Origin: Escherichia coli
GTDB taxonomy: Bacteria > Pseudomonadota > Gammaproteobacteria > Enterobacterales > Enterobacteriaceae
Reading direction: 5' to 3' (one strand)
Assembly (NCBI RefSeq): GCF_041886205.1
Contig: NZ_CP169029.1
DNA length: 64,000 nt
In this document: positions 1 through 64,000 of the stretch, piece after piece
Layout of the letters: each line of letters begins with the position of its first letter
How positions within the stretch are numbered: position 1 is the stretch's first letter
The notes under the pieces: generated by a model
Told to the model about the DNA's origin: nothing
Seen by the model: the letters and a program-made list of their open reading frames with translations, nothing else
Database searches by the model: none
Program-made: the position numbers and the translations under genes

Positions 1-651
1 GCTCAAGATATCGGTAAACTGCATTCATCGAGGAAAGTCTCGCCAGATTGGTATTCCAAGTTACCAATCCCTTGGAACAAAACTGTTACTTGGATCGATA
101 GTTCGAGCCCTAATGAAGCAGGTGCAGAAGAACATAAGGGTAATGGTCGTTACTATAATCAACGAGAAGTCCGGCTACTGCTAGAGGCTTTGCAGTCATT
201 GTCGAGTGATGGCTGCATTGCACAGCTTGAGCAAACTATTACCACAGAACAGCCATATCCTATTGGTATAATCACAATGTATCGTCAGCAAAAAGAGGAA
301 ATTGACAATGCTATCAGTCGGGCTGAATGGGCTGCATCGTTACGTGGTTTGATCAAGATCGATACCGTTGATTCATATCAGGGCCATGAAAACAAGATAA
401 TTATCCTCAGTCTGGTTCGCGATAATCCCAACAAACTACAAGGTTTCCTGCGCGACGCGCCGCGAATAAACGTTGCTATTTCGCGAGCTCAAGAAAGGTT
501 ATTGATTCTGGGAGCAAGGCGTATGTGGTCAAAGACCAATAATGATTCAGCACTTGGAAACGTTCATGAATTTATTAGTAAACAGGTTGCAGTAGATGAA
601 CCCAACTACCAAATCCTGTGTGGTCAAAGTCTGCTTGGAGATAACAACTAA
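1..651 (+). CDS. SF1 (Upf1/DNA2-like) helicase, C-terminal part only; 5' end lies upstream of the window
   Basis: Frame 1 is open from position 1 to the stop at 649-651. Translation carries helicase C-terminal motifs (DTVDSYQGHE, INVAISRAQERLLILG) resembling the C-terminal helicase core. Confidence 0.6.
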   Translation, partial: AQDIGKLHSSRKVSPDWYSKLPIPWNKTVTWIDSSSPNEAGAEEHKGNGRYYNQREVRLLLEALQSLSSDGCIAQLEQTITTEQPYPIGIITMYRQQKEEIDNAISRAEWAASLRGLIKIDTVDSYQGHENKIIILSLVRDNPNKLQGFLRDAPRINVAISRAQERLLILGARRMWSKTNNDSALGNVHEFISKQVAVDEPNYQILCGQSLLGDNN

Positions 652-2198
652 TGTCAGAACCACGTCTGGGTAATCTGATTACCGTTTTACTACCTGCGCG
701 TAGTTACAAGATCAACTGCGCTTTGACCACTGAAAAACTGATGCCTGGAATTGAACAGTTTGCATGTCGCTTGCTGCTGATTTTTGATCAACTCTATCCC
801 AGCGAGTTACAGAATTACTTTGGTCTAACTGATCGTGAGCGAGAGGTATTGCTTGATGGGTTGCTGGCTAACAGACTGATCAACATTAATCCTGATGGGC
901 ATATTGAGGCTAGCTCATTCCTACGTAAGCATGCAGCTAATAATGGTGGGAAGCCAAGTTTAGTTAAATATCAAGAATGTACGGAGGAAGTTGCATTCGA
1001 TCTACTAACTCTTTCGATATGTAAACCGCAACCAAATCGTCGTTTTACTTCTGGACTGCCAGAGCTATTGCCGCGGCATCAGATCGGGGGAGATGCTGCT
1101 GCGGTAACAGAGGCTTTTAGTTCCCAGTTTAGGCACCATCTTTTGCTCAGCCGCAACAGCGAGTATGAGCGTCAACGGACTAAATTATATAAGATAATGG
1201 GCTGTAGTTCGCATGAGATGGTGCAGCTCCCAATAGAGATAGAGGTTAGCTACGGTGTTTCTGCTGGGAGCATTGAGCCGCAGAAATTTACTCGTTCCTA
1301 TGAATATTTAGGTAACACCCGGCTGCCGCTTTCAAACGAGCTGGAAGCTCATATCGCAGATTTTTTGGGAGAACATAAACTAGATGAATTCGGTATCGAC
1401 TGTGAAGATTTCTGTAAACTAGCAAATGATAAAGTGTTGTTACAATTTGCTAATGGTTATAAGTTCAACTATTCCGGCTGGATAGAGGCTCGTGAACAAC
1501 GTAAAACTGGCTACGGTACTTCATTGACTACCGGCATGTTAGGGGCTGTTTATTTGCCGCACAATTCTAAGCTGTTCATTAGTATGTTGCATAATGCATT
1601 ACGTGATTATATAGGTAAAACAGCTCCAAAAGCGCTGTGGTATAGCAGTAAAGTACCACTGTGGGGAGCTAATGGTAGTCAACTTTCGCGTTTTACTCGC
1701 GCTCTAGGCGATATACTTGGCAATTATGCCGATGATAAGATTGCTCGCATTTCGCTTTTACACTCAAGTGCAGATGAAGGTGAAAAACGTCAAGAGCGTA
1801 AGCGGCACTTAGGTCGTTTTCCTACCGGTATTGGCCTTACTTCAGAGGCTAAATTTGATCGTTTGGAGATCCTCTTAATTCCTGATGTGATTGCTTTGGT
1901 GCAATACCACGGTCAACCTAATTCTGATAGTGCATTAACCCTGCCGATTGGTTATATAACTGTTGAGCCAGAGCGTTTAGAATTACTTAAAAAACTAATG
2001 ATTAAGCGAACTGAAGGGGCTGTTGCAACCATTACTTGGTCTGAATCAAAATTTGAAAATTTAGCTTCGCTATTACCTGTTGAGTTTCTGATTAAACTGA
2101 ATAAGAAAAGCGGTGAAGATGTGGATGCTGCAATAAAAAAAATGCAGATCTATAACCGTGCTGAAACCGCACGGGCAATTTTATCGCTACGCAAGTAG
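651..2198 (+). CDS. Hypothetical 515-aa protein, translationally coupled to the upstream helicase
   Basis: ATG at 651 overlaps the helicase stop (TAATG); GGAG 13 nt upstream. Long uninterrupted ORF with no catalytic motif I can recognise. Confidence 0.6.
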   Translation: MSEPRLGNLITVLLPARSYKINCALTTEKLMPGIEQFACRLLLIFDQLYPSELQNYFGLTDREREVLLDGLLANRLININPDGHIEASSFLRKHAANNGGKPSLVKYQECTEEVAFDLLTLSICKPQPNRRFTSGLPELLPRHQIGGDAAAVTEAFSSQFRHHLLLSRNSEYERQRTKLYKIMGCSSHEMVQLPIEIEVSYGVSAGSIEPQKFTRSYEYLGNTRLPLSNELEAHIADFLGEHKLDEFGIDCEDFCKLANDKVLLQFANGYKFNYSGWIEAREQRKTGYGTSLTTGMLGAVYLPHNSKLFISMLHNALRDYIGKTAPKALWYSSKVPLWGANGSQLSRFTRALGDILGNYADDKIARISLLHSSADEGEKRQERKRHLGRFPTGIGLTSEAKFDRLEILLIPDVIALVQYHGQPNSDSALTLPIGYITVEPERLELLKKLMIKRTEGAVATITWSESKFENLASLLPVEFLIKLNKKSGEDVDAAIKKMQIYNRAETARAILSLRK

Positions 2199-2412
2199 CA
2201 TTTATATTGCAACGAATAAATTTTTCTAGGTTGCTATGAACTAGCTAAAGGGCAACAAATAGATAAACGGCGTTATTCATGTCAAATGAGATAATGTTAA
2301 ATTGATAGGGATTTATACCCCGCCGGCCATTTTGAATGGTCGGAGTTGTTATAAACGTTAAACCGCCCCGGAAATCCTGGAGACTAAACTCCCTGAGAAA
2401 GAGGTAAACAGG

Positions 2413-2739
2413 ATGACTAAAAATACACGTTTTTCCCCCGAAGTCCGTCAACGGGCAGTTCGTATGGTTCTGGAAAGTCAGGGCGAATATGACTCACAAT
2501 GGACAGCAATTTGTTCTATTGCCCCTAAGATTGGCTGTACACCGGAGACTCTGCACGTCTGGGTACTCCAGCATGAGCAGGATATTGGGGGCGGTGATGG
2601 TGGTTTCACCACCACTGAACGTCAGCGTCTGAAAGAGCTGGAACGTGAAAATCGTGAACTGAGCCGCAGTAACGATATCCTTCGCCAGGCTTCCACTTAT
2701 TTTGCGAAGGCGGAGTTCGACCGCCCCTGGAAAAAATAA
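2413..2739 (+). CDS. IS3-family transposase OrfA (IS629 OrfA-like, 108 aa)
   Basis: Translation MTKNTRFSPEVRQRAVRMVLESQGEYDSQW...LKELERENRELSRSNDILRQAS matches IS629/IS1203 OrfA as I recall it. Confidence 0.75.
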   Translation: MTKNTRFSPEVRQRAVRMVLESQGEYDSQWTAICSIAPKIGCTPETLHVWVLQHEQDIGGGDGGFTTTERQRLKELERENRELSRSNDILRQASTYFAKAEFDRPWKK

Positions 2740-3118
2740 TGCCACTGCTGGATAAGTCGCGTGAGCAGTACGGGATCGGACCGGTATGCAGTGAACTGCA
2801 TATTGCCCCGTCAACGTATTACCACTGTCAGCAACAGCGACATCATCCTGATAAACGCAATGCCCGTGCGCAGCGTGATGACTGGCTGAAGAAAAAGATA
2901 CCGTGCGTATACGATGTGCGTAAAGTCTGGCGTCAGTTGTTTCGGGAAGGTATCAGAGTGGCCAGATGCACTGTGGCACGTCTCATGGCGGTTATGGGGC
3001 TTGTCGGTGTTCTCTGGGGTAAAAGGTCCGCACTACCGTCAGCCGGAAAGCCGTTGCCGTAGACGACCGCGTAAACCGCCAGTTCGGGGCAAAGTCGTGG
3101 GTGGCTGATTTTACTTAC
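2739..3118 (+). pseudogene. IS3-family transposase OrfB, truncated and frameshifted
   Basis: Begins MPLLDKSREQYGIGPVCSELHIAPSTYYHCQQQRHHPDK like IS629 OrfB, but is short of a few residues versus the recalled sequence, stops after 107 aa, and continues in another frame (RQFGAKSWVADFTY) before homology ends. Confidence 0.6.
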
Positions 3119-3690
3119 GGTGTGCCCGGAGTTCAGGGTGAGCACGGATGCTGAAATGAACCATGAGTCTGTCTGGAATATGGAACAGATAACTCATGAC
3201 GAGAAGCCCAACAATCCCACCGGGTGTGACTGTGGTGAACCTGAGCGACTGTGACCTGCGGCATTCCCTAAGGATGATGTAACCCGCTGACAACGGGGAT
3301 TGAGGCGAGATCACTAAGCCGAGATGATCCTCAAGGTTGAGTGCTGAAAGGCTGAAGAACATGAACCCGTTAATCCGCCTCTGTGGGCTGAAAACGTCAC
3401 CACGGCCTACATGATCTGACAGGTCGTGCAGAAGTAACTGTCTGCGACACGTATGCGCGGGTCAGTCAAAGGTGTTCTGACATGTATGCAAAACACCGGG
3501 ACAGCAACGCCTATCACGCTCACGTTGCTGACTTCTGTCAACTTGCGGCAAGCAAGGACAAAGAGTGCGACGGGCAGCCTCCTCAGTATGTATGAGTTCA
3601 GACAGGTGAACTGGGGAAGGTCAGCGACGGATGTTAAGGAGGCAGTAAGCGTCAACGGAGCACCGTATTGACGCTTATTTATTGGTGAGA
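3119..3690 (+). mobile_element. Candidate group II intron 5' fragment (domain I-like structured RNA) inserted in the IS OrfB remnant; no intron-encoded protein ORF
   Basis: Starts GTGTGCCCGGAG...GGGTGAGCACGG immediately after the IS OrfB FTY codons, resembling the GUGYG...GGGUG start of bacterial group II introns. GC-rich, non-coding in all frames. Group II introns are known to target IS elements in E. coli. Confidence 0.25.
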
Positions 3691-3698
3691 ACTACGTT

Positions 3699-3900
3699 TC
3701 ATGGCAGGAGTTCGTCAACACGGTTGGATAGTAATGCACGGCTCAGTTCGACACCCTGTCGGGCAAAGATTTCACTCTGACGATACAGTGGCAGGTGTTC
3801 GCAGTATTTTCCCGTTAACACGCGGGCAAGTAATCCGGGGCCGCGATACCACGCTCTATCGGGCAGGACGGCGCCAATGATAGCATTTATACAAGCAATT
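3699..3900 (-). pseudogene. IS66-family transposase (TnpC) internal fragment
   Basis: Minus-strand translation ...GLLARVLTGKYCEHLPLYRQSEIFARQGVELSR... matches the conserved HLPLYRQSxIxARQGV block of IS66 TnpC, then hits a stop. Far too short for an intact gene. Confidence 0.45.
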
Positions 3901-4227
3901 CTGGGAGCTTATAGATTGTGTGCAAAACTTTTGATAGCAGGAGGTTACAACAGTATTGATGAAAAAGATCATTCAAATCGATTTATATATTTTGTTAATG
4001 TTATCTGTTTTCAATCTAATAACCACGAATATAGCTAATTATAGGATGATTACTAGTTTTGCTACCCTATCAACCAAACGTTCACCGGACATTAGAAAAC
4101 ATGGAAATTTCTTGTTTTTAAATGCTTTTTACACCAATAGAAAAATTTACATTCCAAAATCATTAGTCTTTGCGTAATCAAAAGATGTAATGGTTTTTTT
4201 CCTTACTACTTCTAGATAATCCGCCCA

Positions 4228-4345
4228 CTACAGCAACATCAACTTACGCTCATCTAAATGCTCCGCCTTATGGATATAAGCTACCCGCACTGAATTACAT
4301 TCCATGCGGCTCATCAGACGTCCAGTTGCTTTACTGTCTTCAGGG
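4228..4345 (-). pseudogene. P4-type integrase 3'-terminal fragment (remnant of an older island)
   Basis: Minus-strand translation ...ATGRLMSRMECNSVRVAYIHKAEHLDERKLMLL* aligns with the C-terminus of the intact integrase at 11064..12326 (...AVERQMSHQERNGVRAAYIHKAEHLEERRLMLQ...). No upstream catalytic region. Confidence 0.5.
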
Positions 4346-4584
4346 GGATGCTCTTGTAATCCCAACCTCTCGTGCTTTCTGAGCATAACACATCCATGTT
4401 GCTGCGATTATCTCTTAAACCCGTCCTTACCATTTTTATTGATACGATAAGGAACCTTCATCATACATGATCGATTTTGTCGATCGATTCGATCGAATTT
4501 TCTCTTTTTACCCTGTCTTTTACATGGTTTTAAAATAAGCACCCCATTTATTGTTCGGGGAAAGTGATAGCAGAGGTAACTGAA

Positions 4585-5313
4585 ATGAAAAAGATTATTG
4601 CGGTTTCAGCACTTGCTGTGGCAGGCATGTTTTCAGCCCAGACCCTGGCTGATGAGAGCAAAACAGGCTTTTATATGACCGGTAAGGCGGGAACTTCCGT
4701 TTTATCTCTTTCCAACCAGCGTTTTGTCGAAGGTGAAGGAGAGTGGGCGGACAGATACAAAGGTGACGATGACCATGATACGGTATTCAGTGGCGGTATT
4801 GCGGCCGGTTATGATTTTTATCCGCAGTTCAGTATTCCGGTTCGTACAGAACTGGAGTTTTACGCTCGTGGAAATGCTGACACGAAATATAATCTTTATA
4901 AAGACGACTGGTCGCGTGGTGACCTGAAGAACGAGGTGTCAGTCAACACTCTGATGCTGAATGCGTACTATGACTTCCGGAATGACAGCTCATTCACACC
5001 ATGGGTATCTGCAGGGATTGGCTACGCCAGAATTCACCAGAAAACAACCGGTATCAGTACCTGGGATTACGGGTATGGATACAGTGGTCGTGAATCGTTG
5101 TCACGTTCAGGCTCTGCTGACAACTTCGCATGGAGCCTTGGCGCGGGTGTCCGCTATGACGTCACCCCGGATATCGCTCTGGACCTCAGCTATCGCTATC
5201 TTGATGCGGGTGACAGCAGTGTGAGTTACAAGGGCGAGTGGGGCGATAAATATAAATCAGAGGTTGATGTTAAAAGTCATGACATCCTGCTTGGTGTGAC
5301 TTATAACTTCTGA
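4585..5313 (+). CDS. Outer-membrane beta-barrel protein (OmpA-like/opacity-type family), 242 aa
   Basis: Signal peptide MKKIIAVSALAVAGMFSAQTLA, alternating aromatic/hydrophilic beta-strand pattern, C-terminal ...LLGVTYNF ending in Phe. The ORF-track start at 4564 is probably an upstream extension. Confidence 0.7.
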   Translation: MKKIIAVSALAVAGMFSAQTLADESKTGFYMTGKAGTSVLSLSNQRFVEGEGEWADRYKGDDDHDTVFSGGIAAGYDFYPQFSIPVRTELEFYARGNADTKYNLYKDDWSRGDLKNEVSVNTLMLNAYYDFRNDSSFTPWVSAGIGYARIHQKTTGISTWDYGYGYSGRESLSRSGSADNFAWSLGAGVRYDVTPDIALDLSYRYLDAGDSSVSYKGEWGDKYKSEVDVKSHDILLGVTYNF

Positions 5314-5390
5314 CGACACTGCTTCTGAATGATAATTGCGCATATTTCTGCAATTAAGATAATTACGTATTTCTGTAATTAAAAAGGAAC

Positions 5391-5435
5391 ACCCTGCAGT
5401 AATATTATACTGCAGGGTTGTCTGTTATCTGCTTT
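5391..5435 (+). terminator. Putative rho-independent terminator after the outer-membrane protein gene
   Basis: Perfect 11-bp inverted repeat accctgcagta/tactgcagggt followed by a T-rich tract. Confidence 0.4.
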
Positions 5436-5488
5436 ACAGGATATTTCTGATTTTTATTATCTTATTCTCTTTATATTAAGATATTTCG

Positions 5489-6988
5489 ATGAGTATCATA
5501 AAACTATTTTTTCCGGACAATACATCCCGAATTTTATTGTTTTTATTCTTTTTTGTTGTTTCTGTCATAACCACAATTGCATGCGGATACACTGAGAAGA
5601 ATACCACCGGGAATGTGTTGCTGCTGTTCTTTCTTCTGCTTCTTGCACACAGAAATACCCTCACATCCATTACAGCGCTGTTATTTCTGTTCTGTTGTGC
5701 ACTGTATGCGCCTGCCGGTATGACGTACGGTAAAATCAACAACAGTTTTATTGTCGCGTTGTTGCAGACCACGGCTGATGAGGCAGCGGAGTTTACCGGG
5801 ATGATTCCTGTTTATCATTTTCTGGTCAGTGCCGCGATTCTGGTATTCATGGTGATTTTCTGGCGAACACACCACCGCGGTCACCGTAACTGGCTGGCAC
5901 TGCTGCTATTCGTATTATGCTCTGTAAACAGCTGGCCGTTGCGGATGGTTAAAGGAACCGTTGTGGGGACAACTGACACATTGCGTGAAATGCAGCGTTA
6001 TAAACAACTGAGTCAGCACGGGGCTGACAGCTGGAAAATCCTGCCGGGTGTACCGTTGTATGACACGATTGTTATTGTTACTGGTGAGAGTGTGCGCAGG
6101 GATTATATGTCGGTATATGGCTATCCCGTGCCAACCACACCGTGGCTGAATACTGCTCCCGGTTTATTTATTGACGGCTATACATCGGCAGCAGCCAGTA
6201 CCGTACCTTCCCTGAGCCGGACACTGATTTATGACTATGAGCAGAACCCTGATTCCGGCAACAACGTGGTGGCGCTGGCAGCAAAATCAGGATACAGCAC
6301 ATGGTGGATATCCAATCAGGGAAAACTGGGAGAGCATGACACACGCATCTCTGTTATTGCTTCTGATGCGGAGCATACCGTTTTCCTCAAGAAAGGCAGC
6401 TTCGCTTCCCGTAAAACGGATGATATGTTGTTGTTACAGGAAACAGAACGTGCGCTGGCGGATACATCCTCTCCGAAGGTGATTTTCCTGCACATGATTG
6501 GCTCTCATCCGAATCCGTGTGACCGACTTAACTCCTGGCCGAATCATTACCTGGAGCAGTATCCCCGAAAGATTGCCTGTTACCTCGCCAGCATCAGTAA
6601 ACTGGATAACTTTCTCGGTCAGCTTGATGGTATCCTTCGCCGGCATTCCCGTCATTTCGCCATGCTTTACTTTTCTGACCATGGACTGTCGGTCAGCGAC
6701 AGCGCTAATCCTGTTCATCATGATGGTCATGTGCAGGGAGGCTACAGCGTTCCCCTGATTATTACCGCCAGTGACATCACGTCTCATCAGTCCGTCAGCA
6801 GAAAAATCAGTGCCCGTCATTTCGCAGGTATTTTTCAGTGGCTGACCGGCATTCGTACTGAAAATATACCGCCATTCAATCCGCTGACAGACGAAGATAA
6901 TGAACCCGTTATGGTTTTTAACGGGGAGAGGAATGTACCGGCAGACAGTCTGAAACCGCAGCCTCTGATTCTTCCGGACAGAAGATAA
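5489..6988 (+). CDS. Sulfatase-family phosphoethanolamine transferase-like inner-membrane protein (EptA/YhbX-like), 499 aa
   Basis: N-terminal multi-span hydrophobic region followed by a soluble domain with sulfatase-like signatures (IVTGESVRRDY, HMIGSHPNPCDRL). Exact start codon uncertain. Confidence 0.65.
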   Translation: MSIIKLFFPDNTSRILLFLFFFVVSVITTIACGYTEKNTTGNVLLLFFLLLLAHRNTLTSITALLFLFCCALYAPAGMTYGKINNSFIVALLQTTADEAAEFTGMIPVYHFLVSAAILVFMVIFWRTHHRGHRNWLALLLFVLCSVNSWPLRMVKGTVVGTTDTLREMQRYKQLSQHGADSWKILPGVPLYDTIVIVTGESVRRDYMSVYGYPVPTTPWLNTAPGLFIDGYTSAAASTVPSLSRTLIYDYEQNPDSGNNVVALAAKSGYSTWWISNQGKLGEHDTRISVIASDAEHTVFLKKGSFASRKTDDMLLLQETERALADTSSPKVIFLHMIGSHPNPCDRLNSWPNHYLEQYPRKIACYLASISKLDNFLGQLDGILRRHSRHFAMLYFSDHGLSVSDSANPVHHDGHVQGGYSVPLIITASDITSHQSVSRKISARHFAGIFQWLTGIRTENIPPFNPLTDEDNEPVMVFNGERNVPADSLKPQPLILPDRR

Positions 6989-7096
6989 TCATGTCGGTAT
7001 GAATGTTATAATTAAGGACCGTGCAATAATAGCCATTCCATTCAGCCATCTTACGCTCGAAAACAATCGATAAGATGGCTACTCACCATTCCTGCT

Positions 7097-10000
7097 CTAA
7101 ACCTGACGCCTCTCAAGACTATTATAAATAGCCTCAATCTCACCCTTCAGGTTATCACCGCAATAAACCATTGAGGTATCGTATCGTTCATATCGCGCTT
7201 CCCGTGTCGCACTAAACCAGTTGAACGATCCCACGCACAGCAAACCATCATCACCAATAACAATTTTGCTATGAACACGGTTTACCAGCTTTGTAGCAAT
7301 ACCCAGCGCATTCAGTTTCTCCAGCGCCGCTTTAAAGTTTTGCTGCTTCTCTTTTCGCTTCTCAAAATCATTATGTTCAGTGTTGTAGCTTCTGTCAGTG
7401 ACTATCGTGACGTTAATTCCACGTGAACACGCCGCAATCATGGAATCAAGAAAACCTGTTTGCTCCAGCCTTTGCCAGGTCAGCCATGGAGAAACTATCG
7501 TGATGTGTTTACTGGTATTTTCAAATGTCTGATTCAGGAAATTATCATGTTGCTCCACACCATGAAGTGTGTAGATTTTGGTCCCGGAGGTTTTTAAATC
7601 CTTACGCTCTTTATAATCAAAAGAGAGCGCATTCTTCTCTGACTCAAAGAGGTATTTTGCCAGTAATCCCCGTGGAGATGAGGCTGGCTGGACCTCAAAC
7701 AGGTCCATATCGCCGAAGACCAGAAAACTGTCCTTCGCACGGGAGACTGCAACATTCAGCATGCTGTTATCGCTATCAATAAACCCGCCGTCTTCATGTT
7801 TTGAATAGACTGGCGAGAATATCACAATCGCTCTTTCCGCTCCCTGAAGAGAGTGCACGGTGCCCACTGTGAGCGACTTTTCATTCGAGCCTGTACTGAT
7901 ACCTTGTTTGCCCAGCGCCTGTTTGATAGTGGATACCTGAGCGCTAAAAGGCGTCACGATACCGACAACTTCATGAAGCGATTTACCGTAATGCGCTTCA
8001 ATATTTTGTTGGTTCTCTGCCAACCAGACCGCTATCGTTTCAGCCTCAAGCAAATTATATCGACTTCCACTACTTGCCAGCTCTCCTTTACCATCAATAT
8101 GGAGATACCCCATTGCGGGCATTAAATTGCTCTCTTCACGCCCTCTTTTAGGCAACAACTTACCGTGATAGCAGAGCGTATTACAGTATCCAATAATATT
8201 GTCGTAGCACCGGCGGTGTTCATATAGGGACATACCACGAGCCAGTTCGGGATCATATTGATAGCGCGAAGCAAACTGCGCTATTTTCATAACGCTGCCA
8301 GATGCGGCACTTTTACCAAGGTCTGCGATTGCCGTATATTTCTCGGTAATCTCTTCTTGCGTACTGCCAGACAGAATTTTTTCCGCCAGCATGTTACCGA
8401 CATCAATCGCAGGAGCAATACTCCATATTGGCGGGAGCTGCTCCGTATCGCCAATCACTAATGCCTTCTTAGCTAATGCAAACGAGGCAGCAGCCACTTC
8501 AGGAAGCACCTGCCCGGCTTCATCGACAATGAGTAAATCGGCAAAATCATACAAATAACTTTTCTCGAATTTACGCTGTCCTTTGTGCTCACTTATCTGC
8601 ATATTGCCGGGCAGCATATAGCATGTCATCACCACACATGGAGTGAGTTTCATTCGACGTTGCCAACGGGCAGTTACCCCTTTAGCGCCTTTTTTCTTCT
8701 TCTCTTCCTGCAGATCATCAATGCTGGCCATATCCATCAGCCAACGACCTTCCCAGTAGTGAGTCGTCAGTAAAAATGCAGGGAAGCGAATCTGCGTATC
8801 AGCCAGTTCATCGGCCTGTGAGAAGCTCAGTTCCTCGTCGCCCTCATACCCTAAATTAAGAGCCAGTCTCTGCCACTCCTGAACCGCCTGCTGTTCTTTA
8901 AGAATGATTTCATGGGCGGAATCAATCTGCTGCCGGTATGTTGTTTGCTCGCGCTCAGCGGAATTGAGCAGCCCATCAATATTACGTTCGATAGTTTCAG
9001 GATCAGACCACTGATTTCCTGCAATCAGCGCACCTAATTTATCTTCGAGAAACAGCTGTATTTGGTACTGTCGCTTACTGCGAACCACCGGGAGCCAGGA
9101 AAATAATGAATAGATCAGTGATTCACCGGCGCGATATTTTTTCCATTCCGTTTTAGCACTTTTCAGTAGAGTGATTTTTTGTTCTTGTCCGGAAAGTAAT
9201 TTATTTAAATTATCGAGATATTGCTCAATGTCGTTAGCAATAAGCTCACGCGCAGCCCGTACCTGGCTTAACGTTTGCCATGTTGCGTTCAGTCTTATCA
9301 GTTGCTCGGATTTTGCTGCCAACTGACCATGCAGGAGTTCAATGACCTTTTCAGGGGATGAACAATCTTTTTCAGGAAAGGCTGCCTTAGCCTTCTCCAG
9401 ATAAAACAGCAGTGCATCCTCTACATACTCTTTTGACTCAACCTGGTTGAAGAAATCTTCAGTTTGATATTTTTTGGCTGCCTCAGCTTTACGAGTGCTT
9501 GAGGGAAAATAAGCGCCGAAGCTTTTCAGCTCAGGTAACCATCGTCCGGCCATTGCACCAGTGCCCTGTGAAAAATCTTTCCCGAACGCTTCGATAATGT
9601 TCGTTACAGCCTGGTTGTTCGTTGAAGTCGCGATAATTACCGGAGGCTCAGATTTTTCGAGAGCCGCTCTGGCCCACTGCGTGGCGATGATAGAAAGCAC
9701 CAGCGTGGTTTTTCCGGTTCCCGGAGGTCCATTAACAGCAAGGATATCGCCATGTCTTGCATCCAGAAAATGGCTTAAGGCATCGCGCTGAGCCTTTGCC
9801 AGCGGAAACTTATCTCCGGAGTGTCCAAGCCTGTCGCTGAATTTTGCGCCTGGGGCCAGCAAAGACTCTGCAGCATGAACCTCTCGCGAGGCGAAGCGAT
9901 TGAAGAGCGGCACAACCTTCTTGCAAACAAGCAGGTGATCATAAAGAGAAAGGATATGGAAACAGGCACCGCCAGATTGCGCCGTTTTAACAATATAACC

Positions 10001-10612
10001 GTGCTCAGCGAGTTCATATTGCTCAGGATTTTTAATCCAGTCGCCGGCAACGTTCTTCAGCAGCCTCTCTGAATCATCCAGATATTGACGCCACTCCTGC
10101 TGCAAGGCTGCATATCGTGCTTCCCGTTCTTCATCCGTTTCGGCAGTCTTATCAATGCCGTCATCAAAGTTGATAGAGAACGAGGTATGGATTGTCTTGT
10201 ATTTGTCATACTGCCCAATCTCACCAATCGAAAATGCTCCTTTTGGCAAAGGTTCAAGCAGGTCTCTGGGAATGGAGGTCGCTGGCGTCGGATATAAAAA
10301 ACCCTCACGGCTTAGCAAGGCTGGCGTCACTATCGGGGTAACAATATCAGGCGCGCCTGCGGAACGGTCCTTACCATGCTGCAGTAACCGGAAATAAACT
10401 TTTGGGCGCAAGATGACATCGACCGTTTCGACATCGTCTTTTTCTCCCTTAAAAAATTTACTGACAATCGCTTCGTCAAGACGTCCCGCCGCTATCCCAT
10501 GCCAGTGAGTGAAATTTTTGGCGTCTTTCCGTTCAAAACTGCCCTTTCCTGACTCAGCATCCGCAAGCGAGTTGCGCCAGTATGAGGTAAACCCTAAAGC
10601 ATTTTCATCCAT
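7097..10612 (-). CDS. SF1 helicase (Upf1/DNA2-like) fused to a C-terminal PLD-family (HKD) nuclease domain, 1171 aa; candidate single-gene antiphage defense protein
   Basis: Walker [15 protein letters not shown]; Walker B/motif [11 protein letters not shown]; [11 protein letters not shown]; C-terminal helicase motifs [14 protein letters not shown] and [16 protein letters not shown]; C-terminal [19 protein letters not shown] is an exact HxK(x)4D(x)6GSxN phospholipase-D motif. ATG at 10612..10610 with AGGA upstream. Confidence 0.75.
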
Positions 10613-10665
10613 TACCAGTCCTGTGACTCAATGAAATCCATTGATTTATCGAATATAAAACCACC

Positions 10666-10688
10666 ATATGGACAACTATTGTCCATAT
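10666..10688. promoter_or_regulatory. Perfect 10-bp inverted repeat (atatggacaa-cta-ttgtccatat) 54-76 bp upstream of the helicase-PLD start; candidate operator
   Basis: Palindrome read directly from the sequence, located in the upstream region of the minus-strand gene starting at 10612. Confidence 0.3.
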
Positions 10689-11009
10689 TGAAAAAATTGG
10701 ATGCAATGTTTTGTTTATAATTCGATATCAAATGTACTGGTTGTACAAGGTTCAGAACACAAGCACATTCAACAGTACGTCAGGACTATTGATTTCATAA
10801 CAGTGAATACATTTTTTACCGTTTATAATGACTGCCTGTGTTGGACAAGGATACCAGAACAGCCGAAAACACCGGGGGTTATTACCTGCTCTCATGGAAA
10901 CCAGATATTCCTGGTGCTAATCACAGTCATAAATAGCCTGAAGAACATGACGAAGGGACTTTAATGGACGCCGGAGTAACTTGCCAGAACATCAATCTTC
11001 GTCATCATT

Positions 11010-11060
11010 TACAAAGAAAAATAATCAGTTAAAGCAGTCCGGGCTGATTGCCCGGACTGC
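11010..11060 (-). terminator. Putative rho-independent terminator downstream of the integrase
   Basis: Perfect inverted repeat gcagtccggg/cccggactgc immediately after the integrase stop, followed on the minus strand by a T-rich tract. Confidence 0.45.
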
Positions 11061-11063
11061 TTA

Positions 11064-12326
11064 CTATTTTAATGGATTGTTAATTTTTGCATATTCAAAC
11101 GGACTGATACCCTTCTCCCGGTTCGCATCCAGAAAATCGGCCCACCATTGCAACATCAGTCGCCGTTCTTCCAGATGTTCTGCTTTATGGATATACGCAG
11201 CACGTACACCATTACGCTCCTGATGGCTCATCTGACGTTCCACAGCATCGCGGGACCACAAACCTGATTCAATCAATGCACTGCACGCCATCGCCCGGAA
11301 TCCATGGCCACAGACATCCTGGGTTGTGTCATACCCCATCACCCTCAGGGCTTTATTTACAGTATTTTCACTGATTGGTTTACGCGGGTCATGTGCTCCC
11401 GTAAAGATCAGACCATTTTCACCAGCCCATGTCTGTAGTTCTGCCAGTATGGCTACAGCCTGTTTGCTGAGTGGCACAAGATGTGGTGTTCGCATCTTGG
11501 AGCCCCGGTGTGAGAATTTTACGCCAGGCAGAGGTTCGCGTTCGGCTGGAATAGTCCACATGGCATTGTCAATATCAATTTCAGACCAGCGGGCGTATCT
11601 GAGTTCACTGGAACGAATAAAAACCAGTAAATTCAGCATAACTGCCAGTCGGGTGACAGGCTGGCCTTTATAACCGTCAATACGCGACAGAAGTTCAGGC
11701 AGGCGTGAAAGATCCAGTGCAGGGCGATGCTGGCGTTTTACCGTGGTCAATGCACCAGCCATATCCAGAGCCGGGTTATATCTGATGATGCCAGACTGTA
11801 CGGCATAACGCATTACAGCAGATATTCTTTGCTGCAGACGACTGGCGATTTCATAAATTTGTTTAGCTTCTGCAGCACGAACAGGGATAAGCAGGTCCGG
11901 GGTACTGAGTGTTGTGATATCCCGGTTGCCGATAAAGGGGAAAACGTGTGTCTCGAGGCTTTTGAGTACTTTATCGCTGTGTGATTGTGCCCATTGTTTA
12001 TTACTGGCATGCCAGCGTCGTGCAATATGTTCAAAAGAGAGTTGTAAATCAGGGACTACTTTTTTAGCTCTTTTCAGTTCGCAAGGGTCAATCCCCTCCG
12101 AAATCAGTTTTCGGGCCTCATCCCGTTTTGTACGAGCTTCGGAGAGAGAAACTTCTGGATACACACCAAGTGCCAGAGTCTTCTCCTTACCCAGAATACG
12201 ATAACGGAGACGCCAGTAACGGGAACCATTAGGATGAACCAGTAGGAACATGCCAGCCCCGTCAGTGAGTTTATAAGCCTTGTCAGTGGGCTTTGCAGCC
12301 CGGATTTTTGCGTCAGTCAGTGCCAT
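11064..12326 (-). CDS. P4-type phage integrase (tyrosine recombinase), island integrase next to tRNA-Phe
   Basis: Translation from the internal Met: MALTDAKIRAAKPTDKAYKLTDGAGMFLLVHPNGSRYWRLRYR... (typical P4-family N-terminus); C-terminal catalytic region with HGFRAMA...YIHKAEHLEERR. The ORF-track start at 12389 is an upstream extension. Confidence 0.85.
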   Translation of the reverse strand: MALTDAKIRAAKPTDKAYKLTDGAGMFLLVHPNGSRYWRLRYRILGKEKTLALGVYPEVSLSEARTKRDEARKLISEGIDPCELKRAKKVVPDLQLSFEHIARRWHASNKQWAQSHSDKVLKSLETHVFPFIGNRDITTLSTPDLLIPVRAAEAKQIYEIASRLQQRISAVMRYAVQSGIIRYNPALDMAGALTTVKRQHRPALDLSRLPELLSRIDGYKGQPVTRLAVMLNLLVFIRSSELRYARWSEIDIDNAMWTIPAEREPLPGVKFSHRGSKMRTPHLVPLSKQAVAILAELQTWAGENGLIFTGAHDPRKPISENTVNKALRVMGYDTTQDVCGHGFRAMACSALIESGLWSRDAVERQMSHQERNGVRAAYIHKAEHLEERRLMLQWWADFLDANREKGISPFEYAKINNPLK

Positions 12327-12486
12327 AGTATAGCCTTCTGAATGCGTTAAAGAGGGTACAAATTCTGTCGAACTGGGGTATGCCCGCAATTATACCCACA
12401 CAATGGGGTTGATGTGGGGGGAATCTGGTTGAGTTCGGTAGAATTGATTTGTAGGTAGAACGCTTAAATTGTGGCGTTCTGAAACG

Positions 12487-12513
12487 AAAAACGGACCTCC
12501 GTGGAGGTCCGTT
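12487..12513 (-). terminator. Rho-independent terminator of tRNA-Phe
   Basis: Hairpin acggacctcc/ggaggtccgt directly 3' of the tRNA on the minus strand, followed by a TTTTTCGTTT run. Confidence 0.5.
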
Positions 12514-12523
12514 GATATGAATT

Positions 12524-12599
12524 TGGTGCCCGGACTCGGAATCGAACCAAGGACACGGGGATTTTCAATCCCCTGCTCTACCGACTGAGCTATCCGGGC
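12524..12599 (-). tRNA. pheV: tRNA-Phe (pheV locus by synteny with yqgA-speC)
   Basis: Reverse complement reads GCCCGGATAGCTCAGTCGGTAGAGCAGGGGATTGAAAATCCCCGTGTCCTTGGTTCGATTCCGAGTCCGGGCACCA, the E. coli tRNA-Phe sequence including CCA. Confidence 0.95.
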
Positions 12600-12704
12600 A
12601 ACGGGGCGCATTAAACCTGATTCGCCTCGTCTCGTCAATCAAATTTCTTCAATTTACTGCAGACTGCACAATCTATCATCACTTTGCCGCTATTGCACGC
12701 ATTG

Positions 12705-13412
12705 TCAGGCAAACCAGGCGGTCCAGGCGGCGGAAATCGGCATTGCCAGAAGGAGTGCTGGAAGCATGTTGACCACCGGGAACATTTTAATGCCACAGAT
12801 GCGTAATCCGGTTGCCAGCAGCAATAAACCGCCTACGGCGCTGAAGTCTGCCATCATCGACGGTGTGGTCAGCGGTAATATCAGCGCGGCAGCCCACGCC
12901 AGCGTTAACTGGATGATCAGTAATGGTATACTAATTACCGACACCGCGATGCCCAACGAGCAGGCGAAGATCATTGCCGTAAAGAAATCAAGAAATGACT
13001 TGGCGATTAAAATACTCGGATCGCCGGTCATCCCTTCGTTCATCGCCCCGAAGATCCCGGTGCCGCTGGCGCAAAACAGGACAATAATCGCGACATAATT
13101 CTGAATAAAAGATTCATGCGCTGGCTTCTTACGTGAGTGACGAAACAGATTTTGTGCTTTGGTGACCGCGGTATTGACGCCTTTTTCCAGCAGACAAAAT
13201 TCGCCGATTAATGCTCCAAGTAAGGTTGCTAAAACCATCGCCGGAAGGTTGGCGCATTTCACCACCAGTAAAATACCAATCCCCAGCGATGCCAGACCAA
13301 AAATTGATGTCATGGAGACGCGGATACGTTCCGGTAAGCGTTGGCTAAGTAGTGCACCGAGCACGCCACCCAGTAATACTGCACTTGCGTTGATAAAAGG
13401 ACCGATGACCAC
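12705..13412 (-). CDS. yqgA: Inner membrane protein YqgA (DUF554)
   Basis: Translation [30 protein letters not shown]... matches YqgA. GTG start chosen to give 235 aa; the ORF-track ATG at 13433 is an alternative. Confidence 0.8.
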
Positions 13413-13810
13413 AAAAGTTCCCGTTAGCTGCATTGTCTGATTTTCTTATTATGACCGTTTGGTGCCGTCGATGGCTTGTTTGTTCGCAAAGTCCTGGCTT
13501 GCACGCTCTGATGAAAGGTGCCATGATTGCGCGAATTTTCTCCTCTCTGTACGGAGTTTGCCCGATGCATGCCACCTCCTTACATTCTCTCGCTTATCGC
13601 CGTTTCGCGCGAAACTCTTCTCTTTTTATGCTACTGCTCATGCGGTGAAGTTAACGCACGCTCACTGCAGGACAACAGTAAAATCAGAGCGTTTCTGCTT
13701 TTACTGATGTCTGGCGGTCGGAGCTGGTGACCAGTTTGACCCATATCTCATGGGGCAGGGTTTTCCACCTTGTCCGGTATTCTTACTTCCCCGAAACGGG
13801 TTTTGCGCTT

Positions 13811-15946
13811 ATGAAATCAATGAATATTGCCGCCAGTAGTGAACTGGTATCCCGACTTTCTTCACATCGCCGCGTGGTGGCGTTGGGAGATACTGATTTT
13901 ACGGACGTCGCGGCAGTCGTCATTACCGCTGCGGATAGTCGCAGTGGCATTCTTACGTTGCTTAAGCGCACCGGTTTTCATCTACCGGTGTTTTTGTATT
14001 CCGAACATGCTGTTGAATTACCTGCGGGCGTTACGGCGGTAATCAATGGCAACGAGCAGCAGTGGCTGGAGCTGGAATCCGCAGCCTGTCAGTATGAAGA
14101 GAATTTACTGCCACCGTTTTATGACACGCTGACGCAGTACGTTGAGATGGGCAACAGCACCTTTGCTTGCCCTGGACATCAACATGGTGCGTTTTTTAAA
14201 AAGCATCCTGCCGGACGCCATTTTTACGATTTCTTTGGTGAGAACGTCTTTCGCGCCGATATGTGTAACGCTGACGTAAAATTGGGCGATCTGCTTATTC
14301 ATGAAGGATCGGCGAAAGATGCGCAGAAATTCGCAGCCAAAGTCTTTCATGCCGATAAAACCTATTTTGTGCTGAACGGCACATCGGCAGCGAATAAAGT
14401 GGTGACGAATGCGCTGTTAACGCGTGGCGATCTGGTGCTCTTCGACCGTAACAACCATAAGTCGAATCATCACGGCGCGCTGATTCAGGCGGGGGCGACG
14501 CCGGTCTATCTGGAAGCTTCACGCAACCCGTTTGGTTTCATTGGCGGTATTGATGCGCACTGTTTTAATGAAGAGTATCTGCGCCAGCAAATTCGCGACG
14601 TTGCGCCAGAAAAAGCTGAGTTGCCGCGCCCGTTTCGCCTGGCGATTATTCAGCTGGGAACCTATGACGGCACTGTCTATAACGCCCGTCAGGTGATCGA
14701 TACCGTTGGGCATCTGTGTGATTACATTCTGTTTGATTCCGCGTGGGTCGGTTATGAACAATTTATCCCGATGATGGCGGATAGCTCGCCGCTGCTGTTA
14801 GAACTTAACGAAAACGATCCGGGGATCTTTGTGACTCAGTCGGTGCACAAACAGCAGGCGGGATTCTCACAGACGTCGCAGATCCATAAAAAAGATAACC
14901 ATATCCGCGGACAGGCGCGTTTTTGCCCGCATAAGCGGTTGAATAACGCCTTTATGCTCCATGCTTCTACCAGCCCTTTCTATCCGCTGTTTGCTGCACT
15001 GGATGTTAACGCTAAAATTCATGAAGGAGAGAGTGGGCGTCGGCTGTGGGCTGAGTGCGTTGAGTTGGGTATTGAGTCGCGCAAGGCTATTCTTGCGCGC
15101 TGTAAGCTGTTCCGCCCGTTTATCCCGCCCGTTGTTGATGGCAAATTGTGGCAGGATTATCCGACATCTGTGTTAGCCAGCGACCGCCGTTTTTTCAGTT
15201 TTGAGCCGGGGGCGAAGTGGCACGGCTTTGAAGGATATGCCGCGGATCAGTATTTTGTTGATCCGTGCAAGCTGTTACTCACTACACCAGGTATCAATGC
15301 CGAAACTGGCGAATATAGCGACTTTGGCGTTCCGGCGACGATTCTGGCGCACTATCTGCGTGAGAACGGCATTGTGCCGGAGAAGTGCGATCTCAACTCC
15401 ATTCTGTTCTTATTAACTCCGGCGGAAAGCCACGAGAAGCTGGCACAACTGGTAGCGATGTTGGCGCAGTTTGAACAGCATATTGAGGATGACTCGCCGC
15501 TGGCTGAGGTGTTGCCGAGCGTTTATAACAAGTATCCGGTGCGCTATCGCGACTACACCCTGCGCCAGTTGTGTCAGGAGATGCACGATCTGTATGTCAG
15601 TTTCGACGTCAAAGACCTACAAAAAGCGATGTTCCGCCAGCAGAGTTTCCCGTCAGTGGTGATGAACCCCCAGGATGCGCATAGCGCTTATATTCGCGGT
15701 GACGTGGAGTTGGTGCGGATTCGTGATGCCGAAGGGCGAATTGCGGCAGAAGGGGCGTTGCCTTATCCACCTGGCGTGCTTTGCGTGGTACCCGGGGAAG
15801 TCTGGGGTGGGGCGGTTCAACGTTATTTCCTTGCACTGGAAGAAGGGGTGAATTTGTTGCCGGGATTTTCGCCGGAGCTGCAAGGTGTTTATAGCGAAAC
15901 CGATGCGGATGGCGTGAAGCGGTTGTACGGTTATGTGTTGAAGTAA
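13811..15946 (+). CDS. speC: Ornithine decarboxylase, constitutive
   Basis: MKSMNIAASSELVSRLSSHRRVVALGDTDF..., 711 aa, matches SpeC. Track ORF has an in-frame N-terminal extension. Confidence 0.93.
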   Translation: MKSMNIAASSELVSRLSSHRRVVALGDTDFTDVAAVVITAADSRSGILTLLKRTGFHLPVFLYSEHAVELPAGVTAVINGNEQQWLELESAACQYEENLLPPFYDTLTQYVEMGNSTFACPGHQHGAFFKKHPAGRHFYDFFGENVFRADMCNADVKLGDLLIHEGSAKDAQKFAAKVFHADKTYFVLNGTSAANKVVTNALLTRGDLVLFDRNNHKSNHHGALIQAGATPVYLEASRNPFGFIGGIDAHCFNEEYLRQQIRDVAPEKAELPRPFRLAIIQLGTYDGTVYNARQVIDTVGHLCDYILFDSAWVGYEQFIPMMADSSPLLLELNENDPGIFVTQSVHKQQAGFSQTSQIHKKDNHIRGQARFCPHKRLNNAFMLHASTSPFYPLFAALDVNAKIHEGESGRRLWAECVELGIESRKAILARCKLFRPFIPPVVDGKLWQDYPTSVLASDRRFFSFEPGAKWHGFEGYAADQYFVDPCKLLLTTPGINAETGEYSDFGVPATILAHYLRENGIVPEKCDLNSILFLLTPAESHEKLAQLVAMLAQFEQHIEDDSPLAEVLPSVYNKYPVRYRDYTLRQLCQEMHDLYVSFDVKDLQKAMFRQQSFPSVVMNPQDAHSAYIRGDVELVRIRDAEGRIAAEGALPYPPGVLCVVPGEVWGGAVQRYFLALEEGVNLLPGFSPELQGVYSETDADGVKRLYGYVLK

Positions 15947-15950
15947 GAAT

Positions 15951-15990
15951 AAAAAAAACGGGTCACCTTCTGGCGACCCGTTTTTCTTTG
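15951..15990. terminator. Bidirectional rho-independent terminator between convergent speC and nupG
   Basis: A-run, hairpin cgggtcacc/ggcgacccg, T-run. Confidence 0.6.
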
Positions 15991-15995
15991 CGTAA

Positions 15996-17252
15996 TTAGT
16001 GGCTAACCGTCTGTGTGCCTGTCGGGACACGAACGTGTTTATATTTGAACATCGCCATGAACGCGAAGGCCAGAACCACGGAGTAACCAGCGAAAATCAA
16101 CCATACGGTCTGCCAGTCGGTAATGCCGTTTTGGGTGTACATCTCAACAACTTTACCGCTCACGATGCCGCCGAGGATACAGCCGAAGCCGTTAGTCATC
16201 ATCAGGAACATCCCTTGTGCACTGGCGCGAATTGCCGGGCTAACTTCTTTTTCGACAAACACCGAACCAGAGATGTTGAAGAAGTCGAATGCGCAACCGT
16301 AAACGATCATCGACAGTACCAGCAGTACAGTACCGAACGGAGTCGGGTCGCCGTAAGCAAACAGCGCAAAACGCAGGATCCACGCCACAATACTGATCAT
16401 CATTACGTTCTTAATACCGTAGCGGCTTAAGAAGAACGGGATGGTCAGAATGAACAGGGTTTCAGAGATCTGCGAAATCGACATGATGATTGACGCATGC
16501 TGCACAATAAAGCTGCTGGCAAACATCGGATCTTTGTCGAAGCTGTGCAGGAAGGTATTACCGAACATGTTGGTAATCTGCAGTTCCGCGCCCAGCAGCA
16601 TTGAGAAGATAAAGAAGATTGCCATACGCTTGTTTTTAAACAGCGCGAATGCATCGAGGCCCAGCAGGGTTGTCCAGCTCTGATTCGCTTGCTGTTTAGC
16701 AACCGGAATATGCGGCAGAGTCAGGGTAAACAGAACCAGAATGGCGGAAAGTGCTGCGCCAATATACAGCTGCATGTGGCTTAATTCGAAGCCAGACAGG
16801 CTCACCACCCACATTGCCATGATAAAGCCGATGGTGCCCCAGATACGGATTGGCGGGAAGTCAGTAACGATATCCATCCCGGCATTTTGCAGGCGATAGT
16901 AAGAGATGGTGTTGATTAACCCAAGCGTTGGCATATAAGCAAACGAGTTAATCAATATCACAAGGAACATCGCCTCCGGTGTCGTGACCTGTGCCGCCAT
17001 GAACAGCGTGATAGCGCCAATGGTGTGGCAAATGGCATATACCCATTTCGCACTTAACCATTTGTCGGCCACAATCCCCAGCAGCGCAGGCATAAAGACC
17101 GCTGCGATACCCAGTGAGCTATAAACTGCGCCAATAGAAGCACCGTCAAACTTCAGGGTAACAAACATATAGGAGCCGAGGGTCGTCAGCCAACTTCCCC
17201 ACAGACAGAACTGCAGAAAAGAGAGGATTTTCAGCTGCAGCTTAAGATTCAT
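15996..17252 (-). CDS. nupG: Nucleoside:H+ symporter NupG
   Basis: MNLKLQLKILSFLQFCLWGSWLTTLG..., 418 aa, MFS transporter; RBS GAGGAA upstream. Confidence 0.93.
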   Translation of the reverse strand: MNLKLQLKILSFLQFCLWGSWLTTLGSYMFVTLKFDGASIGAVYSSLGIAAVFMPALLGIVADKWLSAKWVYAICHTIGAITLFMAAQVTTPEAMFLVILINSFAYMPTLGLINTISYYRLQNAGMDIVTDFPPIRIWGTIGFIMAMWVVSLSGFELSHMQLYIGAALSAILVLFTLTLPHIPVAKQQANQSWTTLLGLDAFALFKNKRMAIFFIFSMLLGAELQITNMFGNTFLHSFDKDPMFASSFIVQHASIIMSISQISETLFILTIPFFLSRYGIKNVMMISIVAWILRFALFAYGDPTPFGTVLLVLSMIVYGCAFDFFNISGSVFVEKEVSPAIRASAQGMFLMMTNGFGCILGGIVSGKVVEMYTQNGITDWQTVWLIFAGYSVVLAFAFMAMFKYKHVRVPTGTQTVSH

Positions 17253-17453
17253 GTTAATTTCCTCACATCGTGATGCGGATGAGTGTTTGAAAAAGCACAT
17301 TTGACCGTGCGAGATGATGGGATTCTATCAACTTCGCGGACTGGTTTTTTGTTACCTGTGGCAAATAATTGCAAACATTCCCAATTTGCAAAACGAAATT
17401 GTGATGTGGATAACATTTTTGCCCCTGAGCATCGTCAGGGGCGGTTAATGGAA

Positions 17454-18560
<1,107 letters not shown>

Positions 18561-18597
18561 TTATGCAAGTTGCCGGAGGCGTGCTCCGGCACTGTTT

Positions 18598-18876
<279 letters not shown>

Positions 18877-18900
18877 TCATCCTCTTTATCGACTCACGCG

Positions 18901-19953
18901 CTAAACCGGCGCGCCAGTGCGTAACTGCTGTAACAAACGCTCCACGGGAGCCGCCAGGCCAACTGACGGCGGTTGCGCTAAGTTATACCAGAGCGCATTG
19001 CCTTCATCCATGCAGCCGGTGAATGACGACACGGGAAGCCACATAGGCACAATATCTAAGTGGAAATGGCTGAAGGTATGCCGAAACGCGGTCAGTTGCG
19101 TCAGGTTATCGGCAGCAATCTGCCGTTGCGCCAGCCACTGCCGCAAACTTTCTTCGTCGGCAAACTGCGGGAAACAGTATAAACCGCCCCACAATCCGCT
19201 CGGCGGACGCTGCGCCAGCAATACTTCATCTTCGTGCTGTAATAGCAAAAAGTAGCCGGTGCGCTCCGGCAGCGTCTGTTTCGGTTTTTTGCCCGGATAA
19301 AGCGCCCAGCTATTGTTGGCGGCGGCAATACATCCGTTTTGTAGCGGACAGAGCGAACATTTCGGTTTCGAGCGCGTACAAATCATCGCACCCAAATCCA
19401 TCATCGCCTGATTAAACCGTTCCACGCCAACCGCGGGCGTCACCTGCTCGCTCAAACTCCATAATTTATTCTCGACCTCTTTTTTCCCTGGCCAGCCGCT
19501 TACAGCATAGCAGCGCGCCAGCACCCGTTTGACGTTACCGTCGAGAATCGGAAAGTGCTTACCCAGAGAAAGCGAGAGAATCGCGCCTGCGGTGGAACGC
19601 CCGACGCCCGGCAGTGCTGCAACTTCCTCAAAGGTTTCCGGGAATTTACCGCCGTGTAAGGTCGCCACTTGTTGTGCCGCTTTATGCAGATTGCGCGCGC
19701 GGGCGTAATAGCCAAGCCCGGTCCACAAGTGGAGAACTTCGTCGAGCGGCGCATTGGCGAGATCGGTCACCGTCGGGAAGCGCGCCATAAAGCGTTCAAA
19801 ATAGGGGATAACGGTCGCAACCTGAGTTTGTTGCAACATCACTTCTGAGAGCCATACTTTGTAGGGCGTCTTGTCAATTTGCCAGGGCAGAGTTTTTCGC
19901 CCGTATTTATCGTACCAGTCCAGAACCTGGGCTGAAAATTGCGACGCTTGCAT
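18901..19953 (-). CDS. mutY: Adenine DNA glycosylase MutY
   Basis: [25 protein letters not shown]..., 350 aa, with 4Fe-4S cysteines near the C-terminus of the catalytic domain. Confidence 0.93.
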
Positions 19954-20113
19954 GGTCACCGAATTCACTGTTGTTGGGGGCAAGATTGCAGCACAGCGAC
20001 GGCAGGGTGTAAACCGGAACTTTCCGCAGCCACGGCCTTATCATGCTTGCATCCGGCAACTAACTTTGGATAATGCCCGTTTTCAGAACACTTTCACAAG
20101 CGACTAAACCTTT

Positions 20114-20833
20114 ATGAAAAACGACGTCATTTCACCGGAATTTGATGAAAACGGCCGCCCACTGCGCCGTATCCGTAGTTTTGTGCGCCGCCAGGGGCGA
20201 CTGACCAAAGGCCAGGAACATGCGCTGGAAAACTACTGGCCGGTGATGGGCGTTGAGTTCAGCGAAGATATGCTGGATTTCCCCGCGCTTTTTGGCCGTG
20301 AAGCGCCGGTGACGCTTGAGATTGGTTTTGGCATGGGGGCGTCGCTGGTGGCAATGGCTAAAGATCGCCCTGAGCAGGACTTCCTCGGCATTGAAGTGCA
20401 TTCACCGGGCGTTGGTGCGTGCCTGGCTTCTGCGCATGAAGAAGGTTTAAGCAACCTGCGCGTGATGTGTCACGATGCGGTTGAAGTGCTGCATAAAATG
20501 ATTCCTGACAATTCATTGCGCATGGTGCAGCTCTTTTTCCCTGACCCGTGGCACAAAGCGCGCCATAATAAACGCCGTATCGTTCAGGTGCCGTTTGCCG
20601 AACTGGTAAAAAGCAAACTGCAGCTGGGGGGCGTATTCCATATGGCGACCGACTGGGAACCTTATGCGGAACATATGCTTGAAGTGATGTCTTCTATTGA
20701 CGGTTATAAAAACCTGTCAGAGAGCAATGATTACGTACCGCGTCCGGCATCACGTCCGGTGACGAAATTTGAACAACGTGGTCATCGTCTTGGTCACGGA
20801 GTATGGGACTTAATGTTCGAGAGGGTGAAATAA
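20114..20833 (+). CDS. trmB: tRNA (guanine-N7)-methyltransferase
   Basis: [34 protein letters not shown]..., 239 aa. Confidence 0.93.
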
Positions 20834-21159
20834 TGGCAAAGAACCGTAGCCGTCGTCTGCGTAAAAAAATGCACATCGACGAATTCCAGGAATTAGGATT
20901 TTCGGTGGCATGGCGATTCCCGGAAGGTACATCGGAAGAACAGATTGATAAAACCGTTGATGATTTTATTAACGAGGTTATCGAACCGAACAAACTGGCC
21001 TTTGACGGCAGCGGTTATCTGGCCTGGGAAGGTCTGATCTGCATGCAGGAAATCGGCAAATGCACCGAAGAACATCAGGCGATTGTGCGTAAGTGGCTGG
21101 AAGAGCGCAAACTGGATGAGGTACGCACCAGCGAACTTTTCGACGTTTGGTGGGACTAA
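20833..21159 (+). CDS. yggL: Ribosome-associated protein YggL (DUF469)
   Basis: [23 protein letters not shown]..., 108 aa; ATG overlaps the trmB stop (TAATG). Confidence 0.9.
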   Translation: MAKNRSRRLRKKMHIDEFQELGFSVAWRFPEGTSEEQIDKTVDDFINEVIEPNKLAFDGSGYLAWEGLICMQEIGKCTEEHQAIVRKWLEERKLDEVRTSELFDVWWD

Positions 21160-21190
21160 GAAAGCATACGGGCGATGACAAATGCAAAAC

Positions 21191-21272
21191 TGCCTGATGC
21201 GCTACGCTTATCAGGCCTGGAAAGATGCACGATCGAGTAGGCGGGATAAGGTGTTTACGCCGCATCCGGCAT
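21191..21272. repeat. REP (repetitive extragenic palindromic) elements
   Basis: gcctgatgcgctacgcttatcaggcc and gccgcatccggca motifs typical of E. coli REP/BIME. Confidence 0.7.
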
Positions 21273-21342
21273 GGAAAACGCGTACTTTGTTATCAATCTG
21301 GGGCCAGCAAATGCTGGCCTGATTTTTTCTTGAGGGAAGACT

Positions 21343-22062
21343 ATGATGCGCAAAATGCTGCTGGCGGCAGCACTTTCAGTGACGGCAATGACCGCTCACG
21401 CCGACTACCAGTGCAGCGTCACGCCGCGTGACGATGTGATTGTCAGCCCGCAAACCGTGCAGGTGAAGGGCGAAAACGGCAATCTGGTGATCACGCCAGA
21501 CGGCAACGTGATGTATAACGGTAAGCAATATTCCCTGAATGCCGCCCAGCGCGAGCAGGCGAAGGATTATCAGGCTGAACTACGCAGCACGCTGCCGTGG
21601 ATTGATGAAGGCGCGAAAAGCCGCGTCGAGAAAGCCCGTATTGCTCTGGATAAAATTATCGTTCAGGAGATGGGCGAAAGCAGCAAAATGCGCAGCCGTC
21701 TGACCAAACTTGATGCGCAGCTGAAAGAGCAGATGAACCGCATTATTGAAACGCGCAGCGATGGCCTGACGTTTCACTATAAAGCCATTGATCAGGTTCG
21801 CGCCGAAGGCCAGCAATTAGTGAATCAGGCAATGGGTGGAATTTTACAGGACAGCATTAATGAAATGGGCGCGAAAGCGGTGCTGAAAAGCGGCGGTAAC
21901 CCATTACAGAATGTGCTGGGAAGCCTGGGGGGGCTGCAATCCTCAATCCAAACCGAGTGGAAAAAGCAGGAAAAAGATTTCCAGCAGTTTGGCAAAGATG
22001 TTTGTAGCCGCGTTGTGACTCTGGAAGATAGCCGCAAAGCCCTGGTCGGGAATTTAAAATAA
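21343..22062 (+). CDS. yggN: Periplasmic protein YggN (DUF2884)
   Basis: MMRKMLLAAALSVTAMTAHADYQCSVTPRDD..., 239 aa, signal peptide. Confidence 0.9.
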   Translation: MMRKMLLAAALSVTAMTAHADYQCSVTPRDDVIVSPQTVQVKGENGNLVITPDGNVMYNGKQYSLNAAQREQAKDYQAELRSTLPWIDEGAKSRVEKARIALDKIIVQEMGESSKMRSRLTKLDAQLKEQMNRIIETRSDGLTFHYKAIDQVRAEGQQLVNQAMGGILQDSINEMGAKAVLKSGGNPLQNVLGSLGGLQSSIQTEWKKQEKDFQQFGKDVCSRVVTLEDSRKALVGNLK

Positions 22063-22237
22063 TCCTCTATTTTAAGACGGCATAATACTTTTTTATGCCG
22101 TTTAATTCTTCGTTTTGTTACCTGCCTCTAACTTTGTAGATCTCCAAAATATATTCATGTTGTAAATTGTTTAACGTCAATTTTCCCATACAAAGCTAAG
22201 GGATAATGCGTAGCGTTCACGTAACTGGAGGAATGAA

Positions 22238-23284
22238 ATGGAGTTTTTCAAAAAGACGGCACTTGCCGCACTGGTTATGGGTTTTAGTGGTGCAGCATTG
22301 GCATTACCCAATATCACCATTTTAGCAACCGGCGGGACCATTGCCGGTGGTGGTGACTCCGCAACCAAATCTAACTACACAGCGGGTAAAGTTGGCGTAG
22401 AAAATCTGGTTAATGCGGTGCCGCAACTGAAGGACATTGCGAACGTTAAAGGCGAGCAGGTAGTGAATATCGGCTCCCAGGACATGAACGATAATGTCTG
22501 GCTGACACTGGCGAAAAAAATTAACACCGACTGCGATAAAACCGACGGCTTCGTCATTACCCACGGTACCGACACGATGGAAGAAACCGCTTACTTCCTC
22601 GACCTGACGGTGAAATGCGACAAACCGGTGGTGATGGTCGGCGCAATGCGCCCGTCCACGTCCATGAGCGCAGACGGTCCATTCAACCTGTATAACGCGG
22701 TAGTGACCGCAGCTGATAAAGCCTCCGCCAACCGTGGCGTGCTGGTGGTGATGAACGACACCGTGCTGGATGGGCGTGACGTCACCAAAACCAACACCAC
22801 CGACGTTGCGACCTTCAAGTCTGTTAACTACGGCCCTCTGGGTTACATTCACAACGGTAAGATTGACTACCAACGTACCCCGGCACGTAAGCACACCAGC
22901 GACACGCCGTTCGATGTCTCTAAGCTGAATGAACTGCCGAAAGTCGGCATTGTTTATAACTACGCTAACGCATCCGATCTTCCGGCTAAAGCCCTGGTAG
23001 ATGCGGGCTATGATGGCATCGTGAGCGCTGGTGTGGGTAACGGCAACCTGTATAAATCCGTGTTTGACACTCTGGCGACCGCCGCGAAAAACGGCACTGC
23101 AGTCGTGCGTTCTTCCCGCGTACCGACGGGCGCTACCACTCAGGATGCCGAAGTGGATGATGCGAAATACGGCTTCGTCGCCTCTGGCACGCTGAACCCG
23201 CAAAAAGCGCGCGTTCTGCTGCAACTGGCTCTGACGCAAACCAAAGATCCGCAGCAGATCCAGCAGATCTTCAATCAGTACTAA
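22238..23284 (+). CDS. ansB: L-asparaginase 2 (periplasmic)
   Basis: Signal peptide then LPNITILATGGTIAG...HGTDTMEETAYFL..., 348 aa. Confidence 0.95.
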   Translation: MEFFKKTALAALVMGFSGAALALPNITILATGGTIAGGGDSATKSNYTAGKVGVENLVNAVPQLKDIANVKGEQVVNIGSQDMNDNVWLTLAKKINTDCDKTDGFVITHGTDTMEETAYFLDLTVKCDKPVVMVGAMRPSTSMSADGPFNLYNAVVTAADKASANRGVLVVMNDTVLDGRDVTKTNTTDVATFKSVNYGPLGYIHNGKIDYQRTPARKHTSDTPFDVSKLNELPKVGIVYNYANASDLPAKALVDAGYDGIVSAGVGNGNLYKSVFDTLATAAKNGTAVVRSSRVPTGATTQDAEVDDAKYGFVASGTLNPQKARVLLQLALTQTKDPQQIQQIFNQY

Positions 23285-23291
23285 TCACCTC

Positions 23292-23318
23292 GCCCCGGTA
23301 ACGTGCCGGGGCTTTTTC
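23292..23318 (+). terminator. Rho-independent terminator of ansB
   Basis: Hairpin gccccgg/ccggggc followed by TTTTT. Confidence 0.65.
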
Positions 23319-23400
23319 ACTTCAGACTCACGTCCATTGCCAATTTTCATTACCCTAATGATAATCACCGGAATAAATTATTCCGCGTGAGGTTTTTCGG

Positions 23401-24408
23401 GTGAAAAAGCAATGGATTGTTGGCACGGCACTGCTTATGTTGATGACTGGTAATGCCTGGGCAGATGGCGAACCGCCAACTGAAAATATCTTAAAAGATC
23501 AATTCAAAAAGCAGTATCACGGCATTCTCAAGCTTGATGCTATCACCTTAAAAAATCTTGATGCTAAGGGTAATCAGGCCACCTGGTCAGCGGAAGGCGA
23601 TGTCTCTTCCAGTGACGATCTCTATACCTGGGTCGGTCAGTTGGCAGATTACGAACTGCTCGAACAGACCTGGACGAAAGATAAACCGGTAAAATTCTCG
23701 GCGATGTTAACCAGTAAAGGAACGCCCGCGTCTGGCTGGTCGGTGAACTTTTACTCTTTTCAGGCGGCAGCCAGCGATCGTGGGCGGGTGGTCGACGATA
23801 TCAAAACGAATAATAAATATCTGATCGTGAATAGCGAAGATTTCAATTATCGCTTTAGTCAGCTTGAATCTGCGTTGAATACCCAGAAGAACTCGATTCC
23901 TGCGCTGGAAAAGGAAGTGAAAGCGCTTGATAAGCAAATGGTGGCGGCGCAGAAAGCAGCGGATACATATTGGGGAAAAGATGCAAACGGTAAGCAAATG
24001 ACCCGCGAAGAAGCCTTTAAAAAAATTCACCAACAGCGTGATGAGTTTAATAAACAGAACGATAGCGAGGCGTTCGCGGTTAAATATGACAAAGAGGTTT
24101 ATCAACCGGCGATTGCGGCATGTCATAAACAGAGTGAAGAGTGTTATGAAGTGCCGATTCAGCAGAAACGAGATTTCGATATCAACGAACAACGGCGACA
24201 GACTTTTCTGCAATCACAAAAACTTAGCCGTAAATTGCAGGATGACTGGGTAACGCTCGAAAAAGGGCAATATCCCTTAACGATGAAAGTTTCAGAAATA
24301 AACAGTAAAAAAGTCGCGATTTTGATGAAGATTGACGATATCAATAAGACCTGCGATCGCTGGAAAAAAGATACCGAAGCATTACGGCGCAATGGGGTGA
24401 TTAAGTAA
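23401..24408 (+). CDS. yggM: Periplasmic protein YggM (DUF1202)
   Basis: MKKQWIVGTALLMLMTGNAWADGEPPTEN..., 335 aa. Confidence 0.88.
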   Translation: MKKQWIVGTALLMLMTGNAWADGEPPTENILKDQFKKQYHGILKLDAITLKNLDAKGNQATWSAEGDVSSSDDLYTWVGQLADYELLEQTWTKDKPVKFSAMLTSKGTPASGWSVNFYSFQAAASDRGRVVDDIKTNNKYLIVNSEDFNYRFSQLESALNTQKNSIPALEKEVKALDKQMVAAQKAADTYWGKDANGKQMTREEAFKKIHQQRDEFNKQNDSEAFAVKYDKEVYQPAIAACHKQSEECYEVPIQQKRDFDINEQRRQTFLQSQKLSRKLQDDWVTLEKGQYPLTMKVSEINSKKVAILMKIDDINKTCDRWKKDTEALRRNGVIK

Positions 24409-24424
24409 GTTTGATATAGCGCAC

Positions 24425-24648
24425 GATTTGTAGCAGGATGCGGCGTTGACCCCGCATCCGGCAATCAACGTCTGATGCGACGCTTGCGCGTCTTATCAGA
24501 CCTACAACCGCTGCCACATGTCGGCTGAGGCGCTCACGCCGCATCCGACAATCAACGTCTGATGCGATGCTTGCGCGTCTTATCAGACCTACAAACGTTG
24601 CCACATGTAGGCTGGATAAGGCGTTCACGCCGCATCCGGCAATACAAG
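24425..24648. repeat. BIME cluster: tandem REP elements between yggM and hemW
   Basis: Three copies of gccgcatccggcaa / gtctgatgcga(c/t)gcttgcgcgtcttatcagacctacaa palindromic units. Confidence 0.75.
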
Positions 24649-24649
24649 T

Positions 24650-25786
24650 TTACTCCGCCAGAAAAAGCTCCAGCAGCGAATTTAAAAACAACTTCCCATG
24701 TTCCGTTATCTGCCAGTAATCCGCACATTCGGTGAGATAACCCTGGGCAATCGCCTCGTCTAACTGTGGGCGAATCACATCTTCGCAAAGCCCGGTATAC
24801 GCAATAAACTCCACGCGCGGCGCGGCCTCCAGCAGACGGAAGCGATTCATAAAGAACTCAAACGGCTTATCTGCGGCTTCGACATCACGCTGGCTTTCCA
24901 GATACCTTCCTTGCATAAAACCACGAGGATGACGCGTTTTAGTGGTACGCAGGATGCGCCCATCCGGGAAGGTGACTTTGCCGTGTGCGCCGCAGCCGAT
25001 GCCGATGTAGTCGCCAAATCGCCAGTAGTTGAGATTGTGCTGGCATTGATAACCTGGTTTGGCGTAAGCGGAAGTTTCATATTGCTGATAACCCGCTGCG
25101 GTTAACAACTGATGCCCCTGTTCGAATATATCCCACAGCGCGTCATCGTCCGGCAGTACAGGAGGGCGCGAGCCAAACAGCGTATTGGGTTCGATGGTCA
25201 GTTGATACCAAGAAAGATGCGGAGGATTCAGTTCAATAGCCTGGCGTAGATCGCCAAGCGCCTCTTCCAGTGATTGATCCGGCAGCCCATGCATCAAATC
25301 AAGGTTAAAGCTACGTAACCCTAAACCGCTCGCCAGCTTTGCCGCTCGTTTCGCTTCTTGCGGGCCATGAATGCGCCCAAGTCGTTTCAGCTTTTCTTCG
25401 CTAAAACTCTGCACACCAATAGAGATGCGGTTCACACCAGCACGCTGATAATCGACAAAGCGATCGGCTTCTACTGTTCCAGGGTTCGCTTCCATAGTAA
25501 TTTCTGCATCCGCTGCCAGCGGCAAACGCGCACGCACGCCGTCCAGCAGCGTTTGCATCGCCGGGCCGGAAAGCAGGCTCGGCGTACCACCGCCAATAAA
25601 GATTGTCTTTACTTCACGGCCCTGAGCGTAAGCCACATCGTTGTCCAGATCGTTAAGCAGATGCTGAACATAATCGTCGTGCGGCACTTCTCCTTTCAAC
25701 GCGTGAGAGTTGAAATCGCAGTACGGGCATTTCTGCACGCACCACGGGATGTGAATGTAGAGACTCAGCGGCGGTAATTTAACCAT
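24650..25786 (-). CDS. hemW: Radical-SAM heme chaperone HemW (YggW)
   Basis: [27 protein letters not shown]... (CxxxCxxC radical-SAM motif), 378 aa. Confidence 0.92.
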
Positions 25787-26372
25787 TACGTAAAGCGTCC
25801 AGCAGCAGTTTCAATGCCTGACCACGGTGGGAAATGGCGCTCTTTTCTTCGCGGGTCAGTTCGGCAGCGGTTTTTCCTTCGGAAGGTACGAAGAAGATTG
25901 GATCATAACCAAAGCCACCAGTGCCCGCCGGTTCGCGAGTAATCACGCCCGGCCAGCTGCCGTGGCACACCAGCGGAGTGGGATCTTCCGCGTGACGCAG
26001 ATATACCAGTACGCAGTGGAAACGCGCCTGACGTTGGTTGTCCGGTACGTCTTTTAGTGTTTCCAGCAGTTTTTGCAGATTCTTTTGATCGGTCGCGTCT
26101 TCACCGGAATAACGCGCGGAGTAAATGCCCGGCGCGCCGCCAAGTACATCTACCGCCAGACCAGAGTCGTCGGCAATTGCCGGTAAACCGGTCACTTTTG
26201 CCGCATGGCGCGCTTTCAGAATCGCGTTTTCGATAAAGGTCAGGCCGGTTTCTTCAGCGGAATCAACGCCGAGGTCTGTTTGGGCCACGATATCAAGACC
26301 GAAGTCGCTAAGCAGCGACGCCAGCTCACGCACTTTACCGGCATTGCCGGTTGCGAGGACAACTTTTTGCAT
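25779..26372 (-). CDS. rdgB: dITP/XTP pyrophosphatase
   Basis: [25 protein letters not shown]..., 197 aa; stop overlaps the hemW start by 8 nt. Confidence 0.93.
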
Positions 26373-26379
26373 AGGATAC

Positions 26380-26670
26380 CTAATTAATTAACGCCGCGAT
26401 TTCTGGCGGGATTTGTTGCGGATTAATGATTTTAATTTGTTTGTGGCGGCCAAGTTCGCCTTTTTCAATCACCACCTGGCTTTTGGCAACCCGGAATTGC
26501 TTACCGAGAAACTTCACCAGATGGCTGTTGGCCTGGCCGTCAACCGGCGGCGCGGTAATGGCGACTTTAACTTCGTCGCCATGTAAACCGACAATAGAAT
26601 CACGGCTGGCTTTCGGCTGAATATAGAGCCGTAAAACCAGACCGTCATCATTAACTGTTACGGCACTCAT
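26380..26670 (-). CDS. yggU: UPF0235 protein YggU
   Basis: [24 protein letters not shown]..., 96 aa; ATGA overlap with the yggT stop. Confidence 0.88.
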
Positions 26671-27233
26671 AACGCCATCCACAGCCCCGGCAACAGCATG
26701 TTTCCGGTTGCCTGTAATACTTCTGCGACACCCATATTGATGACATACAGCAGCAGAACGAGGATCATCGGCGAGAAATCAATCCCACCCATTGCCGGTA
26801 GCAGGCGGCGAATCGGGCGCAACAGCGGATCGGCCAGCTGAATCAGCACGTATTCAATCGGACTACGACCCTGGCTTACCCAGCTCATAATCGCCATCAC
26901 CAGCAGGACCCAGAAAATCAGCAGGCCGATGGTTTTCAGCAGAATCAGTAAACCGGCAATCCAGATGATTGGCAGGAAGGTCACCACTTTAAACAGCACG
27001 ATGGCTTTGATGAAACTGAGAATGTACGCAACCAGCAGCGAGGCGCTATCAATGGGACCCATTGCCGGAATAACGCGGCGCAGTGGCCCGATAATTGGCT
27101 GCGTTACCTTCACTACAAACTGTGAGAAGGGGTTGTAAAAATCACAATGAGCCCACTGCATCCAGATGCGTAATAACAGCACCATGGTATACAGCTCAAT
27201 GACCGTTGAAAGCAGGAAAGTCAACGTATTCAT
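26667..27233 (-). CDS. yggT: Inner membrane protein YggT (YGGT family)
   Basis: [27 protein letters not shown]..., 188 aa. Confidence 0.9.
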
Positions 27234-27250
27234 GGCGTTCCTTTAATTCC

Positions 27251-27955
27251 TTATTTTTTAGAGTAATCACGCGCACCAAAAATTGCAGTGCCGATACGAA
27301 CCATCGTGCTACCTGCCGCAATGGCGGCTTCCATATCGTCCGACATTCCCAGAGAGAGCGTGTCGATATGCGGGTAGCGCGTTTTCAGTCCGGCAAATGC
27401 TACAGCCATTTGGCGTGCAACTTCAAACTGCCTTACATATTCTGACTCAGGTGCAGGGATTGCCATCAGCCCGCGCAGACGTAAACGCGGTAGTTCAGCG
27501 ACCGCAGCTGCCAGCTCGTCCAGTTCTGCCAGTTGAATCCCGGACTTACTGTTTTCATCACTAATATTAATTTGAATCAGTACGTTAAGAGGGGGAAGTT
27601 CTGCCGGGCGCTGATCGTTGAGGCGGGTAGCAATGCGCAAACGGTCGATGGTATGACACCAGTCGAAATGCTCTGCCACCAGGCGGCTTTTATTAGACTG
27701 CAACGGGCCAATAAAATGCCATTCTAATCCTGTTACGCCCAGTTCCTGAAAGTGGCGAATTTTATCTACCCCTTCCTGAACGTAGTTTTCACCAAATTGA
27801 CGCTGCCCGGCATCAATGGCTTCTGCGATGGCGCTCGCAGGTTTTGTTTTACTGACTGCAAGCAGCGTAATTTCTTCTGGAGAACGGCCGCAACGCGTTG
27901 CAGCAGCTGAGATTTTGTCCCGGACCTGTGCCAGGTTATGCGCAATATCGTTCAT
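27251..27955 (-). CDS. yggS: PLP homeostasis protein YggS
   Basis: MNDIAHNLAQVRDKISAAATRCGRSPEEITLLAVSKTK..., 234 aa. Confidence 0.93.
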   Translation of the reverse strand: MNDIAHNLAQVRDKISAAATRCGRSPEEITLLAVSKTKPASAIAEAIDAGQRQFGENYVQEGVDKIRHFQELGVTGLEWHFIGPLQSNKSRLVAEHFDWCHTIDRLRIATRLNDQRPAELPPLNVLIQINISDENSKSGIQLAELDELAAAVAELPRLRLRGLMAIPAPESEYVRQFEVARQMAVAFAGLKTRYPHIDTLSLGMSDDMEAAIAAGSTMVRIGTAIFGARDYSKK

Positions 27956-27972
27956 TTTCCGAGGATCTTAGT

Positions 27973-28953
27973 ATGAATATGGAAGAAATTGTGGCCCTTA
28001 GTGTAAAGCATAACGTCTCGGATCTACACCTGTGCAGCGCCTGGCCCGCACGATGGCGCATTCGCGGCAGAATGGAAGCTGCGCCGTTTGATGCGCCGGA
28101 CGTCGAAGAGCTACTGCGGGAGTGGCTGGATGACGATCAGCGGGCAATATTGTTGGAGAATGGTCAGCTGGATTTTGCCGTGTCGCTGGCGGAAAACCAG
28201 CGGTTGCGTGGCAGTGCGTTCGCGCAACGGCAAGGTATTTCTCTGGCATTACGGTTGTTACCTTCGCACTGTCCACAGCTCGAACAGCTTGGTGCGCCAC
28301 CGGTATTGCCGGAATTACTCAAGAGCGAGAATGGCCTGATTCTGGTGACGGGGGCGACGGGGAGTGGCAAATCTACCACGCTGGCGGCGATGGTTGGCTA
28401 TCTTAATCAACATGCCGATGCGCATATTCTGACGCTGGAAGATCCTGTGGAATATCTCTATGCCAGCCAGCGATGTTTGATCCAGCAGCGGGAAATTGGT
28501 TTGCACTGTATGACGTTCGCATCGGGGTTGCGGGCTGCATTGCGGGAAGATCCTGATGTGATTTTGCTCGGAGAGCTACGTGACAGTGAGACAATCCGTC
28601 TGGCGCTGACGGCGGCAGAAACCGGGCATCTGGTGCTGGCAACCTTACATACACGTGGTGCCGCGCAGGCAGTTGAGCGACTGGTGGATTCATTTCCGGC
28701 GCAGGAAAAAGATCCCGTACGTAATCAACTGGCGGGTAGTTTACGGGCAGTGCTGTCACAAAAGCTGGAAGTGGATAAACAGGAAGGACGCGTGGCGCTG
28801 TTTGAATTACTGATTAACACTCCCGCGGTGGGGAATTTGATTCGTGAAGGGAAAACCCACCAGTTACCGCATGTTATTCAAACCGGGCAGCAGGTGGGGA
28901 TGTTAACGTTTCAGCAGAGTTATCAGCAGCGGGTGGGGGAAGGGCGTTTGTGA
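27973..28953 (+). CDS. yggR: PilT-family type IV pilus retraction ATPase homologue YggR
   Basis: MNMEEIVALSVKHNVSDLHL...; Walker A GATGSGKSTT; 326 aa. Track ORF starts at an upstream TTG. Confidence 0.9.
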   Translation: MNMEEIVALSVKHNVSDLHLCSAWPARWRIRGRMEAAPFDAPDVEELLREWLDDDQRAILLENGQLDFAVSLAENQRLRGSAFAQRQGISLALRLLPSHCPQLEQLGAPPVLPELLKSENGLILVTGATGSGKSTTLAAMVGYLNQHADAHILTLEDPVEYLYASQRCLIQQREIGLHCMTFASGLRAALREDPDVILLGELRDSETIRLALTAAETGHLVLATLHTRGAAQAVERLVDSFPAQEKDPVRNQLAGSLRAVLSQKLEVDKQEGRVALFELLINTPAVGNLIREGKTHQLPHVIQTGQQVGMLTFQQSYQQRVGEGRL

Positions 28954-28964
28954 CGTTGCCATGC

Positions 28965-29095
28965 CCGATGCGCAAGTTTATAGGGCCTATAAAGGCAATA
29001 AATGTCTGATGCGACGCTAACGCGTCTTATCAGACCTACAGCCGCTGCCAGATGTGTGCTGGATAAGGCGTTCACGCAGCATCCGGCAAAATGGC
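28965..29095. repeat. REP elements
   Basis: gtctgatgcgacgctaacgcgtcttatcagacctac and gccggatgctgcgtgaacgcc motifs. Confidence 0.7.
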
Positions 29096-29128
29096 GGTAA
29101 CGACTATCCAGCAGACTTTTAAATCGCC

Positions 29129-29545
29129 TTAATACCCCTGCTCGAAATAACTTTCGAGAATGATAACCGCAGAGGCAGAGTCAACTTTGCCTTTGTTGAG
29201 CGCCCGATAGCCGCCCTGTTCAAACAGACCGGAACGGGCTTCCACAGTGCTAAGACGCTCGTCATGGAGCTTTACTTCAACACCGAAACGACCATGAATA
29301 CGGTTGGCAAATTTACGCGCTCTGGCGGTTAACGGCTGTTCGGTGCCGTCCATATTCAGCGGCAAACCGACGATGATTTCGTCCGGCTGCCACTCTTTCA
29401 GTAAACGCTCGATGAGGTTCCAGTCCGGCGTACCGTCCTGTGCTTTAATTGCAGGCAAAGGGCGAGCGGTGCCGGTAATGCGTTGGCCGACCGCTACGCC
29501 AATGCTTTTGGTGCCGAAGTCGAAGGCGAGTAAGGTTCCACTCAT
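29129..29545 (-). CDS. ruvX: Putative pre-16S rRNA nuclease / Holliday-junction resolvase-like protein RuvX (YqgF)
   Basis: [30 protein letters not shown]..., 138 aa; ATGA overlap with the yqgE stop. Confidence 0.92.
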
Positions 29546-30108
29546 CAGGCGTGTCCTGCCACACCAGGCATGGTGAGAATATCCACACCAATCAGTTTTG
29601 CCGCCTCGCGCCAGCGGTCGGCAATCGGCGTTTTGAACAGAATATTCAGATCTGCCGGGGCCGTTAGCCACGCGTTATCGAGAATTTCTTGTTCCAGTTG
29701 ACCTTTCTCCCAGGAGGCATAGCCCAGAGCCACCAATACGTCAGACGGTTGTTTATCGGTGCCGAGCGTTTCCAGCACATCGCGGGAAGTGGTCATCACC
29801 GTGTTGTCTGAAATGCGAATGCTGGAAGCAAAATTGGAGGGCGGAGTATGCAAAATAAACCCGCGATCTTCAGCCAGTGGGCCGCCGAGCATAACCGGTT
29901 TATCCAGACGGATTGATTCATCACGCGGCTCCGGCGTGATCTTCAGCTTTTCCAGAATCCCTTCAATTTTGAGATTTTCCAGCGGCTTGTTGACGATGAT
30001 CCCCATTGCACCATTGGTATTATGTTCGCAAATGTAGACCACGGAACGACGGAAAATCGGATCCTGGAGAGCAGGCATGGCAATAAGAAAGTGATGCTGT
30101 AAATTCAT
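29545..30108 (-). CDS. yqgE: UPF0301 protein YqgE
   Basis: [30 protein letters not shown]..., 187 aa. Confidence 0.9.
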
Positions 30109-30216
30109 TGTCAGAGGTTCTGTTTCCTGGTTCAAAAAAGCAACAGCGCCCAGTATGCGTGGAAAGAAGGGCGCTGTCACTCAGAGTCTCAACGAGATCC
30201 TTCTCGCTAAGGTGGG

Positions 30217-31167
30217 TTACTGCTGCTGTAAACGTGCTTCGATGGCATCCATTAACATTCCGGTGATCGACACCGGAAACTCTGCTTCAATCTCACGAAT
30301 ACAGGTTGGGCTGGTGACGTTAATTTCAGTCAGACGGTCGCCGATGATATCCAGACCAACAAAAATCAGCCCTTTTTCTTTCAGCGTCGGCCCGACCTGA
30401 CGGGCGATTTTCCAGTCACTTTCCGTCAGCGGACGAGGTTCACCGCGACCACCGGCAGCCAGATTGCCACGGGTTTCGCCCCCCTGCGGAATACGCGCCA
30501 GGCAGTACGGTACCGGCTCGCCATCCACCACCAGCACGCGTTTGTCGCCATCTTTAATGGCTGGCAGGTAATTTTGCGCCATGCAGTAGCGAGTGCCATG
30601 CTCAGTCAGGGTTTCGGCAATCACGCCGAGGTTTGGATCGCCTTCTTTCACGCGGAAAATCGACGCGCCGCCCATACCGTCCAGCGGCTTAAGAATGATG
30701 TCGCTGTGTTTCTCCCAGAACGCTTTTAGCTGCGCTTTATTGCGCGTAACCAGCGTTTCTGGCGTTAAGTCAGAGAACCAGGCGGTAAACAGTTTCTCGT
30801 TACAGTCGCGCAGGCTCTGCGGCTTGTTAACGATCAGCGTCCCTTTCTCTTCGGCACGTTCCAGAATATAGGTCGCGTAGATAAACTCGGTATCAAACGG
30901 CGGGTCTTTACGCATCAGGATCACATCGAGATCGGCCAGCGGCAGATCCTGTTCACCGACGAATGAAAACCACTCTTCGTAGTTCTGCTTCACGTTCAGC
31001 GTGCGGGTATGGGCGCGGGCTTCGCCATTGATCAGATACAGATCGCCCATCTCCATATAGTGAAGTTCGTAACCACGACGCTGTGCTTCCAGCAACATAG
31101 CGAAACTGGAATCTTTCTTGATGTTGATGTTTGCGATGGGGTCCATCACGATGCCGAGCTTGATCAT
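30217..31167 (-). CDS. gshB: Glutathione synthetase
   Basis: MIKLGIVMDPIANINIKKDSSFAMLLEAQRRGYELHYMEM..., 316 aa. Confidence 0.95.
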   Translation of the reverse strand: MIKLGIVMDPIANINIKKDSSFAMLLEAQRRGYELHYMEMGDLYLINGEARAHTRTLNVKQNYEEWFSFVGEQDLPLADLDVILMRKDPPFDTEFIYATYILERAEEKGTLIVNKPQSLRDCNEKLFTAWFSDLTPETLVTRNKAQLKAFWEKHSDIILKPLDGMGGASIFRVKEGDPNLGVIAETLTEHGTRYCMAQNYLPAIKDGDKRVLVVDGEPVPYCLARIPQGGETRGNLAAGGRGEPRPLTESDWKIARQVGPTLKEKGLIFVGLDIIGDRLTEINVTSPTCIREIEAEFPVSITGMLMDAIEARLQQQ

Positions 31168-31179
31168 TATTCTTCTCCG

Positions 31180-31911
31180 TTAGCCCAAATCGCCAAATCG
31201 TACTTGTAGCGCGGTAATGGCGGTGAGCGCAGTTGTCTCTGTACGCAAAACGCGAGGTCCCAACAGGATATCAGTAAATTGATAGCGGGCAGTCATGGCA
31301 ATTTCATCTGCCGATAAACCGCCTTCCGGGCCAATCAGCAGGCGGACGCGTTCAACCGGTAACGGCAACGTATTGATGCTGTTACTGGCGCGCGGGTGAA
31401 GATTCAGTTTCAGTCCTTCATCCTGCTCTGCACACCAGGCTTCCAGATCCATCGCTGGGCGGATTTCCGGCACCCGGTTACGACCACACTGCTCACAGGC
31501 AGCAATTGCAATCTTCTGCCACTGCTGGAGCTTCTTGTTCAGACGTTCACTATCCAGTTTAACGCCGCAGCGCTCAGAAAAAAGTGGCGTAATGAGGCTT
31601 ACACCGAGTTCGATCGATTTCTGGATCGTAAATTCCATTTTTTCACCACGCGACATCACCTGACCGAGGTGAATATGCAGCGGAGATTCGCGATCGTCGA
31701 TCTTGCCTTCCAGCACCTTCACTTCCACGCTTTTTTTGCTGGCGCTGGTAATTTCGGCGTCAAAGACCTGGTTGCTACCGTCAAACAATTGCAACGCCTG
31801 CCCCGGCCCCATGCGCAGTACGCGCCCGATATGGTTGGCGGCATCTTCGCAAAGCGCGATGTGAGAATGGCTGGTCAGTGGTTCAGGATGATAAATGCGG
31901 GGGATACGCAT
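31180..31911 (-). CDS. rsmE: 16S rRNA m3U1498 methyltransferase
   Basis: [34 protein letters not shown]..., 243 aa. Confidence 0.92.
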
Positions 31912-31990
31912 AGTTAAAAATCCGCGTCGTCTCCCCACGCGGTTGTACGCGTGGGGTAGGGGTTAACAAAAAGAATCCCGCTAGTGTAGG

Positions 31991-32698
31991 TTAGCTCTTT
32001 CGCGCCTGGCAAGCGCGTTGCACATACGGGTTATGATTGCCCTGCACCTTCGCGATGCGTTCATCGCGCTCGCACTCCCAGTCGGTAACCGGATACATCT
32101 TGTTCCATGCGTTGAACAGCTGCGTTTGCTGGCGAGAGAGTGTCAGGTTGTATTGGTCGCGCATATAGAAGTAGGTGCGCGCAATGGCACCGCGTGCACG
32201 CGCTGGTGGTTCGGCAGCTTTTTCTTTGAAATCGACCTTCATGGCGCATTGACCGTACTGGCCTTCACCGCCATTCCACTGGCTGTACATAAAGTTGCCG
32301 CGATCGCCATTCACCTCACCGACTGACGGCTGCAGGTTATGCATATCGCTTTCCATCTTGCGATAGACCGGATCTTTAGCGCAGTTTTTACGTCCACCGT
32401 CCTGCCAGCACTGGCGCTGGTGACCGAACTGCCAGGCGGGAACGACATGTTCCCACTCTACGCGGCTGGCGCGGTTTTCATTTTTGCGCACCTGATAGCC
32501 GCACGATTGCAGATCAACAACGCCTTTTTTGCCCTGCCAGTTAATTTTACATCCGCAATAAAACGTACCGGGCGCGTCAGCGTGGACTTTTACCGCCGCG
32601 GCTTTCGCCTGAGAAAAACTATTGATACCTTCGGCCAACGCCGGGCCGGAAAATGCTGCGCTCAGTACCACCGCAGCAATAGACAAATAACGGTACAT
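31991..32698 (-). CDS. endA: Periplasmic endonuclease I
   Basis: [32 protein letters not shown]..., 235 aa. Confidence 0.93.
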
Positions 32699-32792
32699 CA
32701 CTTACTCCGTGTTAAAACGAGCCAGCAACGTAGCGAAAGTTGTTTTGGTATGCAATCAGCCAGATCAGGAAAGTTCCTGATAGTTCAGATGG

Positions 32793-33290
32793 TTATTTCG
32801 CAACCAGCTGTTCACCGCAGTGAACACAGCGATAGACGGCCTCGCCACGAACTACGCGATTATGGCGGCGTACGGTAAGCTGATGCTCCTGGCACTTGCA
32901 GCGGTAGGGGAAGGTGTTGCGACGCACGGATTGCAGTTCGAACTGATGCGTACGACGGGCGGGAACACCCAGCACGTTTTCCATCATCCACTTCCACTCT
33001 TTGCCATGTGGCGCTACGCGGCCGAAATGTTTCCATACCAGCAAATGTGCCAGTTCGTGCGGCACCACTTCTTCAATAAAGGCTTCACTGTTTTCCAACA
33101 GCAAAACGGGATTGAGGCGAATTTCATAGCTTTCCAGCCAGGCTGTTCCGGCGGAGGTTCCGCGCTGGGTGTAAGAGAGTTTTGGCTCCGGGTAGTTACG
33201 CCCTAGCTTCAGGTTGGCCTGGGCGAGTTTTTCCCGCAGGCGACGCATAACGGCCTGTTGGATGGCGATAGGGAGACGGGATGTTTTCAT
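32793..33290 (-). CDS. sprT: SprT-like zinc metalloprotein
   Basis: [27 protein letters not shown]..., HELAH zinc motif, 165 aa. Confidence 0.92.
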
Positions 33291-33366
33291 AGCGGCAGAG
33301 GATAGAGCGAAGAAAAGATGACTGCAAGAGGTGGCTTCCTCCGCGATGGGAGGAAGCTTGGGGAGA

Positions 33367-34761
33367 TTAATCGTGAGCGCCTATTTCGCGCAGTTTACGA
33401 CCTTTCATCAGATTACGTTCAATATGTTCCAGCGAAACGTGTTTGGTTTCCGGTACCAGCCACAATGTCAGCAGGATAAACAGTACGTTCAGAGCCGCAT
33501 ACACCCAGAAGGTGTTGGCGTTACCCAGCGTGTTGAGCATGGTCAGGAACGTTGCGCCAACGATCATGTTGGCAATCCAGTTGGTGGCAGTGGAGCAGGT
33601 GATGCCAAAATCGCGGCCTTTCAGCGGCTGAATTTCGGAGCACAGTACCCAAATCAGCGGACCGGCACTCATGGCAAAACCGACAATAAACATCAGCAGC
33701 ATGGCGATGGCGAAATACTGCGCCGACGGAGAGTGAATACCGATATGCATCATTGTACCGAGTACGCCCATGCCAGCAGCCATCACCAGGAAGCCCAGCG
33801 TTAGCGTTGGTTTACGTCCCCAGCGGTCAACAAGGCCGATTGCGATAAAGGTGGCAAGTACGTTGGTCAGGCCGACAATCACGGTCCCCCACATTTGCTC
33901 GGTAGTGTTGGTATAACCCGCCAGTTCGAAGATTTTCGGCGCGTAATACATGATGACGTTCATCCCGGTGAATTGCTGCATTACCTGCAACAGTACGCCA
34001 AGGAACACCGCGCGGCGGAAGTTGCTGTTCTCTTTAAACAGCGCCCAGCCACTCTGTTTAACCTGCAAACTTTCACGGATTTCATCCAGTTCGCGTTTCG
34101 CTTCCGCGCTGGTGTCACGCAGGCGTAGCAGCACGCGTTCGGCATCAACAAAACGGCGTTTGGCGGCAAACCAACGTGGGCTGTCTGGCAGGAAGAAGAC
34201 ACCAATCAGCAGCAAAATTGCCGGGATGATAATCACACCCAGCATCCAGCGCCATGCACCGGTGTAGCTGAAGGCTGTATCAGAAAGATAAGCACCGAGG
34301 ATCCCGATAGTGATCATCAACTGATACATCGAGATCATACTGCCACGAATTTTTTCCGGCGCAATTTCAGAGAGGTACAGCGGTGCGGTATAAGAGGCCA
34401 CACCCACCGCCAGCCCCAGTAGAACGCGGGAAAGAATCAGTACTTCAACGTTTGGCGCAGCCGCAGAGAACAGCGAACCGGCAACAAACAAAATTGCGCC
34501 GATCATCAGGCTCTTTTTGCGCCCGAGTTTAAAGGAGAGCCAGCCGCTGCCCACCGCACCGACTGCCGCACCGAACATCATGGAGCTTACGACCCATTCT
34601 TGCGTGTGCGAAGTAATCTGGAATTCATCTGCAATAAACGGCAGTGCGCCAGCAATTACACCGATATCCAGGCCAAAGAGTAATCCCGCCAGAGCGGCAA
34701 GGAAGCAGACGAAAAACGTCATTGCCTTGTTTGACCGCCCCTGTTTTTTAGCGTCAGGCAT
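33367..34761 (-). CDS. galP: Galactose:H+ symporter GalP
   Basis: [42 protein letters not shown]..., 464 aa, MFS sugar porter. Confidence 0.95.
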
Positions 34762-35142
34762 GATGCCCTCCAATATGGTTATTTTTTATTGTGAATTAAG
34801 ATAGGTGAGTACGACGTAAAAAGATGTGAAGCAAATCACATCAGTGTAATCGCTTACACTAACATTTATCTTAGTTATGGTTTAAGTGCATGAAAATAAT
34901 TGAGTTATATCATCATAGATTAAACGCTGTTATCTGCAATTAAGACTTTACTGAAAAGAAATGTAACAACTGTGAAAACTGAATAATAATATGAAAATAT
35001 TACAAATATTTGGCTGGTGTTATTGGTGTAATCGGTTTCAGTAGTGATGATAATTTGCGATAAAACGTGTTGAGGAAGAATGATGTTATTGTGCGGGCAG
35101 CTTTTTGCCGGATGCGGCGTGAATGCCTATCCACCGCGGTGA

Positions 35143-35176
35143 GGTAAAAGAAAAAGGCCAGCGCGAGGCTGGCCTT
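35143..35176 (-). terminator. Rho-independent terminator of metK
   Basis: Hairpin aggccagc/gctggcct followed on the minus strand by TTTTTCTTTT. Confidence 0.6.
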
Positions 35177-35196
35177 TGAAAGCAGGTGAAGAAAGA

Positions 35197-36351
35197 TTAC
35201 TTCAGACCGGCAGCATCGCGCAGCAGCTGCGCTTTGTCGGTTTTTTCCCACGGGAAATGTTCACGACCAAAGTGACCGTATGCTGCGGTTTCTTTGTAGA
35301 TCGGGTGCAGCAGATCCAGCATCTGAATCAGACCGTATGGGCGCAGGTCGAAGAACTCACGTACCAGCAGAGTCAGTTGTTCAGAAGGCACTTTCTCAGT
35401 ACCGAAAGTTTCTACCATGATGGAGGTCGGTTCAGCCACGCCGATTGCGTAGGAAACCTGAATTTCACAACGATCGGCCAGGCCAGCAGCAACGATGTTT
35501 TTCGCGACATAACGTGCTGCGTAGGCTGCGGAACGGTCCACTTTTGATGGATCTTTACCAGAGAATGCTCCGCCACCGTGACGTGCCATGCCGCCGTAGG
35601 TATCAACGATAATTTTACGACCAGTCAGACCGCAGTCACCCATCGGGCCACCGATAACAAAACGACCGGTCGGGTTGATGAAGAATTTGGTGGCAGAAGT
35701 CAGCCATTCAGCGGGCAGAATCGGCTTGATGATCTCTTCCATTACCGCTTCTTGCAACGATTTCTGGTCGATCTCTTCAGAGTGCTGAGTGGAAAGCACG
35801 ACAGCATCGATACCAACGATTTTGCCGTCGTCATACTGAAAAGTCACCTGGCTTTTCGCGTCCGGGCGCAGCCACGGCAGAGTGCCGTTTTTACGCACTT
35901 CAGCCTGACGCTGTACCAGACGGTGTGCATAGGTGATAGGTGCTGGCATCAGCACGTCGGTTTCATTAGTTGCGTAGCCAAACATCAGACCCTGGTCACC
36001 CGCGCCCTGTTCCAGCGGATCGGCACGGTCAACGCCCTGGTTGATGTCAGGAGACTGTTTGCCGATAGCGCTCAGAACCGCACAGGAGTTAGCGTCAAAG
36101 CCCATGTCGGAATGCACATAGCCAATTTCGCGAACGGTGTTACGGGTGATCTCTTCGATGTCTACCCAGGCGCTGGTGGTGATTTCGCCGCCAACTAAAA
36201 CCATGCCGGTTTTTACGTAGGTTTCGCAAGCAACGCGTGCTTTCGGATCCTGTTCGAGGATCGCGTCTAAAACGGCATCAGAAATTTGGTCAGCAATTTT
36301 GTCAGGATGCCCTTCAGAGACGGACTCGGACGTAAAAAGGTGTTTTGCCAT
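35197..36351 (-). CDS. metK: S-adenosylmethionine synthetase
   Basis: [43 protein letters not shown]..., 384 aa. Confidence 0.96.
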
Positions 36352-36654
36352 ATTTAATATCACCTAAAGAGAATTTGGTTAGCTCAAACTGTTGTGTGGA
36401 TTTTCTGTGGTAGCGGATCCTACCACGACTCTGCAGGTTAAAAACACTGGCAGTCTGAGTGTTAATCGGTATGGATGGATTAACATCTGGATGGCTATTT
36501 TAGGTCAATTCTTCACCCTATTTCCACTTTTTTTTGAATCGTGTCTCATTCTGTTAAAAACGTGGCTGGAAATTTTTCCTGACAATGCCGGCATTCTGCG
36601 TATTTATCTTTTGCAATTTTCTGCCATTGTGGGGTATAAAACGCGGCGCGCGGC

Positions 36655-36870
36655 TTAAATAAAAAGCACACGACGTTTCTTTCGTGTTGCCACTTCCAGC
36701 CGGGTTGAAATCAGAGTTTTGGCTTGTGGGTTCGTCTTAACAGGCGGCCGTGGAGGTGATACGAAATAATGAACCGTTGTCTGCTGCTTAACCTGTCTCA
36801 CCGTTCTGGTGAAGATTCGTTCCCCGCACTCTGCATCTCTGCTTTGCATACCTGCCGATGTTATACCCAT
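36655..36870 (-). CDS. yqgC: Small protein YqgC (71 aa), annotated in K-12 between metK and speA
   Basis: 71-aa ORF at the position and orientation expected for yqgC by synteny; sequence identity recalled only weakly. Confidence 0.4.
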
Positions 36871-37005
36871 CTCGGCGCTTCTCAGGATTCAAGAGCTGGT
36901 TACAGTTACTGAGGACTGAACAAGGGCGCTCTTGTAAAAACAAGAGTTTTCTCGTGGTTTCGCCGAACTGTCACACTTACGTTCGGTTATGTGCTTAATA
37001 ATGTT

Positions 37006-37137
37006 ATGAAAAAGAAACCGGTTGCGCAGTTGGAGCGTCAGCATTCACTGCTGGAAAATCCATGTGCTTATGGGTTGTTATCGCAGTTCCAGGCTGCGAT
37101 AGTCGTTAACTGTTTTACACTTAATAAAATAATTTGA
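37006..37137 (+). CDS. yqgB: Small protein YqgB (43 aa), immediately upstream of speA
   Basis: Hand-translated [43 protein letters not shown], matching K-12 YqgB. Below the ORF-track size cutoff. Confidence 0.6.
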
Positions 37138-37145
37138 GGTTCGCT

Positions 37146-39122
37146 ATGTCTGACGACATGTCTATGGGTTTGCCTTCGTCAGCGGGCGAACACGGTGTAC
37201 TACGCTCCATGCAGGAGGTTGCAATGAGCTCCCAGGAAGCCAGCAAGATGCTGCGTACTTACAATATTGCCTGGTGGGGCAATAACTACTATGACGTTAA
37301 CGAGCTGGGCCACATCAGCGTGTGCCCGGACCCGGACGTCCCGGAAGCTCGCGTCGATCTCGCGCAGTTAGTGAAAACTCGTGAAGCACAGGGTCAGCGT
37401 CTGCCTGCACTGTTCTGTTTCCCACAGATCCTGCAGCACCGTTTGCGTTCCATTAACGCCGCGTTCAAACGTGCGAGGGAATCCTACGGCTATAACGGCG
37501 ATTACTTCCTTGTTTATCCGATCAAAGTTAACCAGCACCGCCGCGTGATTGAGTCCCTGATTCATTCGGGCGAACCGCTGGGTCTGGAAGCCGGTTCCAA
37601 AGCCGAGTTGATGGCAGTACTGGCACATGCTGGCATGACCCGTAGCGTCATCGTCTGCAACGGTTATAAAGACCGCGAATATATCCGCCTGGCATTAATT
37701 GGCGAGAAGATGGGGCACAAGGTCTATCTGGTCATTGAGAAGATGTCAGAAATCGCCATTGTGCTGGATGAAGCAGAACGTCTGAATGTCGTTCCTCGTC
37801 TGGGCGTGCGTGCACGTCTGGCTTCGCAGGGCTCGGGTAAATGGCAGTCCTCCGGCGGGGAAAAATCGAAGTTCGGCCTGGCTGCGACTCAGGTACTGCA
37901 ACTGGTTGAAACCCTGCGTGAAGCCGGGCGTCTCGACAGCCTGCAACTACTGCACTTCCACCTCGGTTCGCAGATGGCGAATATTCGCGATATCGCCACG
38001 GGCGTTCGTGAATCTGCGCGTTTCTATGTGGAACTGCACAAGCTGGGCGTCAATATTCAGTGCTTCGACGTCGGCGGCGGTCTGGGCGTGGACTATGAAG
38101 GCACCCGTTCGCAGTCCGACTGCTCCGTAAACTATGGCCTCAATGAATACGCCAACAACATCATCTGGGCGATTGGCGATGCGTGTGAAGAAAATGGTCT
38201 GCCGCATCCGACGGTAATCACCGAATCGGGCCGTGCGGTGACTGCGCACCATACCGTGCTGGTGTCGAATATCATCGGCGTGGAACGTAACGAATATACG
38301 GTGCCGACCGCGCCCGCAGAAGATGCGCCGCGCGCGCTGCAAAGCATGTGGGAAACCTGGCAGGAAATGCACGAACCGGGAACTCGCCGTTCTCTGCGTG
38401 AATGGTTACACGACAGCCAGATGGATCTGCACGACATTCATATCGGCTACTCTTCCGGCACCTTTAGCCTGCAAGAACGTGCATGGGCAGAACAACTCTA
38501 TCTGAGCATGTGCCATGAAGTGCAAAAGCAGCTGGATCCGCAAAACCGTGCGCATCGTCCGATAATCGACGAACTGCAGGAACGTATGGCGGACAAAATG
38601 TACGTCAATTTCTCGCTGTTCCAGTCAATGCCGGATGCATGGGGGATCGACCAGTTGTTCCCGGTTCTGCCGCTGGAAGGGCTGGATCAAGTGCCGGAAC
38701 GTCGCGCAGTGCTGCTGGATATTACCTGTGACTCTGACGGTGCTATCGACCACTATATTGATGGTGATGGTATTGCCACGACAATGCCAATGCCGGAGTA
38801 CGATCCAGAGAATCCGCCGATGCTCGGTTTCTTTATGGTCGGCGCATATCAGGAGATCCTTGGCAATATGCACAACCTGTTCGGTGATACCGAAGCGGTT
38901 GACGTGTTCGTGTTCCCTGACGGTAGCGTAGAAGTAGAACTGTCTGACGAAGGCGATACCGTGGCGGACATGCTGCAATATGTACAGCTCGATCCGAAAA
39001 CGCTGTTAACCCAGTTCCGCGATCAAGTGAAGAAAACCGATCTTGATGCTGAACTGCAACAACAGTTCCTTGAAGAGTTCGAGGCAGGTTTGTACGGTTA
39101 TACCTATCTTGAAGATGAATAA
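37146..39122 (+). CDS. speA: Biosynthetic arginine decarboxylase
   Basis: [56 protein letters not shown]..., 658 aa. Confidence 0.96.
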
Positions 39123-39139
39123 TTAAGATTATTCCGCTG

Positions 39140-39180
39140 GCGGGTCGATTTATTTACGTAAATCGGCCCGCTTTCTTTTT
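39140..39180 (+). terminator. Rho-independent terminator after speA
   Basis: Hairpin gcgggtcgattta/taaatcggcccgc followed by TTTCTTTTT. Confidence 0.55.
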
Positions 39181-39267
39181 ATATATTCTTAAAAATAATC
39201 TCGCTGCTTTTCTTATTAAATAATCTCCCTACAATCGCTGCATTAATTAAATGCAGAGGGAACGGTT

Positions 39268-39999
39268 ATGAAAAAATGGAAAGTACGTAGCGCGTTGGTG
39301 GCATTAATCGTGCTGCTGGCCGGTTGTTCCAGTAATGCGCAGTATAATAGCAGTGCATCGGGCAATGTCGGCACTGCCTGGGGTGGGGATGTGCACTCAA
39401 CGGTTCAGGGCGTATCTGCTGAGCGAGCCTGGCGCGATCCGGCAGAGATGATCGTTATTAGTTATTCGACTAATGTTCCTTCCGGCTACGACCGCGTTTA
39501 TAGCATTCGTATTAACGAACTGGAATATGCTATTCGCGATGGTAATTTTAATTCTCTACCTATTACGCGGATTTATGATTCATCCAATAATGAACCACGC
39601 TATATTGTCCATGCCAGAGTCGGAATGAATTATCAATTATATGTCCGTAATTACAGTCGTAACACCAACTACGAGATCGTTGCTACGGTTGATGGCATGG
39701 ATGTGCTGAACGGCAAGCAAGGTTCGCTGAATAACAACGGCTATATTGTGAATGCCGGAGATTCGTTAGCGATTAAAGGATTCCGCAAAGATAAACATAC
39801 CGAAGCGGCTTTTCAGTTCGCCAACGTTGCTGATTCCTACGCAGCCAATTCGGCGCAAGGCGATGTGCGTAATACCGGTGTAATCGGCTTTGCCGCCTTT
39901 GAATTACAAGGCCCGGCGCAAAACGCGCTGCCGCCGTGCTCTGGACAAGCCTTTCCGGCAGATAACAATGGCTATGCGCCGCCACCGTGTCGGAAATAG
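39268..39999 (+). CDS. Hypothetical lipoprotein (243 aa), accessory gene inserted between speA and speB
   Basis: Signal peptide with lipobox MKKWKVRSALVALIVLLAGC|SS; RBS GAGGGAACGGTTATG. As I recall, K-12 has no gene between speA and speB. Confidence 0.65.
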   Translation: MKKWKVRSALVALIVLLAGCSSNAQYNSSASGNVGTAWGGDVHSTVQGVSAERAWRDPAEMIVISYSTNVPSGYDRVYSIRINELEYAIRDGNFNSLPITRIYDSSNNEPRYIVHARVGMNYQLYVRNYSRNTNYEIVATVDGMDVLNGKQGSLNNNGYIVNAGDSLAIKGFRKDKHTEAAFQFANVADSYAANSAQGDVRNTGVIGFAAFELQGPAQNALPPCSGQAFPADNNGYAPPPCRK

Positions 40000-40134
40000 C
40001 AACCTCGCTTGATGCCTCGCCCATTTAAGGCGATAATTAGCACAAACTTGTGTTTCGCAAATCCAACCCTTCCTCGTCGGGCCTAACGACGCGGAAGGGT
40101 TTTTTTATATCGACTTTGTAATAGGAGTCCATCC

Positions 40135-41055
40135 ATGAGCACCTTAGGTCATCAATACGATAACTCACTGGTTTCCAATGCCTTTGGTTTTTTACGCCTG
40201 CCGATGAACTTCCAGCCGTATGACAGCGATGCCGACTGGGTGATCACCGGCGTGCCGTTCGACATGGCCACCTCTGGCCGTGCCGGTGGTCGTCACGGTC
40301 CGGCAGCGATCCGTCAGGTTTCGACGAATCTGGCCTGGGAACACAACCGCTTCCCGTGGAATTTCGACATGCGTGAGCGCCTGAACGTCGTGGACTGCGG
40401 TGATCTGGTATATGCCTTCGGCGATGCCCGTGAGATGAGCGAAAAACTGCAGGCACACGCCGAGAAGTTGCTGGCTGCCGGTAAGCGTATGCTCTCTTTC
40501 GGTGGTGACCACTTTGTTACGCTGCCGCTGCTGCGTGCTCATGCTAAGCATTTCGGCAAAATGGCGCTGGTACACTTCGACGCCCACACCGATACCTACG
40601 CGAACGGTTGTGAATTTGACCACGGCACCATGTTCTATACCGCGCCGAAAGAAGGTCTGATCGACCCGAATCATTCCGTGCAGATTGGTATTCGTACCGA
40701 GTTTGATAAAGACAACGGCTTTACCGTGCTGGACGCCTGTCAGGTGAACGATCGCAGCGTGGATGACGTTATCGCCCAGGTGAAACAGATTGTGGGTGAT
40801 ATGCCGGTTTACCTGACTTTTGATATCGACTGCCTGGATCCTGCTTTTGCACCAGGCACCGGTACGCCAGTGATTGGCGGCCTGACCTCCGATCGCGCTA
40901 TTAAACTGGTACGCGGCCTGAAAGATCTCAACATCGTTGGGATGGACGTAGTGGAAGTGGCTCCGGCATACGATCAGTCGGAAATCACCGCTCTGGCAGC
41001 AGCGACGCTGGCGCTGGAGATGCTGTATATTCAGGCGGCGAAAAAGGGCGAGTAA
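40135..41055 (+). CDS. speB: Agmatinase
   Basis: [51 protein letters not shown]..., 306 aa. Confidence 0.96.
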
Positions 41056-41062
41056 GCACCAG

Positions 41063-41185
41063 ATGCGATGCCACCCGTAGGCCGGATAAGATGCAGTCAG
41101 CATCGCATCCGGCAATGCGCACAGGGTAACAAATGTGCCATTGATGTCAGATGCGGCGTGAACGCCTTATCTGACCTACGTTCGA
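41063..41185. repeat. REP elements
   Basis: gccggataagatgcag...gcatccggcaatg and gatgcggcgtgaacgccttatctgacctac palindromic units. Confidence 0.7.
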
Positions 41186-41197
41186 CACCACCAGGCT

Positions 41198-41956
41198 TTA
41201 CTTAATCCCATCCGCGCTCATGCGATCGCGAATATGCTGGGCGCGTTCGGCGGATGCCGGATGGTCGTCAAACATTGAGCTTTGACGGCCTTCTTCCAGC
41301 TTCGCCAGTTTTTCAAAGCTGGTGGCAAGACCTGCCGGGCTGATGCCGCGTTGGCGCAGAAGATCGTAAGAATAATCATCGGCTTCTGCTTCCTGGCGCT
41401 GGGAGAATTGCGAATTGACTAATTTCTCGCCCAGATCACCAAGTTGTGATTGAGATAAACTGCCGACAATCCCGCCCGCAGAGGCCGCAGCTACTCGCAC
41501 GGCATTTGTACCAAGTGCCACCTGCATCCCTTTCTTCACATGACCTAACGCCACATGGCCCATTTCATGGCCGATTACCGCTTCAACTTCGTTGTCGGTC
41601 ATCATATCCATCAGGCCGCTATAGACGCGGATGCAGCCGTTCGCCATCGCAAAGGCGTTCACATCTTTCGCTATATACACTTTGTAATTTACCGGCTGAC
41701 CGTTGATATTGTTGCCTAGCGCATTGGCAATAGTTGTCAGACGTTTAGCGTATTCGCTATTGGCTGGCGCAATCGTCGCCTTGCTGTCCATCTCCTGACA
41801 TGCCTGATCGCTCAGGGTTTTCACCTGCGCATCACTCAAACTGTAAGCCTGAAAAGCTTCCGCTCCTGATGAGAGCAGTCCGTTGGAGTCCATATTCTGG
41901 CAACCAGTCAGTACCGTTGCCACGCTCATTGCTACCAATAAGGCGCGAATTTTCAT
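41198..41956 (-). CDS. loiP: Outer-membrane metalloprotease LoiP (YggG), M48 family
   Basis: MKIRALLVAMSVATVLTGCQNMDSNGLLSS..., HEMGH zinc motif, 252 aa. Track ORF is extended upstream. Confidence 0.92.
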   Translation of the reverse strand: MKIRALLVAMSVATVLTGCQNMDSNGLLSSGAEAFQAYSLSDAQVKTLSDQACQEMDSKATIAPANSEYAKRLTTIANALGNNINGQPVNYKVYIAKDVNAFAMANGCIRVYSGLMDMMTDNEVEAVIGHEMGHVALGHVKKGMQVALGTNAVRVAAASAGGIVGSLSQSQLGDLGEKLVNSQFSQRQEAEADDYSYDLLRQRGISPAGLATSFEKLAKLEEGRQSSMFDDHPASAERAQHIRDRMSADGIK

Positions 41957-42233
41957 GTTTTCTCTTCCGCACAAGGTCAGGATTATTCTAAAAATGCGCC
42001 GTTTGCAGGTGAATCGACGCTCAGTCTCAGTATAAGGAAAAGCGCAGCGGACGGGCGAGTAGATTGCGCAACATGCGAGCATGATCCAGAGATTTCTGAA
42101 GCGGCAAAAGGATGTTCCATGTACATGACGCGCGGCTTGCGGTAAATTGTTGGCAAATTTTCCGGCGTAGCCCAAAACGCGCTGTCGTCAAGTCGTTAAG
42201 GGTGTGCCCTTCATCATCCGATCTGGAGTCAAA

Positions 42234-44225
42234 ATGTCCTCACGTAAAGAGCTTGCCAATGCTATTCGTGCGCTGAGCATGGACGCAGTACAGAAAGCCA
42301 AATCCGGTCACCCGGGTGCCCCTATGGGTATGGCTGACATTGCCGAAGTCCTGTGGCGTGATTTCCTGAAACACAACCCGCAGAATCCGTCCTGGGCTGA
42401 CCGTGACCGCTTCGTGCTGTCCAACGGCCACGGCTCCATGCTGATCTACAGCCTGCTGCACCTCACCGGTTATGATCTGCCGATGGAAGAACTGAAAAAC
42501 TTCCGTCAGCTGCACTCTAAAACTCCGGGCCACCCGGAAGTGGGTTACACCGCTGGTGTGGAAACCACCACCGGTCCGCTGGGTCAGGGTATTGCCAACG
42601 CAGTCGGTATGGCGATTGCAGAAAAAACGCTGGCGGCGCAGTTTAACCGTCCGGGCCACGACATTGTCGACCACTACACCTACGCCTTCATGGGCGACGG
42701 CTGCATGATGGAAGGCATCTCCCACGAAGTTTGCTCTCTGGCGGGTACGCTGAAGCTGGGTAAACTGATTGCATTCTACGATGACAACGGTATTTCTATC
42801 GATGGTCACGTTGAAGGCTGGTTCACCGACGACACCGCAATGCGTTTCGAAGCTTACGGCTGGCACGTTATTCGCGACATCGACGGTCATGACGCGGCAT
42901 CCATCAAACGCGCAGTTGAAGAAGCGCGCGCAGTGACTGACAAACCGTCCCTGCTGATGTGCAAAACCATCATCGGTTTCGGTTCCCCGAACAAAGCCGG
43001 TACCCACGACTCCCACGGTGCGCCGCTGGGCGACGCTGAAATTGCCCTGACCCGCGAACAGCTGGGCTGGAAATACGCGCCGTTCGAAATCCCGTCTGAA
43101 ATCTATGCTCAGTGGGATGCGAAAGAAGTAGGCCAGGCGAAAGAATCTGCATGGAATGAGAAGTTTGCGGCTTACGCGAAAGCTTATCCGCAGGAAGCGG
43201 CTGAATTTACCCGCCGTATGAAAGGCGAAATGCCGTCTGACTTCGACGCCAAAGCGAAAGAGTTTATCGCTAAACTGCAGGCTAATCCGGCGAAAATCGC
43301 CAGCCGTAAAGCGTCTCAGAATGCTATCGAAGCTTTCGGTCCGCTGTTGCCGGAATTCCTCGGCGGTTCTGCTGACCTGGCACCATCTAACCTGACCCTG
43401 TGGTCTGGTTCTAAAGCAATCAACGAAGATGCTGCGGGTAACTACATCCACTACGGTGTTCGCGAGTTCGGTATGACCGCGATTGCTAACGGTATCTCCC
43501 TGCACGGTGGTTTCCTGCCGTACACCTCCACCTTCCTGATGTTCGTGGAATACGCACGTAACGCCGTACGTATGGCTGCGCTGATGAAACAGCGTCAGGT
43601 GATGGTTTACACCCACGACTCCATCGGTCTGGGCGAAGATGGCCCGACTCACCAGCCGGTAGAGCAGGTCGCTTCTCTGCGCGTAACCCCGAACATGTCT
43701 ACATGGCGTCCGTGTGACCAGGTTGAATCCGCGGTCGCGTGGAAATACGGTGTTGAGCGTCAGGACGGCCCGACTGCGCTGATCCTCTCCCGTCAGAACC
43801 TGGCGCAGCAGGAACGAACTGAAGAGCAACTGGCAAACATCGCGCGCGGTGGTTATGTGCTGAAAGACTGCGCCGGTCAGCCGGAACTGATTTTCATCGC
43901 TACCGGTTCAGAAGTTGAATTGGCGGTTGCTGCCTACGAAAAACTGACTGCTGAAGGCGTGAAAGCGCGCGTGGTGTCCATGCCGTCTACCGACGCATTT
44001 GACAAGCAGGATGCTGCTTACCGTGAATCCGTACTGCCGAAAGCGGTTACTGCACGCGTTGCTGTAGAAGCGGGTATTGCTGACTACTGGTACAAGTATG
44101 TTGGCCTGAACGGTGCTATCGTCGGTATGACCACCTTCGGTGAATCTGCTCCGGCAGAGCTGCTGTTTGAAGAGTTCGGCTTCACTGTTGATAACGTTGT
44201 TGCGAAAGCAAAAGCGCTGCTGTAA
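42234..44225 (+). CDS. tktA: Transketolase 1
   Basis: [41 protein letters not shown]..., 663 aa. Confidence 0.96.
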
Positions 44226-44235
44226 TTAGCATTTC

Positions 44236-44266
44236 GGGTAAAAAGGTCGCTTCGGCGACCTTTTTT
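44236..44266 (+). terminator. Rho-independent terminator of tktA
   Basis: Hairpin aaaggtcgc/gcgaccttt followed by TTTTTT. Confidence 0.65.
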
Positions 44267-44533
44267 ATTGCCTTGATATGTCCGTTTGCGGACAGGCAAT
44301 AGGTAAATAGTGATGTGTATCGCAAATATTTATATGAAATAAATATTAACTATGTAATGCGTATCACAATATGCATATTGACATTTATTTTTATATCCAT
44401 AAATAACTGTTATTTATGGAATTAATAATTCATTGTTTTTAAAGCATCGATTTCCTCGCTGGATTGCTTTCATTAAACCGCACGAGTATTTTATTTTTAC
44501 CGCCGGACAGTACCCTAAAAATAAGGATAATTT

Positions 44534-44977
44534 ATGCGGCTTAGTGATTATTTTCCAGAATCATCAATCTCAGTTATATATTCAGCAAAAGATTGGCAGG
44601 AAGCTATCGATTTCTCGATGGTATCATTGCTGGATAAAAACTATATCAGCGAGAATTACATTCAGGCAATTAAAGATTCCACCATTAACAATGGCCCTTA
44701 TTATATTCTCGCACCAGGCGTGGCAATGCCTCATGCGCGACCGGAATGTGGGGCGCTTAAAACCGGGATGTCTTTGACATTACTTGAACAAGGTGTTTAT
44801 TTTCCGGGGAATGACGAACCAATTAAATTACTCATCGGACTCTCTGCTGCCGATGCCGATTCGCACATTGGCGCTATTCAGGCGTTAAGTGAATTACTGT
44901 GCGAAGAAGAAATACTCGAACAACTCTTAACAGCATCATCAGAAAAACAATTAGCGGACATTATCAGCCGCGGATAA
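44534..44977 (+). CDS. cmtB: Cryptic mannitol-type PTS enzyme IIA
   Basis: MRLSDYFPESSISVIYSAKDWQEAIDFSMVSLLDKNYISENY..., 147 aa. Confidence 0.92.
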   Translation: MRLSDYFPESSISVIYSAKDWQEAIDFSMVSLLDKNYISENYIQAIKDSTINNGPYYILAPGVAMPHARPECGALKTGMSLTLLEQGVYFPGNDEPIKLLIGLSAADADSHIGAIQALSELLCEEEILEQLLTASSEKQLADIISRG

Positions 44978-45004
44978 TTACTCTCTCCTCTACAGGATAA
45001 TATT

Positions 45005-46393
45005 ATGGAAAACAAGTCTGCTCGTGCAAAGGTCCAGGCTTTTGGGGGCTTTTTGACTGCAATGGTCATCCCCAATATTGGTGCTTTTATTGCCTGGGGT
45101 TTTATTACTGCGTTATTTATTCCCACCGGTTGGCTGCCTAACGAACATTTCGCCAAAATTGTCGGCCCGATGATTACCTATTTATTGCCCGTGATGATTG
45201 GTTCTACCGGTGGTCATCTGGTCGGCGGTAAACGCGGCGCGGTCATGGGCGGAATAGGTACTATTGGTGTGATCGTCGGCGCAGAGATCCCGATGTTCCT
45301 TGGCTCAATGATTATGGGGCCGCTCGGTGGGCTGGTCATAAAATATGTTGATAAGGCACTGGAAAAACGCATACCTGCCGGTTTTGAGATGGTTATCAAT
45401 AACTTCTCATTAGGTATCGCGGGGATGCTCCTTTGTCTGCTGGGTTTTGAAGTGATCGGCCCGGCGGTGTTAATTGCCAATACTTTCGTCAAAGAGTGTA
45501 TTGAGGCGCTGGTACATGCGGGTTATCTGCCTCTGCTGTCAGTCATCAATGAACCGGCGAAAGTGCTTTTCCTTAATAATGCGATCGATCAGGGCGTCTA
45601 TTATCCGCTGGGAATGCAACAGGCTTCGGTTAACGGCAAATCCATCTTCTTTATGGTGGCCTCTAACCCAGGTCCGGGCCTGGGGCTGCTGCTGGCGTTT
45701 ACCTTGTTTGGTAAAGGGATGAGTAAACGTTCTGCGCCAGGGGCGATGATTATTCACTTCCTCGGTAGGATCCACGAACTGTATTTCCCGTATGTGCTGA
45801 TGAAGCCGCTGACCATTATTGCCATGATTGCGGGCGGTATGTCTGGCACCTGGATGTTTAACTTACTGGACGGTGGTCTGGTGGCTGGCCCAAGTCCGGG
45901 GTCTATCTTTGCTTACCTGGCACTGACGCCGAAAGGTTCGTTCCTGGCGACAATTGCCGGTGTTACGGTAGGTACCCTGGTGTCCTTTGCTATCACTTCG
46001 CTGATACTGAAGATGGAAAAAACGGTGGAAACGGAGAGCGAAGATGAGTTTGCTCAGTCAGCCAATGCGGTTAAGGCGATGAAACAAGAGGGTGCATTCT
46101 CGTTAAGTCGGGTTAAGCGTATCGCCTTTGTTTGCGATGCGGGGATGGGCTCCAGTGCGATGGGCGCGACCACCTTCCGTAAACGCCTGGAAAAAGCGGG
46201 GCTGGCAATTGAAGTAAAACATTACGCCATAGAAAACGTGCCTGCGGATGCGGATATCGTCGTTACTCATGCCAGTCTGGAAGGGCGCGTGAAACGTGTG
46301 ACGGATAAACCACTGATATTGATTAGTAACTATATTGGCGATCCAAAACTCGACACTTTATTTAATCAATTAACCGCCGAACATAAACACTGA
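45005..46393 (+). CDS. cmtA: Cryptic mannitol-type PTS enzyme IICB
   Basis: MENKSARAKVQAFGGFLTAMVIPNIGAFIAWGFITALFIPTGW..., 462 aa, EIIC membrane domain plus C-terminal EIIB. Confidence 0.92.
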   Translation: MENKSARAKVQAFGGFLTAMVIPNIGAFIAWGFITALFIPTGWLPNEHFAKIVGPMITYLLPVMIGSTGGHLVGGKRGAVMGGIGTIGVIVGAEIPMFLGSMIMGPLGGLVIKYVDKALEKRIPAGFEMVINNFSLGIAGMLLCLLGFEVIGPAVLIANTFVKECIEALVHAGYLPLLSVINEPAKVLFLNNAIDQGVYYPLGMQQASVNGKSIFFMVASNPGPGLGLLLAFTLFGKGMSKRSAPGAMIIHFLGRIHELYFPYVLMKPLTIIAMIAGGMSGTWMFNLLDGGLVAGPSPGSIFAYLALTPKGSFLATIAGVTVGTLVSFAITSLILKMEKTVETESEDEFAQSANAVKAMKQEGAFSLSRVKRIAFVCDAGMGSSAMGATTFRKRLEKAGLAIEVKHYAIENVPADADIVVTHASLEGRVKRVTDKPLILISNYIGDPKLDTLFNQLTAEHKH

Positions 46394-46407
46394 TTACAGA
46401 GGTAAAA

Positions 46408-47685
46408 ATGAAAACCAAAGTTGCTGCTATTTATGGCAAGCGGGATGTCCGTCTGCGCGAATTTGAACTGCCAGAAATTACCGATAATGAACTTTTGGTG
46501 AGTGTAATTTCTGACAGTGTCTGTTTATCCACCTGGAAAGCGGCGTTACTCGGTAGTGAACATAAACGCGTACCCGACGATTTAGAAAATCATCCGGTCA
46601 TTACCGGGCATGAATGTGCCGGGGTTATTGTCGAAGTGGGTAAAAATCTCACTGGCAAATATAAAAAAGGCCAGCGTTTTGTATTGCAACCGGCGATGGG
46701 GTTACCAAGCGGATATTCAGCGGGCTACAGCTACGAATATTTTGGCGGTAACGCCACCTATATGATTATTCCCGAGATCGCCATTAATTTGGGCTGCGTA
46801 TTACCGTATCACGGCTCTTATTTTGCTGCGGCGTCGCTGGCAGAGCCTATGTGCTGCATTATTGGCGCTTATCATGCCAATTATCACACCACGCAATATG
46901 TTTATGAGCATCACATGGGCGTCAAACCTGGCGGCAATATTGCACTGCTGGCGTGTGCAGGTCCGATGGGCATTGGCGCTATCGATTACGCCATTAACGG
47001 CGGCATACAACCGTCGCGGGTGGTGGTGGTCGATATCGACGACAAACGTCTGGCGCAGGTACAGAAGCTGCTGCCGGTGGAACTGGCGGCCAGTAAAGGC
47101 ATTGAGCTGGTGTATGTGAATACCAAAGGGATGAGTGATCCTGTCCAGATGCTGCGGGCGCTGACAGGAGATGCCGGGTTCGATGACATTTTTGTTTATG
47201 CGGCGGTGCCTGCTGTCGTTGAGATGGCTGATGAATTACTGGCGGAAGATGGCTGTCTGAACTTCTTTGCCGGGCCGACGGATAAAAACTTCAAAGTGCC
47301 GTTTAATTTCTACAACGTCCATTACAACAGCACGCACGTAGTCGGTACATCCGGCGGTTCAACGGACGACATGAAAGAGGCGATTGCCCTTAGCGCCACA
47401 GGACAGTTACAGCCGTCGTTTATGGTGACCCATATTGGTGGCCTGGATGCGGTGCCAGAAACCGTGCTCAATCTGCCGGATATCCCTGGCGGTAAAAAAC
47501 TCATTTATAACGGCGTGACCATGCCGCTCACTGCCATTGCCGATTTTGCCGAAAAAGGCAAAACCGATCCGCTGTTTAAAGAGCTGGCGCGGCTGGTTGA
47601 GGAAACGCACGGCATCTGGAATGAACAGGCCGAGAAATATCTGCTGGCACAATTTGGCGTTGATATTGGGGAGGCCGCGCAATGA
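46408..47685 (+). CDS. yggP: Zinc-type alcohol dehydrogenase-like protein YggP
   Basis: MKTKVAAIYGKRDVRLREFELPEITDNELLV..., 425 aa. Confidence 0.88.
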   Translation: MKTKVAAIYGKRDVRLREFELPEITDNELLVSVISDSVCLSTWKAALLGSEHKRVPDDLENHPVITGHECAGVIVEVGKNLTGKYKKGQRFVLQPAMGLPSGYSAGYSYEYFGGNATYMIIPEIAINLGCVLPYHGSYFAAASLAEPMCCIIGAYHANYHTTQYVYEHHMGVKPGGNIALLACAGPMGIGAIDYAINGGIQPSRVVVVDIDDKRLAQVQKLLPVELAASKGIELVYVNTKGMSDPVQMLRALTGDAGFDDIFVYAAVPAVVEMADELLAEDGCLNFFAGPTDKNFKVPFNFYNVHYNSTHVVGTSGGSTDDMKEAIALSATGQLQPSFMVTHIGGLDAVPETVLNLPDIPGGKKLIYNGVTMPLTAIADFAEKGKTDPLFKELARLVEETHGIWNEQAEKYLLAQFGVDIGEAAQ

Positions 47686-48647
47686 TGTCCCTGGCGTGGC
47701 CATTATTTCGCGTTACGGAACAGGCAGCGTTGGCTGCCTGGCCGCAAACCGGATGTGGCGACAAAAATAAAATTGATGGCCTGGCGGTCACCGCGATGCG
47801 ACAGGCATTAAACGACGTCGCTTTTCGTGGACGAGTGGTTATCGGCGAAGGAGAAATTGACCATGCGCCGATGCTGTGGATTGGCGAAGAGGTGGGCAAA
47901 GGCGATGGGCCAGAAGTCGATATCGCGGTTGACCCGATTGAAGGCACGCGGATGGTAGCGATGGGGCAGAGCAATGCGCTGGCGGTCATGGCTTTCGCCC
48001 CTCGAGATAGCCTGTTACATGCGCCCGATATGTATATGAAAAAGCTGGTTGTTAATCGACTGGCGGCGGGCGCGATTGATCTGTCTTTGCCTCTGGCGGA
48101 CAACTTGCGCAACGTGGCGCGGGCGTTAGGCAAACCGCTGGACAAGCTGCGCATGGTTACGCTGGATAAACCGCGCCTGAGTGCCGCGATTGAAGAAGCA
48201 ACACAGCTGGGCGTGAAGGTTTTCGCTCTGCCGGATGGCGATGTCGCCGCCAGCGTGCTGACCTGCTGGCAGGATAATCCTTACGATGTGATGTACACCA
48301 TCGGCGGTGCGCCAGAAGGCGTGATTTCTGCCTGTGCCGTTAAAGCATTAGGCGGGGATATGCAGGCCGAGCTGATTGACTTTTGCCAGGCTAAAGGGGA
48401 TTACACGGAAAATCGGCAGATTGCAGAGCAGGAGCGCAAGCGTTGCAAGGCAATGGGCGTTGACGTTAACCGTGTGTACTCGCTCGATGAACTGGTGAGG
48501 GGGAACGATATCCTCTTTAGCGCTACGGGCGTGACGGGCGGTGAGCTGGTGAACGGTATCCAACAGACGGCGAATGGGGTGCGGACGCAGACATTACTGA
48601 TCGGCGGCGCGGACCAAACGTGTAATATAATAGACTCCCTGCATTGA
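47682..48647 (+). CDS. yggF: Fructose-1,6-bisphosphatase class II (GlpX-like) YggF
   Basis: MMSLAWPLFRVTEQAALAAWPQTGCGDKNKIDGLAVTAMRQALN..., 321 aa; 4-nt overlap with yggP. Confidence 0.9.
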   Translation: MMSLAWPLFRVTEQAALAAWPQTGCGDKNKIDGLAVTAMRQALNDVAFRGRVVIGEGEIDHAPMLWIGEEVGKGDGPEVDIAVDPIEGTRMVAMGQSNALAVMAFAPRDSLLHAPDMYMKKLVVNRLAAGAIDLSLPLADNLRNVARALGKPLDKLRMVTLDKPRLSAAIEEATQLGVKVFALPDGDVAASVLTCWQDNPYDVMYTIGGAPEGVISACAVKALGGDMQAELIDFCQAKGDYTENRQIAEQERKRCKAMGVDVNRVYSLDELVRGNDILFSATGVTGGELVNGIQQTANGVRTQTLLIGGADQTCNIIDSLH

Positions 48648-48668
48648 TGGTGATCTATCGGAAGACCA

Positions 48669-49178
48669 ATGGCGACGCTGACAGAAGATGATGTGCTTGA
48701 GCAACTGGATGCACAGGACAATTTATTTTCATTTATGAAAACTGCGCATTCTATTTTGCTCCAGGGGATACGCCAGTTTCTGCCGTCGCTGTTTGTCGAT
48801 AACGATGAAGAGATCGTCGAATATGCAGTGAAGCCGTTACTCGCCCAAAGCGGCCCGCTTGACGATATTGATGTTGCACTGCGTTTGATTTATGCGCTGG
48901 GGAAAATGGATAAATGGCTGTACGCCGATATCACGCATTTTTCCCAGTTCTGGCATTACCTGAACGAACAGGATGAAGCGCCCGGATTTGCCGATGACAT
49001 GACCTGGGATTTTATCAGCAACGTCAATAGCATAACCTGCAATGCGACGCTCTATGACGCGTTGAAAGCGATGAAATTCGCCGATTTCGCCGTCTGGTCA
49101 GAGGCGCGTTTTAGCGGGATGGTCAAAACGGCGCTGACGCTGGCAGTAACGACCACCTTAAAGGAATTAACGCCGTGA
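48669..49178 (+). CDS. yggD: MtlR-like protein YggD (reported as fumarase E)
   Basis: MATLTEDDVLEQLDAQDNLFSFMKTAHSILLQGIRQ..., 169 aa. Confidence 0.85.
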   Translation: MATLTEDDVLEQLDAQDNLFSFMKTAHSILLQGIRQFLPSLFVDNDEEIVEYAVKPLLAQSGPLDDIDVALRLIYALGKMDKWLYADITHFSQFWHYLNEQDEAPGFADDMTWDFISNVNSITCNATLYDALKAMKFADFAVWSEARFSGMVKTALTLAVTTTLKELTP

Positions 49179-49888
49179 AAATTGAATTAACGGTGAATGG
49201 GCTGAAGATACAGGCACAGTACCAGAACGAAGAGATAGAAAATGTACATAAACCGTTGCTGCGCATGTTGGCGGCCTTACAGACGGTAAATCCGCAGCGG
49301 CGTACGGTGGTTTTTCTTTGCGCTCCGCCGGGGACGGGTAAATCAACCCTAACCACCTTCTGGGAATATCTCGCGCAACAAGACCCGGAGCTGCCCGCTA
49401 TACAGACGCTGCCGATGGATGGTTTTCACCATTACAATAGCTGGCTGGATGCGCATCAATTGCGCCCCTTCAAAGGCGCTCCAGAGACATTTGACGTTGC
49501 GAAACTGGCGGAAAATCTGCGCCAGGTCGTGGAAGGGGATTGTACGTGGCCGCAGTACGATCGACAAAAGCATGATCCTGTTGAAGATGCGTTGCACGTT
49601 ACCGCACCACTCGTCATCGTCGAAGGAAACTGGCTATTACTGGATGATGAAAAGTGGCAGGAGTTGGCATCTTTCTGCGATTTTTCTATTTTTATTCATG
49701 CACCTGCTCAAATTCTGCGGGAGCGCTTGATTAGTCGTAAAATTGCGGGAGGATTATCGCGGCAAGCAGCCGAAGCATTTTATGCCCGAACCGATGGCCC
49801 CAATGTCGAGCGTGTGCTGATGAATAGCCGTCAGGCCAATCTGATAGTAGAGATGACTGAAGAAGGCCGGTATCACTTCACAAGCTGA
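49175..49888 (+). CDS. yggC: P-loop nucleoside kinase-like protein YggC
   Basis: Walker A CAPPGTGKST; 237 aa; 4-nt overlap with yggD. Confidence 0.88.
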   Translation: MKIELTVNGLKIQAQYQNEEIENVHKPLLRMLAALQTVNPQRRTVVFLCAPPGTGKSTLTTFWEYLAQQDPELPAIQTLPMDGFHHYNSWLDAHQLRPFKGAPETFDVAKLAENLRQVVEGDCTWPQYDRQKHDPVEDALHVTAPLVIVEGNWLLLDDEKWQELASFCDFSIFIHAPAQILRERLISRKIAGGLSRQAAEAFYARTDGPNVERVLMNSRQANLIVEMTEEGRYHFTS

Positions 49889-50172
49889 CAATTTATTCCA
49901 GTTATTGCAGGGTTATTATTACGCCAGCCTGGAATAAAGCTTCCCACAAAAGGGGATAAAAGTGTGATGTGAGTCAGATAAATGTCTTCTTCGGCTGGAC
50001 AAACATTCCTTTTATTCCACGTTTCGCTTATCCTAGCTGAAGCGTTTCAGTCGATTAAATGTTCGACAATTAACCAATCAGTCGCAGTTTGCGACAGGTA
50101 AGGTTTCCCCGGACGATTTGCTGGATTACTCTGTCTGGCAAATTTGCTCAGGGAAAACCTTGCAGGAGATCT

Positions 50173-51192
50173 ATGACCGTACGCGTAGCGATAAATGGCT
50201 TCGGTCGCATCGGGCGTAATGTGGTTCGTGCTTTGTATGAATCCGGACGCCGGGCGGAAATTACCGTGGTGGCAATCAACGAACTGGCGGATGCTGCGGG
50301 CATGGCGCATTTGTTGAAATATGACACCAGCCATGGCCGTTTTGCATGGGAAGTACGACAGGAACGCGATCAACTTTTTGTTGGTGATGACGCCATCCGC
50401 GTATTGCATGAACGTTCACTGCAATCGCTCCCCTGGCGTGAACTTGGCGTTGATGTAGTCCTCGACTGCACCGGCGTATATGGCTCCCGCGAGCATGGCG
50501 AAGCGCATATTGCCGCCGGGGCCAAAAAAGTGCTCTTTTCACATCCTGGCAGTAACGATCTCGACGCGACCGTTGTTTACGGCGTCAATCAGGATCAACT
50601 TCGTGCGGAACACCGCATCGTTTCTAACGCTTCCTGTACCACGAATTGCATAATTCCCGTCATCAAATTGTTAGATGATGCGTACGGTATTGAGTCCGGC
50701 ACTGTGACCACAATTCACTCCGCCATGCACGATCAACAGGTTATTGATGCATACCATCCTGACCTGCGTCGCACCCGGGCAGCCAGCCAGTCGATCATTC
50801 CGGTCGATACTAAACTGGCCGCCGGTATCACACGATTTTTTCCGCAATTTAACGATCGCTTTGAAGCGATTGCGGTACGTGTGCCAACCATAAATGTGAC
50901 GGCAATCGATTTAAGCGTGACGGTGAAGAAACCTGTAAAAGCCAATGAAGTCAACCTGTTGCTGCAAAAAGCAGCACAAGGTGCATTTCATGGTATAGTT
51001 GACTATACGGAATTGCCGTTGGTCTCTGTAGATTTTAACCACGATCCGCACAGTGCCATTGTCGATGGCACCCAAACCCGGGTCAGTGGCGCACACCTGA
51101 TCAAAACGTTGGTCTGGTGCGATAACGAATGGGGCTTTGCTAACCGAATGCTCGACACGACGTTAGCTATGGCTACTGTTGCTTTCAGGTAA
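50173..51192 (+). CDS. epd: D-erythrose-4-phosphate dehydrogenase
   Basis: [37 protein letters not shown]..., 339 aa. Confidence 0.95.
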
Positions 51193-51241
51193 GACGCAAG
51201 CAGCGTCTGCAAAACTTTTAGAATCAACGAGAGGATTCACC

Positions 51242-52405
51242 ATGTCTGTAATTAAGATGACCGATCTGGATCTTGCTGGGAAACGTGTATTTATCCGTGC
51301 GGATCTGAACGTACCAGTAAAAGACGGGAAAGTAACCAGCGACGCGCGTATCCGTGCTTCTCTGCCGACCATCGAACTGGCCCTGAAACAAGGCGCAAAA
51401 GTGATGGTAACTTCCCACCTGGGTCGTCCTACCGAAGGCGAGTACAACGAAGAATTCTCTCTGCTGCCGGTTGTTAACTACCTGAAAGACAAACTGTCTA
51501 ACCCGGTTCGTCTGGTTAAAGATTACCTCGACGGCGTTGACGTTGCTGAAGGTGAACTGGTTGTTCTGGAAAACGTTCGCTTCAACAAAGGCGAGAAGAA
51601 AGACGACGAAACCCTGTCCAAAAAATACGCTGCACTGTGTGACGTGTTCGTAATGGACGCATTCGGTACTGCTCACCGCGCGCAGGCTTCTACTCACGGT
51701 ATCGGTAAATTCGCTGACGTTGCGTGCGCAGGCCCGCTGCTGGCAGCTGAACTGGACGCGCTGGGTAAAGCACTGAAAGAACCTGCTCGCCCGATGGTGG
51801 CTATCGTTGGTGGTTCTAAAGTATCTACCAAACTGACCGTTCTGGACTCCCTGTCTAAAATCGCTGACCAGCTGATTGTTGGTGGTGGTATCGCTAACAC
51901 CTTTATCGCGGCACAAGGCCACGATGTGGGTAAATCCCTGTACGAAGCTGACCTGGTTGACGAAGCTAAACGTCTGCTGACCACCTGCAACATCCCGGTT
52001 CCGTCTGATGTTCGCGTAGCAACCGAGTTCTCTGAAACTGCACCGGCTACCCTGAAATCTGTTAACGATGTGAAAGCTGACGAGCAGATCCTGGATATCG
52101 GTGATGCTTCCGCTCAGGAACTGGCTGAAATCCTGAAGAATGCGAAAACCATTCTGTGGAACGGTCCGGTTGGCGTGTTCGAATTCCCGAACTTCCGCAA
52201 AGGTACTGAAATCGTGGCTAACGCTATCGCAGACAGCGAAGCGTTCTCCATCGCTGGCGGCGGCGACACTCTGGCAGCAATCGACCTGTTCGGCATTGCT
52301 GACAAAATCTCCTACATCTCCACTGGCGGCGGCGCATTCCTCGAATTCGTGGAAGGTAAAGTACTGCCTGCAGTAGCGATGCTCGAAGAGCGCGCTAAGA
52401 AGTAA
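51242..52405 (+). CDS. pgk: Phosphoglycerate kinase
   Basis: [43 protein letters not shown]..., 387 aa. Confidence 0.97.
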
Positions 52406-52619
52406 AAAATCACAGGGCAGGGAAACCTGCCCTTGTTTCAGCGCGCTTTTAGAGCACGCATTTTTTCATACTCTAAATAATTCGAGTTGCAGGAAGGCGA
52501 CAAGAGAGTGAATCCCCAGGAGCTTACATAAGTAAGTGACTGGGGTGAGCGAACGCAGACGCAGCACATGCAACTTGAAGTATGATGAGTATAAGGCCCG
52601 ACGATACAGGACAAGAGAC

Positions 52620-53699
52620 ATGTCTAAGATTTTTGATTTCGTAAAACCTGGCGTAATCACTGGTGATGACGTACAGAAAGTTTTCCAGGTAGCAAAAGAA
52701 AACAACTTCGCACTGCCAGCAGTAAACTGCGTCGGTACTGACTCCATCAACGCCGTACTGGAAACTGCTGCTAAAGTTAAAGCGCCGGTTATCGTTCAGT
52801 TCTCCAACGGTGGTGCTTCCTTTATCGCTGGTAAAGGCGTGAAATCTGACGTTCCGCAGGGTGCTGCTATCCTGGGCGCGATCTCTGGTGCGCATCACGT
52901 TCACCAGATGGCTGAACATTATGGTGTTCCGGTTATCCTGCACACTGACCACTGCGCGAAGAAACTGCTGCCGTGGATCGACGGTCTGTTGGACGCGGGT
53001 GAAAAACACTTCGCAGCTACCGGTAAGCCGCTGTTCTCTTCTCACATGATCGACCTGTCTGAAGAATCTCTGCAAGAGAACATCGAAATCTGCTCTAAAT
53101 ACCTGGAGCGTATGTCCAAAATCGGCATGACTCTGGAAATCGAACTGGGTTGCACCGGTGGTGAAGAAGACGGCGTGGACAACAGCCACATGGACGCTTC
53201 TGCACTGTACACCCAGCCGGAAGACGTTGATTACGCATACACCGAGCTGAGCAAAATCAGCCCGCGTTTCACCATCGCTGCGTCCTTCGGTAACGTACAC
53301 GGTGTTTACAAGCCGGGTAACGTGGTTCTGACTCCGACCATCCTGCGTGATTCTCAGGAATATGTTTCTAAGAAACACAACCTGCCGCACAACAGCCTGA
53401 ACTTCGTATTCCACGGTGGTTCCGGTTCTACTGCTCAGGAAATCAAAGACTCCGTAAGCTACGGCGTAGTAAAAATGAACATCGATACCGATACCCAATG
53501 GGCAACCTGGGAAGGCGTTCTGAACTACTACAAAGCGAACGAAGCTTATCTGCAGGGGCAGTTGGGTAACCCGAAAGGCGAAGATCAGCCGAACAAGAAA
53601 TACTACGATCCGCGCGTATGGCTGCGTGCCGGTCAGACTTCGATGATCGCTCGTCTGGAAAAAGCATTCCAGGAACTGAACGCGATCGACGTTCTGTAA
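52620..53699 (+). CDS. fbaA: Fructose-bisphosphate aldolase class II
   Basis: MSKIFDFVKPGVITGDDVQKVFQVAKENNFALPAVNCVG..., 359 aa. Confidence 0.97.
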   Translation: MSKIFDFVKPGVITGDDVQKVFQVAKENNFALPAVNCVGTDSINAVLETAAKVKAPVIVQFSNGGASFIAGKGVKSDVPQGAAILGAISGAHHVHQMAEHYGVPVILHTDHCAKKLLPWIDGLLDAGEKHFAATGKPLFSSHMIDLSEESLQENIEICSKYLERMSKIGMTLEIELGCTGGEEDGVDNSHMDASALYTQPEDVDYAYTELSKISPRFTIAASFGNVHGVYKPGNVVLTPTILRDSQEYVSKKHNLPHNSLNFVFHGGSGSTAQEIKDSVSYGVVKMNIDTDTQWATWEGVLNYYKANEAYLQGQLGNPKGEDQPNKKYYDPRVWLRAGQTSMIARLEKAFQELNAIDVL

Positions 53700-53723
53700 G
53701 ATATTCCTTTCTGCTTATCTCAA

Positions 53724-53748
53724 GGCCCGCTCTGCGGGTCTTTTTTTC
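53724..53748 (+). terminator. Rho-independent terminator of fbaA
   Basis: Hairpin cccgc-tct-gcggg followed by TTTTTTT. Confidence 0.65.
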
Positions 53749-53756
53749 GCCAAAAG

Positions 53757-53870
53757 CAAAATTGCCTGATGCGCTACGCTTATCAGGCCTACACGTATCC
53801 TGCAATATATTGAATTTGCAGGTTTTTGTAGGCCGGATAAGGCGTTCACGCCGCATCCGGCATGACAAAG
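53757..53870. repeat. REP elements
   Basis: gcctgatgcgctacgcttatcaggcctac and ggccggataaggcgttcacgccgcatccggca palindromic units. Confidence 0.7.
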
Positions 53871-54056
53871 CGCACATTGATATCTGTCTGAGCCCCGCTC
53901 TGCGGGGATTTTTTCGCTAAAAGCAAGGTGATTCAGATGAGAAATCTGTGATCTATTTGGCAAAATTATGCTTTATTGTTTACCCTTGTCAGACTGCCCG
54001 TCATAAGGCGGCGGAGTGTATTTCTCCATTTTGAGTCAGTTGAAAAGGAATATTGA

Positions 54057-54917
<861 letters not shown>

Positions 54918-55055
54918 TCAACGCTGAGGCCAGATAATACTCTCTGGCCTCTCTCTTATTAGTTATTCTGATTGCCAATTAATATTATCAATTTCCGCTA
55001 ATAACAATCCCGCGATATAGTCTCTGCATCAGATACTTAATTCGGAATATCCAAC

Positions 55056-55691
55056 GTGTTTTCTTATTACTTTCAAGGTCTTGCTCTTGGGGCAGCTATG
55101 ATTCTGCCGCTCGGCCCACAAAATGCTTTTGTGATGAATCAGGGCATTCGTCGTCAGTACCACATTATGATTGCCTTACTTTGCGCTATCAGCGATTTGG
55201 TCCTGATTTGCGCGGGGATTTTTGGTGGTAGCGCGTTATTGATGCAGTCGCCGTGGTTGCTGGCGCTGGTCACCTGGGGCGGCGTAGTCTTCTTGCTGTG
55301 GTATGGTTTTGGCGCTTTTAAAACAGCGATGAGTAGTAATATTGAGTTAGCTAGTGCCGAAGTCCTGAAGCAAGGCAGATGGAAAATTATCGCCACCATG
55401 TTGGCAGTGACCTGGCTGAATCCGCATGTTTACCTGGATACTTTTGTTGTACTGGGCAGCCTTGGCGGGCAGCTTGACGTCGAACCAAAACGTTGGTTTG
55501 CGCTCGGGACAATTAGCGCTTCTTTCCTGTGGTTCTTTGGTCTGGCTATTCTCGCAGCCTGGCTGGCACCGCGCCTGCGCACGGCAAAATCACAGCGCAT
55601 TATCAATCTGGTAGTGGGATGTGTCATGTGGTTTATAGCCTTGCAGCTGGCGAGAGACGGTATTGCTCATGCACAAGCCTTGTTCAGTTAG
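55056..55691 (+). CDS. argO: Arginine exporter ArgO (LysE family)
   Basis: GTG start; [35 protein letters not shown]..., 211 aa. Confidence 0.93.
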
Positions 55692-55783
55692 GCGCTATCT
55701 GATGGAAAAATAAAACAGAGGCGCTAAGCTTGCCTCCAGAGGTCCTGAATTTTGGGCAAGTCAATTAACACGGAGAGACTAAC

Positions 55784-56524
55784 GTGAAGTTCAAAGTTAT
55801 CGCCCTGGCGGCATTAATGGGTATTAGCGGGATGGCAGCGCAGGCTAACGAATTGCCGGATGGACCGCATATTGTCACCTCCGGTACGGCAAGTGTGGAT
55901 GCGGTGCCAGACATTGCCACTCTTGCGATTGAAGTTAACGTGGCCGCGAAGGATGCCGCTACAGCCAAGAAACAGGCAGATGAGCGCGTCGCACAATACA
56001 TTTCCTTCCTTGAACTCAATCAGATCGCGAAAAAAGATATCAGCTCAGCGAATTTACGCACCCAGCCAGATTATGATTATCAGGATGGTAAAAGTATCCT
56101 GAAAGGCTACCGCGCTGTGAGAACGGTGGAAGTCACGCTCCGTCAGTTAGACAAACTGAATTCCTTGCTGGATGGCGCGCTGAAGGCGGGTCTTAACGAA
56201 ATTCGTTCAGTGTCGCTGGGCGTGGCGCAGCCGGATGCCTATAAAGACAAAGCGCGTAAGGCAGCGATTGATAACGCGATTCATCAGGCGCAGGAACTGG
56301 CGAACGGCTTTCATCGTAAACTGGGGCCGGTATATAGCGTGCGCTACCATGTTTCCAACTATCAGCCCAGCCCAATGGTGCGGATGATGAAAGCCGATGC
56401 CGCGCCGGTGTCTGCCCAGGAAACTTACGAGCAGGCCGCTATTCAGTTTGATGATCAGGTCGATGTGGTCTTCCAGTTAGAACCTGTGGATCAACAACCC
56501 GCTAAAACACCTGCAGCACAATAA
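55784..56524 (+). CDS. yggE: Periplasmic oxidative-stress defense protein YggE (DUF541)
   Basis: GTG start; MKFKVIALAALMGISGMAAQANELPDGPHIVTSGTAS..., 246 aa. Confidence 0.92.
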   Translation: MKFKVIALAALMGISGMAAQANELPDGPHIVTSGTASVDAVPDIATLAIEVNVAAKDAATAKKQADERVAQYISFLELNQIAKKDISSANLRTQPDYDYQDGKSILKGYRAVRTVEVTLRQLDKLNSLLDGALKAGLNEIRSVSLGVAQPDAYKDKARKAAIDNAIHQAQELANGFHRKLGPVYSVRYHVSNYQPSPMVRMMKADAAPVSAQETYEQAAIQFDDQVDVVFQLEPVDQQPAKTPAAQ

Positions 56525-56690
56525 TACTTGTAGCCCGACGTATTCGTCGGGCTAATGCCTTTACCCGATATTGCCTCCTTTTTCTGTAATTTTCTGTAAA
56601 ACCATGACGTAATCACCTATCTTTGCTCGCGGTTTCATCAAGGATAGGCTGACTGAAACGGTTAAGCGGACAAGGATGCGGGGAGGGGGG

Positions 56691-57587
56691 ATGGACATTT
56701 TTATTTCGAAAAAGATGCGCAATTTCATTTTATTAGCGCAAACCAATAATATTGCCCGGGCGGCAGAAAAAATCCATATGACGGCTTCGCCATTTGGTAA
56801 AAGCATTGCCGCGCTGGAAGAACAAATTGGCTATACGCTATTTACCCGCAAAGATAATAATATCAGCCTCAATAAAGCCGGTCAGGAACTGTATCAAAAA
56901 CTGTTCCCGGTTTATCAACGACTTTCTGCGATTGATAATGAAATCCATAACTCAGGGCGTCGTTCACGAGAAATTGTGATTGGCATAGATAATACTTATC
57001 CGACAATTATTTTCGATCAGTTGATTAGTCTCGGAGATAAGTATGAAGGCGTGACCGCCCAGCCAGTTGAGTTCAGCGAAAACGGCGTTATCGATAATCT
57101 TTTTGACCGTCAGTTAGATTTTATTATCTCCCCACAGCATGTATCTGCACGAGTTCAGGAACTGGAAAACCTGACTATCAGTGAATTACCACCGCTGCGA
57201 TTGGGCTTTCTCGTTTCTCGCCGTTATGAAGAGCGTCAAGAGCAAGAGCTGCTTCAGGAGCTGCCCTGGCTACAAATGCGCTTTCAAAACCGGGCTAACT
57301 TCGAAGCAATGATTGATGCGAATATGCGACCTTGTGGGATCAATCCAACCATTATTTATCGTCCCTACAGTTTTATGGCCAAAATCAGCGCCGTGGAGCG
57401 CGGACATTTTCTGACGGTGATCCCGCATTTTGCCTGGCGACTGGTGAATCCGGCAACGCTGAAATATTTTGATGCACCGCACAGGCCGATGTATATGCAG
57501 GAATATCTTTATTCAATCAGAAATCATCGTTATACCGCCACGATGCTTCAGCATATTGCTGAAGATCGTGACGGGACAAACCATTAA
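56691..57587 (+). CDS. ygfI: LysR-family transcriptional regulator YgfI
   Basis: MDIFISKKMRNFILLAQTNNIARAAEKIHMTASPFGKSIAALEEQIGYTLFTR (HTH), 298 aa; G-rich RBS upstream. Confidence 0.88.
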   Translation: MDIFISKKMRNFILLAQTNNIARAAEKIHMTASPFGKSIAALEEQIGYTLFTRKDNNISLNKAGQELYQKLFPVYQRLSAIDNEIHNSGRRSREIVIGIDNTYPTIIFDQLISLGDKYEGVTAQPVEFSENGVIDNLFDRQLDFIISPQHVSARVQELENLTISELPPLRLGFLVSRRYEERQEQELLQELPWLQMRFQNRANFEAMIDANMRPCGINPTIIYRPYSFMAKISAVERGHFLTVIPHFAWRLVNPATLKYFDAPHRPMYMQEYLYSIRNHRYTATMLQHIAEDRDGTNH

Positions 57588-59062
57588 CCCAGCATCGAGC
57601 CGGTTGCAATTAAATTACGGTGTAAGTCGAAGACGTGGCTAAGATCGTGGTGAATATGTCCGCCGGGCGCATTTTCCAGATAGCGATGCAGATAATCCCG
57701 ATACATAGGATGTGCACAATTATCAATGATAGTGCGGGCGCGTTGAAGCGGGGAAAGACCGCGCAGATCGGCGATCCCTTGTTCGGTGATGATCACTTTG
57801 ACGCTGTGTTCGCTGTGATCAACATGGCTGCACATTGGCACGACGGTTGAGATCTTGCCTTCTTTAGCAATCGACGGAGCCATAAAGATCGACAGATACG
57901 CGTTGCGTTCAAAATCACCGCTGCCGCCGATGCCGTTCATCAGATCGACCCCGGCTACGTGCGTTGAGTTGGCATGCCCGTAAATATCAAACTCCAGGCC
58001 GACGTTCAGAGCGATGACGCCCAGACGACGGATGATTTCCGGGTTATTGGAAATCTCCTGCGGACGCAACACAATGCGGCTGGCAAAGTAATCCATATTG
58101 TCGTAAATCTTGCGCAGGGAATCGGCCGAGATTGTCAGGCTGGAGGCGCTGGCCCCGCTGATTTTGCCGGTTTCCAGTAAATGCACCACCGATTCCTGTA
58201 GCACTTCCGAATACATCATAAAAGGAGGAATTTCCGGATTTTCCCCCAGACGCGCCATTACCGCATTATTGATGTTGCCCACGCCACTTTGCAGCGGCAG
58301 AAATTCCGGCGGAATACGCCCATGCGCCATTTCCTGCAACAAGAACGTGACCACGTTATCGGCAATCTGCTGGCACATGGGATTTTGCTTATCCAGCGTA
58401 TTACCGGCATCGGGCAAGTTGGTTTCCACGACGGCGACAATCTTTTTCGGATCGATTTGCACATAGCGGGTACCGACGCGATCCATTGCATGGAAGATCG
58501 ACACGCTATTGCGCCGCGGTGGCGCGCCAGGAATCACAATATCCGCCAGTTCTGCAACGCGCGGATCGTGATAGTGATTGAGTTCAATGATCACTTTCTT
58601 CGCTCGCAGCAGCCAGGTCGGCGCATTACCGATCCCGCTGGTTAACCAGACTCGACCATCCGGTGCCAGTGCCGATGCTTCAATGACGGCAACATCAATG
58701 TCGCCGAAGAAACCGTAATTGACCATTTGCGCCACTTCGCTCAAATGCAGGTCAACGAAACTCACCGCGCCCTGATTGATCTTTTTACGTAAACCGGACG
58801 ATGTTTGATATGGTGCACGCCAGGAAACAGCATCGGCGTCAGAAAGTACATCGTCAGCGGCGGCGCTGATTGACGCACCCGTCAGCAGGCGAATTTGATA
58901 CGGCTTTTTGGCCTCATGCTGTTCGTTAGCTCTGCGGGCAATCGCGGTGGGTAGGGCTTTCGGCGAACCCGCCGGGGTAAAGCCGCTAAATGCCACCATG
59001 TCGTTATGCTGGATAATTTCTGCCGCTTCATCGGCGGTCATCCTTGTCCACTGAGTTTCCAT
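57584..59062 (-). CDS. scpC: Propionyl-CoA:succinate CoA transferase
   Basis: METQWTRMTADEAAEIIQHNDMVAFSGFTPAGSPKALPTAIA..., 492 aa. Confidence 0.93.
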   Translation of the reverse strand: METQWTRMTADEAAEIIQHNDMVAFSGFTPAGSPKALPTAIARRANEQHEAKKPYQIRLLTGASISAAADDVLSDADAVSWRAPYQTSSGLRKKINQGAVSFVDLHLSEVAQMVNYGFFGDIDVAVIEASALAPDGRVWLTSGIGNAPTWLLRAKKVIIELNHYHDPRVAELADIVIPGAPPRRNSVSIFHAMDRVGTRYVQIDPKKIVAVVETNLPDAGNTLDKQNPMCQQIADNVVTFLLQEMAHGRIPPEFLPLQSGVGNINNAVMARLGENPEIPPFMMYSEVLQESVVHLLETGKISGASASSLTISADSLRKIYDNMDYFASRIVLRPQEISNNPEIIRRLGVIALNVGLEFDIYGHANSTHVAGVDLMNGIGGSGDFERNAYLSIFMAPSIAKEGKISTVVPMCSHVDHSEHSVKVIITEQGIADLRGLSPLQRARTIIDNCAHPMYRDYLHRYLENAPGGHIHHDLSHVFDLHRNLIATGSMLG

Positions 59063-59085
59063 TTTTACTCCTTCGTTCGCAGGGA

Positions 59086-59871
59086 TTAATGACCAACGAA
59101 ATTAGGTTTACGTTTTTCGAGGAAAGCGTTCATTCCTTCCTGGTAATCTTCGCTGTCATAAACCGCGCGGCGCATCCCCTGAATACGTTCAAATTCATCG
59201 GAGTTCATGGTGTGCGCTTCGCCCAGTACACGCAGCTCTTCTTTGATAACAGCAATGGCTAACGGCGCTTTCTCAGAGATGTGGTGCGCCATTTGTAAGG
59301 TGAAATCTTCCAGTTCCTCCACTTCCACAACATGGTTGAGGATGCCGACAGCCAACGCGCGCTGGGCGGTGATTGGCGAAGCGGTAAAAATCAGTTCTTT
59401 AACAATGTGGAAGCCCGCGTCGCGGGTCAGGTTGTGAATACCGACCAGGTTATACGGGACGCCGAGGTTTACAGGCGTCATTGAGAAGGTTGAGGTATTG
59501 GCGGCGATGATCAGATCGGAACTCATGATCATTTCAAATGCGCCACCCCAAACACTACCTTCCACCATCGAAATGATCGGTTTCGGGAATTTTTGGATCA
59601 TGCGGGTGATTTGACGCAACGGATCATCATAGGAGAGCGGATCGCGACCGCCAGACGGCAGTTCGTGAATATCGTGGCCTGCGGAGAAGACTTTGGATCC
59701 ACTCGGCGCGCGCAAAATGATACAGCGAATTTCGGGCCGGTTGAGATCGCTTAATGCCTGCATAAGATCATCAATAAAGACTTTACTTAAGGCATTAAGT
59801 TTGCGGCCATAGTTAAACTCAATGACCGCCACTTTGTTGATAGTGACAACGTTAACATACTGATAAGACAT
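59086..59871 (-). CDS. scpB: Methylmalonyl-CoA decarboxylase (crotonase fold)
   Basis: MSYQYVNVVTINKVAVIEFNYGRKLNALSKVFIDDLMQAL..., 261 aa. Confidence 0.93.
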   Translation of the reverse strand: MSYQYVNVVTINKVAVIEFNYGRKLNALSKVFIDDLMQALSDLNRPEIRCIILRAPSGSKVFSAGHDIHELPSGGRDPLSYDDPLRQITRMIQKFPKPIISMVEGSVWGGAFEMIMSSDLIIAANTSTFSMTPVNLGVPYNLVGIHNLTRDAGFHIVKELIFTASPITAQRALAVGILNHVVEVEELEDFTLQMAHHISEKAPLAIAVIKEELRVLGEAHTMNSDEFERIQGMRRAVYDSEDYQEGMNAFLEKRKPNFVGH

Positions 59872-59881
59872 AAAAATTCCT

Positions 59882-60877
59882 TTAATCAAAATATTGCGTC
59901 TGGATAAATTCACTGAGCTGCCGCAGGCCGGTGCGCGGTGAGAGCGTATTGTTTTTGACCGCTAAAAGCGTCTGGCGGTAATAGCGATCGAAATCTTCAT
60001 TCGCGAACAGGTGATTCAGTACTTCTTCTTCGGTCTGCTTACGCAGCCATTCCACCGATTGTTGTTGCCGCACTTGTTGTAAACGACCACTGGCAGTTAG
60101 CGCGGTTTTGAAGTCGATGATGGCGTGCCAGATCTCATCGATTCCACGTTTTTCCAGTGCGCTACAAGTCAGAACCCGTGGCTGCCATTCGTCGTATTTA
60201 CGTCGCAGAATATGCAGGGCACTCTCGTACATATGCCGGGCAATGGCGACATTGGTATGGTTATCGCCATCGTCTTTGTTGATAACGAGCAGATCAGCCA
60301 CTTCCATCAGCCCTTTTTTAATGCCCTGCAGATCATCGCCGCCACCGGCAATTTGCAACGAGATAAAACAGTCCACCATGCGGGCGACTTCCGTTTCCGA
60401 CTGCCCGACGCCAACCGTTTCGACAATCACTACGTCATAACCCGCCGCTTCGCATAACAGCATTAATTCCCGCGCTCGCTGACTGGCACCGCCCAGATGA
60501 CCGGAGGATGGTACCGGGCGAATAAACGCCGCTTCGGCACGCGCCAGGTCATTCATGCGGGTTTTATCCCCGAGAATGCTACCGCCAGTGACCGGGCTGC
60601 TGGGATCGACCGCAATAACCGCGACCTTTAATCCCTCACGAATCAACAACATGCCAAAGGCTTCAAGAAAGGTACTTTTCCCCGCGCCGGGTGTGCCGGT
60701 AACGCCCAGTCGCAGGGCGTTACCGCAGTACGGCATAATGGCATCAAGCAGTTGCGTACTTAGCGCCTGATGACGCGGGTGACGGCTTTCCACCAGCGTC
60801 ATGGCCTGGGCGAGTGTGGCACGCTCACCCTGACGTAAGCGGCGAATACTTTCTGCCAGCGTGGCTTCATTAATCAT
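59882..60877 (-). CDS. argK: Methylmalonyl-CoA mutase-associated GTPase (MeaB/ArgK)
   Basis: P-loop [13 protein letters not shown]; [31 protein letters not shown]..., 331 aa. Confidence 0.93.
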
Positions 60878-63014
60878 GATGCTGGCTTATCAGATTCAGT
60901 ACGTCGCGCACACTGTCGAGCATAGGTGTACCTGGACCATAAATCGCCGCCACGCCGCGCTCTTGCAGGAAGGCGTAATCCTGCGGTGGAATGACGCCAC
61001 CGGCGACTACGCAGATATCTTCGCGTCCCCATTTTTTCAGCGCTTCGACCAGTTCCGGGATCAGCGTTTTATGACCGGCAGCCAGTGAGGATGCGCCCAC
61101 TACGTGAACGTCGTTTTCTACGGCCAGGCGGGCGATCTCTTCAGGTGTAGAGAACATCGGGCTTAAATCTACGTCGAAACCGAGATCGGAATAGGCGCTG
61201 GCGATCACTTTTGCGCCGCGATCGTGCCCATCCTGGCCCATTTTAGCGATCAGAATGCGCGGGCGACGACCATTGTCGGCAAGGAACTGCTCCGTTTGCG
61301 CAACAATGGCATCGAACTCGGAGGCCGATTTCTCAGATTGATGATAGCTTTGCGCAATCACGCCGGTAACACACTGGCTTGGCACCAGATAACGGTCGAA
61401 AGCGGCTTCCAGCGCATCGGAAATTTCACCCAGGGTGGCGCGAACGCGAGCGGCATTAACAGCGGCAGCCAGCAGGTTTTCGTTATGCTGTGCGGCGTGA
61501 GTCAGGGCGTTCAACGCGGCGGTTACGGCGGCATCATCACGGGTGGCGCGAATGCGTTCCAGCGAAGCAATTTGCTCGTTACGCACCATCACGTTGTCGA
61601 TCTCAAGTACATCGGTTTCGTCTTCGTGATCCAGTTTGTACTTGTTGACACCAACGATGACACGTTTGCCCTGGTCGATAAGCGACTGTTCGCGCGCTGA
61701 GGCCTCTTCGATCATTCGTTTTGGCAGACCTGCTTCGATCGCTTTCGCCATGCCACCGGCTTCGTCGATCTGTTGGATAATGGCTCTGGCTTGTTTGACG
61801 ATTTGATCGGTCAGCGACTCAACGTAATAGGATCCGGCCAGCGGATCGACGGTGCGGCAGAGTTCTGATTCTTCCTGGATGATGATCTGGGTGTTGCGGG
61901 CAATGCGTGCGGAGAAATCGGTAGGCAAACCAAGCGCTTCGTCAAAGGCGTTGGTATGCAGTGACTGAGTACCGCCCAGCGTCGCAGCCAGTGCTTCAAT
62001 GGTGGTGCGGATAACGTTGTTATACGGATCCTGTTCAGTCAGGCTCCAGCCTGAGGTCTGGCAGTGGGTACGCAGCGCCAGTGATTTCGGGTCCTGTGCG
62101 CCAAATCCACTGACCGCTTCGCTCCATAAATAACGTGCCGCACGCAACATGGCGACGTTCATAAACAGATCCATGCCGATGCCGAAGAAGAACGACAGGC
62201 GAGGAGCGAAGTCATCAATTTTCAGCCCGGCGGAGATTGCTGCTTTGATGTACTCAATCCCATCGGCGAGCGTAAATGCTACCTGCTGCACGCAGTTGGC
62301 ACCCGCTTCACCCATGTGGTAACCGCTGATACTGATGGTATTAAATCGCGGCATGTTGCCAGAACACCAGGCGATGATGTCGGCGATAATGCGCATTGAC
62401 GGTTTTGGCGGGTAAATATAGGTGTTGCGGCAAAGATACTCTTTGAGGATATCGTTTTGAATGGTGCCGGTCAGTTTATCAGGTGTAACACCTTGCTCTT
62501 CTGCGGCGACGATATAAAACGCCAGTACTGGTAGCACTGCGCCATTCATGGTCATCGAAACCGACATTTTTTCCAGCGGGATCTGGTCGAACAGGACTTT
62601 CATATCTTCCACGGTGTCGATAGCGACGCCCGCTTTGCCGACGTCGCCCGCCACGCGCGGGTTATCGGAGTCGTAGCCTCGGTGGGTGGCAAGGTCAAAC
62701 GCAACGGAAAGACCTTTTTGCCCGGCGGCCAGGTTACGGCGATAAAAAGCGTTGGACTCTTTTGCTGTTGAAAAACCAGCATACTGACGGATGGTCCACG
62801 GTTGGGCGGTATACATAGTGGCACGCGGGCCACGAACGTAGGGCGGCAAACCAGGAAGGGTACCTGTCACCTCCAGATTATCGAGATCGGCTTCGGTATA
62901 CAGCGGCTTGATGGCGATCCCTTCCGCGGTTTGCTGAACCAGCGAGTCGACAGTTTTCTCCCGACGGCTCAATTCCTTGTTGGCAAGCTGTTGCCACTCC
63001 TGCACGTTAGACAT
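60870..63014 (-). CDS. scpA: Methylmalonyl-CoA mutase (Sbm/ScpA)
   Basis: [48 protein letters not shown]..., 714 aa; C-terminal B12-binding region. Confidence 0.95.
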
Positions 63015-63217
63015 TATTTGCTCCGTAAAACGCAATCAAAATGAGGGTATTTGCGCCTACGGTGAGCTTTTTACGTGGGTTTGTCGCCAGCAAAAAAAAT
63101 GCATTCAGACGTCGTTTTTTGCCGCCTGAGATTTGTCTATTTTGTGATGTGATTCAAGGAATACAAAAAGAAGTGAGGGAAATGCCTGATATGTGCTATC
63201 AGGCATTATTTGATGGA

Positions 63218-64000
63218 TTAATCCTGACGAAGGACTTTGTGACCATAATCGAGTAACGCATCAGTGACTTTACGCATCATGCGGCTTTCAGGAGCAAAGC
63301 GGTGCCAGTAGAGCATCCGTCGTTGAAATAGCCCAGGCGTTAAGTCAATCAGTTCACCGCTGGCCAGCTCTTTCTCGATTTGCAGGTGCGGGATCATACA
63401 GCAGGTGGTGCCCTGGCGAGCAAGTTGTACGAACGCTTCTGAAGAATTAACGATATGGCAGGGTACGCTGCCTGGAGGCAGATCGAAGTTTTGCTGCAAA
63501 AAGGCCTGGTGCATATCGTCAAGATGGTCAAACGCGACCACTGGCGCTTTCAGTAATGCCGAACGCGTTACGCCGTTAGGGAAATATTTTTCGGCAAAGG
63601 GTTTTGAGCTGACGAACAGATAGTCGAGCGCACCGAGCTTATCGACAAGACAACTCGGCAGCGCCTGATGTTGAATACTCACCGCGCCGACCACTTCGCC
63701 GCGGCGCAGACGTTCCTGAGTGCGGGTTTCATCTTCTACCTGCAAGTTGAGGCGGATAGGCGAATCAGCCAACACAGGAGCCAGTGCCGGAAGCAACCAC
63801 GTCGCCAGACTGTCGGCGTTGACCGCCAGTGAAAGCAGCAGCGGAGTCGAACCGGTTTGTTCATCGCCCAGCCACTCTTCTTCCAGCAACTCCACCTGGC
63901 GCAGCAGTGCCAGCAGTTTTTGCCCTTGTTCCGTCGGGCGCGGCGGTACGGTACGCACCAACAGCGGCTGCCCGAACATATTTTCCAGTTGCTTAATGCG
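63218..64000 (-). CDS. argP: LysR-family regulator ArgP (IciA), C-terminal part; 5' end lies beyond the window
   Basis: ...[70 protein letters not shown]...KVLRQD* matches the ArgP C-terminus; reading frame stays open to the window edge. Confidence 0.9.

Follow-up and report, generated by a model that had tools for sequence, protein, structure and literature searches.

A probable translated leader ORF with predicted conserved RNA structure: comparative evidence suggests that the reading of yqgB up to the speA start, rather than its peptide, is conserved

Comparison of the speA leader across Enterobacteriaceae suggests that what is conserved at yqgB is its translation up to the speA start, together with predicted RNA hairpins inside the ORF, rather than the peptide that it encodes. 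yqgB lies at positions 37006–37137 (+ strand) of the window, the whole stretch of 64,000 nucleotides of Escherichia coli DNA that was analyzed (contig NZ_CP169029.1 of assembly GCF_041886205.1), and comprises 43 codons and a TGA stop, annotated by RefSeq as the CDS of "acid stress response protein YqgB". The interpretation that we favor, with modest confidence, is that yqgB is a cis-acting translated leader ORF, which leads ribosomes to the start of speA and probably also protects the leader against Rho. It matters how YqgB is read, since databases list it as an acid-stress or "virulence" protein and it was recently proposed as a drug target.

A clean 43-codon ATG-to-TGA frame had been picked out here from the letters alone, in what we call the sequence-only reading, and its start (ATG, 37006–37008), its stop (TGA, 37135–37137) and its translation are exactly as given there. 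Its identification as yqgB agrees with the RefSeq annotation and with profile scores far above the cutoffs (90.1 bits against a cutoff of 35 for the NCBIfam equivalog NF033844, and 113.3 bits against 24 for Pfam PF11036), and the ORF was found directly upstream of speA in all 59 species loci described below. The gene is identical to yqgB (b2939) of E. coli K-12, with the same 43 amino acids at the same spot directly upstream of speA, and database homologs are labelled likewise or as "virulence promoting factor". yqgB is an already known, named gene and no discovery. RefSeq annotates it in 5425 of the 5426 complete E. coli genomes, and megablast with positions 36364–37300 gave matches in 5425/5426, nearly all at an identity of at least 99%. 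The remark that the ORF had been missed and could be seen only by hand holds for the first-stage ORF track, but not for RefSeq. To find 43 open codons in one genome is not in itself remarkable, as the ORF listing has 110 ORFs of 20 amino acids or more in 7 kb; that yqgB is a real ORF is based on comparative evidence and published expression data.

The local gene order is galP and metK on the – strand, followed on the + strand by yqgD, yqgG, yqgB, speA, an extra ORF and speB, with yqgB as the second small ORF of the speA leader. The longest reading of its frame in the ORF listing begins with a GTG at 36991 (48 aa), but the ATG at 37006 is preferred because it is annotated and invariant across genera. 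This ATG stands in an AU-rich context (TTAATAATGTTATGAAAAAGAAA) and has no Shine–Dalgarno (SD) sequence. At the other end, the TGA at 37135–37137 overlaps the GAGG SD of speA at 37136–37139, so that the two features together span 37135–37139 (+ strand). The GAGG is 6 nt ahead of the ATG of speA (37146–39122, + strand), which encodes the 658-aa biosynthetic arginine decarboxylase. The sequence-only reading had placed the yqgB stop 9 nt before speA; the two ORFs do nearly abut, but 8 bases lie between them, and the A of the speA ATG (37146–37148) is the ninth.

The predicted promoter of the leader (36611–36648, + strand) consists of TTGCAA at 36611–36616, an 18-nt spacer and TATAAA at 36635–36640, with both hexamers conserved. 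The 5' end of the speA 5' UTR cloned by Adams et al. 2021 is at 36648, where their primer GCGCGGCTTAAATAAAAAGC maps (36648–36667), giving a leader of 498 nt, and the putative σ70 promoter fits this published end. Two other promoter candidates were rejected. The conserved TACAAT just ahead of the yqgB ATG has no acceptable −35 element, and its transcript start would fall past the ATG; TTAACT-16-AATAAT (37106–37133), the sole scan hit within yqgB, has a −10 that other genera do not conserve, and transcripts from it would lack the speA SD. Of the small ORFs in the leader, the first is yqgG (36769–36912, + strand; 47 aa), annotated by RefSeq, matching Pfam PF23505 at 129.9 bits and validated by Weaver et al. 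2019. It is preceded by GGAGGTGAT, with a strong GGAGG, and is present in 51/59 species loci. Between yqgG and yqgB lies a terminator-like hairpin followed by TTTTCT (36928–36947, + strand), four of whose seven stem pairs show compensatory changes; the passages of Adams et al. 2021 that were checked report no Term-seq 3' end at this hairpin. A smaller hairpin was noted by eye between it and yqgB.

For the comparative analysis, loci were retrieved with the N terminus of SpeA as the anchor, so that absent or disrupted upstream ORFs were also captured. This gave 80 loci across Enterobacteriaceae and Erwiniaceae, of which 79 were aligned; 59 were Enterobacteriaceae species loci with enough upstream sequence. 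All 59 contain an ATG-started ORF that begins M[K/N]xKP and has no premature stop. The sequence-only reading had named conservation across the family as a check on the ORF, and a frame disrupted in close relatives as evidence against it. The first was borne out, with ATG and open frame in 59/59, and the second was seen in 0/59, while a few isolate-level protein entries suggest that rare damaged alleles exist. The length of yqgB is 43 codons in 32 of these loci, 48 in 19, and 44, 47 and 49 once each, with 55–91 codons in five loci that carry insertions.

In spite of these differences in length, the frame ends only at two TGAs: the one in the speA SD (34/59; gap +8), and a second one, inside ATGTCTGA at 37151–37153 (+ strand), which overlaps speA codons 2–3 in another frame (25/59; gap −8). 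The move to the second TGA follows small indels near the yqgB 3' end. Sister taxa alternate between these stops, and 0/59 species loci use the remaining frame, in which yqgB would be fused to SpeA. Among the 79 aligned loci TGAGGTTCGC-ATG is almost invariant, and TGAGGTTCGC-ATG-TCTGA fixes both TGAs. As is expected of a coupled uORF, the yqgB stop is only a few nucleotides away from the start or SD that follows, or overlaps it, but its position is weak evidence because speA's own SD and codons 2–3 supply a TGA in two frames out of three. More telling than where the frame stops is that it is kept open upstream of speA.

How strictly the frame is kept open was assessed in 52 non-redundant sequences. 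None of the 52 has an in-frame stop, compared with averages of 3.6 and 2.5 stops per sequence in the +1 and +2 frames, and base shuffles within the columns of the alignment gave 12.0 ± 3.0 stops and never fewer than 4 in 1000 runs. A more conservative count, which allows for relatedness by taking the 228 distinct codon types in the 18 variable columns, gave 5.4 expected stop types and 0 observed (P about 0.004). Three independent insertions that lengthen yqgB to 55–91 codons are likewise open and end at the same TGAs (chance 0.13–0.43 each), and indels inside yqgB (in L048 and P0007) are in frame. Two singletons, one from E. coli (P0005) and one from Shigella (P0008), appear to carry compensated frameshifts that scramble 6–8 residues and restore the 43 codons, and may also be sequencing errors. 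Outside Enterobacteriaceae, in Erwinia and Pantoea, the ATG is lost; from an in-frame GTG five codons upstream, some 50 codons are open as far as the TGA that overlaps speA. In the Pantoea agglomerans group the ORF is unrelated, with 28–31 codons from an ATG (35 from an upstream GTG/TTG), and has the same end point.

Selection on the peptide was tested in the same 52 genomes for yqgB and, as a control, speA codons 1–250. The pN/pS of yqgB was 1.007 vs 0.056 for speA, and the shifted yqgB frames gave 0.91 and 0.66. The entropies at codon positions 1/2/3 were 0.637/0.703/0.610 for yqgB and 0.095/0.057/0.873 for speA. Across the 52 genomes the third codon positions of yqgB showed no excess variation, and the ORF displayed neither a pN/pS well below 1 nor the third-position excess by which a functional small protein would be recognized. 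Eighteen of its 42 codons are variable and, with pS 0.43, pN 0.51 and a ratio of 1.19, appear to evolve neutrally. The 24 conserved codons have a pS of only 0.127, four times below that of speA synonymous sites (0.499), and several that are rare or four-fold degenerate are near-fixed: ATA32 and TTG24 in 52/52 sequences, and GGG23, CCG5, GCG31 and TTA25 in 51/52. The codons ATA, GGG, TTA and TTG are rare in E. coli. Constraint on yqgB therefore appears to act mainly on nucleotides, because the conserved residues are frozen at their synonymous sites too, which points to the RNA. Blocks 2–8 and 31–39 have pN/pS values of 0.52 and 0.39, and these may be under weak constraint at the peptide level.

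These results bear on the prevailing view that YqgB is a small protein acting in trans (an "acid stress response protein") to promote acid resistance and properties of the envelope, a view we consider unlikely. RefSeq, NCBIfam and Pfam all name a protein, and a 2026 colistin-adjuvant study (Adv Sci) assumes one, with a methods section on surface plasmon resonance (SPR) and docking figures for binding of the drug to YqgB. Adams et al. 2021, who cite tagging of yqgB, count it as an experimentally validated small ORF with reference to Hemm 2008, and papers citing Hobbs 2010 describe the ΔyqgB strain as acid-sensitive; the reduced pN/pS of the two blocks also speaks for a protein. Against this, the overall pN/pS is no better than that of the shifted frames, with 18/42 codons neutral; the conserved residues show hardly any synonymous change either; and the C terminus switches freely between two endings. 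An AlphaFold model of YqgB, built on an alignment of 24 sequences, gave no confident fold (pLDDT 53, pTM 0.16), which for so small a protein is weak evidence. In a screen for arrest peptides, overexpression of YqgB elicited a heat-shock response, typical of aggregation, and not the cold-shock signature of arrest peptides.

The deletion phenotypes, too, are those expected from reduced SpeA. In the Adv Sci study, Salmonella ΔyqgB had lower speA and speB mRNA, arginine decarboxylase and spermidine, and its killing by colistin was reduced by arginine, putrescine or spermidine. Low speA/speB mRNA and an acid sensitivity that polyamines rescue fit the cis-acting role; the fall in speA/speB is compatible with coupling and not specific to it. 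Because the yqgB stop overlaps the speA SD, deletion of the whole ORF could also damage the speA ribosome-binding site directly. The text of the Adv Sci study makes no mention of complementation or polarity, and its strain table gives no complemented strain and no deletion primers; Hobbs et al. 2010 and Hemm et al. 2008 may contain complementation data. The occurrence of yqgB in a paper on σ54 was set aside as a nearest-gene label only.

The nucleotide-level constraint coincides with predicted RNA structure. RNAalifold, run on 37 genera, predicted five helices in and around yqgB. Three of them form a predicted domain inside the ORF (37016–37076, + strand), supported by RNAalifold and by pair counts: P1, AACC at 37016–37019 with GGTT at 37073–37076, is invariant; P2, 37026–37029 with 37064–37067, has three pairs with compensatory changes; and P3, CAGCA at 37039–37043 with TGCTG at 37049–37053, is 94% paired. 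The 5' arm of P1 corresponds to +11 to +14 of the yqgB start, by estimate inside the footprint of the initiating ribosome. The fourth helix is the hairpin P4 (TTATCGCAG / CTGCGATAG; 37078–37102, + strand), over codons 25–33, with a conserved basal stem of 7 bp and a variable apex of 11 nt. It is followed by an invariant GTxAACTGTTTTACAC block and the weak helix P5 (together 37105–37144, + strand), in which 37105–37111 would pair with GGTTCGC at 37138–37144 of the speA ribosome-binding site. Across the sequences the predicted helices are 95.6% paired vs 22–53% in slid controls, and all wobble-frozen yqgB codons lie in helix arms. Double-change cells numbered 14 vs 7.2 ± 2.1 in shuffles; the covariation support is thin because most helix pairs never vary.

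P4 was predicted to form in 35/35 distinct versions, at −5.7 to −16.5 kcal/mol. Its apex was more stable than shuffled sequence in 12/35, and a C(UUCG)G tetraloop is found in Salmonella, Citrobacter and Klebsiella. In the basal seven pairs, 10 of 11 one-sided changes retain G·U pairing on the + strand, which favors RNA on that strand over a DNA palindrome, so that P4 is less likely to be a DNA operator. In P5, 0 of the 6 pairs were changed on both sides, and the computed unpaired probability of the speA SD was 0.43 with the leader vs 0.59 without it; masking of the speA ribosome-binding site by P5 as an anti-SD is speculative. The fold of the single E. coli sequence had a z-score of −1.08, uninformative alone, and a scan of 36300–37300 on both strands against Rfam 15 (E ≤ 1) gave no family match.

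Such constraint could also mean that a structured RNA, or a binding site for a protein or sRNA, is all that is conserved, and that yqgB is a passenger whose translation has no role. Besides the nucleotide-level constraint and the predicted helices, this would account for the SD-less start and the low ribosome signal in vivo. We nevertheless regard it as decidedly improbable, in view of the invariant ATG, the zero stops among 228 codon types (P about 0.004), the in-frame indels and the insertions that stay open. The start is also used: besides the tagging cited by Adams et al. 2021, INRI-seq detected initiation at yqgB in vitro. The source of the INRI-seq data notes that Ribo-RET missed this start in vivo, and published ribosome-profiling data, to which the sequence-only reading had pointed as a check, support yqgB in vitro but not in vivo.

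A further reading is a peptide that senses a ligand, and here yqgG provides a useful reference. The two ORFs share one transcript, are of similar size and are conserved in the same genera, but yqgG has a strong SD and a C terminus selected as peptide, and yqgB has neither. The C-terminal SQDSRAG motif of yqgG is kept through synonymous change (Arg as AGG, AGA, CGG or CGA; Asp as GAT or GAC; Ala in all four codons). The C terminus of yqgG thus looks to be under peptide-level selection, a pattern that a regulatory nascent peptide should show and that is absent from yqgB. That YqgB itself is a ligand-sensing arrest peptide of the MdtU/spermidine or SpeFL/ornithine type, in which polyamine or arginine would stall the ribosome and thereby control speA and the access of Rho, we consider very unlikely. 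The leader in which it sits does belong to an operon for polyamine biosynthesis, and Rho-dependent termination occurs shortly after it; its best-conserved block, AIVVNCFTL, is near the C terminus; and Adams et al. 2021, by analogy with mdtU, name it as a candidate. However, that block shows almost no change at synonymous sites and coincides in part with helix arms, so that the conservation is not of the peptide kind that an arrest sequence would call for; the distance from AIVVNCF to the stop ranges from 6 to 54 codons; overexpression gave the heat-shock and not the cold-shock signature; and yqgG in the same leader looks far more like a sensor. A trpL-type attenuation leader peptide was also rejected, as yqgB has a single Arg codon and no run of them, and there is no intrinsic terminator between yqgB and speA.

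Published data on termination bear on the Rho component of the cis-acting role. Adams et al. 2021 (PMC7815308) list, in supplementary file 3, a Rho-dependent Term-seq 3' end flagged "uORF" 57 nt into speA (K-12 coordinate 3085854), which maps by sequence to approximately 37203 in the window (+ strand). The same paper places yqgB-speA among uORFs that are validated, though uncharacterized, and are followed by a 3' end within 200 nt; it describes a likely yqgG-yqgB-speAB transcript, and reports that the effect of Rho persists in a fusion of the 5' UTR only. The sequence-only reading had suggested that yqgB, as a leader or co-translated ORF, could affect speA expression. The comparative pattern, this uORF listing and the Salmonella deletion phenotype all lend it support, but the idea is neither new nor proven, and the literature yielded no experiment showing that yqgB translation controls speA.

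We propose a mechanism in which ribosomes would start at the SD-less yqgB ATG and read through a stretch that can also fold into the conserved helices, terminating at the UGA inside the speA SD (in E. coli) or over speA codons 2–3 (in many other genera). Ribosomes would then be delivered to the speA start by termination–reinitiation coupling, and yqgB translation would cover the last 140 nt of the leader and limit Rho-dependent termination there and in early speA. With P1 starting at +11 relative to the yqgB start, the frequency of yqgB translation probably depends on whether P1–P4 fold, which makes this folding a plausible point of regulation. The identity of most YqgB residues would be immaterial. 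Translation of yqgB may be too low for strong coupling, since Ribo-RET missed its start in vivo. speA may also initiate independently of yqgB, since its SD is good (GAGG, 6-nt spacing) and only modestly masked by the leader.

A wider formulation, which we put forward tentatively and with less confidence than the cis-acting role itself, is that the YqgB peptide has no function of its own and that the speA leader is a multi-part regulator composed of a sensor-like yqgG, a covarying hairpin, a gating domain, and yqgB as ribosome carrier and Rho excluder, with the published phenotypes reflecting reduced SpeA and SpeB. If so, the acid sensitivity, virulence and colistin sensitization of ΔyqgB strains, along with the claim of a drug target, would trace to reduced SpeA/SpeB expression, and what has been credited to the YqgB protein would be due to speA/speB and to polyamine synthesis. 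Putrescine has long been known to repress speA, and the cis-acting reading would give this repression a concrete cis-regulatory region. As a general rule, a cis/trans control is called for before a small ORF immediately upstream of a gene is labelled a small protein. The value added here is that an annotated "protein" appears to behave like a translated spacer within a structured leader.

Set beside known systems, yqgB differs first from its own database entries. Under b2939, NF033844 and PF11036 it is read as a functional protein, whereas the comparative pattern described here fits a cis-acting translated leader ORF. In the translationally coupled pairs trpB-trpA and trpE-trpD, stop and start overlap or nearly overlap. 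yqgB resembles them in that only a few nucleotides separate its stop from the next start, whose SD the stop overlaps, a geometry that permits termination–reinitiation; there, however, both partners are functional proteins, whereas yqgB appears to be a spacer ORF whose coupling we infer. The speFL-speF leader acts through a specific nascent peptide, an ornithine-sensing arrest peptide. Like yqgB, speFL is a leader ORF upstream of a gene for a polyamine biosynthetic decarboxylase in Enterobacteriaceae, with an interplay of translation, RNA structure and Rho; yqgB differs in its apparent freedom from peptide-level selection and in a stop that abuts the downstream start. In its setting, yqgB also resembles the mdtU-mdtJI uORF (PMC7815308), likewise a small leader ORF of a polyamine-related operon, shortly after which Rho terminates transcription prematurely. 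Regulation by MdtU is experimentally spermidine- and translation-dependent and its C-terminal peptide is conserved, whereas the YqgB peptide, as read from sequence, appears neutral.

The 498-nt speA leader, which runs from 36648, contains small ORFs that were compared across Enterobacteriaceae species loci anchored on SpeA. The first of them, yqgG (36769-36912, plus strand), is present in 51 of the 59 loci and carries a strong GGAGGTGAT on the 5' side of the ORF. Across species, the residues of its 17-amino-acid C-terminal motif are kept despite synonymous changes, with Arg encoded by AGG, AGA, CGG or CGA, Asp by GAT or GAC, and Ala by all four of its codons. Judged from these alignments, the pattern is the signature predicted for a regulatory nascent peptide, on the basis of which yqgG may be the true sensor of the leader.

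A conserved hairpin (36928-36947, plus strand) starts 16 nt past the yqgG stop codon and is followed by TTTTCT, with the tail reaching to ~36957. Compensatory changes were found across genera in 4 of its 7 stem pairs. RNAalifold extends the stem by also pairing the T-run after the hairpin, and the available portion of the Adams et al. (2021) data shows no Term-seq 3' end at the hairpin; for both reasons, the hairpin may not be a simple terminator. The same portion of that study includes a second Term-seq 3' end at K-12 coordinate 3086295, corresponding to ~36762 on the plus strand, just 5' of the yqgG start codon and ~115 nt into the leader.

Further upstream, the ORF annotated as 'protein YqgD' (36407-36658, plus strand) gave no family match in Pfam or NCBIfam. 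It overlaps both the conserved speA leader promoter, TTGCAA-18-TATAAA (36611-36640), and the metK-speA divergent control region, and its conservation may be that of regulatory DNA, not of a protein.

Natural variants of yqgB, the 43-codon ORF directly upstream of speA, were found among the database YqgB protein entries, although most of them occur only once and may stem from errors in sequencing. Apparent compensated frameshifts that retain 43 codons occur in E. coli (P0005) and Shigella flexneri (P0008). P0007 has lost six codons in frame, and P0002 is a yqgG-yqgB fusion. Two entries are annotated from an internal TTG (P0006 and P0010) and one has its 5' end replaced (P0013), suggesting that the normal start or 5' end has been lost in some isolates. 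In E. coli HT-948 (H15; NZ_CP122317.1), the match to 36364-37300 ends at query base 785, corresponding to 37148; this is the speA ATG, and speA is not covered by the match, which points to a possible insertion or rearrangement precisely where yqgB meets speA. Three independent insertions of ~20-130 nt were also found in the 3' portion of yqgB in some Enterobacter-like genomes (loci L021, L026, L037, L038 and L039). These lie between the conserved AIVVNCF block and the speA Shine-Dalgarno sequence, and the reading frame stays open across all three.

On the other side of speA, speA and speB are ~1 kb apart and are separated by a lipoprotein-like ORF of 243 amino acids (MKKWKVRSALVALIVLLAGCSS...; 39268-39999, plus strand), for which the annotation reads 'hypothetical protein' and Pfam gave no match. 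Of 5426 E. coli genomes, 3550 contain at least 80% of the speA-speB interval. In genomes with this ORF, the two genes of 'speAB' do not form a tight unit.

A 43-amino-acid yqgB homolog lies upstream of speA in Klebsiella oxytoca NBRC 105695 (locus L012). A PCR survey scored yqgB as absent in 125 isolates, and justified describing it as a virulence gene by citing Bacillus thuringiensis YqgB. The B. thuringiensis protein is probably unrelated to the yqgB product discussed here, and the label 'virulence promoting factor' may reflect a collision of gene names.

Follow-up and report, generated by a model that had tools for sequence, protein, structure and literature searches.

An intact cmtBA-yggPFDC operon with a rare control-region allele in Escherichia coli

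The locus at positions 44226-49888 of the window (the whole 64,000-nucleotide stretch of E. coli DNA analysed here) is the well-known six-gene sugar-uptake operon cmtBA-yggPFDC, which is ordinary except for a variant of ~200 bases in its control region. As a whole, the findings are best explained, and in our judgement quite probably so, by an operon in its intact ancestral enterobacterial architecture, with a conserved control region and the transport and regulation pathway proposed below.

Organization and integrity of the six genes

The six genes lie on the plus strand downstream of tktA (transketolase 1; 42234-44225, plus strand, 663 codons; annotated tkt in strain 6EVA), which shows 98.5% nucleotide identity to K-12 with 2 amino-acid changes. 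The products of cmtB (44534-44977, 147 aa) and cmtA (45005-46393, 462 aa) are the EIIA and EIICB of a mannitol-family PTS, matching PF00359 (102 bits) and the NF007358 equivalog (323.5 bits; cutoff 192), and PF02378, PF02302 and TIGR00851 (476.9 bits; cutoff 468.4), respectively. These are followed by yggP (46408-47685, 425 aa; PF08240 and PF00107), encoding a zinc-type medium-chain dehydrogenase that is polyol or ketose reductase-like, and yggF (47682-48647, 321 aa; PF03320, 404.6 bits; TIGR00330, 586 bits, cutoff 259), encoding a class II (GlpX-type) fructose-1,6-bisphosphatase. The last two genes are yggD (annotated fumE; 48669-49178, 169 aa; PF05068, 177.5 bits; NF007455 equivalog) of the MtlR family and yggC (49175-49888, 237 aa, GTG start; NF006742, 507 bits, cutoff 402), which encodes a P-loop kinase of the PRK09270 / pantothenate-uridine kinase group.

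The original prediction that these six genes are intact was borne out. All the reading frames are open, have the lengths and the start and stop codons of K-12 MG1655 and contain no internal stops. Their nucleotide identity to K-12 is 97.5-99.8% (1 nt differs in cmtB), with 1-5 amino-acid changes in each protein. The alignment to K-12 revealed neither frameshifts nor insertions in the coding regions, and the sole length change was a 5-bp deletion in the leader. The intactness is informative because ~559 of 5,413 E. coli complete genomes (~10%) carry an internal yggF deletion of ~650 bp. The tight packing and the 4-nt overlaps that had been described were also found, the spacers from cmtB to yggC being 27, 14, -4, 21 and -4 nt, identical in K-12, with overlaps of ATGA at yggP/yggF (47682-47685) and GTGA at yggD/yggC (49175-49178). 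A Shine-Dalgarno-like motif precedes every one of the six genes, and terminator-like matches are not enriched (6 found against 7.1 expected from shuffles). With gaps of at most 27 nt, two overlaps and no excess of terminator-like matches, the six genes would form one transcription unit. Inside yggP, the sequence CTGGCGGCAATATTGCA (46928-46944, plus strand) is an exact match to the published intragenic sigma-54 binding site IS35 (PMC4591121).

Proposed pathway and purifying selection

The protein comparisons suggested a likeness to mtlADR (MtlA EIICBA, MtlD and MtlR). CmtA shares 54.7% identity with the IIC-IIB part of MtlA, and its phospho-cysteine is preserved (Cys377, aligned with MtlA Cys384); CmtB is the counterpart of the IIA domain, with the phospho-histidine preserved (His67, aligned with MtlA His554); and YggD is an MtlR-family protein with 29.7% identity. 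The promoters of the two operons are alike in being strong targets in CRP ChIP-seq and in having several CRP sites. The cmt operon differs in that its EIIA is a separate protein, in the addition of a P-loop kinase and a GlpX-type bisphosphatase, and in YggP, a zinc medium-chain enzyme unrelated to MtlD, so that the operon is more than a mere duplicate of mtlADR. YggP, named L-sorbose 1-phosphate reductase in some sources, has a GHE motif and its nearest solved relatives are a ketose reductase and a sorbitol dehydrogenase (E ~1e-8). YggC has the Walker A motif APPGTGKS, its nearest solved relative being 3c8u, named Fructokinase (E 4e-22), and YggD matches PDB 3c8g at E 4e-108 and MtlR 6kcr at E 7e-13.

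From the domains and residues present, CmtB (EIIA) and CmtA (EIICB) would import and phosphorylate a mannitol-like polyol or ketose, and YggP may interconvert the polyol-phosphate and ketose-phosphate. The YggC kinase and YggF bisphosphatase could tune the degree of phosphorylation, allowing the product into glycolysis or the pentose-phosphate pathway, beside tktA, epd, pgk and fbaA. A kinase encoded in the same operon as a bisphosphatase gives no obvious linear pathway. YggD, with the MtlR fold and no DNA-binding domain, would be a regulator acting through protein-protein contacts and not a fumarase; ChIP-exo detected no DNA binding by YggD (PMC8464067). Clusters of CmtB-CmtA-YggP-YggD-YggC are kept in Vibrio, Aliivibrio, Photobacterium, Rahnella and Budvicia, and a CmtB-YggC-CmtA-YggP cluster occurs in Lachnospiraceae. 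As yggF is missing from the clusters of Vibrio and Rahnella and has undergone deletion in about a tenth of E. coli genomes, it may be accessory. The genes are expressed and of consequence in some conditions: deletion of yggF lowers fermentative growth on glycerol (PMC8719807), and a 30.8-fold rise in yggF mRNA relative to LB was seen in algal co-culture (PMC10972114).

It could be argued that the operon is a decaying mtl duplicate heading to pseudogenes, its intactness here being incidental. To our knowledge no growth substrate is known for it, and this, together with the recurrent yggF deletion and the failure of YggD to bind DNA (PMC8464067), would fit such decay. Against this, dN/dS with three other genera was 0.03-0.14 for all six genes, similar to 0.04 for tktA, the catalytic residues are preserved, conservation of the core cluster reaches from Enterobacterales to Vibrionaceae and Lachnospiraceae, and at least 80% of the 7-kb region is kept in 5,388 of 5,426 genomes. 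We therefore give decay very little credence. Being cryptic does not equate with decaying, because purifying selection is strong and the CmtB-CmtA-YggP-YggC core extends to Vibrionaceae and Lachnospiraceae.

The AT-rich spacer, its predicted promoter and CRP-like sites

About 300 bp of AT-rich sequence had been described after the tktA terminator, and this description was accurate. The tktA-cmtB spacer (44226-44533) is 308 bp long with 32% GC (the K-12 equivalent is 313 bp), in a window with a mean GC of 50.3% (sd 5.1% in 308-bp windows), and windows of 308 bp that are as AT-rich make up only 0.9% of those across the 64 kb. The tktA intrinsic terminator (44240-44271, plus strand) contains a real hairpin at 44240-44265, the perfect inverted repeat AAAAAGGTCGC-TTCG-GCGACCTTTTT, with an 11-bp stem (arms 44240-44250 and 44255-44265), a TTCG loop and then a T run. 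An A run and the T run around it give a bidirectional shape, and the region 44220-44310 folds at -31.4 kcal/mol (z = -4.3). The terminator pattern scan missed this hairpin, the T run having probably been taken into the stem. The terminator is identical in K-12 and homologous hairpins are present in Salmonella, Citrobacter and Klebsiella. On its 3' side, the fold and an inverted repeat point to a second hairpin (44266-44301, plus strand), TATTGCCT...AGGCAATA around TGTCCG-TTTG-CGGACA.

Spacers of 300-345 bp and 31-36% GC with a homologous terminator occupy the same place in Superficieibacter, Citrobacter, Klebsiella, Salmonella, Lelliottia, Enterobacter and Buttiauxella. The AT-richness is thus no mark of foreign DNA, because seven other enterobacterial genera share the spacer and the operon itself has 50.6% GC. 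On these sequence comparisons, the spacer is best read as an ancestral and conserved regulatory region, neither foreign DNA nor merely a silenced stretch.

The predicted cmtB core promoter (44464-44492, plus strand) consists of a -35 TTGCTT (44464-44469), a 17-bp spacer and a -10 TATTTT (44487-44492), with a predicted start at ~44499. It is nearly identical to that of K-12, and the TTG.TT-17-TAT.TT columns are invariant or nearly so across 21 sequences from Escherichia to Providencia. This weak sigma-70 promoter would drive the six genes as one unit. An inverted repeat, TTATTTTTA / TAAAAATAA (44491-44524, 16-nt spacer), overlaps the -10 and ends at the Shine-Dalgarno; its arms are 13 nt in K-12 and its sequence is conserved across genera. 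RNA structure at this repeat found no support, and it could possibly be a DNA operator. Farther upstream, a TTGACA block (44378-44383, plus strand) is a possible second -35 or binding site. All the Escherichia alleles compared retain its TTGAC, which is TTGCT or TTGAA in the other genera; by eye, no convincing -10 partner was found for it.

Two CRP-like sites were found in the spacer, namely site 1, AGTGATGTGTATCGCA (44309-44324), with 8/10 matches to TGTGA-N6-TCACA, and site 2, TGTAATGCGTATCACA (44353-44368), with 9/10. At site 1 a CRP-like block is present in every genus compared, and the block at site 2 is also conserved across genera. Two sites with at least 8/10 matches occurred in ~1% of spacer shuffles (P ~0.01). 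Site 1 is homologous to K-12 CGTGTTGTAGATCACA, from which it differs at 6 of 16 positions and in the distribution of half-site matches. Measured from the predicted start, the sites lie ~138 and ~182 bp upstream, well outside the usual range of -41.5 to -92.5, so that either another promoter, near the TTGACA at 44378, is used or the activation is indirect. The reverse complement of CGTGTTGTAGATCACA is the ETEC ChIP-seq site TGTGATCTACAACACG, and in ETEC H10407 this homologous site is among the strongest listed chromosomal CRP peaks, with a fold above threshold of 16 (PMC4287617). In K-12, CRP action at the cmtB promoter is supported by SELEX, and the activity of a lacZ fusion is lost in a crp mutant (PMC3105977). 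These published data concern the K-12-like allele and not the rare one of the window. Taken with the motifs found here, they indicate that cAMP-CRP controls the promoter through the two sites.

The same results bear on the original prediction that nucleoid proteins usually silence such a region, in keeping with the cryptic status of the operon; on this reading, H-NS or another nucleoid protein would bind the spacer and silence the promoter. The spacer is an outlier in the window (GC 28-32% over 200-300 bp), H-NS has been noted at the neighbouring yggC-epd spacer (PMC3946193), and the H-NS nucleation motif TCGATAAATT is matched twice at 8/10 (44396-44405 and 44411-44420). These two matches are weak evidence, and others like them are common window-wide (86 found against 67 expected). 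However, in vivo occupancy of the homologous site by CRP is strong in ETEC and H-NS occupancy excludes CRP at other loci (PMC4287617), the K-12 promoter is active and crp-dependent, and the spacer is ancestral rather than horizontally acquired. A literature search found no report of H-NS occupancy of the tktA-cmtB spacer. The available evidence tends to point away from nucleoid silencing as the cause of crypticity, and we regard it as unlikely.

A rare allele of the regulatory core

The locus had also been described as the K-12 arrangement, a description that fits the order of the genes but not the sequence upstream of them. The window shares with the MG1655 operon (b2934, b2933, b4465, b2930, b2929, b2928) its genes, order, strand, lengths, spacers and terminator, but a hypervariable regulatory core of 197 bp (44267-44463) is only 81.7% identical to K-12. 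The 36 substitutions (24 transitions and 12 transversions, with no indel) correspond to ~18% divergence, against 3.3% at 4-fold degenerate sites of the flanking genes and 0/41 and 1/70 differences in the flanks of the core. Among 5,426 complete E. coli genomes, this core allele was found at 95% identity or more in 9, at 80-90% identity in 3,579 and with no match in 1,836. Specific to the allele is a 43-bp near-palindrome (44387-44429) with perfect 12-bp arms (44396-44407 and 44409-44420), whose central 25 bp holds 7 of the 36 differences; its K-12 counterpart is only a 9-nt repeat, 89% complementary, with arms 15 nt apart. Just 5' of the cmtB Shine-Dalgarno, the leader deletion (44514-44524, plus strand) leaves one AAAAT copy where K-12 has two, a short form that also occurs in E. 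albertii, Raoultella and Lelliottia.

In a different allele of the spacer, carried by ~1,825-1,860 genomes including CFT073, tktA and cmtB are separated by a 909-bp SPFH/Band 7 (prohibitin-family) gene that lies on the opposite strand. The gene is at the same place in E. albertii and one Escherichia cryptic-clade genome, and homology to the SPFH alleles breaks off precisely at the stop codon of tktA and begins again at 44463, where it resumes among all E. coli alleles. The AT-rich spacer could then be a scar left by deletion of this gene. We find this quite improbable. The seven non-Escherichia genera have no SPFH gene, their spacer matches this one in length and composition, and their terminator is homologous to that of the window and K-12. 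In addition, tblastn detected no trace of the SPFH coding sequence in the spacer (best E = 6). It is therefore simplest to suppose that insertion of the SPFH gene replaced the terminator and that the older form survives in the window; precise later loss of the gene in some E. coli lineages is less probable.

Switched intergenic regions have reportedly been described in bacterial core genomes by Oren et al. (PNAS, 2014) and by Thorpe et al. (Piggy). The cmt spacer is similar in that the flanking core genes of E. coli are 95-99% identical and the regulatory versions between them are discrete and 50-82% identical. It differs in that the cmt alleles are still alignable and keep islands (the two CRP-like sites, TTGAC and TTGTTAT), a pattern that resembles deep divergence or repeated partial replacement and not substitution by unrelated DNA. 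The SPFH-gene insertion is the only true replacement among the spacer alleles. The multi-allelic regulatory core is a modest curiosity at an otherwise known operon.

The cmtB–yggC operon and its neighbourhood

The locus is the already known cmtBA-yggPFDC operon of K-12, and cmtB (44534–44977), cmtA (45005–46393), yggP (46408–47685), yggF (47682–48647), yggD/fumE (48669–49178) and yggC (49175–49888) were all found as open reading frames on the + strand in the K-12 order, with tktA upstream and epd downstream. The gene-by-gene comparison with K-12 MG1655 showed equal lengths, start and stop codons for the six genes and nucleotide identity of 97.5–99.8%, with 1–5 amino-acid changes per protein, 0 internal stops and no frameshift, premature stop or coding insertion in any of them. 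The intergenic distances (27, 14, −4, 21 and −4 nt) are the same in K-12, the overlaps being ATGA at 47682–47685 (yggP/yggF) and GTGA at 49175–49178 (yggD/yggC), and a Shine-Dalgarno-like motif is present 5′ of every gene. The spacer between tktA and cmtB (44226–44533) is 308 bp long with a GC content of 32% against the window mean of 50.3%, and equally AT-rich 308-bp windows account for only 0.9% of the window. It contains the tktA terminator at 44240–44271, which has a perfect 11-bp stem, a TTCG loop and a T run. The original prediction of six intact, tightly packed genes with two 4-nt overlaps, preceded by an AT-rich stretch after the tktA terminator, was thus borne out by the alignment.

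A 7-kb query around the operon gave matches in 5,425 of 5,426 complete E. coli genomes, where the region is annotated as tkt, cmtB, cmtA, yggP, glpX(yggF), fumE, yggC and epd. Because about 10% of the E. coli genomes (~559 of 5,413 complete genomes), among them CFT073 (9225–9540 of its locus L003, the counterpart of window 47682–48647), have lost ~650 bp from within yggF, which they annotate as a pseudogene, the intactness of the operon carries some information. An intragenic sigma-54 binding motif in yggP at 46928–46944 matches the K-12 site exactly, which was described there as site IS35 (PMC4591121).

Outside the operon, the window starts inside a genomic island (1–12600) next to a tRNA-Phe gene (12524–12599, − strand), which as per the best-matching record encodes an integrase, two large AAA-domain proteins, a phosphoethanolamine transferase and transposase remnants. 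The otherwise closest strain, 6EVA, matches the window at 11011–64000 only (99.87%) and differs in the island, which is a 99.9% match to that of strain ZYB39; the ZYB39 island is ~2 kb longer, with IS100 (istA/istB) splitting an outer-membrane protein gene. The internal stop annotated in scpA of 6EVA is absent in the window, where the frame is open at 60870–63035. In the core-genome part, AT-richness of this order was seen at just one more place, 34698–35125 (minimum 29% GC), which is the metK-galP spacer going by the 6EVA coordinates; galP is also listed among CRP ChIP-seq targets.

A diverged core in the tktA–cmtB control region

The spacer was found to differ from K-12 mainly in its core, 44267–44463, where 36 of 197 positions are changed (18.3%, or 81.7% identity; 24 transitions and 12 transversions) with 0 indels. 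The segments on either side are nearly identical to K-12, with 0 differences in the 41 positions of the terminator segment, 1 in the 70 of promoter and leader (44464–44533), 1 in the 444 of cmtB and 1 in the 284 of the yggC-epd spacer, and the difference at 4-fold degenerate sites across the eight genes compared is 3.3%. The only indel relative to K-12 is the loss of one AAAAT copy (5 bp) directly 5′ of the Shine-Dalgarno. The core also holds a 43-bp near-palindrome with perfect 12-bp arms at 44387–44429, which is present in this allele and not in K-12, and its central 25 bp contain 7 of the 36 differences. The original prediction had called the locus the K-12 arrangement; this was found to be right for the genes, their order and spacers and wrong for the control region, with its 81.7% identical core, 5-bp leader deletion and rare allele, so that the interpretation as a whole is supported in part.

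The control region of the window is a rare allele, found in ~9 of 5,426 genomes (at least 99% identical in 8, and 95–99% in 1). The core is 80–90% identical, that is of the K-12 type, in 3,579 of these genomes and undetectable in 1,836, all of which have an SPFH gene at the locus. In the SPFH-bearing genomes, the upstream core shares at least 95% identity with that of CFT073 in 468 and only 60–80% in 1,357. When the window core was compared with the CFT073 locus (L003), the strain 190693 locus (L004) and the loci L002 and L007–L009, at least four discrete allele classes could be recognised in E. coli, with pairwise identity of 50–82%, the flanking genes being 95–99% identical.

About one-third of E. 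coli genomes have the SPFH/Band 7 (prohibitin-family) gene, 909 bp long and on the opposite strand, between tktA and cmtB (4792–5700 in both L003 and L004, and also in L007–L009), where it replaces the tktA terminator found in the window and K-12. The homology of these alleles to the window stops exactly at the tktA stop codon and restarts at 44463. At this locus the gene is limited to Escherichia, namely E. albertii, one cryptic-clade genome and many E. coli. A YggP scan with one genome per species returned the locus from many genera, and in Superficieibacter, two Citrobacter, Klebsiella spallanzanii, Salmonella enterica subsp. diarizonae, Lelliottia, Enterobacter and Buttiauxella, tktA is followed by a spacer of 300–345 bp with 31–36% GC, which starts with a terminator hairpin homologous to that of the window; the SPFH gene is absent between tktA and cmtB in all seven of these non-Escherichia genera. 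Since the SPFH-less outgroups have the homologous terminator, the window most probably retains the older architecture. The possibility of the spacer being a remnant of the SPFH gene was checked by tblastn, which gave no matches, and the outgroups without the gene also argue against it. Spacer and operon are ancestral in Enterobacteriaceae, the operon having 50.6% GC, and thus are neither horizontally acquired nor lineage-specific. From these comparisons, the AT-richness is a conserved property of the control region and not a mark of foreign DNA.

Differences in divergence were also seen along the genes, as epd (50173–51192) has 100% identity with its K-12 counterpart and cmtB a single nucleotide change, while tktA, cmtA, yggP, yggF, yggD and yggC differ by 1.4–2.6%; the pattern resembles a mosaic produced by recombination, with its breakpoints close to either end of the operon. 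The yggC-epd spacer (49889–50172) is 284 bp in both the window and K-12. In CFT073 (L003 10753–12377) and strain 190693 (L004 11403–12377), yggC is followed by an inserted cluster of ABC/ECF-type transporter genes, which shares ~29 bp with the 3′ end of yggC. With insertions both between tktA and cmtB and after yggC, the operon has an insertion hot spot at either end.

Taken jointly, at least four haplotype classes 18–50% apart at a locus whose genes differ by 1–5% could be read as an old multi-allelic polymorphism of the ~200-bp core, in which alleles are maintained or repeatedly exchanged for different expression of a conserved PTS-dehydrogenase-kinase pathway (CmtAB-YggP-YggC) on a substrate other than mannitol, although we consider this rather unlikely. 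If it were true, the rare allele of the window would carry, through the palindrome with perfect 12-bp arms, a binding site absent from K-12. Switched intergenic regions have been described for bacterial core genomes; the cmt control region is variable like them, but unlike them its alleles stay alignable.

CRP-like sites, predicted promoter and the question of silencing

Two CRP-like sites were found in the spacer, at 44309–44324 (8/10 match to consensus) and 44353–44368 (9/10), and two such sites occur in ~1% of spacer shuffles (P ~0.01). Both blocks are recognisable in all the genera and all the E. coli alleles compared. The K-12 counterpart of the 44309–44324 site, when reverse-complemented, is the sequence given for the CRP peak that ChIP-seq located 5′ of cmtB in ETEC H10407; its fold above threshold, 16, ranks with the highest values in the portion of the table covered (PMC4287617). 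Furthermore, the cmtB promoter of K-12 is among the CRP-activated promoters by genomic SELEX and crp-dependent lacZ fusions (PMC3105977), both the published occupancy and the crp dependence referring to the K-12-like allele.

The 100 bases preceding cmtB were aligned from 21 genomes ranging from Escherichia to Providencia, and the TTG.TT and TAT.TT blocks, 17 bp apart, were invariant or nearly so. We infer that 44464–44492, with a predicted −35 of TTGCTT (44464–44469) and a predicted −10 of TATTTT (44487–44492), is the cmtB core promoter, with a predicted start near 44499. Promoter-like scanner matches were in total no more than in shuffles, and the scanner promoter at 44504–44531 (CGGACA-16-GATAAT) was set aside as it overlaps the Shine-Dalgarno and the start codon. 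The CRP-like sites precede the predicted start by ~138 and 182 bp, unusually far when compared with the canonical −41.5 and −61.5 to −92.5, and there may therefore be a second promoter close to 44378, where the TTGAC block is conserved.

An inverted repeat, TATTTTATTTTTA / TAAAAATAAAATA, spans 44491–44524 from the predicted −10 to the Shine-Dalgarno, and its sequence is conserved across genera; it is 13 nt in K-12 and 9 nt in the window, where the 5-bp deletion has shortened it. The two arms as a long AU hairpin RNA were rejected, as RNAalifold on the 21 sequences gave no consensus pairs. A 5′-UTR hairpin (TACCG-ccgga-CGGTA) similarly had no RNAalifold consensus, and its stem is broken in the window and CFT073. 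Single-sequence folds were no better than shuffles (z +0.13 to −1.65), and an Rfam E-value scan of spacer and operon returned only a chance rsmX match (21.8 bits against a gathering score of 56, E 0.73). The inverted repeat may work as an operator at the DNA level.

The original prediction had further taken the AT-rich spacer as the kind of region usually silenced by nucleoid proteins. The 44387–44429 palindrome does contain two sequences that fit the H-NS nucleation motif at 8/10 positions, and matches of equal quality are common across the window. The ETEC study reported that H-NS excludes CRP at other loci (PMC4287617), and the strong in vivo CRP occupancy argues that the spacer, at least in the K-12-like allele, is accessible in fructose minimal medium. 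On present evidence, the putative silencing is less likely than ordinary catabolite control together with an inducer.

A conserved module and its proposed pathway

The encoded proteins CmtB (EIIA), CmtA (EIIC + EIIB), YggF (GlpX-type bisphosphatase), YggD (MtlR family) and YggC (PRK09270 P-loop kinase) scored above curated cutoffs. CmtA is a PTS mannitol-family Enzyme II (TC 4.A.2; PF02378, PF02302; TIGR00851 at 476.9 bits against a cutoff of 468.4) and is 54.7% identical to MtlA; by alignment, the phospho-cysteine is kept as Cys377 (MtlA Cys384), as is the phospho-histidine of CmtB, His67 (MtlA His554). YggF matches class II (GlpX) fructose-1,6-bisphosphatase (TIGR00330 at 586 bits against 259; PF03320 over residues 3–321). 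YggC has a Walker A motif, its nearest solved relative being deposited as a fructokinase. YggP, named L-sorbose 1-phosphate reductase in some sources, has a GHE zinc motif; no close relative was found among solved structures, the nearest being a ketose reductase and sorbitol dehydrogenases. YggD, whose solved structure is PDB 3c8g and which is related to MtlR (PDB 6kcr), has a full-length MtlR domain (PF05068 at 177.5 bits against 25.2). It (48669–49178) is labelled “fumarase E” in RefSeq, an annotation that reportedly rests on a single metabolomics screen; its Pfam and NCBIfam matches were confined to the MtlR domain and to regulators of the MtlR type, with no fumarase family among them, making the fumE label doubtful as far as sequence goes. 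ChIP-exo showed no DNA binding by YggD (PMC8464067).

The dN/dS against Salmonella, Citrobacter and Klebsiella was 0.03–0.14 for the six genes and 0.04 for tktA. The CmtB-CmtA-YggP-YggD-YggC cluster without YggF recurs in Vibrio, Aliivibrio, Photobacterium, Rahnella and Budvicia, adjoining tktA in some Vibrio, and Lachnospiraceae have a CmtB-YggC-CmtA-YggP cluster. The deletion of yggF affects growth in fermentative glycerol metabolism (PMC8719807), and its mRNA was 30.8-fold higher in algal co-culture than in LB (PMC10972114). The low dN/dS, the recurrent cluster and the published yggF effects therefore indicate a maintained functional module and not a decaying one.

PTS-less YggP homologues (55–59% identity) were also seen in MAGs of Clostridia, Lentisphaerae and Spirochaetes (L044–L086). 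Within 6 kb on either side of these homologues, a fused E1 (E1_dh + transketolase domains), an E2 and an E3 of a 2-oxoacid-dehydrogenase-like complex recur, as do a class II aldolase-SDR fusion and a regulator of the DeoR type. These neighbourhoods suggest that the YggP product is cleaved in a TPP-dependent reaction, reminiscent of the linkage with tktA in Enterobacteria and Vibrio.

In the pathway that we propose, the six genes would be transcribed as one unit under cAMP-CRP. CmtAB would take up and phosphorylate a mannitol-like polyol or ketose through the PTS, YggP would interconvert polyol-phosphate and ketose-phosphate by redox, YggC and YggF would set the phosphorylation state for entry into glycolysis or the pentose-phosphate pathway, and YggD would be a regulator of the MtlR kind that works by protein contacts. 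The present analysis provides the domains, catalytic residues, conservation and CRP-like sites, and CRP binding is taken from the literature on the K-12-like allele; the promoter, single transcript, substrate and reaction order are inferred. The operon resembles mtlADR in its related PTS and MtlR-like parts but differs in a split EIIA, an unrelated dehydrogenase and the extra kinase and bisphosphatase.

As such the operon matters little, being a textbook locus of K-12 that almost all E. coli genomes carry. The “cryptic” label nevertheless masks a strongly conserved module under purifying selection, with CRP control predicted for this allele, and the conserved core of CmtA, CmtB, YggP and YggC, together with its neighbours in other phyla, offers concrete candidates for biochemical assignment. 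The remaining curiosity lies in the substrate of this widely conserved module and in its multi-allelic, fast-diverged control region, which is among the most variable stretches of an otherwise conserved core-genome neighbourhood and could be a natural test case for regulatory-allele divergence of a core operon within one species.

Follow-up and report, generated by a model that had tools for sequence, protein, structure and literature searches.

The two terminator-like hairpins on either side of the REP sequences downstream of fbaA are probably (at roughly 80%) the left and right copies of a target-site duplication around a BIME-1 element, which would have inserted at the fbaA terminator in an Escherichia ancestor by a mechanism that we infer from its footprints. 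The window, i.e. the whole stretch of E. coli DNA that was analysed, is 64,000 nucleotides long (contig NZ_CP169029.1). The fbaA coding sequence (class II fructose-bisphosphate aldolase) occupies 52620..53699 on the + strand of the window and its translation starts MSKIFDFVKPGV; in RefSeq, the stop is at 53699 in strains with an identical region. The gene is the last of epd-pgk-fbaA, and its terminator is the target of the insertion. The downstream neighbour mscS is located at 54057..54917 (+), and the conserved stretch upstream of it (about 53940-54056) was unaffected by the insertion. The ORFs over the spacer between both genes (53618-53920 on the + strand, 53715-53963 and 53443-53877 on the - strand) were not considered genes, because this stretch is made up of terminator and REP DNA and is missing in 30% of strains.

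Copy 1 of the direct repeat (53724..53759 on the + strand, 36 nt, preceded by an A at 53723 that can be counted with it) is the native intrinsic terminator of fbaA plus the 12 nt CGCCAAAAGCAA, and copy 2 (53892..53926 on the + strand, 35 nt) is a second terminator plus CGCTAAAAGCAA. Pairwise alignment showed 32 identical columns out of 37, with one gap: AG[G/C]CCCGCTCTGCGGG[TCT/-GA]TTTTTTCGC[C/T]AAAAGCAA. The 18 nt following the stem (TTTTTTCGCYAAAAGCAA) were identical at 17 positions. Relative to copy 1, copy 2 contains a compensatory change from G.T to C-G, one broken pair and one T fewer. In the 357-nt fbaA-mscS spacer the top direct-repeat local score was 26, a value reached by 0 of 300 dinucleotide shuffles (mean 11.2, maximum 17), which, together with the identity, confirmed the doubled hairpin reported in the preliminary description. 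The boundaries given there (53724..53765 and 53893..53930) do enclose a real repeat, but are slightly overlong: the final 5-6 bases fall outside it, the surplus aattg being the left end of BIME-1 and the surplus ggtg the downstream flank.

It was also considered that two independent GC-rich terminator hairpins had become alike by convergence, as a GC stem followed by a T run is the form common to intrinsic terminators. The repeat, however, spans the complete fbaA terminator and a further 12 nt, which is more than a generic hairpin; the identity takes in the loop and continues into the non-hairpin bases past the T-tract. In addition, the 13-mer core CCCGCTCTGCGGG is confined to copies 1 and 2 in the 64-kb window (0.16 sites expected with at most one mismatch), and exactly one copy is removed by the indel described below. 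Convergence, with a probability that is close to nil, was rejected on the identity, shuffle, 13-mer and indel tests, and with it the objection that only a generic hairpin is shared.

Between the copies lies a single complete BIME-1 (RIP/RIB) of 132 nt at 53760..53891 (+), identified by matches and alignments to other BIME-1 copies. What had been called a REP cluster does contain REPs, but is in fact one BIME-1, with two inverted REPs around an L linker. The inverted Y-type REP (iREP, 53764..53792 on the + strand, GCCTGATGCGCTACGCTTATCAGGCCTAC) contains the inverted-repeat pairs I1 and I6 and is conserved across the aligned BIME-1 copies. The Z-type REP with 5' GTAG (53828..53862 on the + strand, GTAGGCCGGATAAGGCGTTCACGCCGCATCCGGCA) coincides with palindrome I2 and is supported by the BIME-1 alignment; a Y and a Z REP are thus present in inverted orientation (pairs I1, I2 and I6). 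The long L linker between them (53800..53821 on the + strand, CTGCAATATATTGAATTTGCAG) is the only copy in the window; the L linker of BIME-1 binds IHF, and here an IHF site is predicted from the motif. An Rfam match to ES036 at 53785-53827 (-) scored 47.3 bits against a gathering score of 37.6, and a partial match to the REP-derived naRNA4 was present at 53831-53866. The other sub-threshold Rfam matches in the region (mir-944, MIR2587, mir-1206, GcvB, AS-pc01, Afu_513 and weak ones to naRNA4, E 0.2 to 7) were regarded as chance.

The element ends in a conserved right-end motif at 53863..53891 (+; TGACAAAGCGCACATTGATATCTGTCTGA, family consensus ATGAACAAAGCGCACGTTGTCAACAATCTGA), and at the same locus in E. 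whittamii the right end is still in the consensus form GTCAACAATCTGA. The 28 nt before copy 2 had been taken as a spacer. That these are local DNA was rejected, as they are the conserved right end of BIME-1, and so was import of the spacer and copy 2 from another genomic site, as they occur in one place per genome. Besides the identity of this spacer, the preliminary description missed that the locus is polymorphic and that the footprint is general among BIME-1 insertions. The left end is truncated compared to the 153-nt family consensus GAGACTGATGACAAACGCAAAAYTGCC...GTCAACAATCTGA. In genomes that have no BIME-1 at this position, the best match elsewhere spans 100% of 53756-53892 with ~85% identity. 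Column by column, the element agreed with BIME-1 at five other loci, in an alignment that included fruA-psuK, cueO-gcd, entD-fepA and yajD-tsx. Another 120 copies were retrieved from metagenomes using the L-linker motif, and most of these align end-to-end with the consensus. The exact L motif had 0 matches in a scan of viral contigs, and the NC_000913 record has no repeat_region features at fbaA-mscS. From the fbaA stop to mscS there is one unit, extragenic and at the 3' end of a transcription unit; exceptions are rare derived alleles with two units in SW070917 and E1V33.

Comparison of 5,425 E. coli genomes revealed two main alleles. About 3,780 genomes contain the long allele, with one BIME-1 and two terminators, and 1,642 a short allele, which lacks BIME-1, has one terminator and is exactly 167 bp shorter, so that the whole element is either present or absent. 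The unit of insertion, deletion and amplification (53760..53926 on the + strand) is the 132 nt of BIME-1 plus the 35 nt of one repeat copy. In the short allele the lone terminator is identical to copy 1 and is directly followed by the sequence found 3' of copy 2. In Citrobacter, Klebsiella, Enterobacter, Kosakonia and Kluyvera the fbaA-mscS spacer is 186-192 bp, with one terminator and no BIME. These came from a genome-collection scan with MscS, which recovered neither an E. coli type strain nor E. albertii, E. fergusonii or Salmonella; about 25 of the 80 loci it yielded were discarded as mscS paralogues without fbaA upstream. One terminator in five other enterobacterial genera indicates that the duplication came with the insertion, as had been proposed beforehand, and the allele shorter by 167 bp supports the same.

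Alternatively, the terminator might have been duplicated first, for example as a fail-safe tandem duplication under selection, with BIME-1 inserting between the copies later. RNA 3' ends are found in vivo at both copies and the compensatory change in copy 2 preserves the stem, as this order of events would have it. The long and short alleles, however, account for 5,423 of the 5,425 E. coli genomes, and an allele with both copies and no intervening REP, which the preliminary description had named as evidence against its reading, was not found among them. Outgroups have one copy, copy 2 begins flush with the end of the element, and hairpin-element-hairpin arrangements exist at 9-10 unrelated loci with a single hairpin in the empty alleles, so the same coincidence would be needed each time. 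We consider duplication before insertion very unlikely.

The preliminary description had also allowed for expansion of the REP unit, and this part of it proved right. E. coli SW070917 contains a perfect tandem duplication of the 167-bp unit, resulting in three terminators and two BIME-1, and the same numbers of each were found in Escherichia sp. E1V33. The junctions at fbaA-mscS, which are atypical, are the same in E. coli, E. whittamii and E. sp. E1V33, and point to a single origin.

Both states of the indel were present on nearly identical flanking haplotypes. Between EcN (short) and K-12 (long) there is 1 SNP over 3.5 kb upstream and none in the first 2.5 kb downstream. A3024 (short) and the window (long) are separated by 5 SNPs over 3.5 kb downstream, while the EcN/K-12 and A3024/window backgrounds are 51-72 SNPs apart. 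The repeats are recombinationally active. The long allele could be ancestral in the E. coli lineage, in which case every short allele would be a secondary, precise excision between the repeats and not an empty site. Apart from the near-identical haplotypes, this fits the long alleles with identical junctions in E. whittamii and E. sp. E1V33 and the existence of the reciprocal duplication product. Short-patch homologous transfer of either allele, however, explains the flank identity equally well, and two divergent lineages labelled E. coli in the genome collection (L005 and L006) have the short allele. Moreover, recurrent repeat-mediated deletion predicts short alleles with a hybrid hairpin (left part of copy 1, right part of copy 2), and 0 of the 1,642 short alleles in the 5,425 genomes scanned contained one, so this prediction was not supported. 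Since repeated deletion should sometimes yield such a hybrid, some or all short alleles may never have been filled. An ancestral long allele is a serious possibility, though on the doubtful side of even. It concerns polarity within E. coli only; duplication together with insertion stands in either case, because other genera have one terminator.

Both copies passed a terminator scan, having a GC-rich stem-loop with an immediate U-tract. Copy 1 has its stem-loop at 53722-53742 and a U7 tract at 53741-53747 (fold -14.1 kcal/mol, 9-bp stem), and copy 2 a stem-loop at 53893-53907 and a U6 tract at 53909-53914 (-11.6 kcal/mol, 6 G-C pairs, A+U6). In K-12 Term-seq data (Adams 2021, PMC7815308 Supplementary file 1), 3' ends for copy 1 are at 3070118/9, the 5th-6th U, and were called in LB OD 0.4, LB OD 2.0 and M63. 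For copy 2, a 3' end at 3069950, the last U, was called in LB OD 2.0 (PMC7815308) and may reflect termination or processing. The two tandem terminators that had been proposed downstream of epd-pgk-fbaA are thus matched by RNA 3' ends in both U-tracts, which are read as use of both terminators in K-12, with the choice between termination and processing applying to the copy-2 end. Copy 1 would be the working fbaA terminator, and copy 2 would catch read-through and evolve more freely; in E. whittamii the copy-2 hairpin has decayed. E. coli strains thereby have one, two or three terminators separating a highly expressed glycolytic operon from mscS.

Flanks were analysed for 24 unique BIME-1 loci that are complete at both ends. 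A direct repeat abutting the junctions was present at 9 of the 24 (p<0.01, 0.24 expected) and at one more with p=0.03. All of these 9-10 loci have the same geometry, in which the local terminator hairpin is directly repeated, once on either side of the element (consensus GAGACTGATGAC...GTCAACAATCTGA). The copy on the left has retained the upstream A-tract but no more than 1-3 T, and the one on the right adjoins ...TCTGA and has its T-tract in full, which means that what was duplicated is the hairpin, give or take 0-3 nt. Duplication lengths were 17, 19, 20, 20, 21-22, 23, 26 and 36 nt, the last being fbaA and the others spanning 17-26 nt, and they track the hairpin. Filled and empty alleles were also paired at fbp (from raw sequences, as MAFFT misplaced the right flank), metE-ysgA and artJ-rlmC. 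In all four such pairs, fbaA-mscS included, the empty site has a single hairpin and the filled site has two.

No flanking repeat was found at the other 14 of the 24 loci, five of which have a strong hairpin on the left only; the duplication is therefore not universal, or is often lost. Elements at loci with a repeat were nearer to the consensus (median score 240 versus 224, one-sided p=0.014). Apart from the T run, BIME-1 targets showed no tetra- or pentanucleotide in common. The outer ends of the element (GAGACTGATGAC against the reverse complement of GTCAACAATCTGA) show a 9/12 inverted match, judged by eye from the consensus, which is not independent evidence because the whole element is an imperfect palindrome. 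That BIME-1 integration systematically duplicates the whole target terminator hairpin, with a length (17-36 nt) set by DNA structure and no fixed enzyme stagger, is a proposition with almost, but not quite, an even chance of being correct.

The sequence of events proposed here derives from footprints. The ancestral fbaA-mscS spacer would have been about 190 bp long with one terminator, and insertion would have added 167 bp, consisting of the 132 nt of BIME-1 and a second copy of 35-36 nt (stem-loop, T-tract and 12 bases). On one side, element DNA would have been joined immediately 3' of the foot of the hairpin, and on the other side at its 5' foot. This might be achieved if each strand were broken symmetrically, 0-3 nt 3' of the hairpin, and then filled in (route A). 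In route B, a nascent strand would dissociate just past the copied hairpin, copy a donor BIME-1 and re-prime on the target, at the 5' foot of its hairpin. Unequal recombination or slippage then acts on the resulting flanking repeats, with tandem gain (three terminators, two BIME-1) and, as read here, clean loss (the short allele).

A specific form of route B is template switching without a transposase, in which, during replication, the nascent strand stalls or comes off at the terminator, uses microhomology to copy a BIME-1 elsewhere and re-enters on the upstream side of the hairpin. Two such switches would leave the duplication as a by-product, and the ends of BIME-1 would be limits set by the donor hairpins. 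At the left junction of fbaA the element has lost its first ~20 nt, and target (CCAAAAGCAA) and element (ACAAACGCAA) share 8/10 microhomology exactly there, which for that junction favours route B or a later conversion. Microhomology of the TCT.AGG type is found at the right junction, junctions at canonical loci coincide with T and A runs common to donor and target, and the duplication length tracks the hairpin length, as expected if the hairpin sets exit and re-entry. On the other hand, the ends of the element are highly uniform over at least 24 loci (GAGAC... and ...TCTGA), more like ends defined by an enzyme than by 1-3 nt of microhomology. We hold template switching to be conceivable, but less likely than not; being a sub-hypothesis of the insertion proposed here, it does not contradict it. 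The left junction of fbaA is atypical in its truncated element end and in a repeat that runs through the T-tract, and may not have arisen by the canonical route.

REP and BIME sequences are among the most abundant repeats of enterobacteria, and forty years after their discovery their spread is still called unknown (PMC8266576). Four features make up the footprint: a terminator hairpin that directly adjoins the element at either end, the duplication of this hairpin, clean empty sites, and a repeat that decays as it ages. Such a footprint provides a reproducible and testable constraint on the mechanism of BIME-1 insertion. If the reading as a hairpin duplication is true, it would be the first insertion footprint for the REP/BIME family, whose elements have been reviewed as lacking transposon-like signatures (PMC3184786). 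Simple peel-and-paste of the IS200/IS605 type would then be ruled out, pointing either to breaks made symmetrically on both strands, 3' of the foot of the hairpin, or to hairpin-triggered template switching. Each BIME-1 insertion would also be intrinsically reversible and amplifiable via the repeats it created. The location of BIME-1 at 3' ends of transcription units would follow from terminators being the target, and its all-or-none polymorphism from flanking repeats that permit clean loss and tandem gain. No description of a flanking terminator-hairpin repeat at BIME-1 was found in the literature searched, which did not extend to key primary papers of the 1990s; if the footprint is already in the older literature, the present result is an ordinary one, a well-documented BIME-1 insertion polymorphism.

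The element itself does not differ from the known BIME-1 / RIP / RIB of E. coli (Gilson, Bachellier, Hofnung; Boccard & Prentki 1993; Oppenheim 1993; PMC3333891, PMC1187871, PMC2817692), except for its truncated left end. It shares with these the inverted Y and Z REPs around a long L linker with an IHF-site motif, a size of about 140-150 bp and a single extragenic copy per locus at the 3' end of a transcription unit. By length, 71% of BIME-1 is located in strain-variable 'loops' (PMC1187871), and a passage of the same paper, citing Bachellier 1997, has BIME-1 present or absent among isolates. Published BIME-1 descriptions (PMC3333891, PMC1187871, PMC2817692), the 1990s primary papers aside, do not contain the direct repeat of a host hairpin at the flanks.

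With REPIN/RAYT (TnpA-REP), which is related to IS200/IS605 (PMC3333891, PMC3337134, PMC8266576), the present case has in common a REP doublet viewed as a mobile unit that is not autonomous. The candidate enzyme, of the HUH Y1 type, works on single-stranded hairpins and can cleave away from the REP, and published amplification models permit capture of flanking DNA. In vitro, TnpA(REP) needs GTAG-REP and cleaves between C and T (PMC3333891). GTAG-REP hairpins are present in the fbaA-mscS element, and the 64-kb window does not contain the tnpA(REP) gene. In contrast, the BIME-1 target breaks suggested by the footprints lie in T-tracts without this C-T site, beside non-REP hairpins. IS200/IS605 elements insert by peel-and-paste 3' of a short specific target and yield no target duplication, whereas 17-36 nt were duplicated at BIME-1 loci. 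The mechanism of REP/BIME dissemination is stated to be unknown (PMC8266576). Like MITEs and IS elements (PMC3184786), BIME-1 is a short non-coding element with a flanking direct duplication of target DNA and clean empty sites, and its outer ends may represent imperfect terminal inverted repeats (9/12). Classical duplications, however, are of 2-14 bp, a length fixed by the stagger of the transposase, and the 17-36 bp at BIME-1 follow the hairpin.

A stem-loop at gene ends, as a safe harbour that spares coding sequence, is also used by elements that target terminators or palindromes. Among these are class C group II introns, and IS1397/ISKpn1, which insert in REP loops (covered in part by PMC2817692 and PMC1525189). 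REPs 'inserted within small palindromes' were described in Thermomicrobium and Halothiobacillus (PMC3733652). Such elements insert after or inside the palindrome, leaving it in inverted halves or single, unlike the two direct copies of a whole hairpin at BIME-1. Finally, the alleles with 0, 1 and 2 units, bounded by repeats of 35-36 nt, resemble the products of repeat-mediated deletion and amplification (RecA-independent slippage, unequal crossing-over; PMC5426353), the perfect 167-bp tandem copy in SW070917 being the reciprocal of the deletion. This mechanism is an ordinary one, but here the repeat would have been made by the element's own insertion, which would render that insertion reversible.

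The spacer between fbaA (ending at 53699) and mscS (starting at 54057) is 357 nt long and contains, in this order, a terminator, two inverted REPs and a second terminator. The first terminator consists of a stem-loop at 53722-53742 with seven T, the second of a stem-loop at 53893-53907 with six T. An alignment of five other loci showed that the 28-nt "spacer" before the right terminator copy (copy 2) is part of a conserved element, so that 53760-53891 is a single BIME-1 (RIP/RIB) with a conserved right end. In genomes lacking the stretch 53756-53892 at fbaA-mscS, other loci matched it over 100% of its length with ~85% identity (5,426 E. coli genomes searched); the element is an ordinary BIME-1. 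Its L-linker region (53785-53827, minus strand) matched the Rfam model ES036 (CssrF "sRNA") above the gathering score; what this model captures appears to be the core of a repetitive DNA element, not a single-locus sRNA gene. Elsewhere in the window, a pair of neighbouring naRNA4 (REP325-type) Rfam hits, both exceeding the gathering score (24432-24589, plus strand), suggests a tandem BIME-2-like REP array, and an ALIL pseudoknot (IS3-family frameshift element; 2694-2810, plus strand; 107 bits) indicates that an IS3-family insertion sequence lies close to the window start.

Pairwise alignment of the two terminator segments, AG[G/C]CCCGCTCTGCGGG[TCT/-GA]TTTTTTCGC[C/T]AAAAGCAA, gave 32 identical columns out of 37, confirming the duplicated hairpin proposed in the preliminary description. 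The repeat itself was located at 53724-53759 (copy 1, on the left) and 53892-53926 (copy 2); the last few bases assigned to it previously on each side fall outside. The top direct-repeat score in the spacer was 26, against a mean of 11.2 and a maximum of 17 in dinucleotide shuffles (0/300 reached 26), and the 13-mer core of the repeat had no further occurrence in the 64 kb beyond the two copies. Since 17 of the 18 bases 3' of the stem are also identical, the two segments share more than a generic hairpin. The duplicated part is 35-36 nt of host DNA, comprising the entire terminator plus 12 nt. Over 53600-54120, identity is 100% with strain LHM10-1 and 99.6% with K-12. At 53918, in copy 2, the window has a T (CGCTAAAAGCAA) in place of the C found in K-12 and most strains; only 11 genomes were at least 99% identical to the window's 83-nt stretch.

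The suggestion of two tandem terminators was supported by RNA 3' ends from published K-12 Term-seq (Adams et al. 2021, PMC7815308, Supplementary file 1), which fall in both U-tracts at coordinates agreeing with the positions mapped from the window. At the 5th-6th U of copy 1, primary fbaA ends were reported at K-12 position 3070119 in LB at OD 0.4 (160,555 reads) and in M63 (120,854 reads), and at 3070118 in LB at OD 2.0 (54,607 reads). At the last U of copy 2, an orphan end was reported at 3069950 in LB at OD 2.0 (44,902 reads). Copy 1 does most of the terminating. The folding energies are -14.1 kcal/mol for copy 1 and -11.6 kcal/mol for copy 2.

The long allele, with BIME-1 and two terminators, was present in about 3,780 E. 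coli genomes; 1,642 had one that is shorter by exactly 167 bp (132 + 35). The short allele has one copy-1-type terminator, followed directly by the sequence found after copy 2; copy 1 is identical to this empty-site terminator. In a scan of species-representative genomes with MscS, fbaA lay upstream at about 55 loci. The spacer in Citrobacter, Klebsiella, Enterobacter, Kosakonia, Kluyvera and others was 174-194 bp long with one terminator and no BIME, so a single terminator is the ancestral state. As the preliminary description had proposed, the duplication thus came with BIME-1. The long allele of E. whittamii shares its junctions with that of E. coli and has a consensus-like right end (GTCAACAATCTGA) and a decayed copy-2 hairpin; Escherichia sp. 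E1V33 has two BIME-1 and three terminators. The insertion sits just upstream of a block (TGTGATCTATTTGGCAAAA...TTATTGTTTACCCTT, 53940-54056) that is conserved across genera in orthologous spacers (L015-L084), the remaining spacer not being so; the block, upstream of mscS, is presumably the mscS promoter or regulatory region.

The fbaA-mscS locus is a well-behaved BIME-1 insertion polymorphism, and the flanking repeats are recombinationally active. The predicted amplification junction (copy 2, then the BIME-1 left junction) was matched exactly in only one of the 5,426 E. coli genomes, SW070917 (NZ_CM129862.1; locus L219, 311-644). Here the 167-bp unit of BIME-1 and one repeat copy is tandemly duplicated with 100% identity, giving a 524-bp spacer with three terminators. 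EcN (short) differs from K-12 (long) by 1 SNP in 3.5 kb upstream and 0 in the first 2.5 kb downstream, and A3024 (short) from the window (long) by 5 SNPs over the 3.5 kb downstream, while the two backgrounds are 51-72 SNPs apart. These near-identical flanks show that both states are present on both backgrounds, which could be due to recurrent loss or short-patch transfer. A hybrid hairpin was sought in the short alleles and was seen in none, which speaks against frequent crossing-over inside the stem. E. coli E69 (CP089930.1, locus L006) has mosaic flanks, with an E. coli-like fbaA 3' end (380 nt with 4 differences to the window) and an E. whittamii-like mscS 5' end (7 differences to locus L008, 52 to the window), placing a recombination breakpoint inside or beside the spacer.

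Metagenomes scanned with a BIME-1-specific pattern yielded 120 loci at 35 unique genomic sites, 24 of them with both ends complete. Most of the 120 copies align end to end with the consensus, with true ends GAGACTGATGAC... and ...GTCAACAATCTGA. Direct repeats shared by the 50-nt left and right flanks were scored against mismatched left/right pairs (mean 6.5, 99th percentile 10); 9/24 complete sites had a flanking repeat at p<0.01 (0.24 expected) and one further site at p=0.03. At every repeat-bearing site the local GC hairpin forms the repeat, which is 17-26 nt long. The right copy begins 0-5 nt past ...TCTGA and has the full T-tract after it; the left copy stops immediately before GAGAC and retains only 1-3 T. 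Element consensus scores were higher at sites with the repeat (median 240 vs 224; one-sided p=0.014), as expected if repeats decay with age. The end motifs are alike in direct (ATGACAAACGCAAAATTG / ATGAACAAAGCGCACGTTG) and inverted orientation.

Filled and empty sites were also paired at three further loci. At fbp, the filled site reads ...AACGCCGGATTGCTCCGGCGTTT|GAGAC...TCTGA|AACGCCGGATTGCTCCGGCGTTTTT, and the empty one contains AAAAACGCCGGAGCAATCCGGCGTTTTT once. Comparison of the empty allele (GGAGCAATCC) with both filled copies (GGATTGCTCC; L213 660-690 vs L125) shows an inversion of the loop and inner stem in this terminator, a palindrome "flip" polymorphism. At metE-ysgA, the filled site reads ...CGGGTGGTAACACCACCCGT|GAGAT...TCTGT|CGGGTGGCAACGCCACCCGTTTTT and the empty site in E. 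coli has one hairpin. Within E. coli, artJ-rlmC has three alleles: empty, both hairpin copies, and right copy only. In the last, from BS15R-A (L221 80-250), BIME-1 begins 2 nt past the artJ stop codon (TAATT|GAGAC), the allele is 24 nt shorter than the two-copy allele and the element is ~84% identical to that of the other filled allele. The hairpin-element-hairpin layout recurs at fruA-psuK, where B2 strains have an intact BIME-1. The K-12 stretch (L092 ~600-800 vs L086 345-560), with recognisable left-end and L-like motifs and REPs largely gone, looks like a decayed BIME-1, still between two related hairpins (GGGCAGAAATTTCCTGTCC / GGGCAGATTATTTTCTGCCC).

Because the duplication covers the stem-loop ± 0-3 nt, structure determines how long it is. 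It could arise if both strands were broken symmetrically, immediately 3' of the hairpin foot, and the element were attached to the 3' ends so formed, with gap filling. Alternatively, a nascent strand might leave its template right after copying the hairpin, copy a donor BIME-1 (itself hairpin-bounded) and re-prime at the 5' foot. That the element ends are so uniform speaks for an enzyme-defined process. The fbaA left junction, lying in an 8/10 microhomology (CCAAAAGCAA vs ACAAACGCAA) with the element's first ~20 nt absent, favours template switching or later conversion in its own case.

Presence/absence of whole BIME-1 elements has already been reported (PMC1187871, citing Bachellier 1997), REPs are said to be without MITE signatures (PMC3184786) and the dissemination mechanism is stated to be unknown (PMC8266576). 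We found no description of the flanking repeats in REP/BIME reviews and primary papers; as key 1990s work lies outside this coverage, the novelty of the footprint is provisional. The hairpin-sized target duplication is a useful, possibly undescribed clue to BIME-1 insertion. For an enzyme-defined process, TnpA(REP) is the obvious candidate. Both consensus ends contain C|TGA (GAGAC|TGATGAC and CAATC|TGA), resembling the TnpA(REP) type I site TGCC|TGAT (PMC3333891). TnpA(REP) in vitro needs a GTAG-REP and cleaves at C|T, and the related IS200/IS605 family makes no target duplication (PMC3333891); the target side of the BIME-1 footprint fits neither these in vitro requirements nor the lack of duplication in IS200/IS605.
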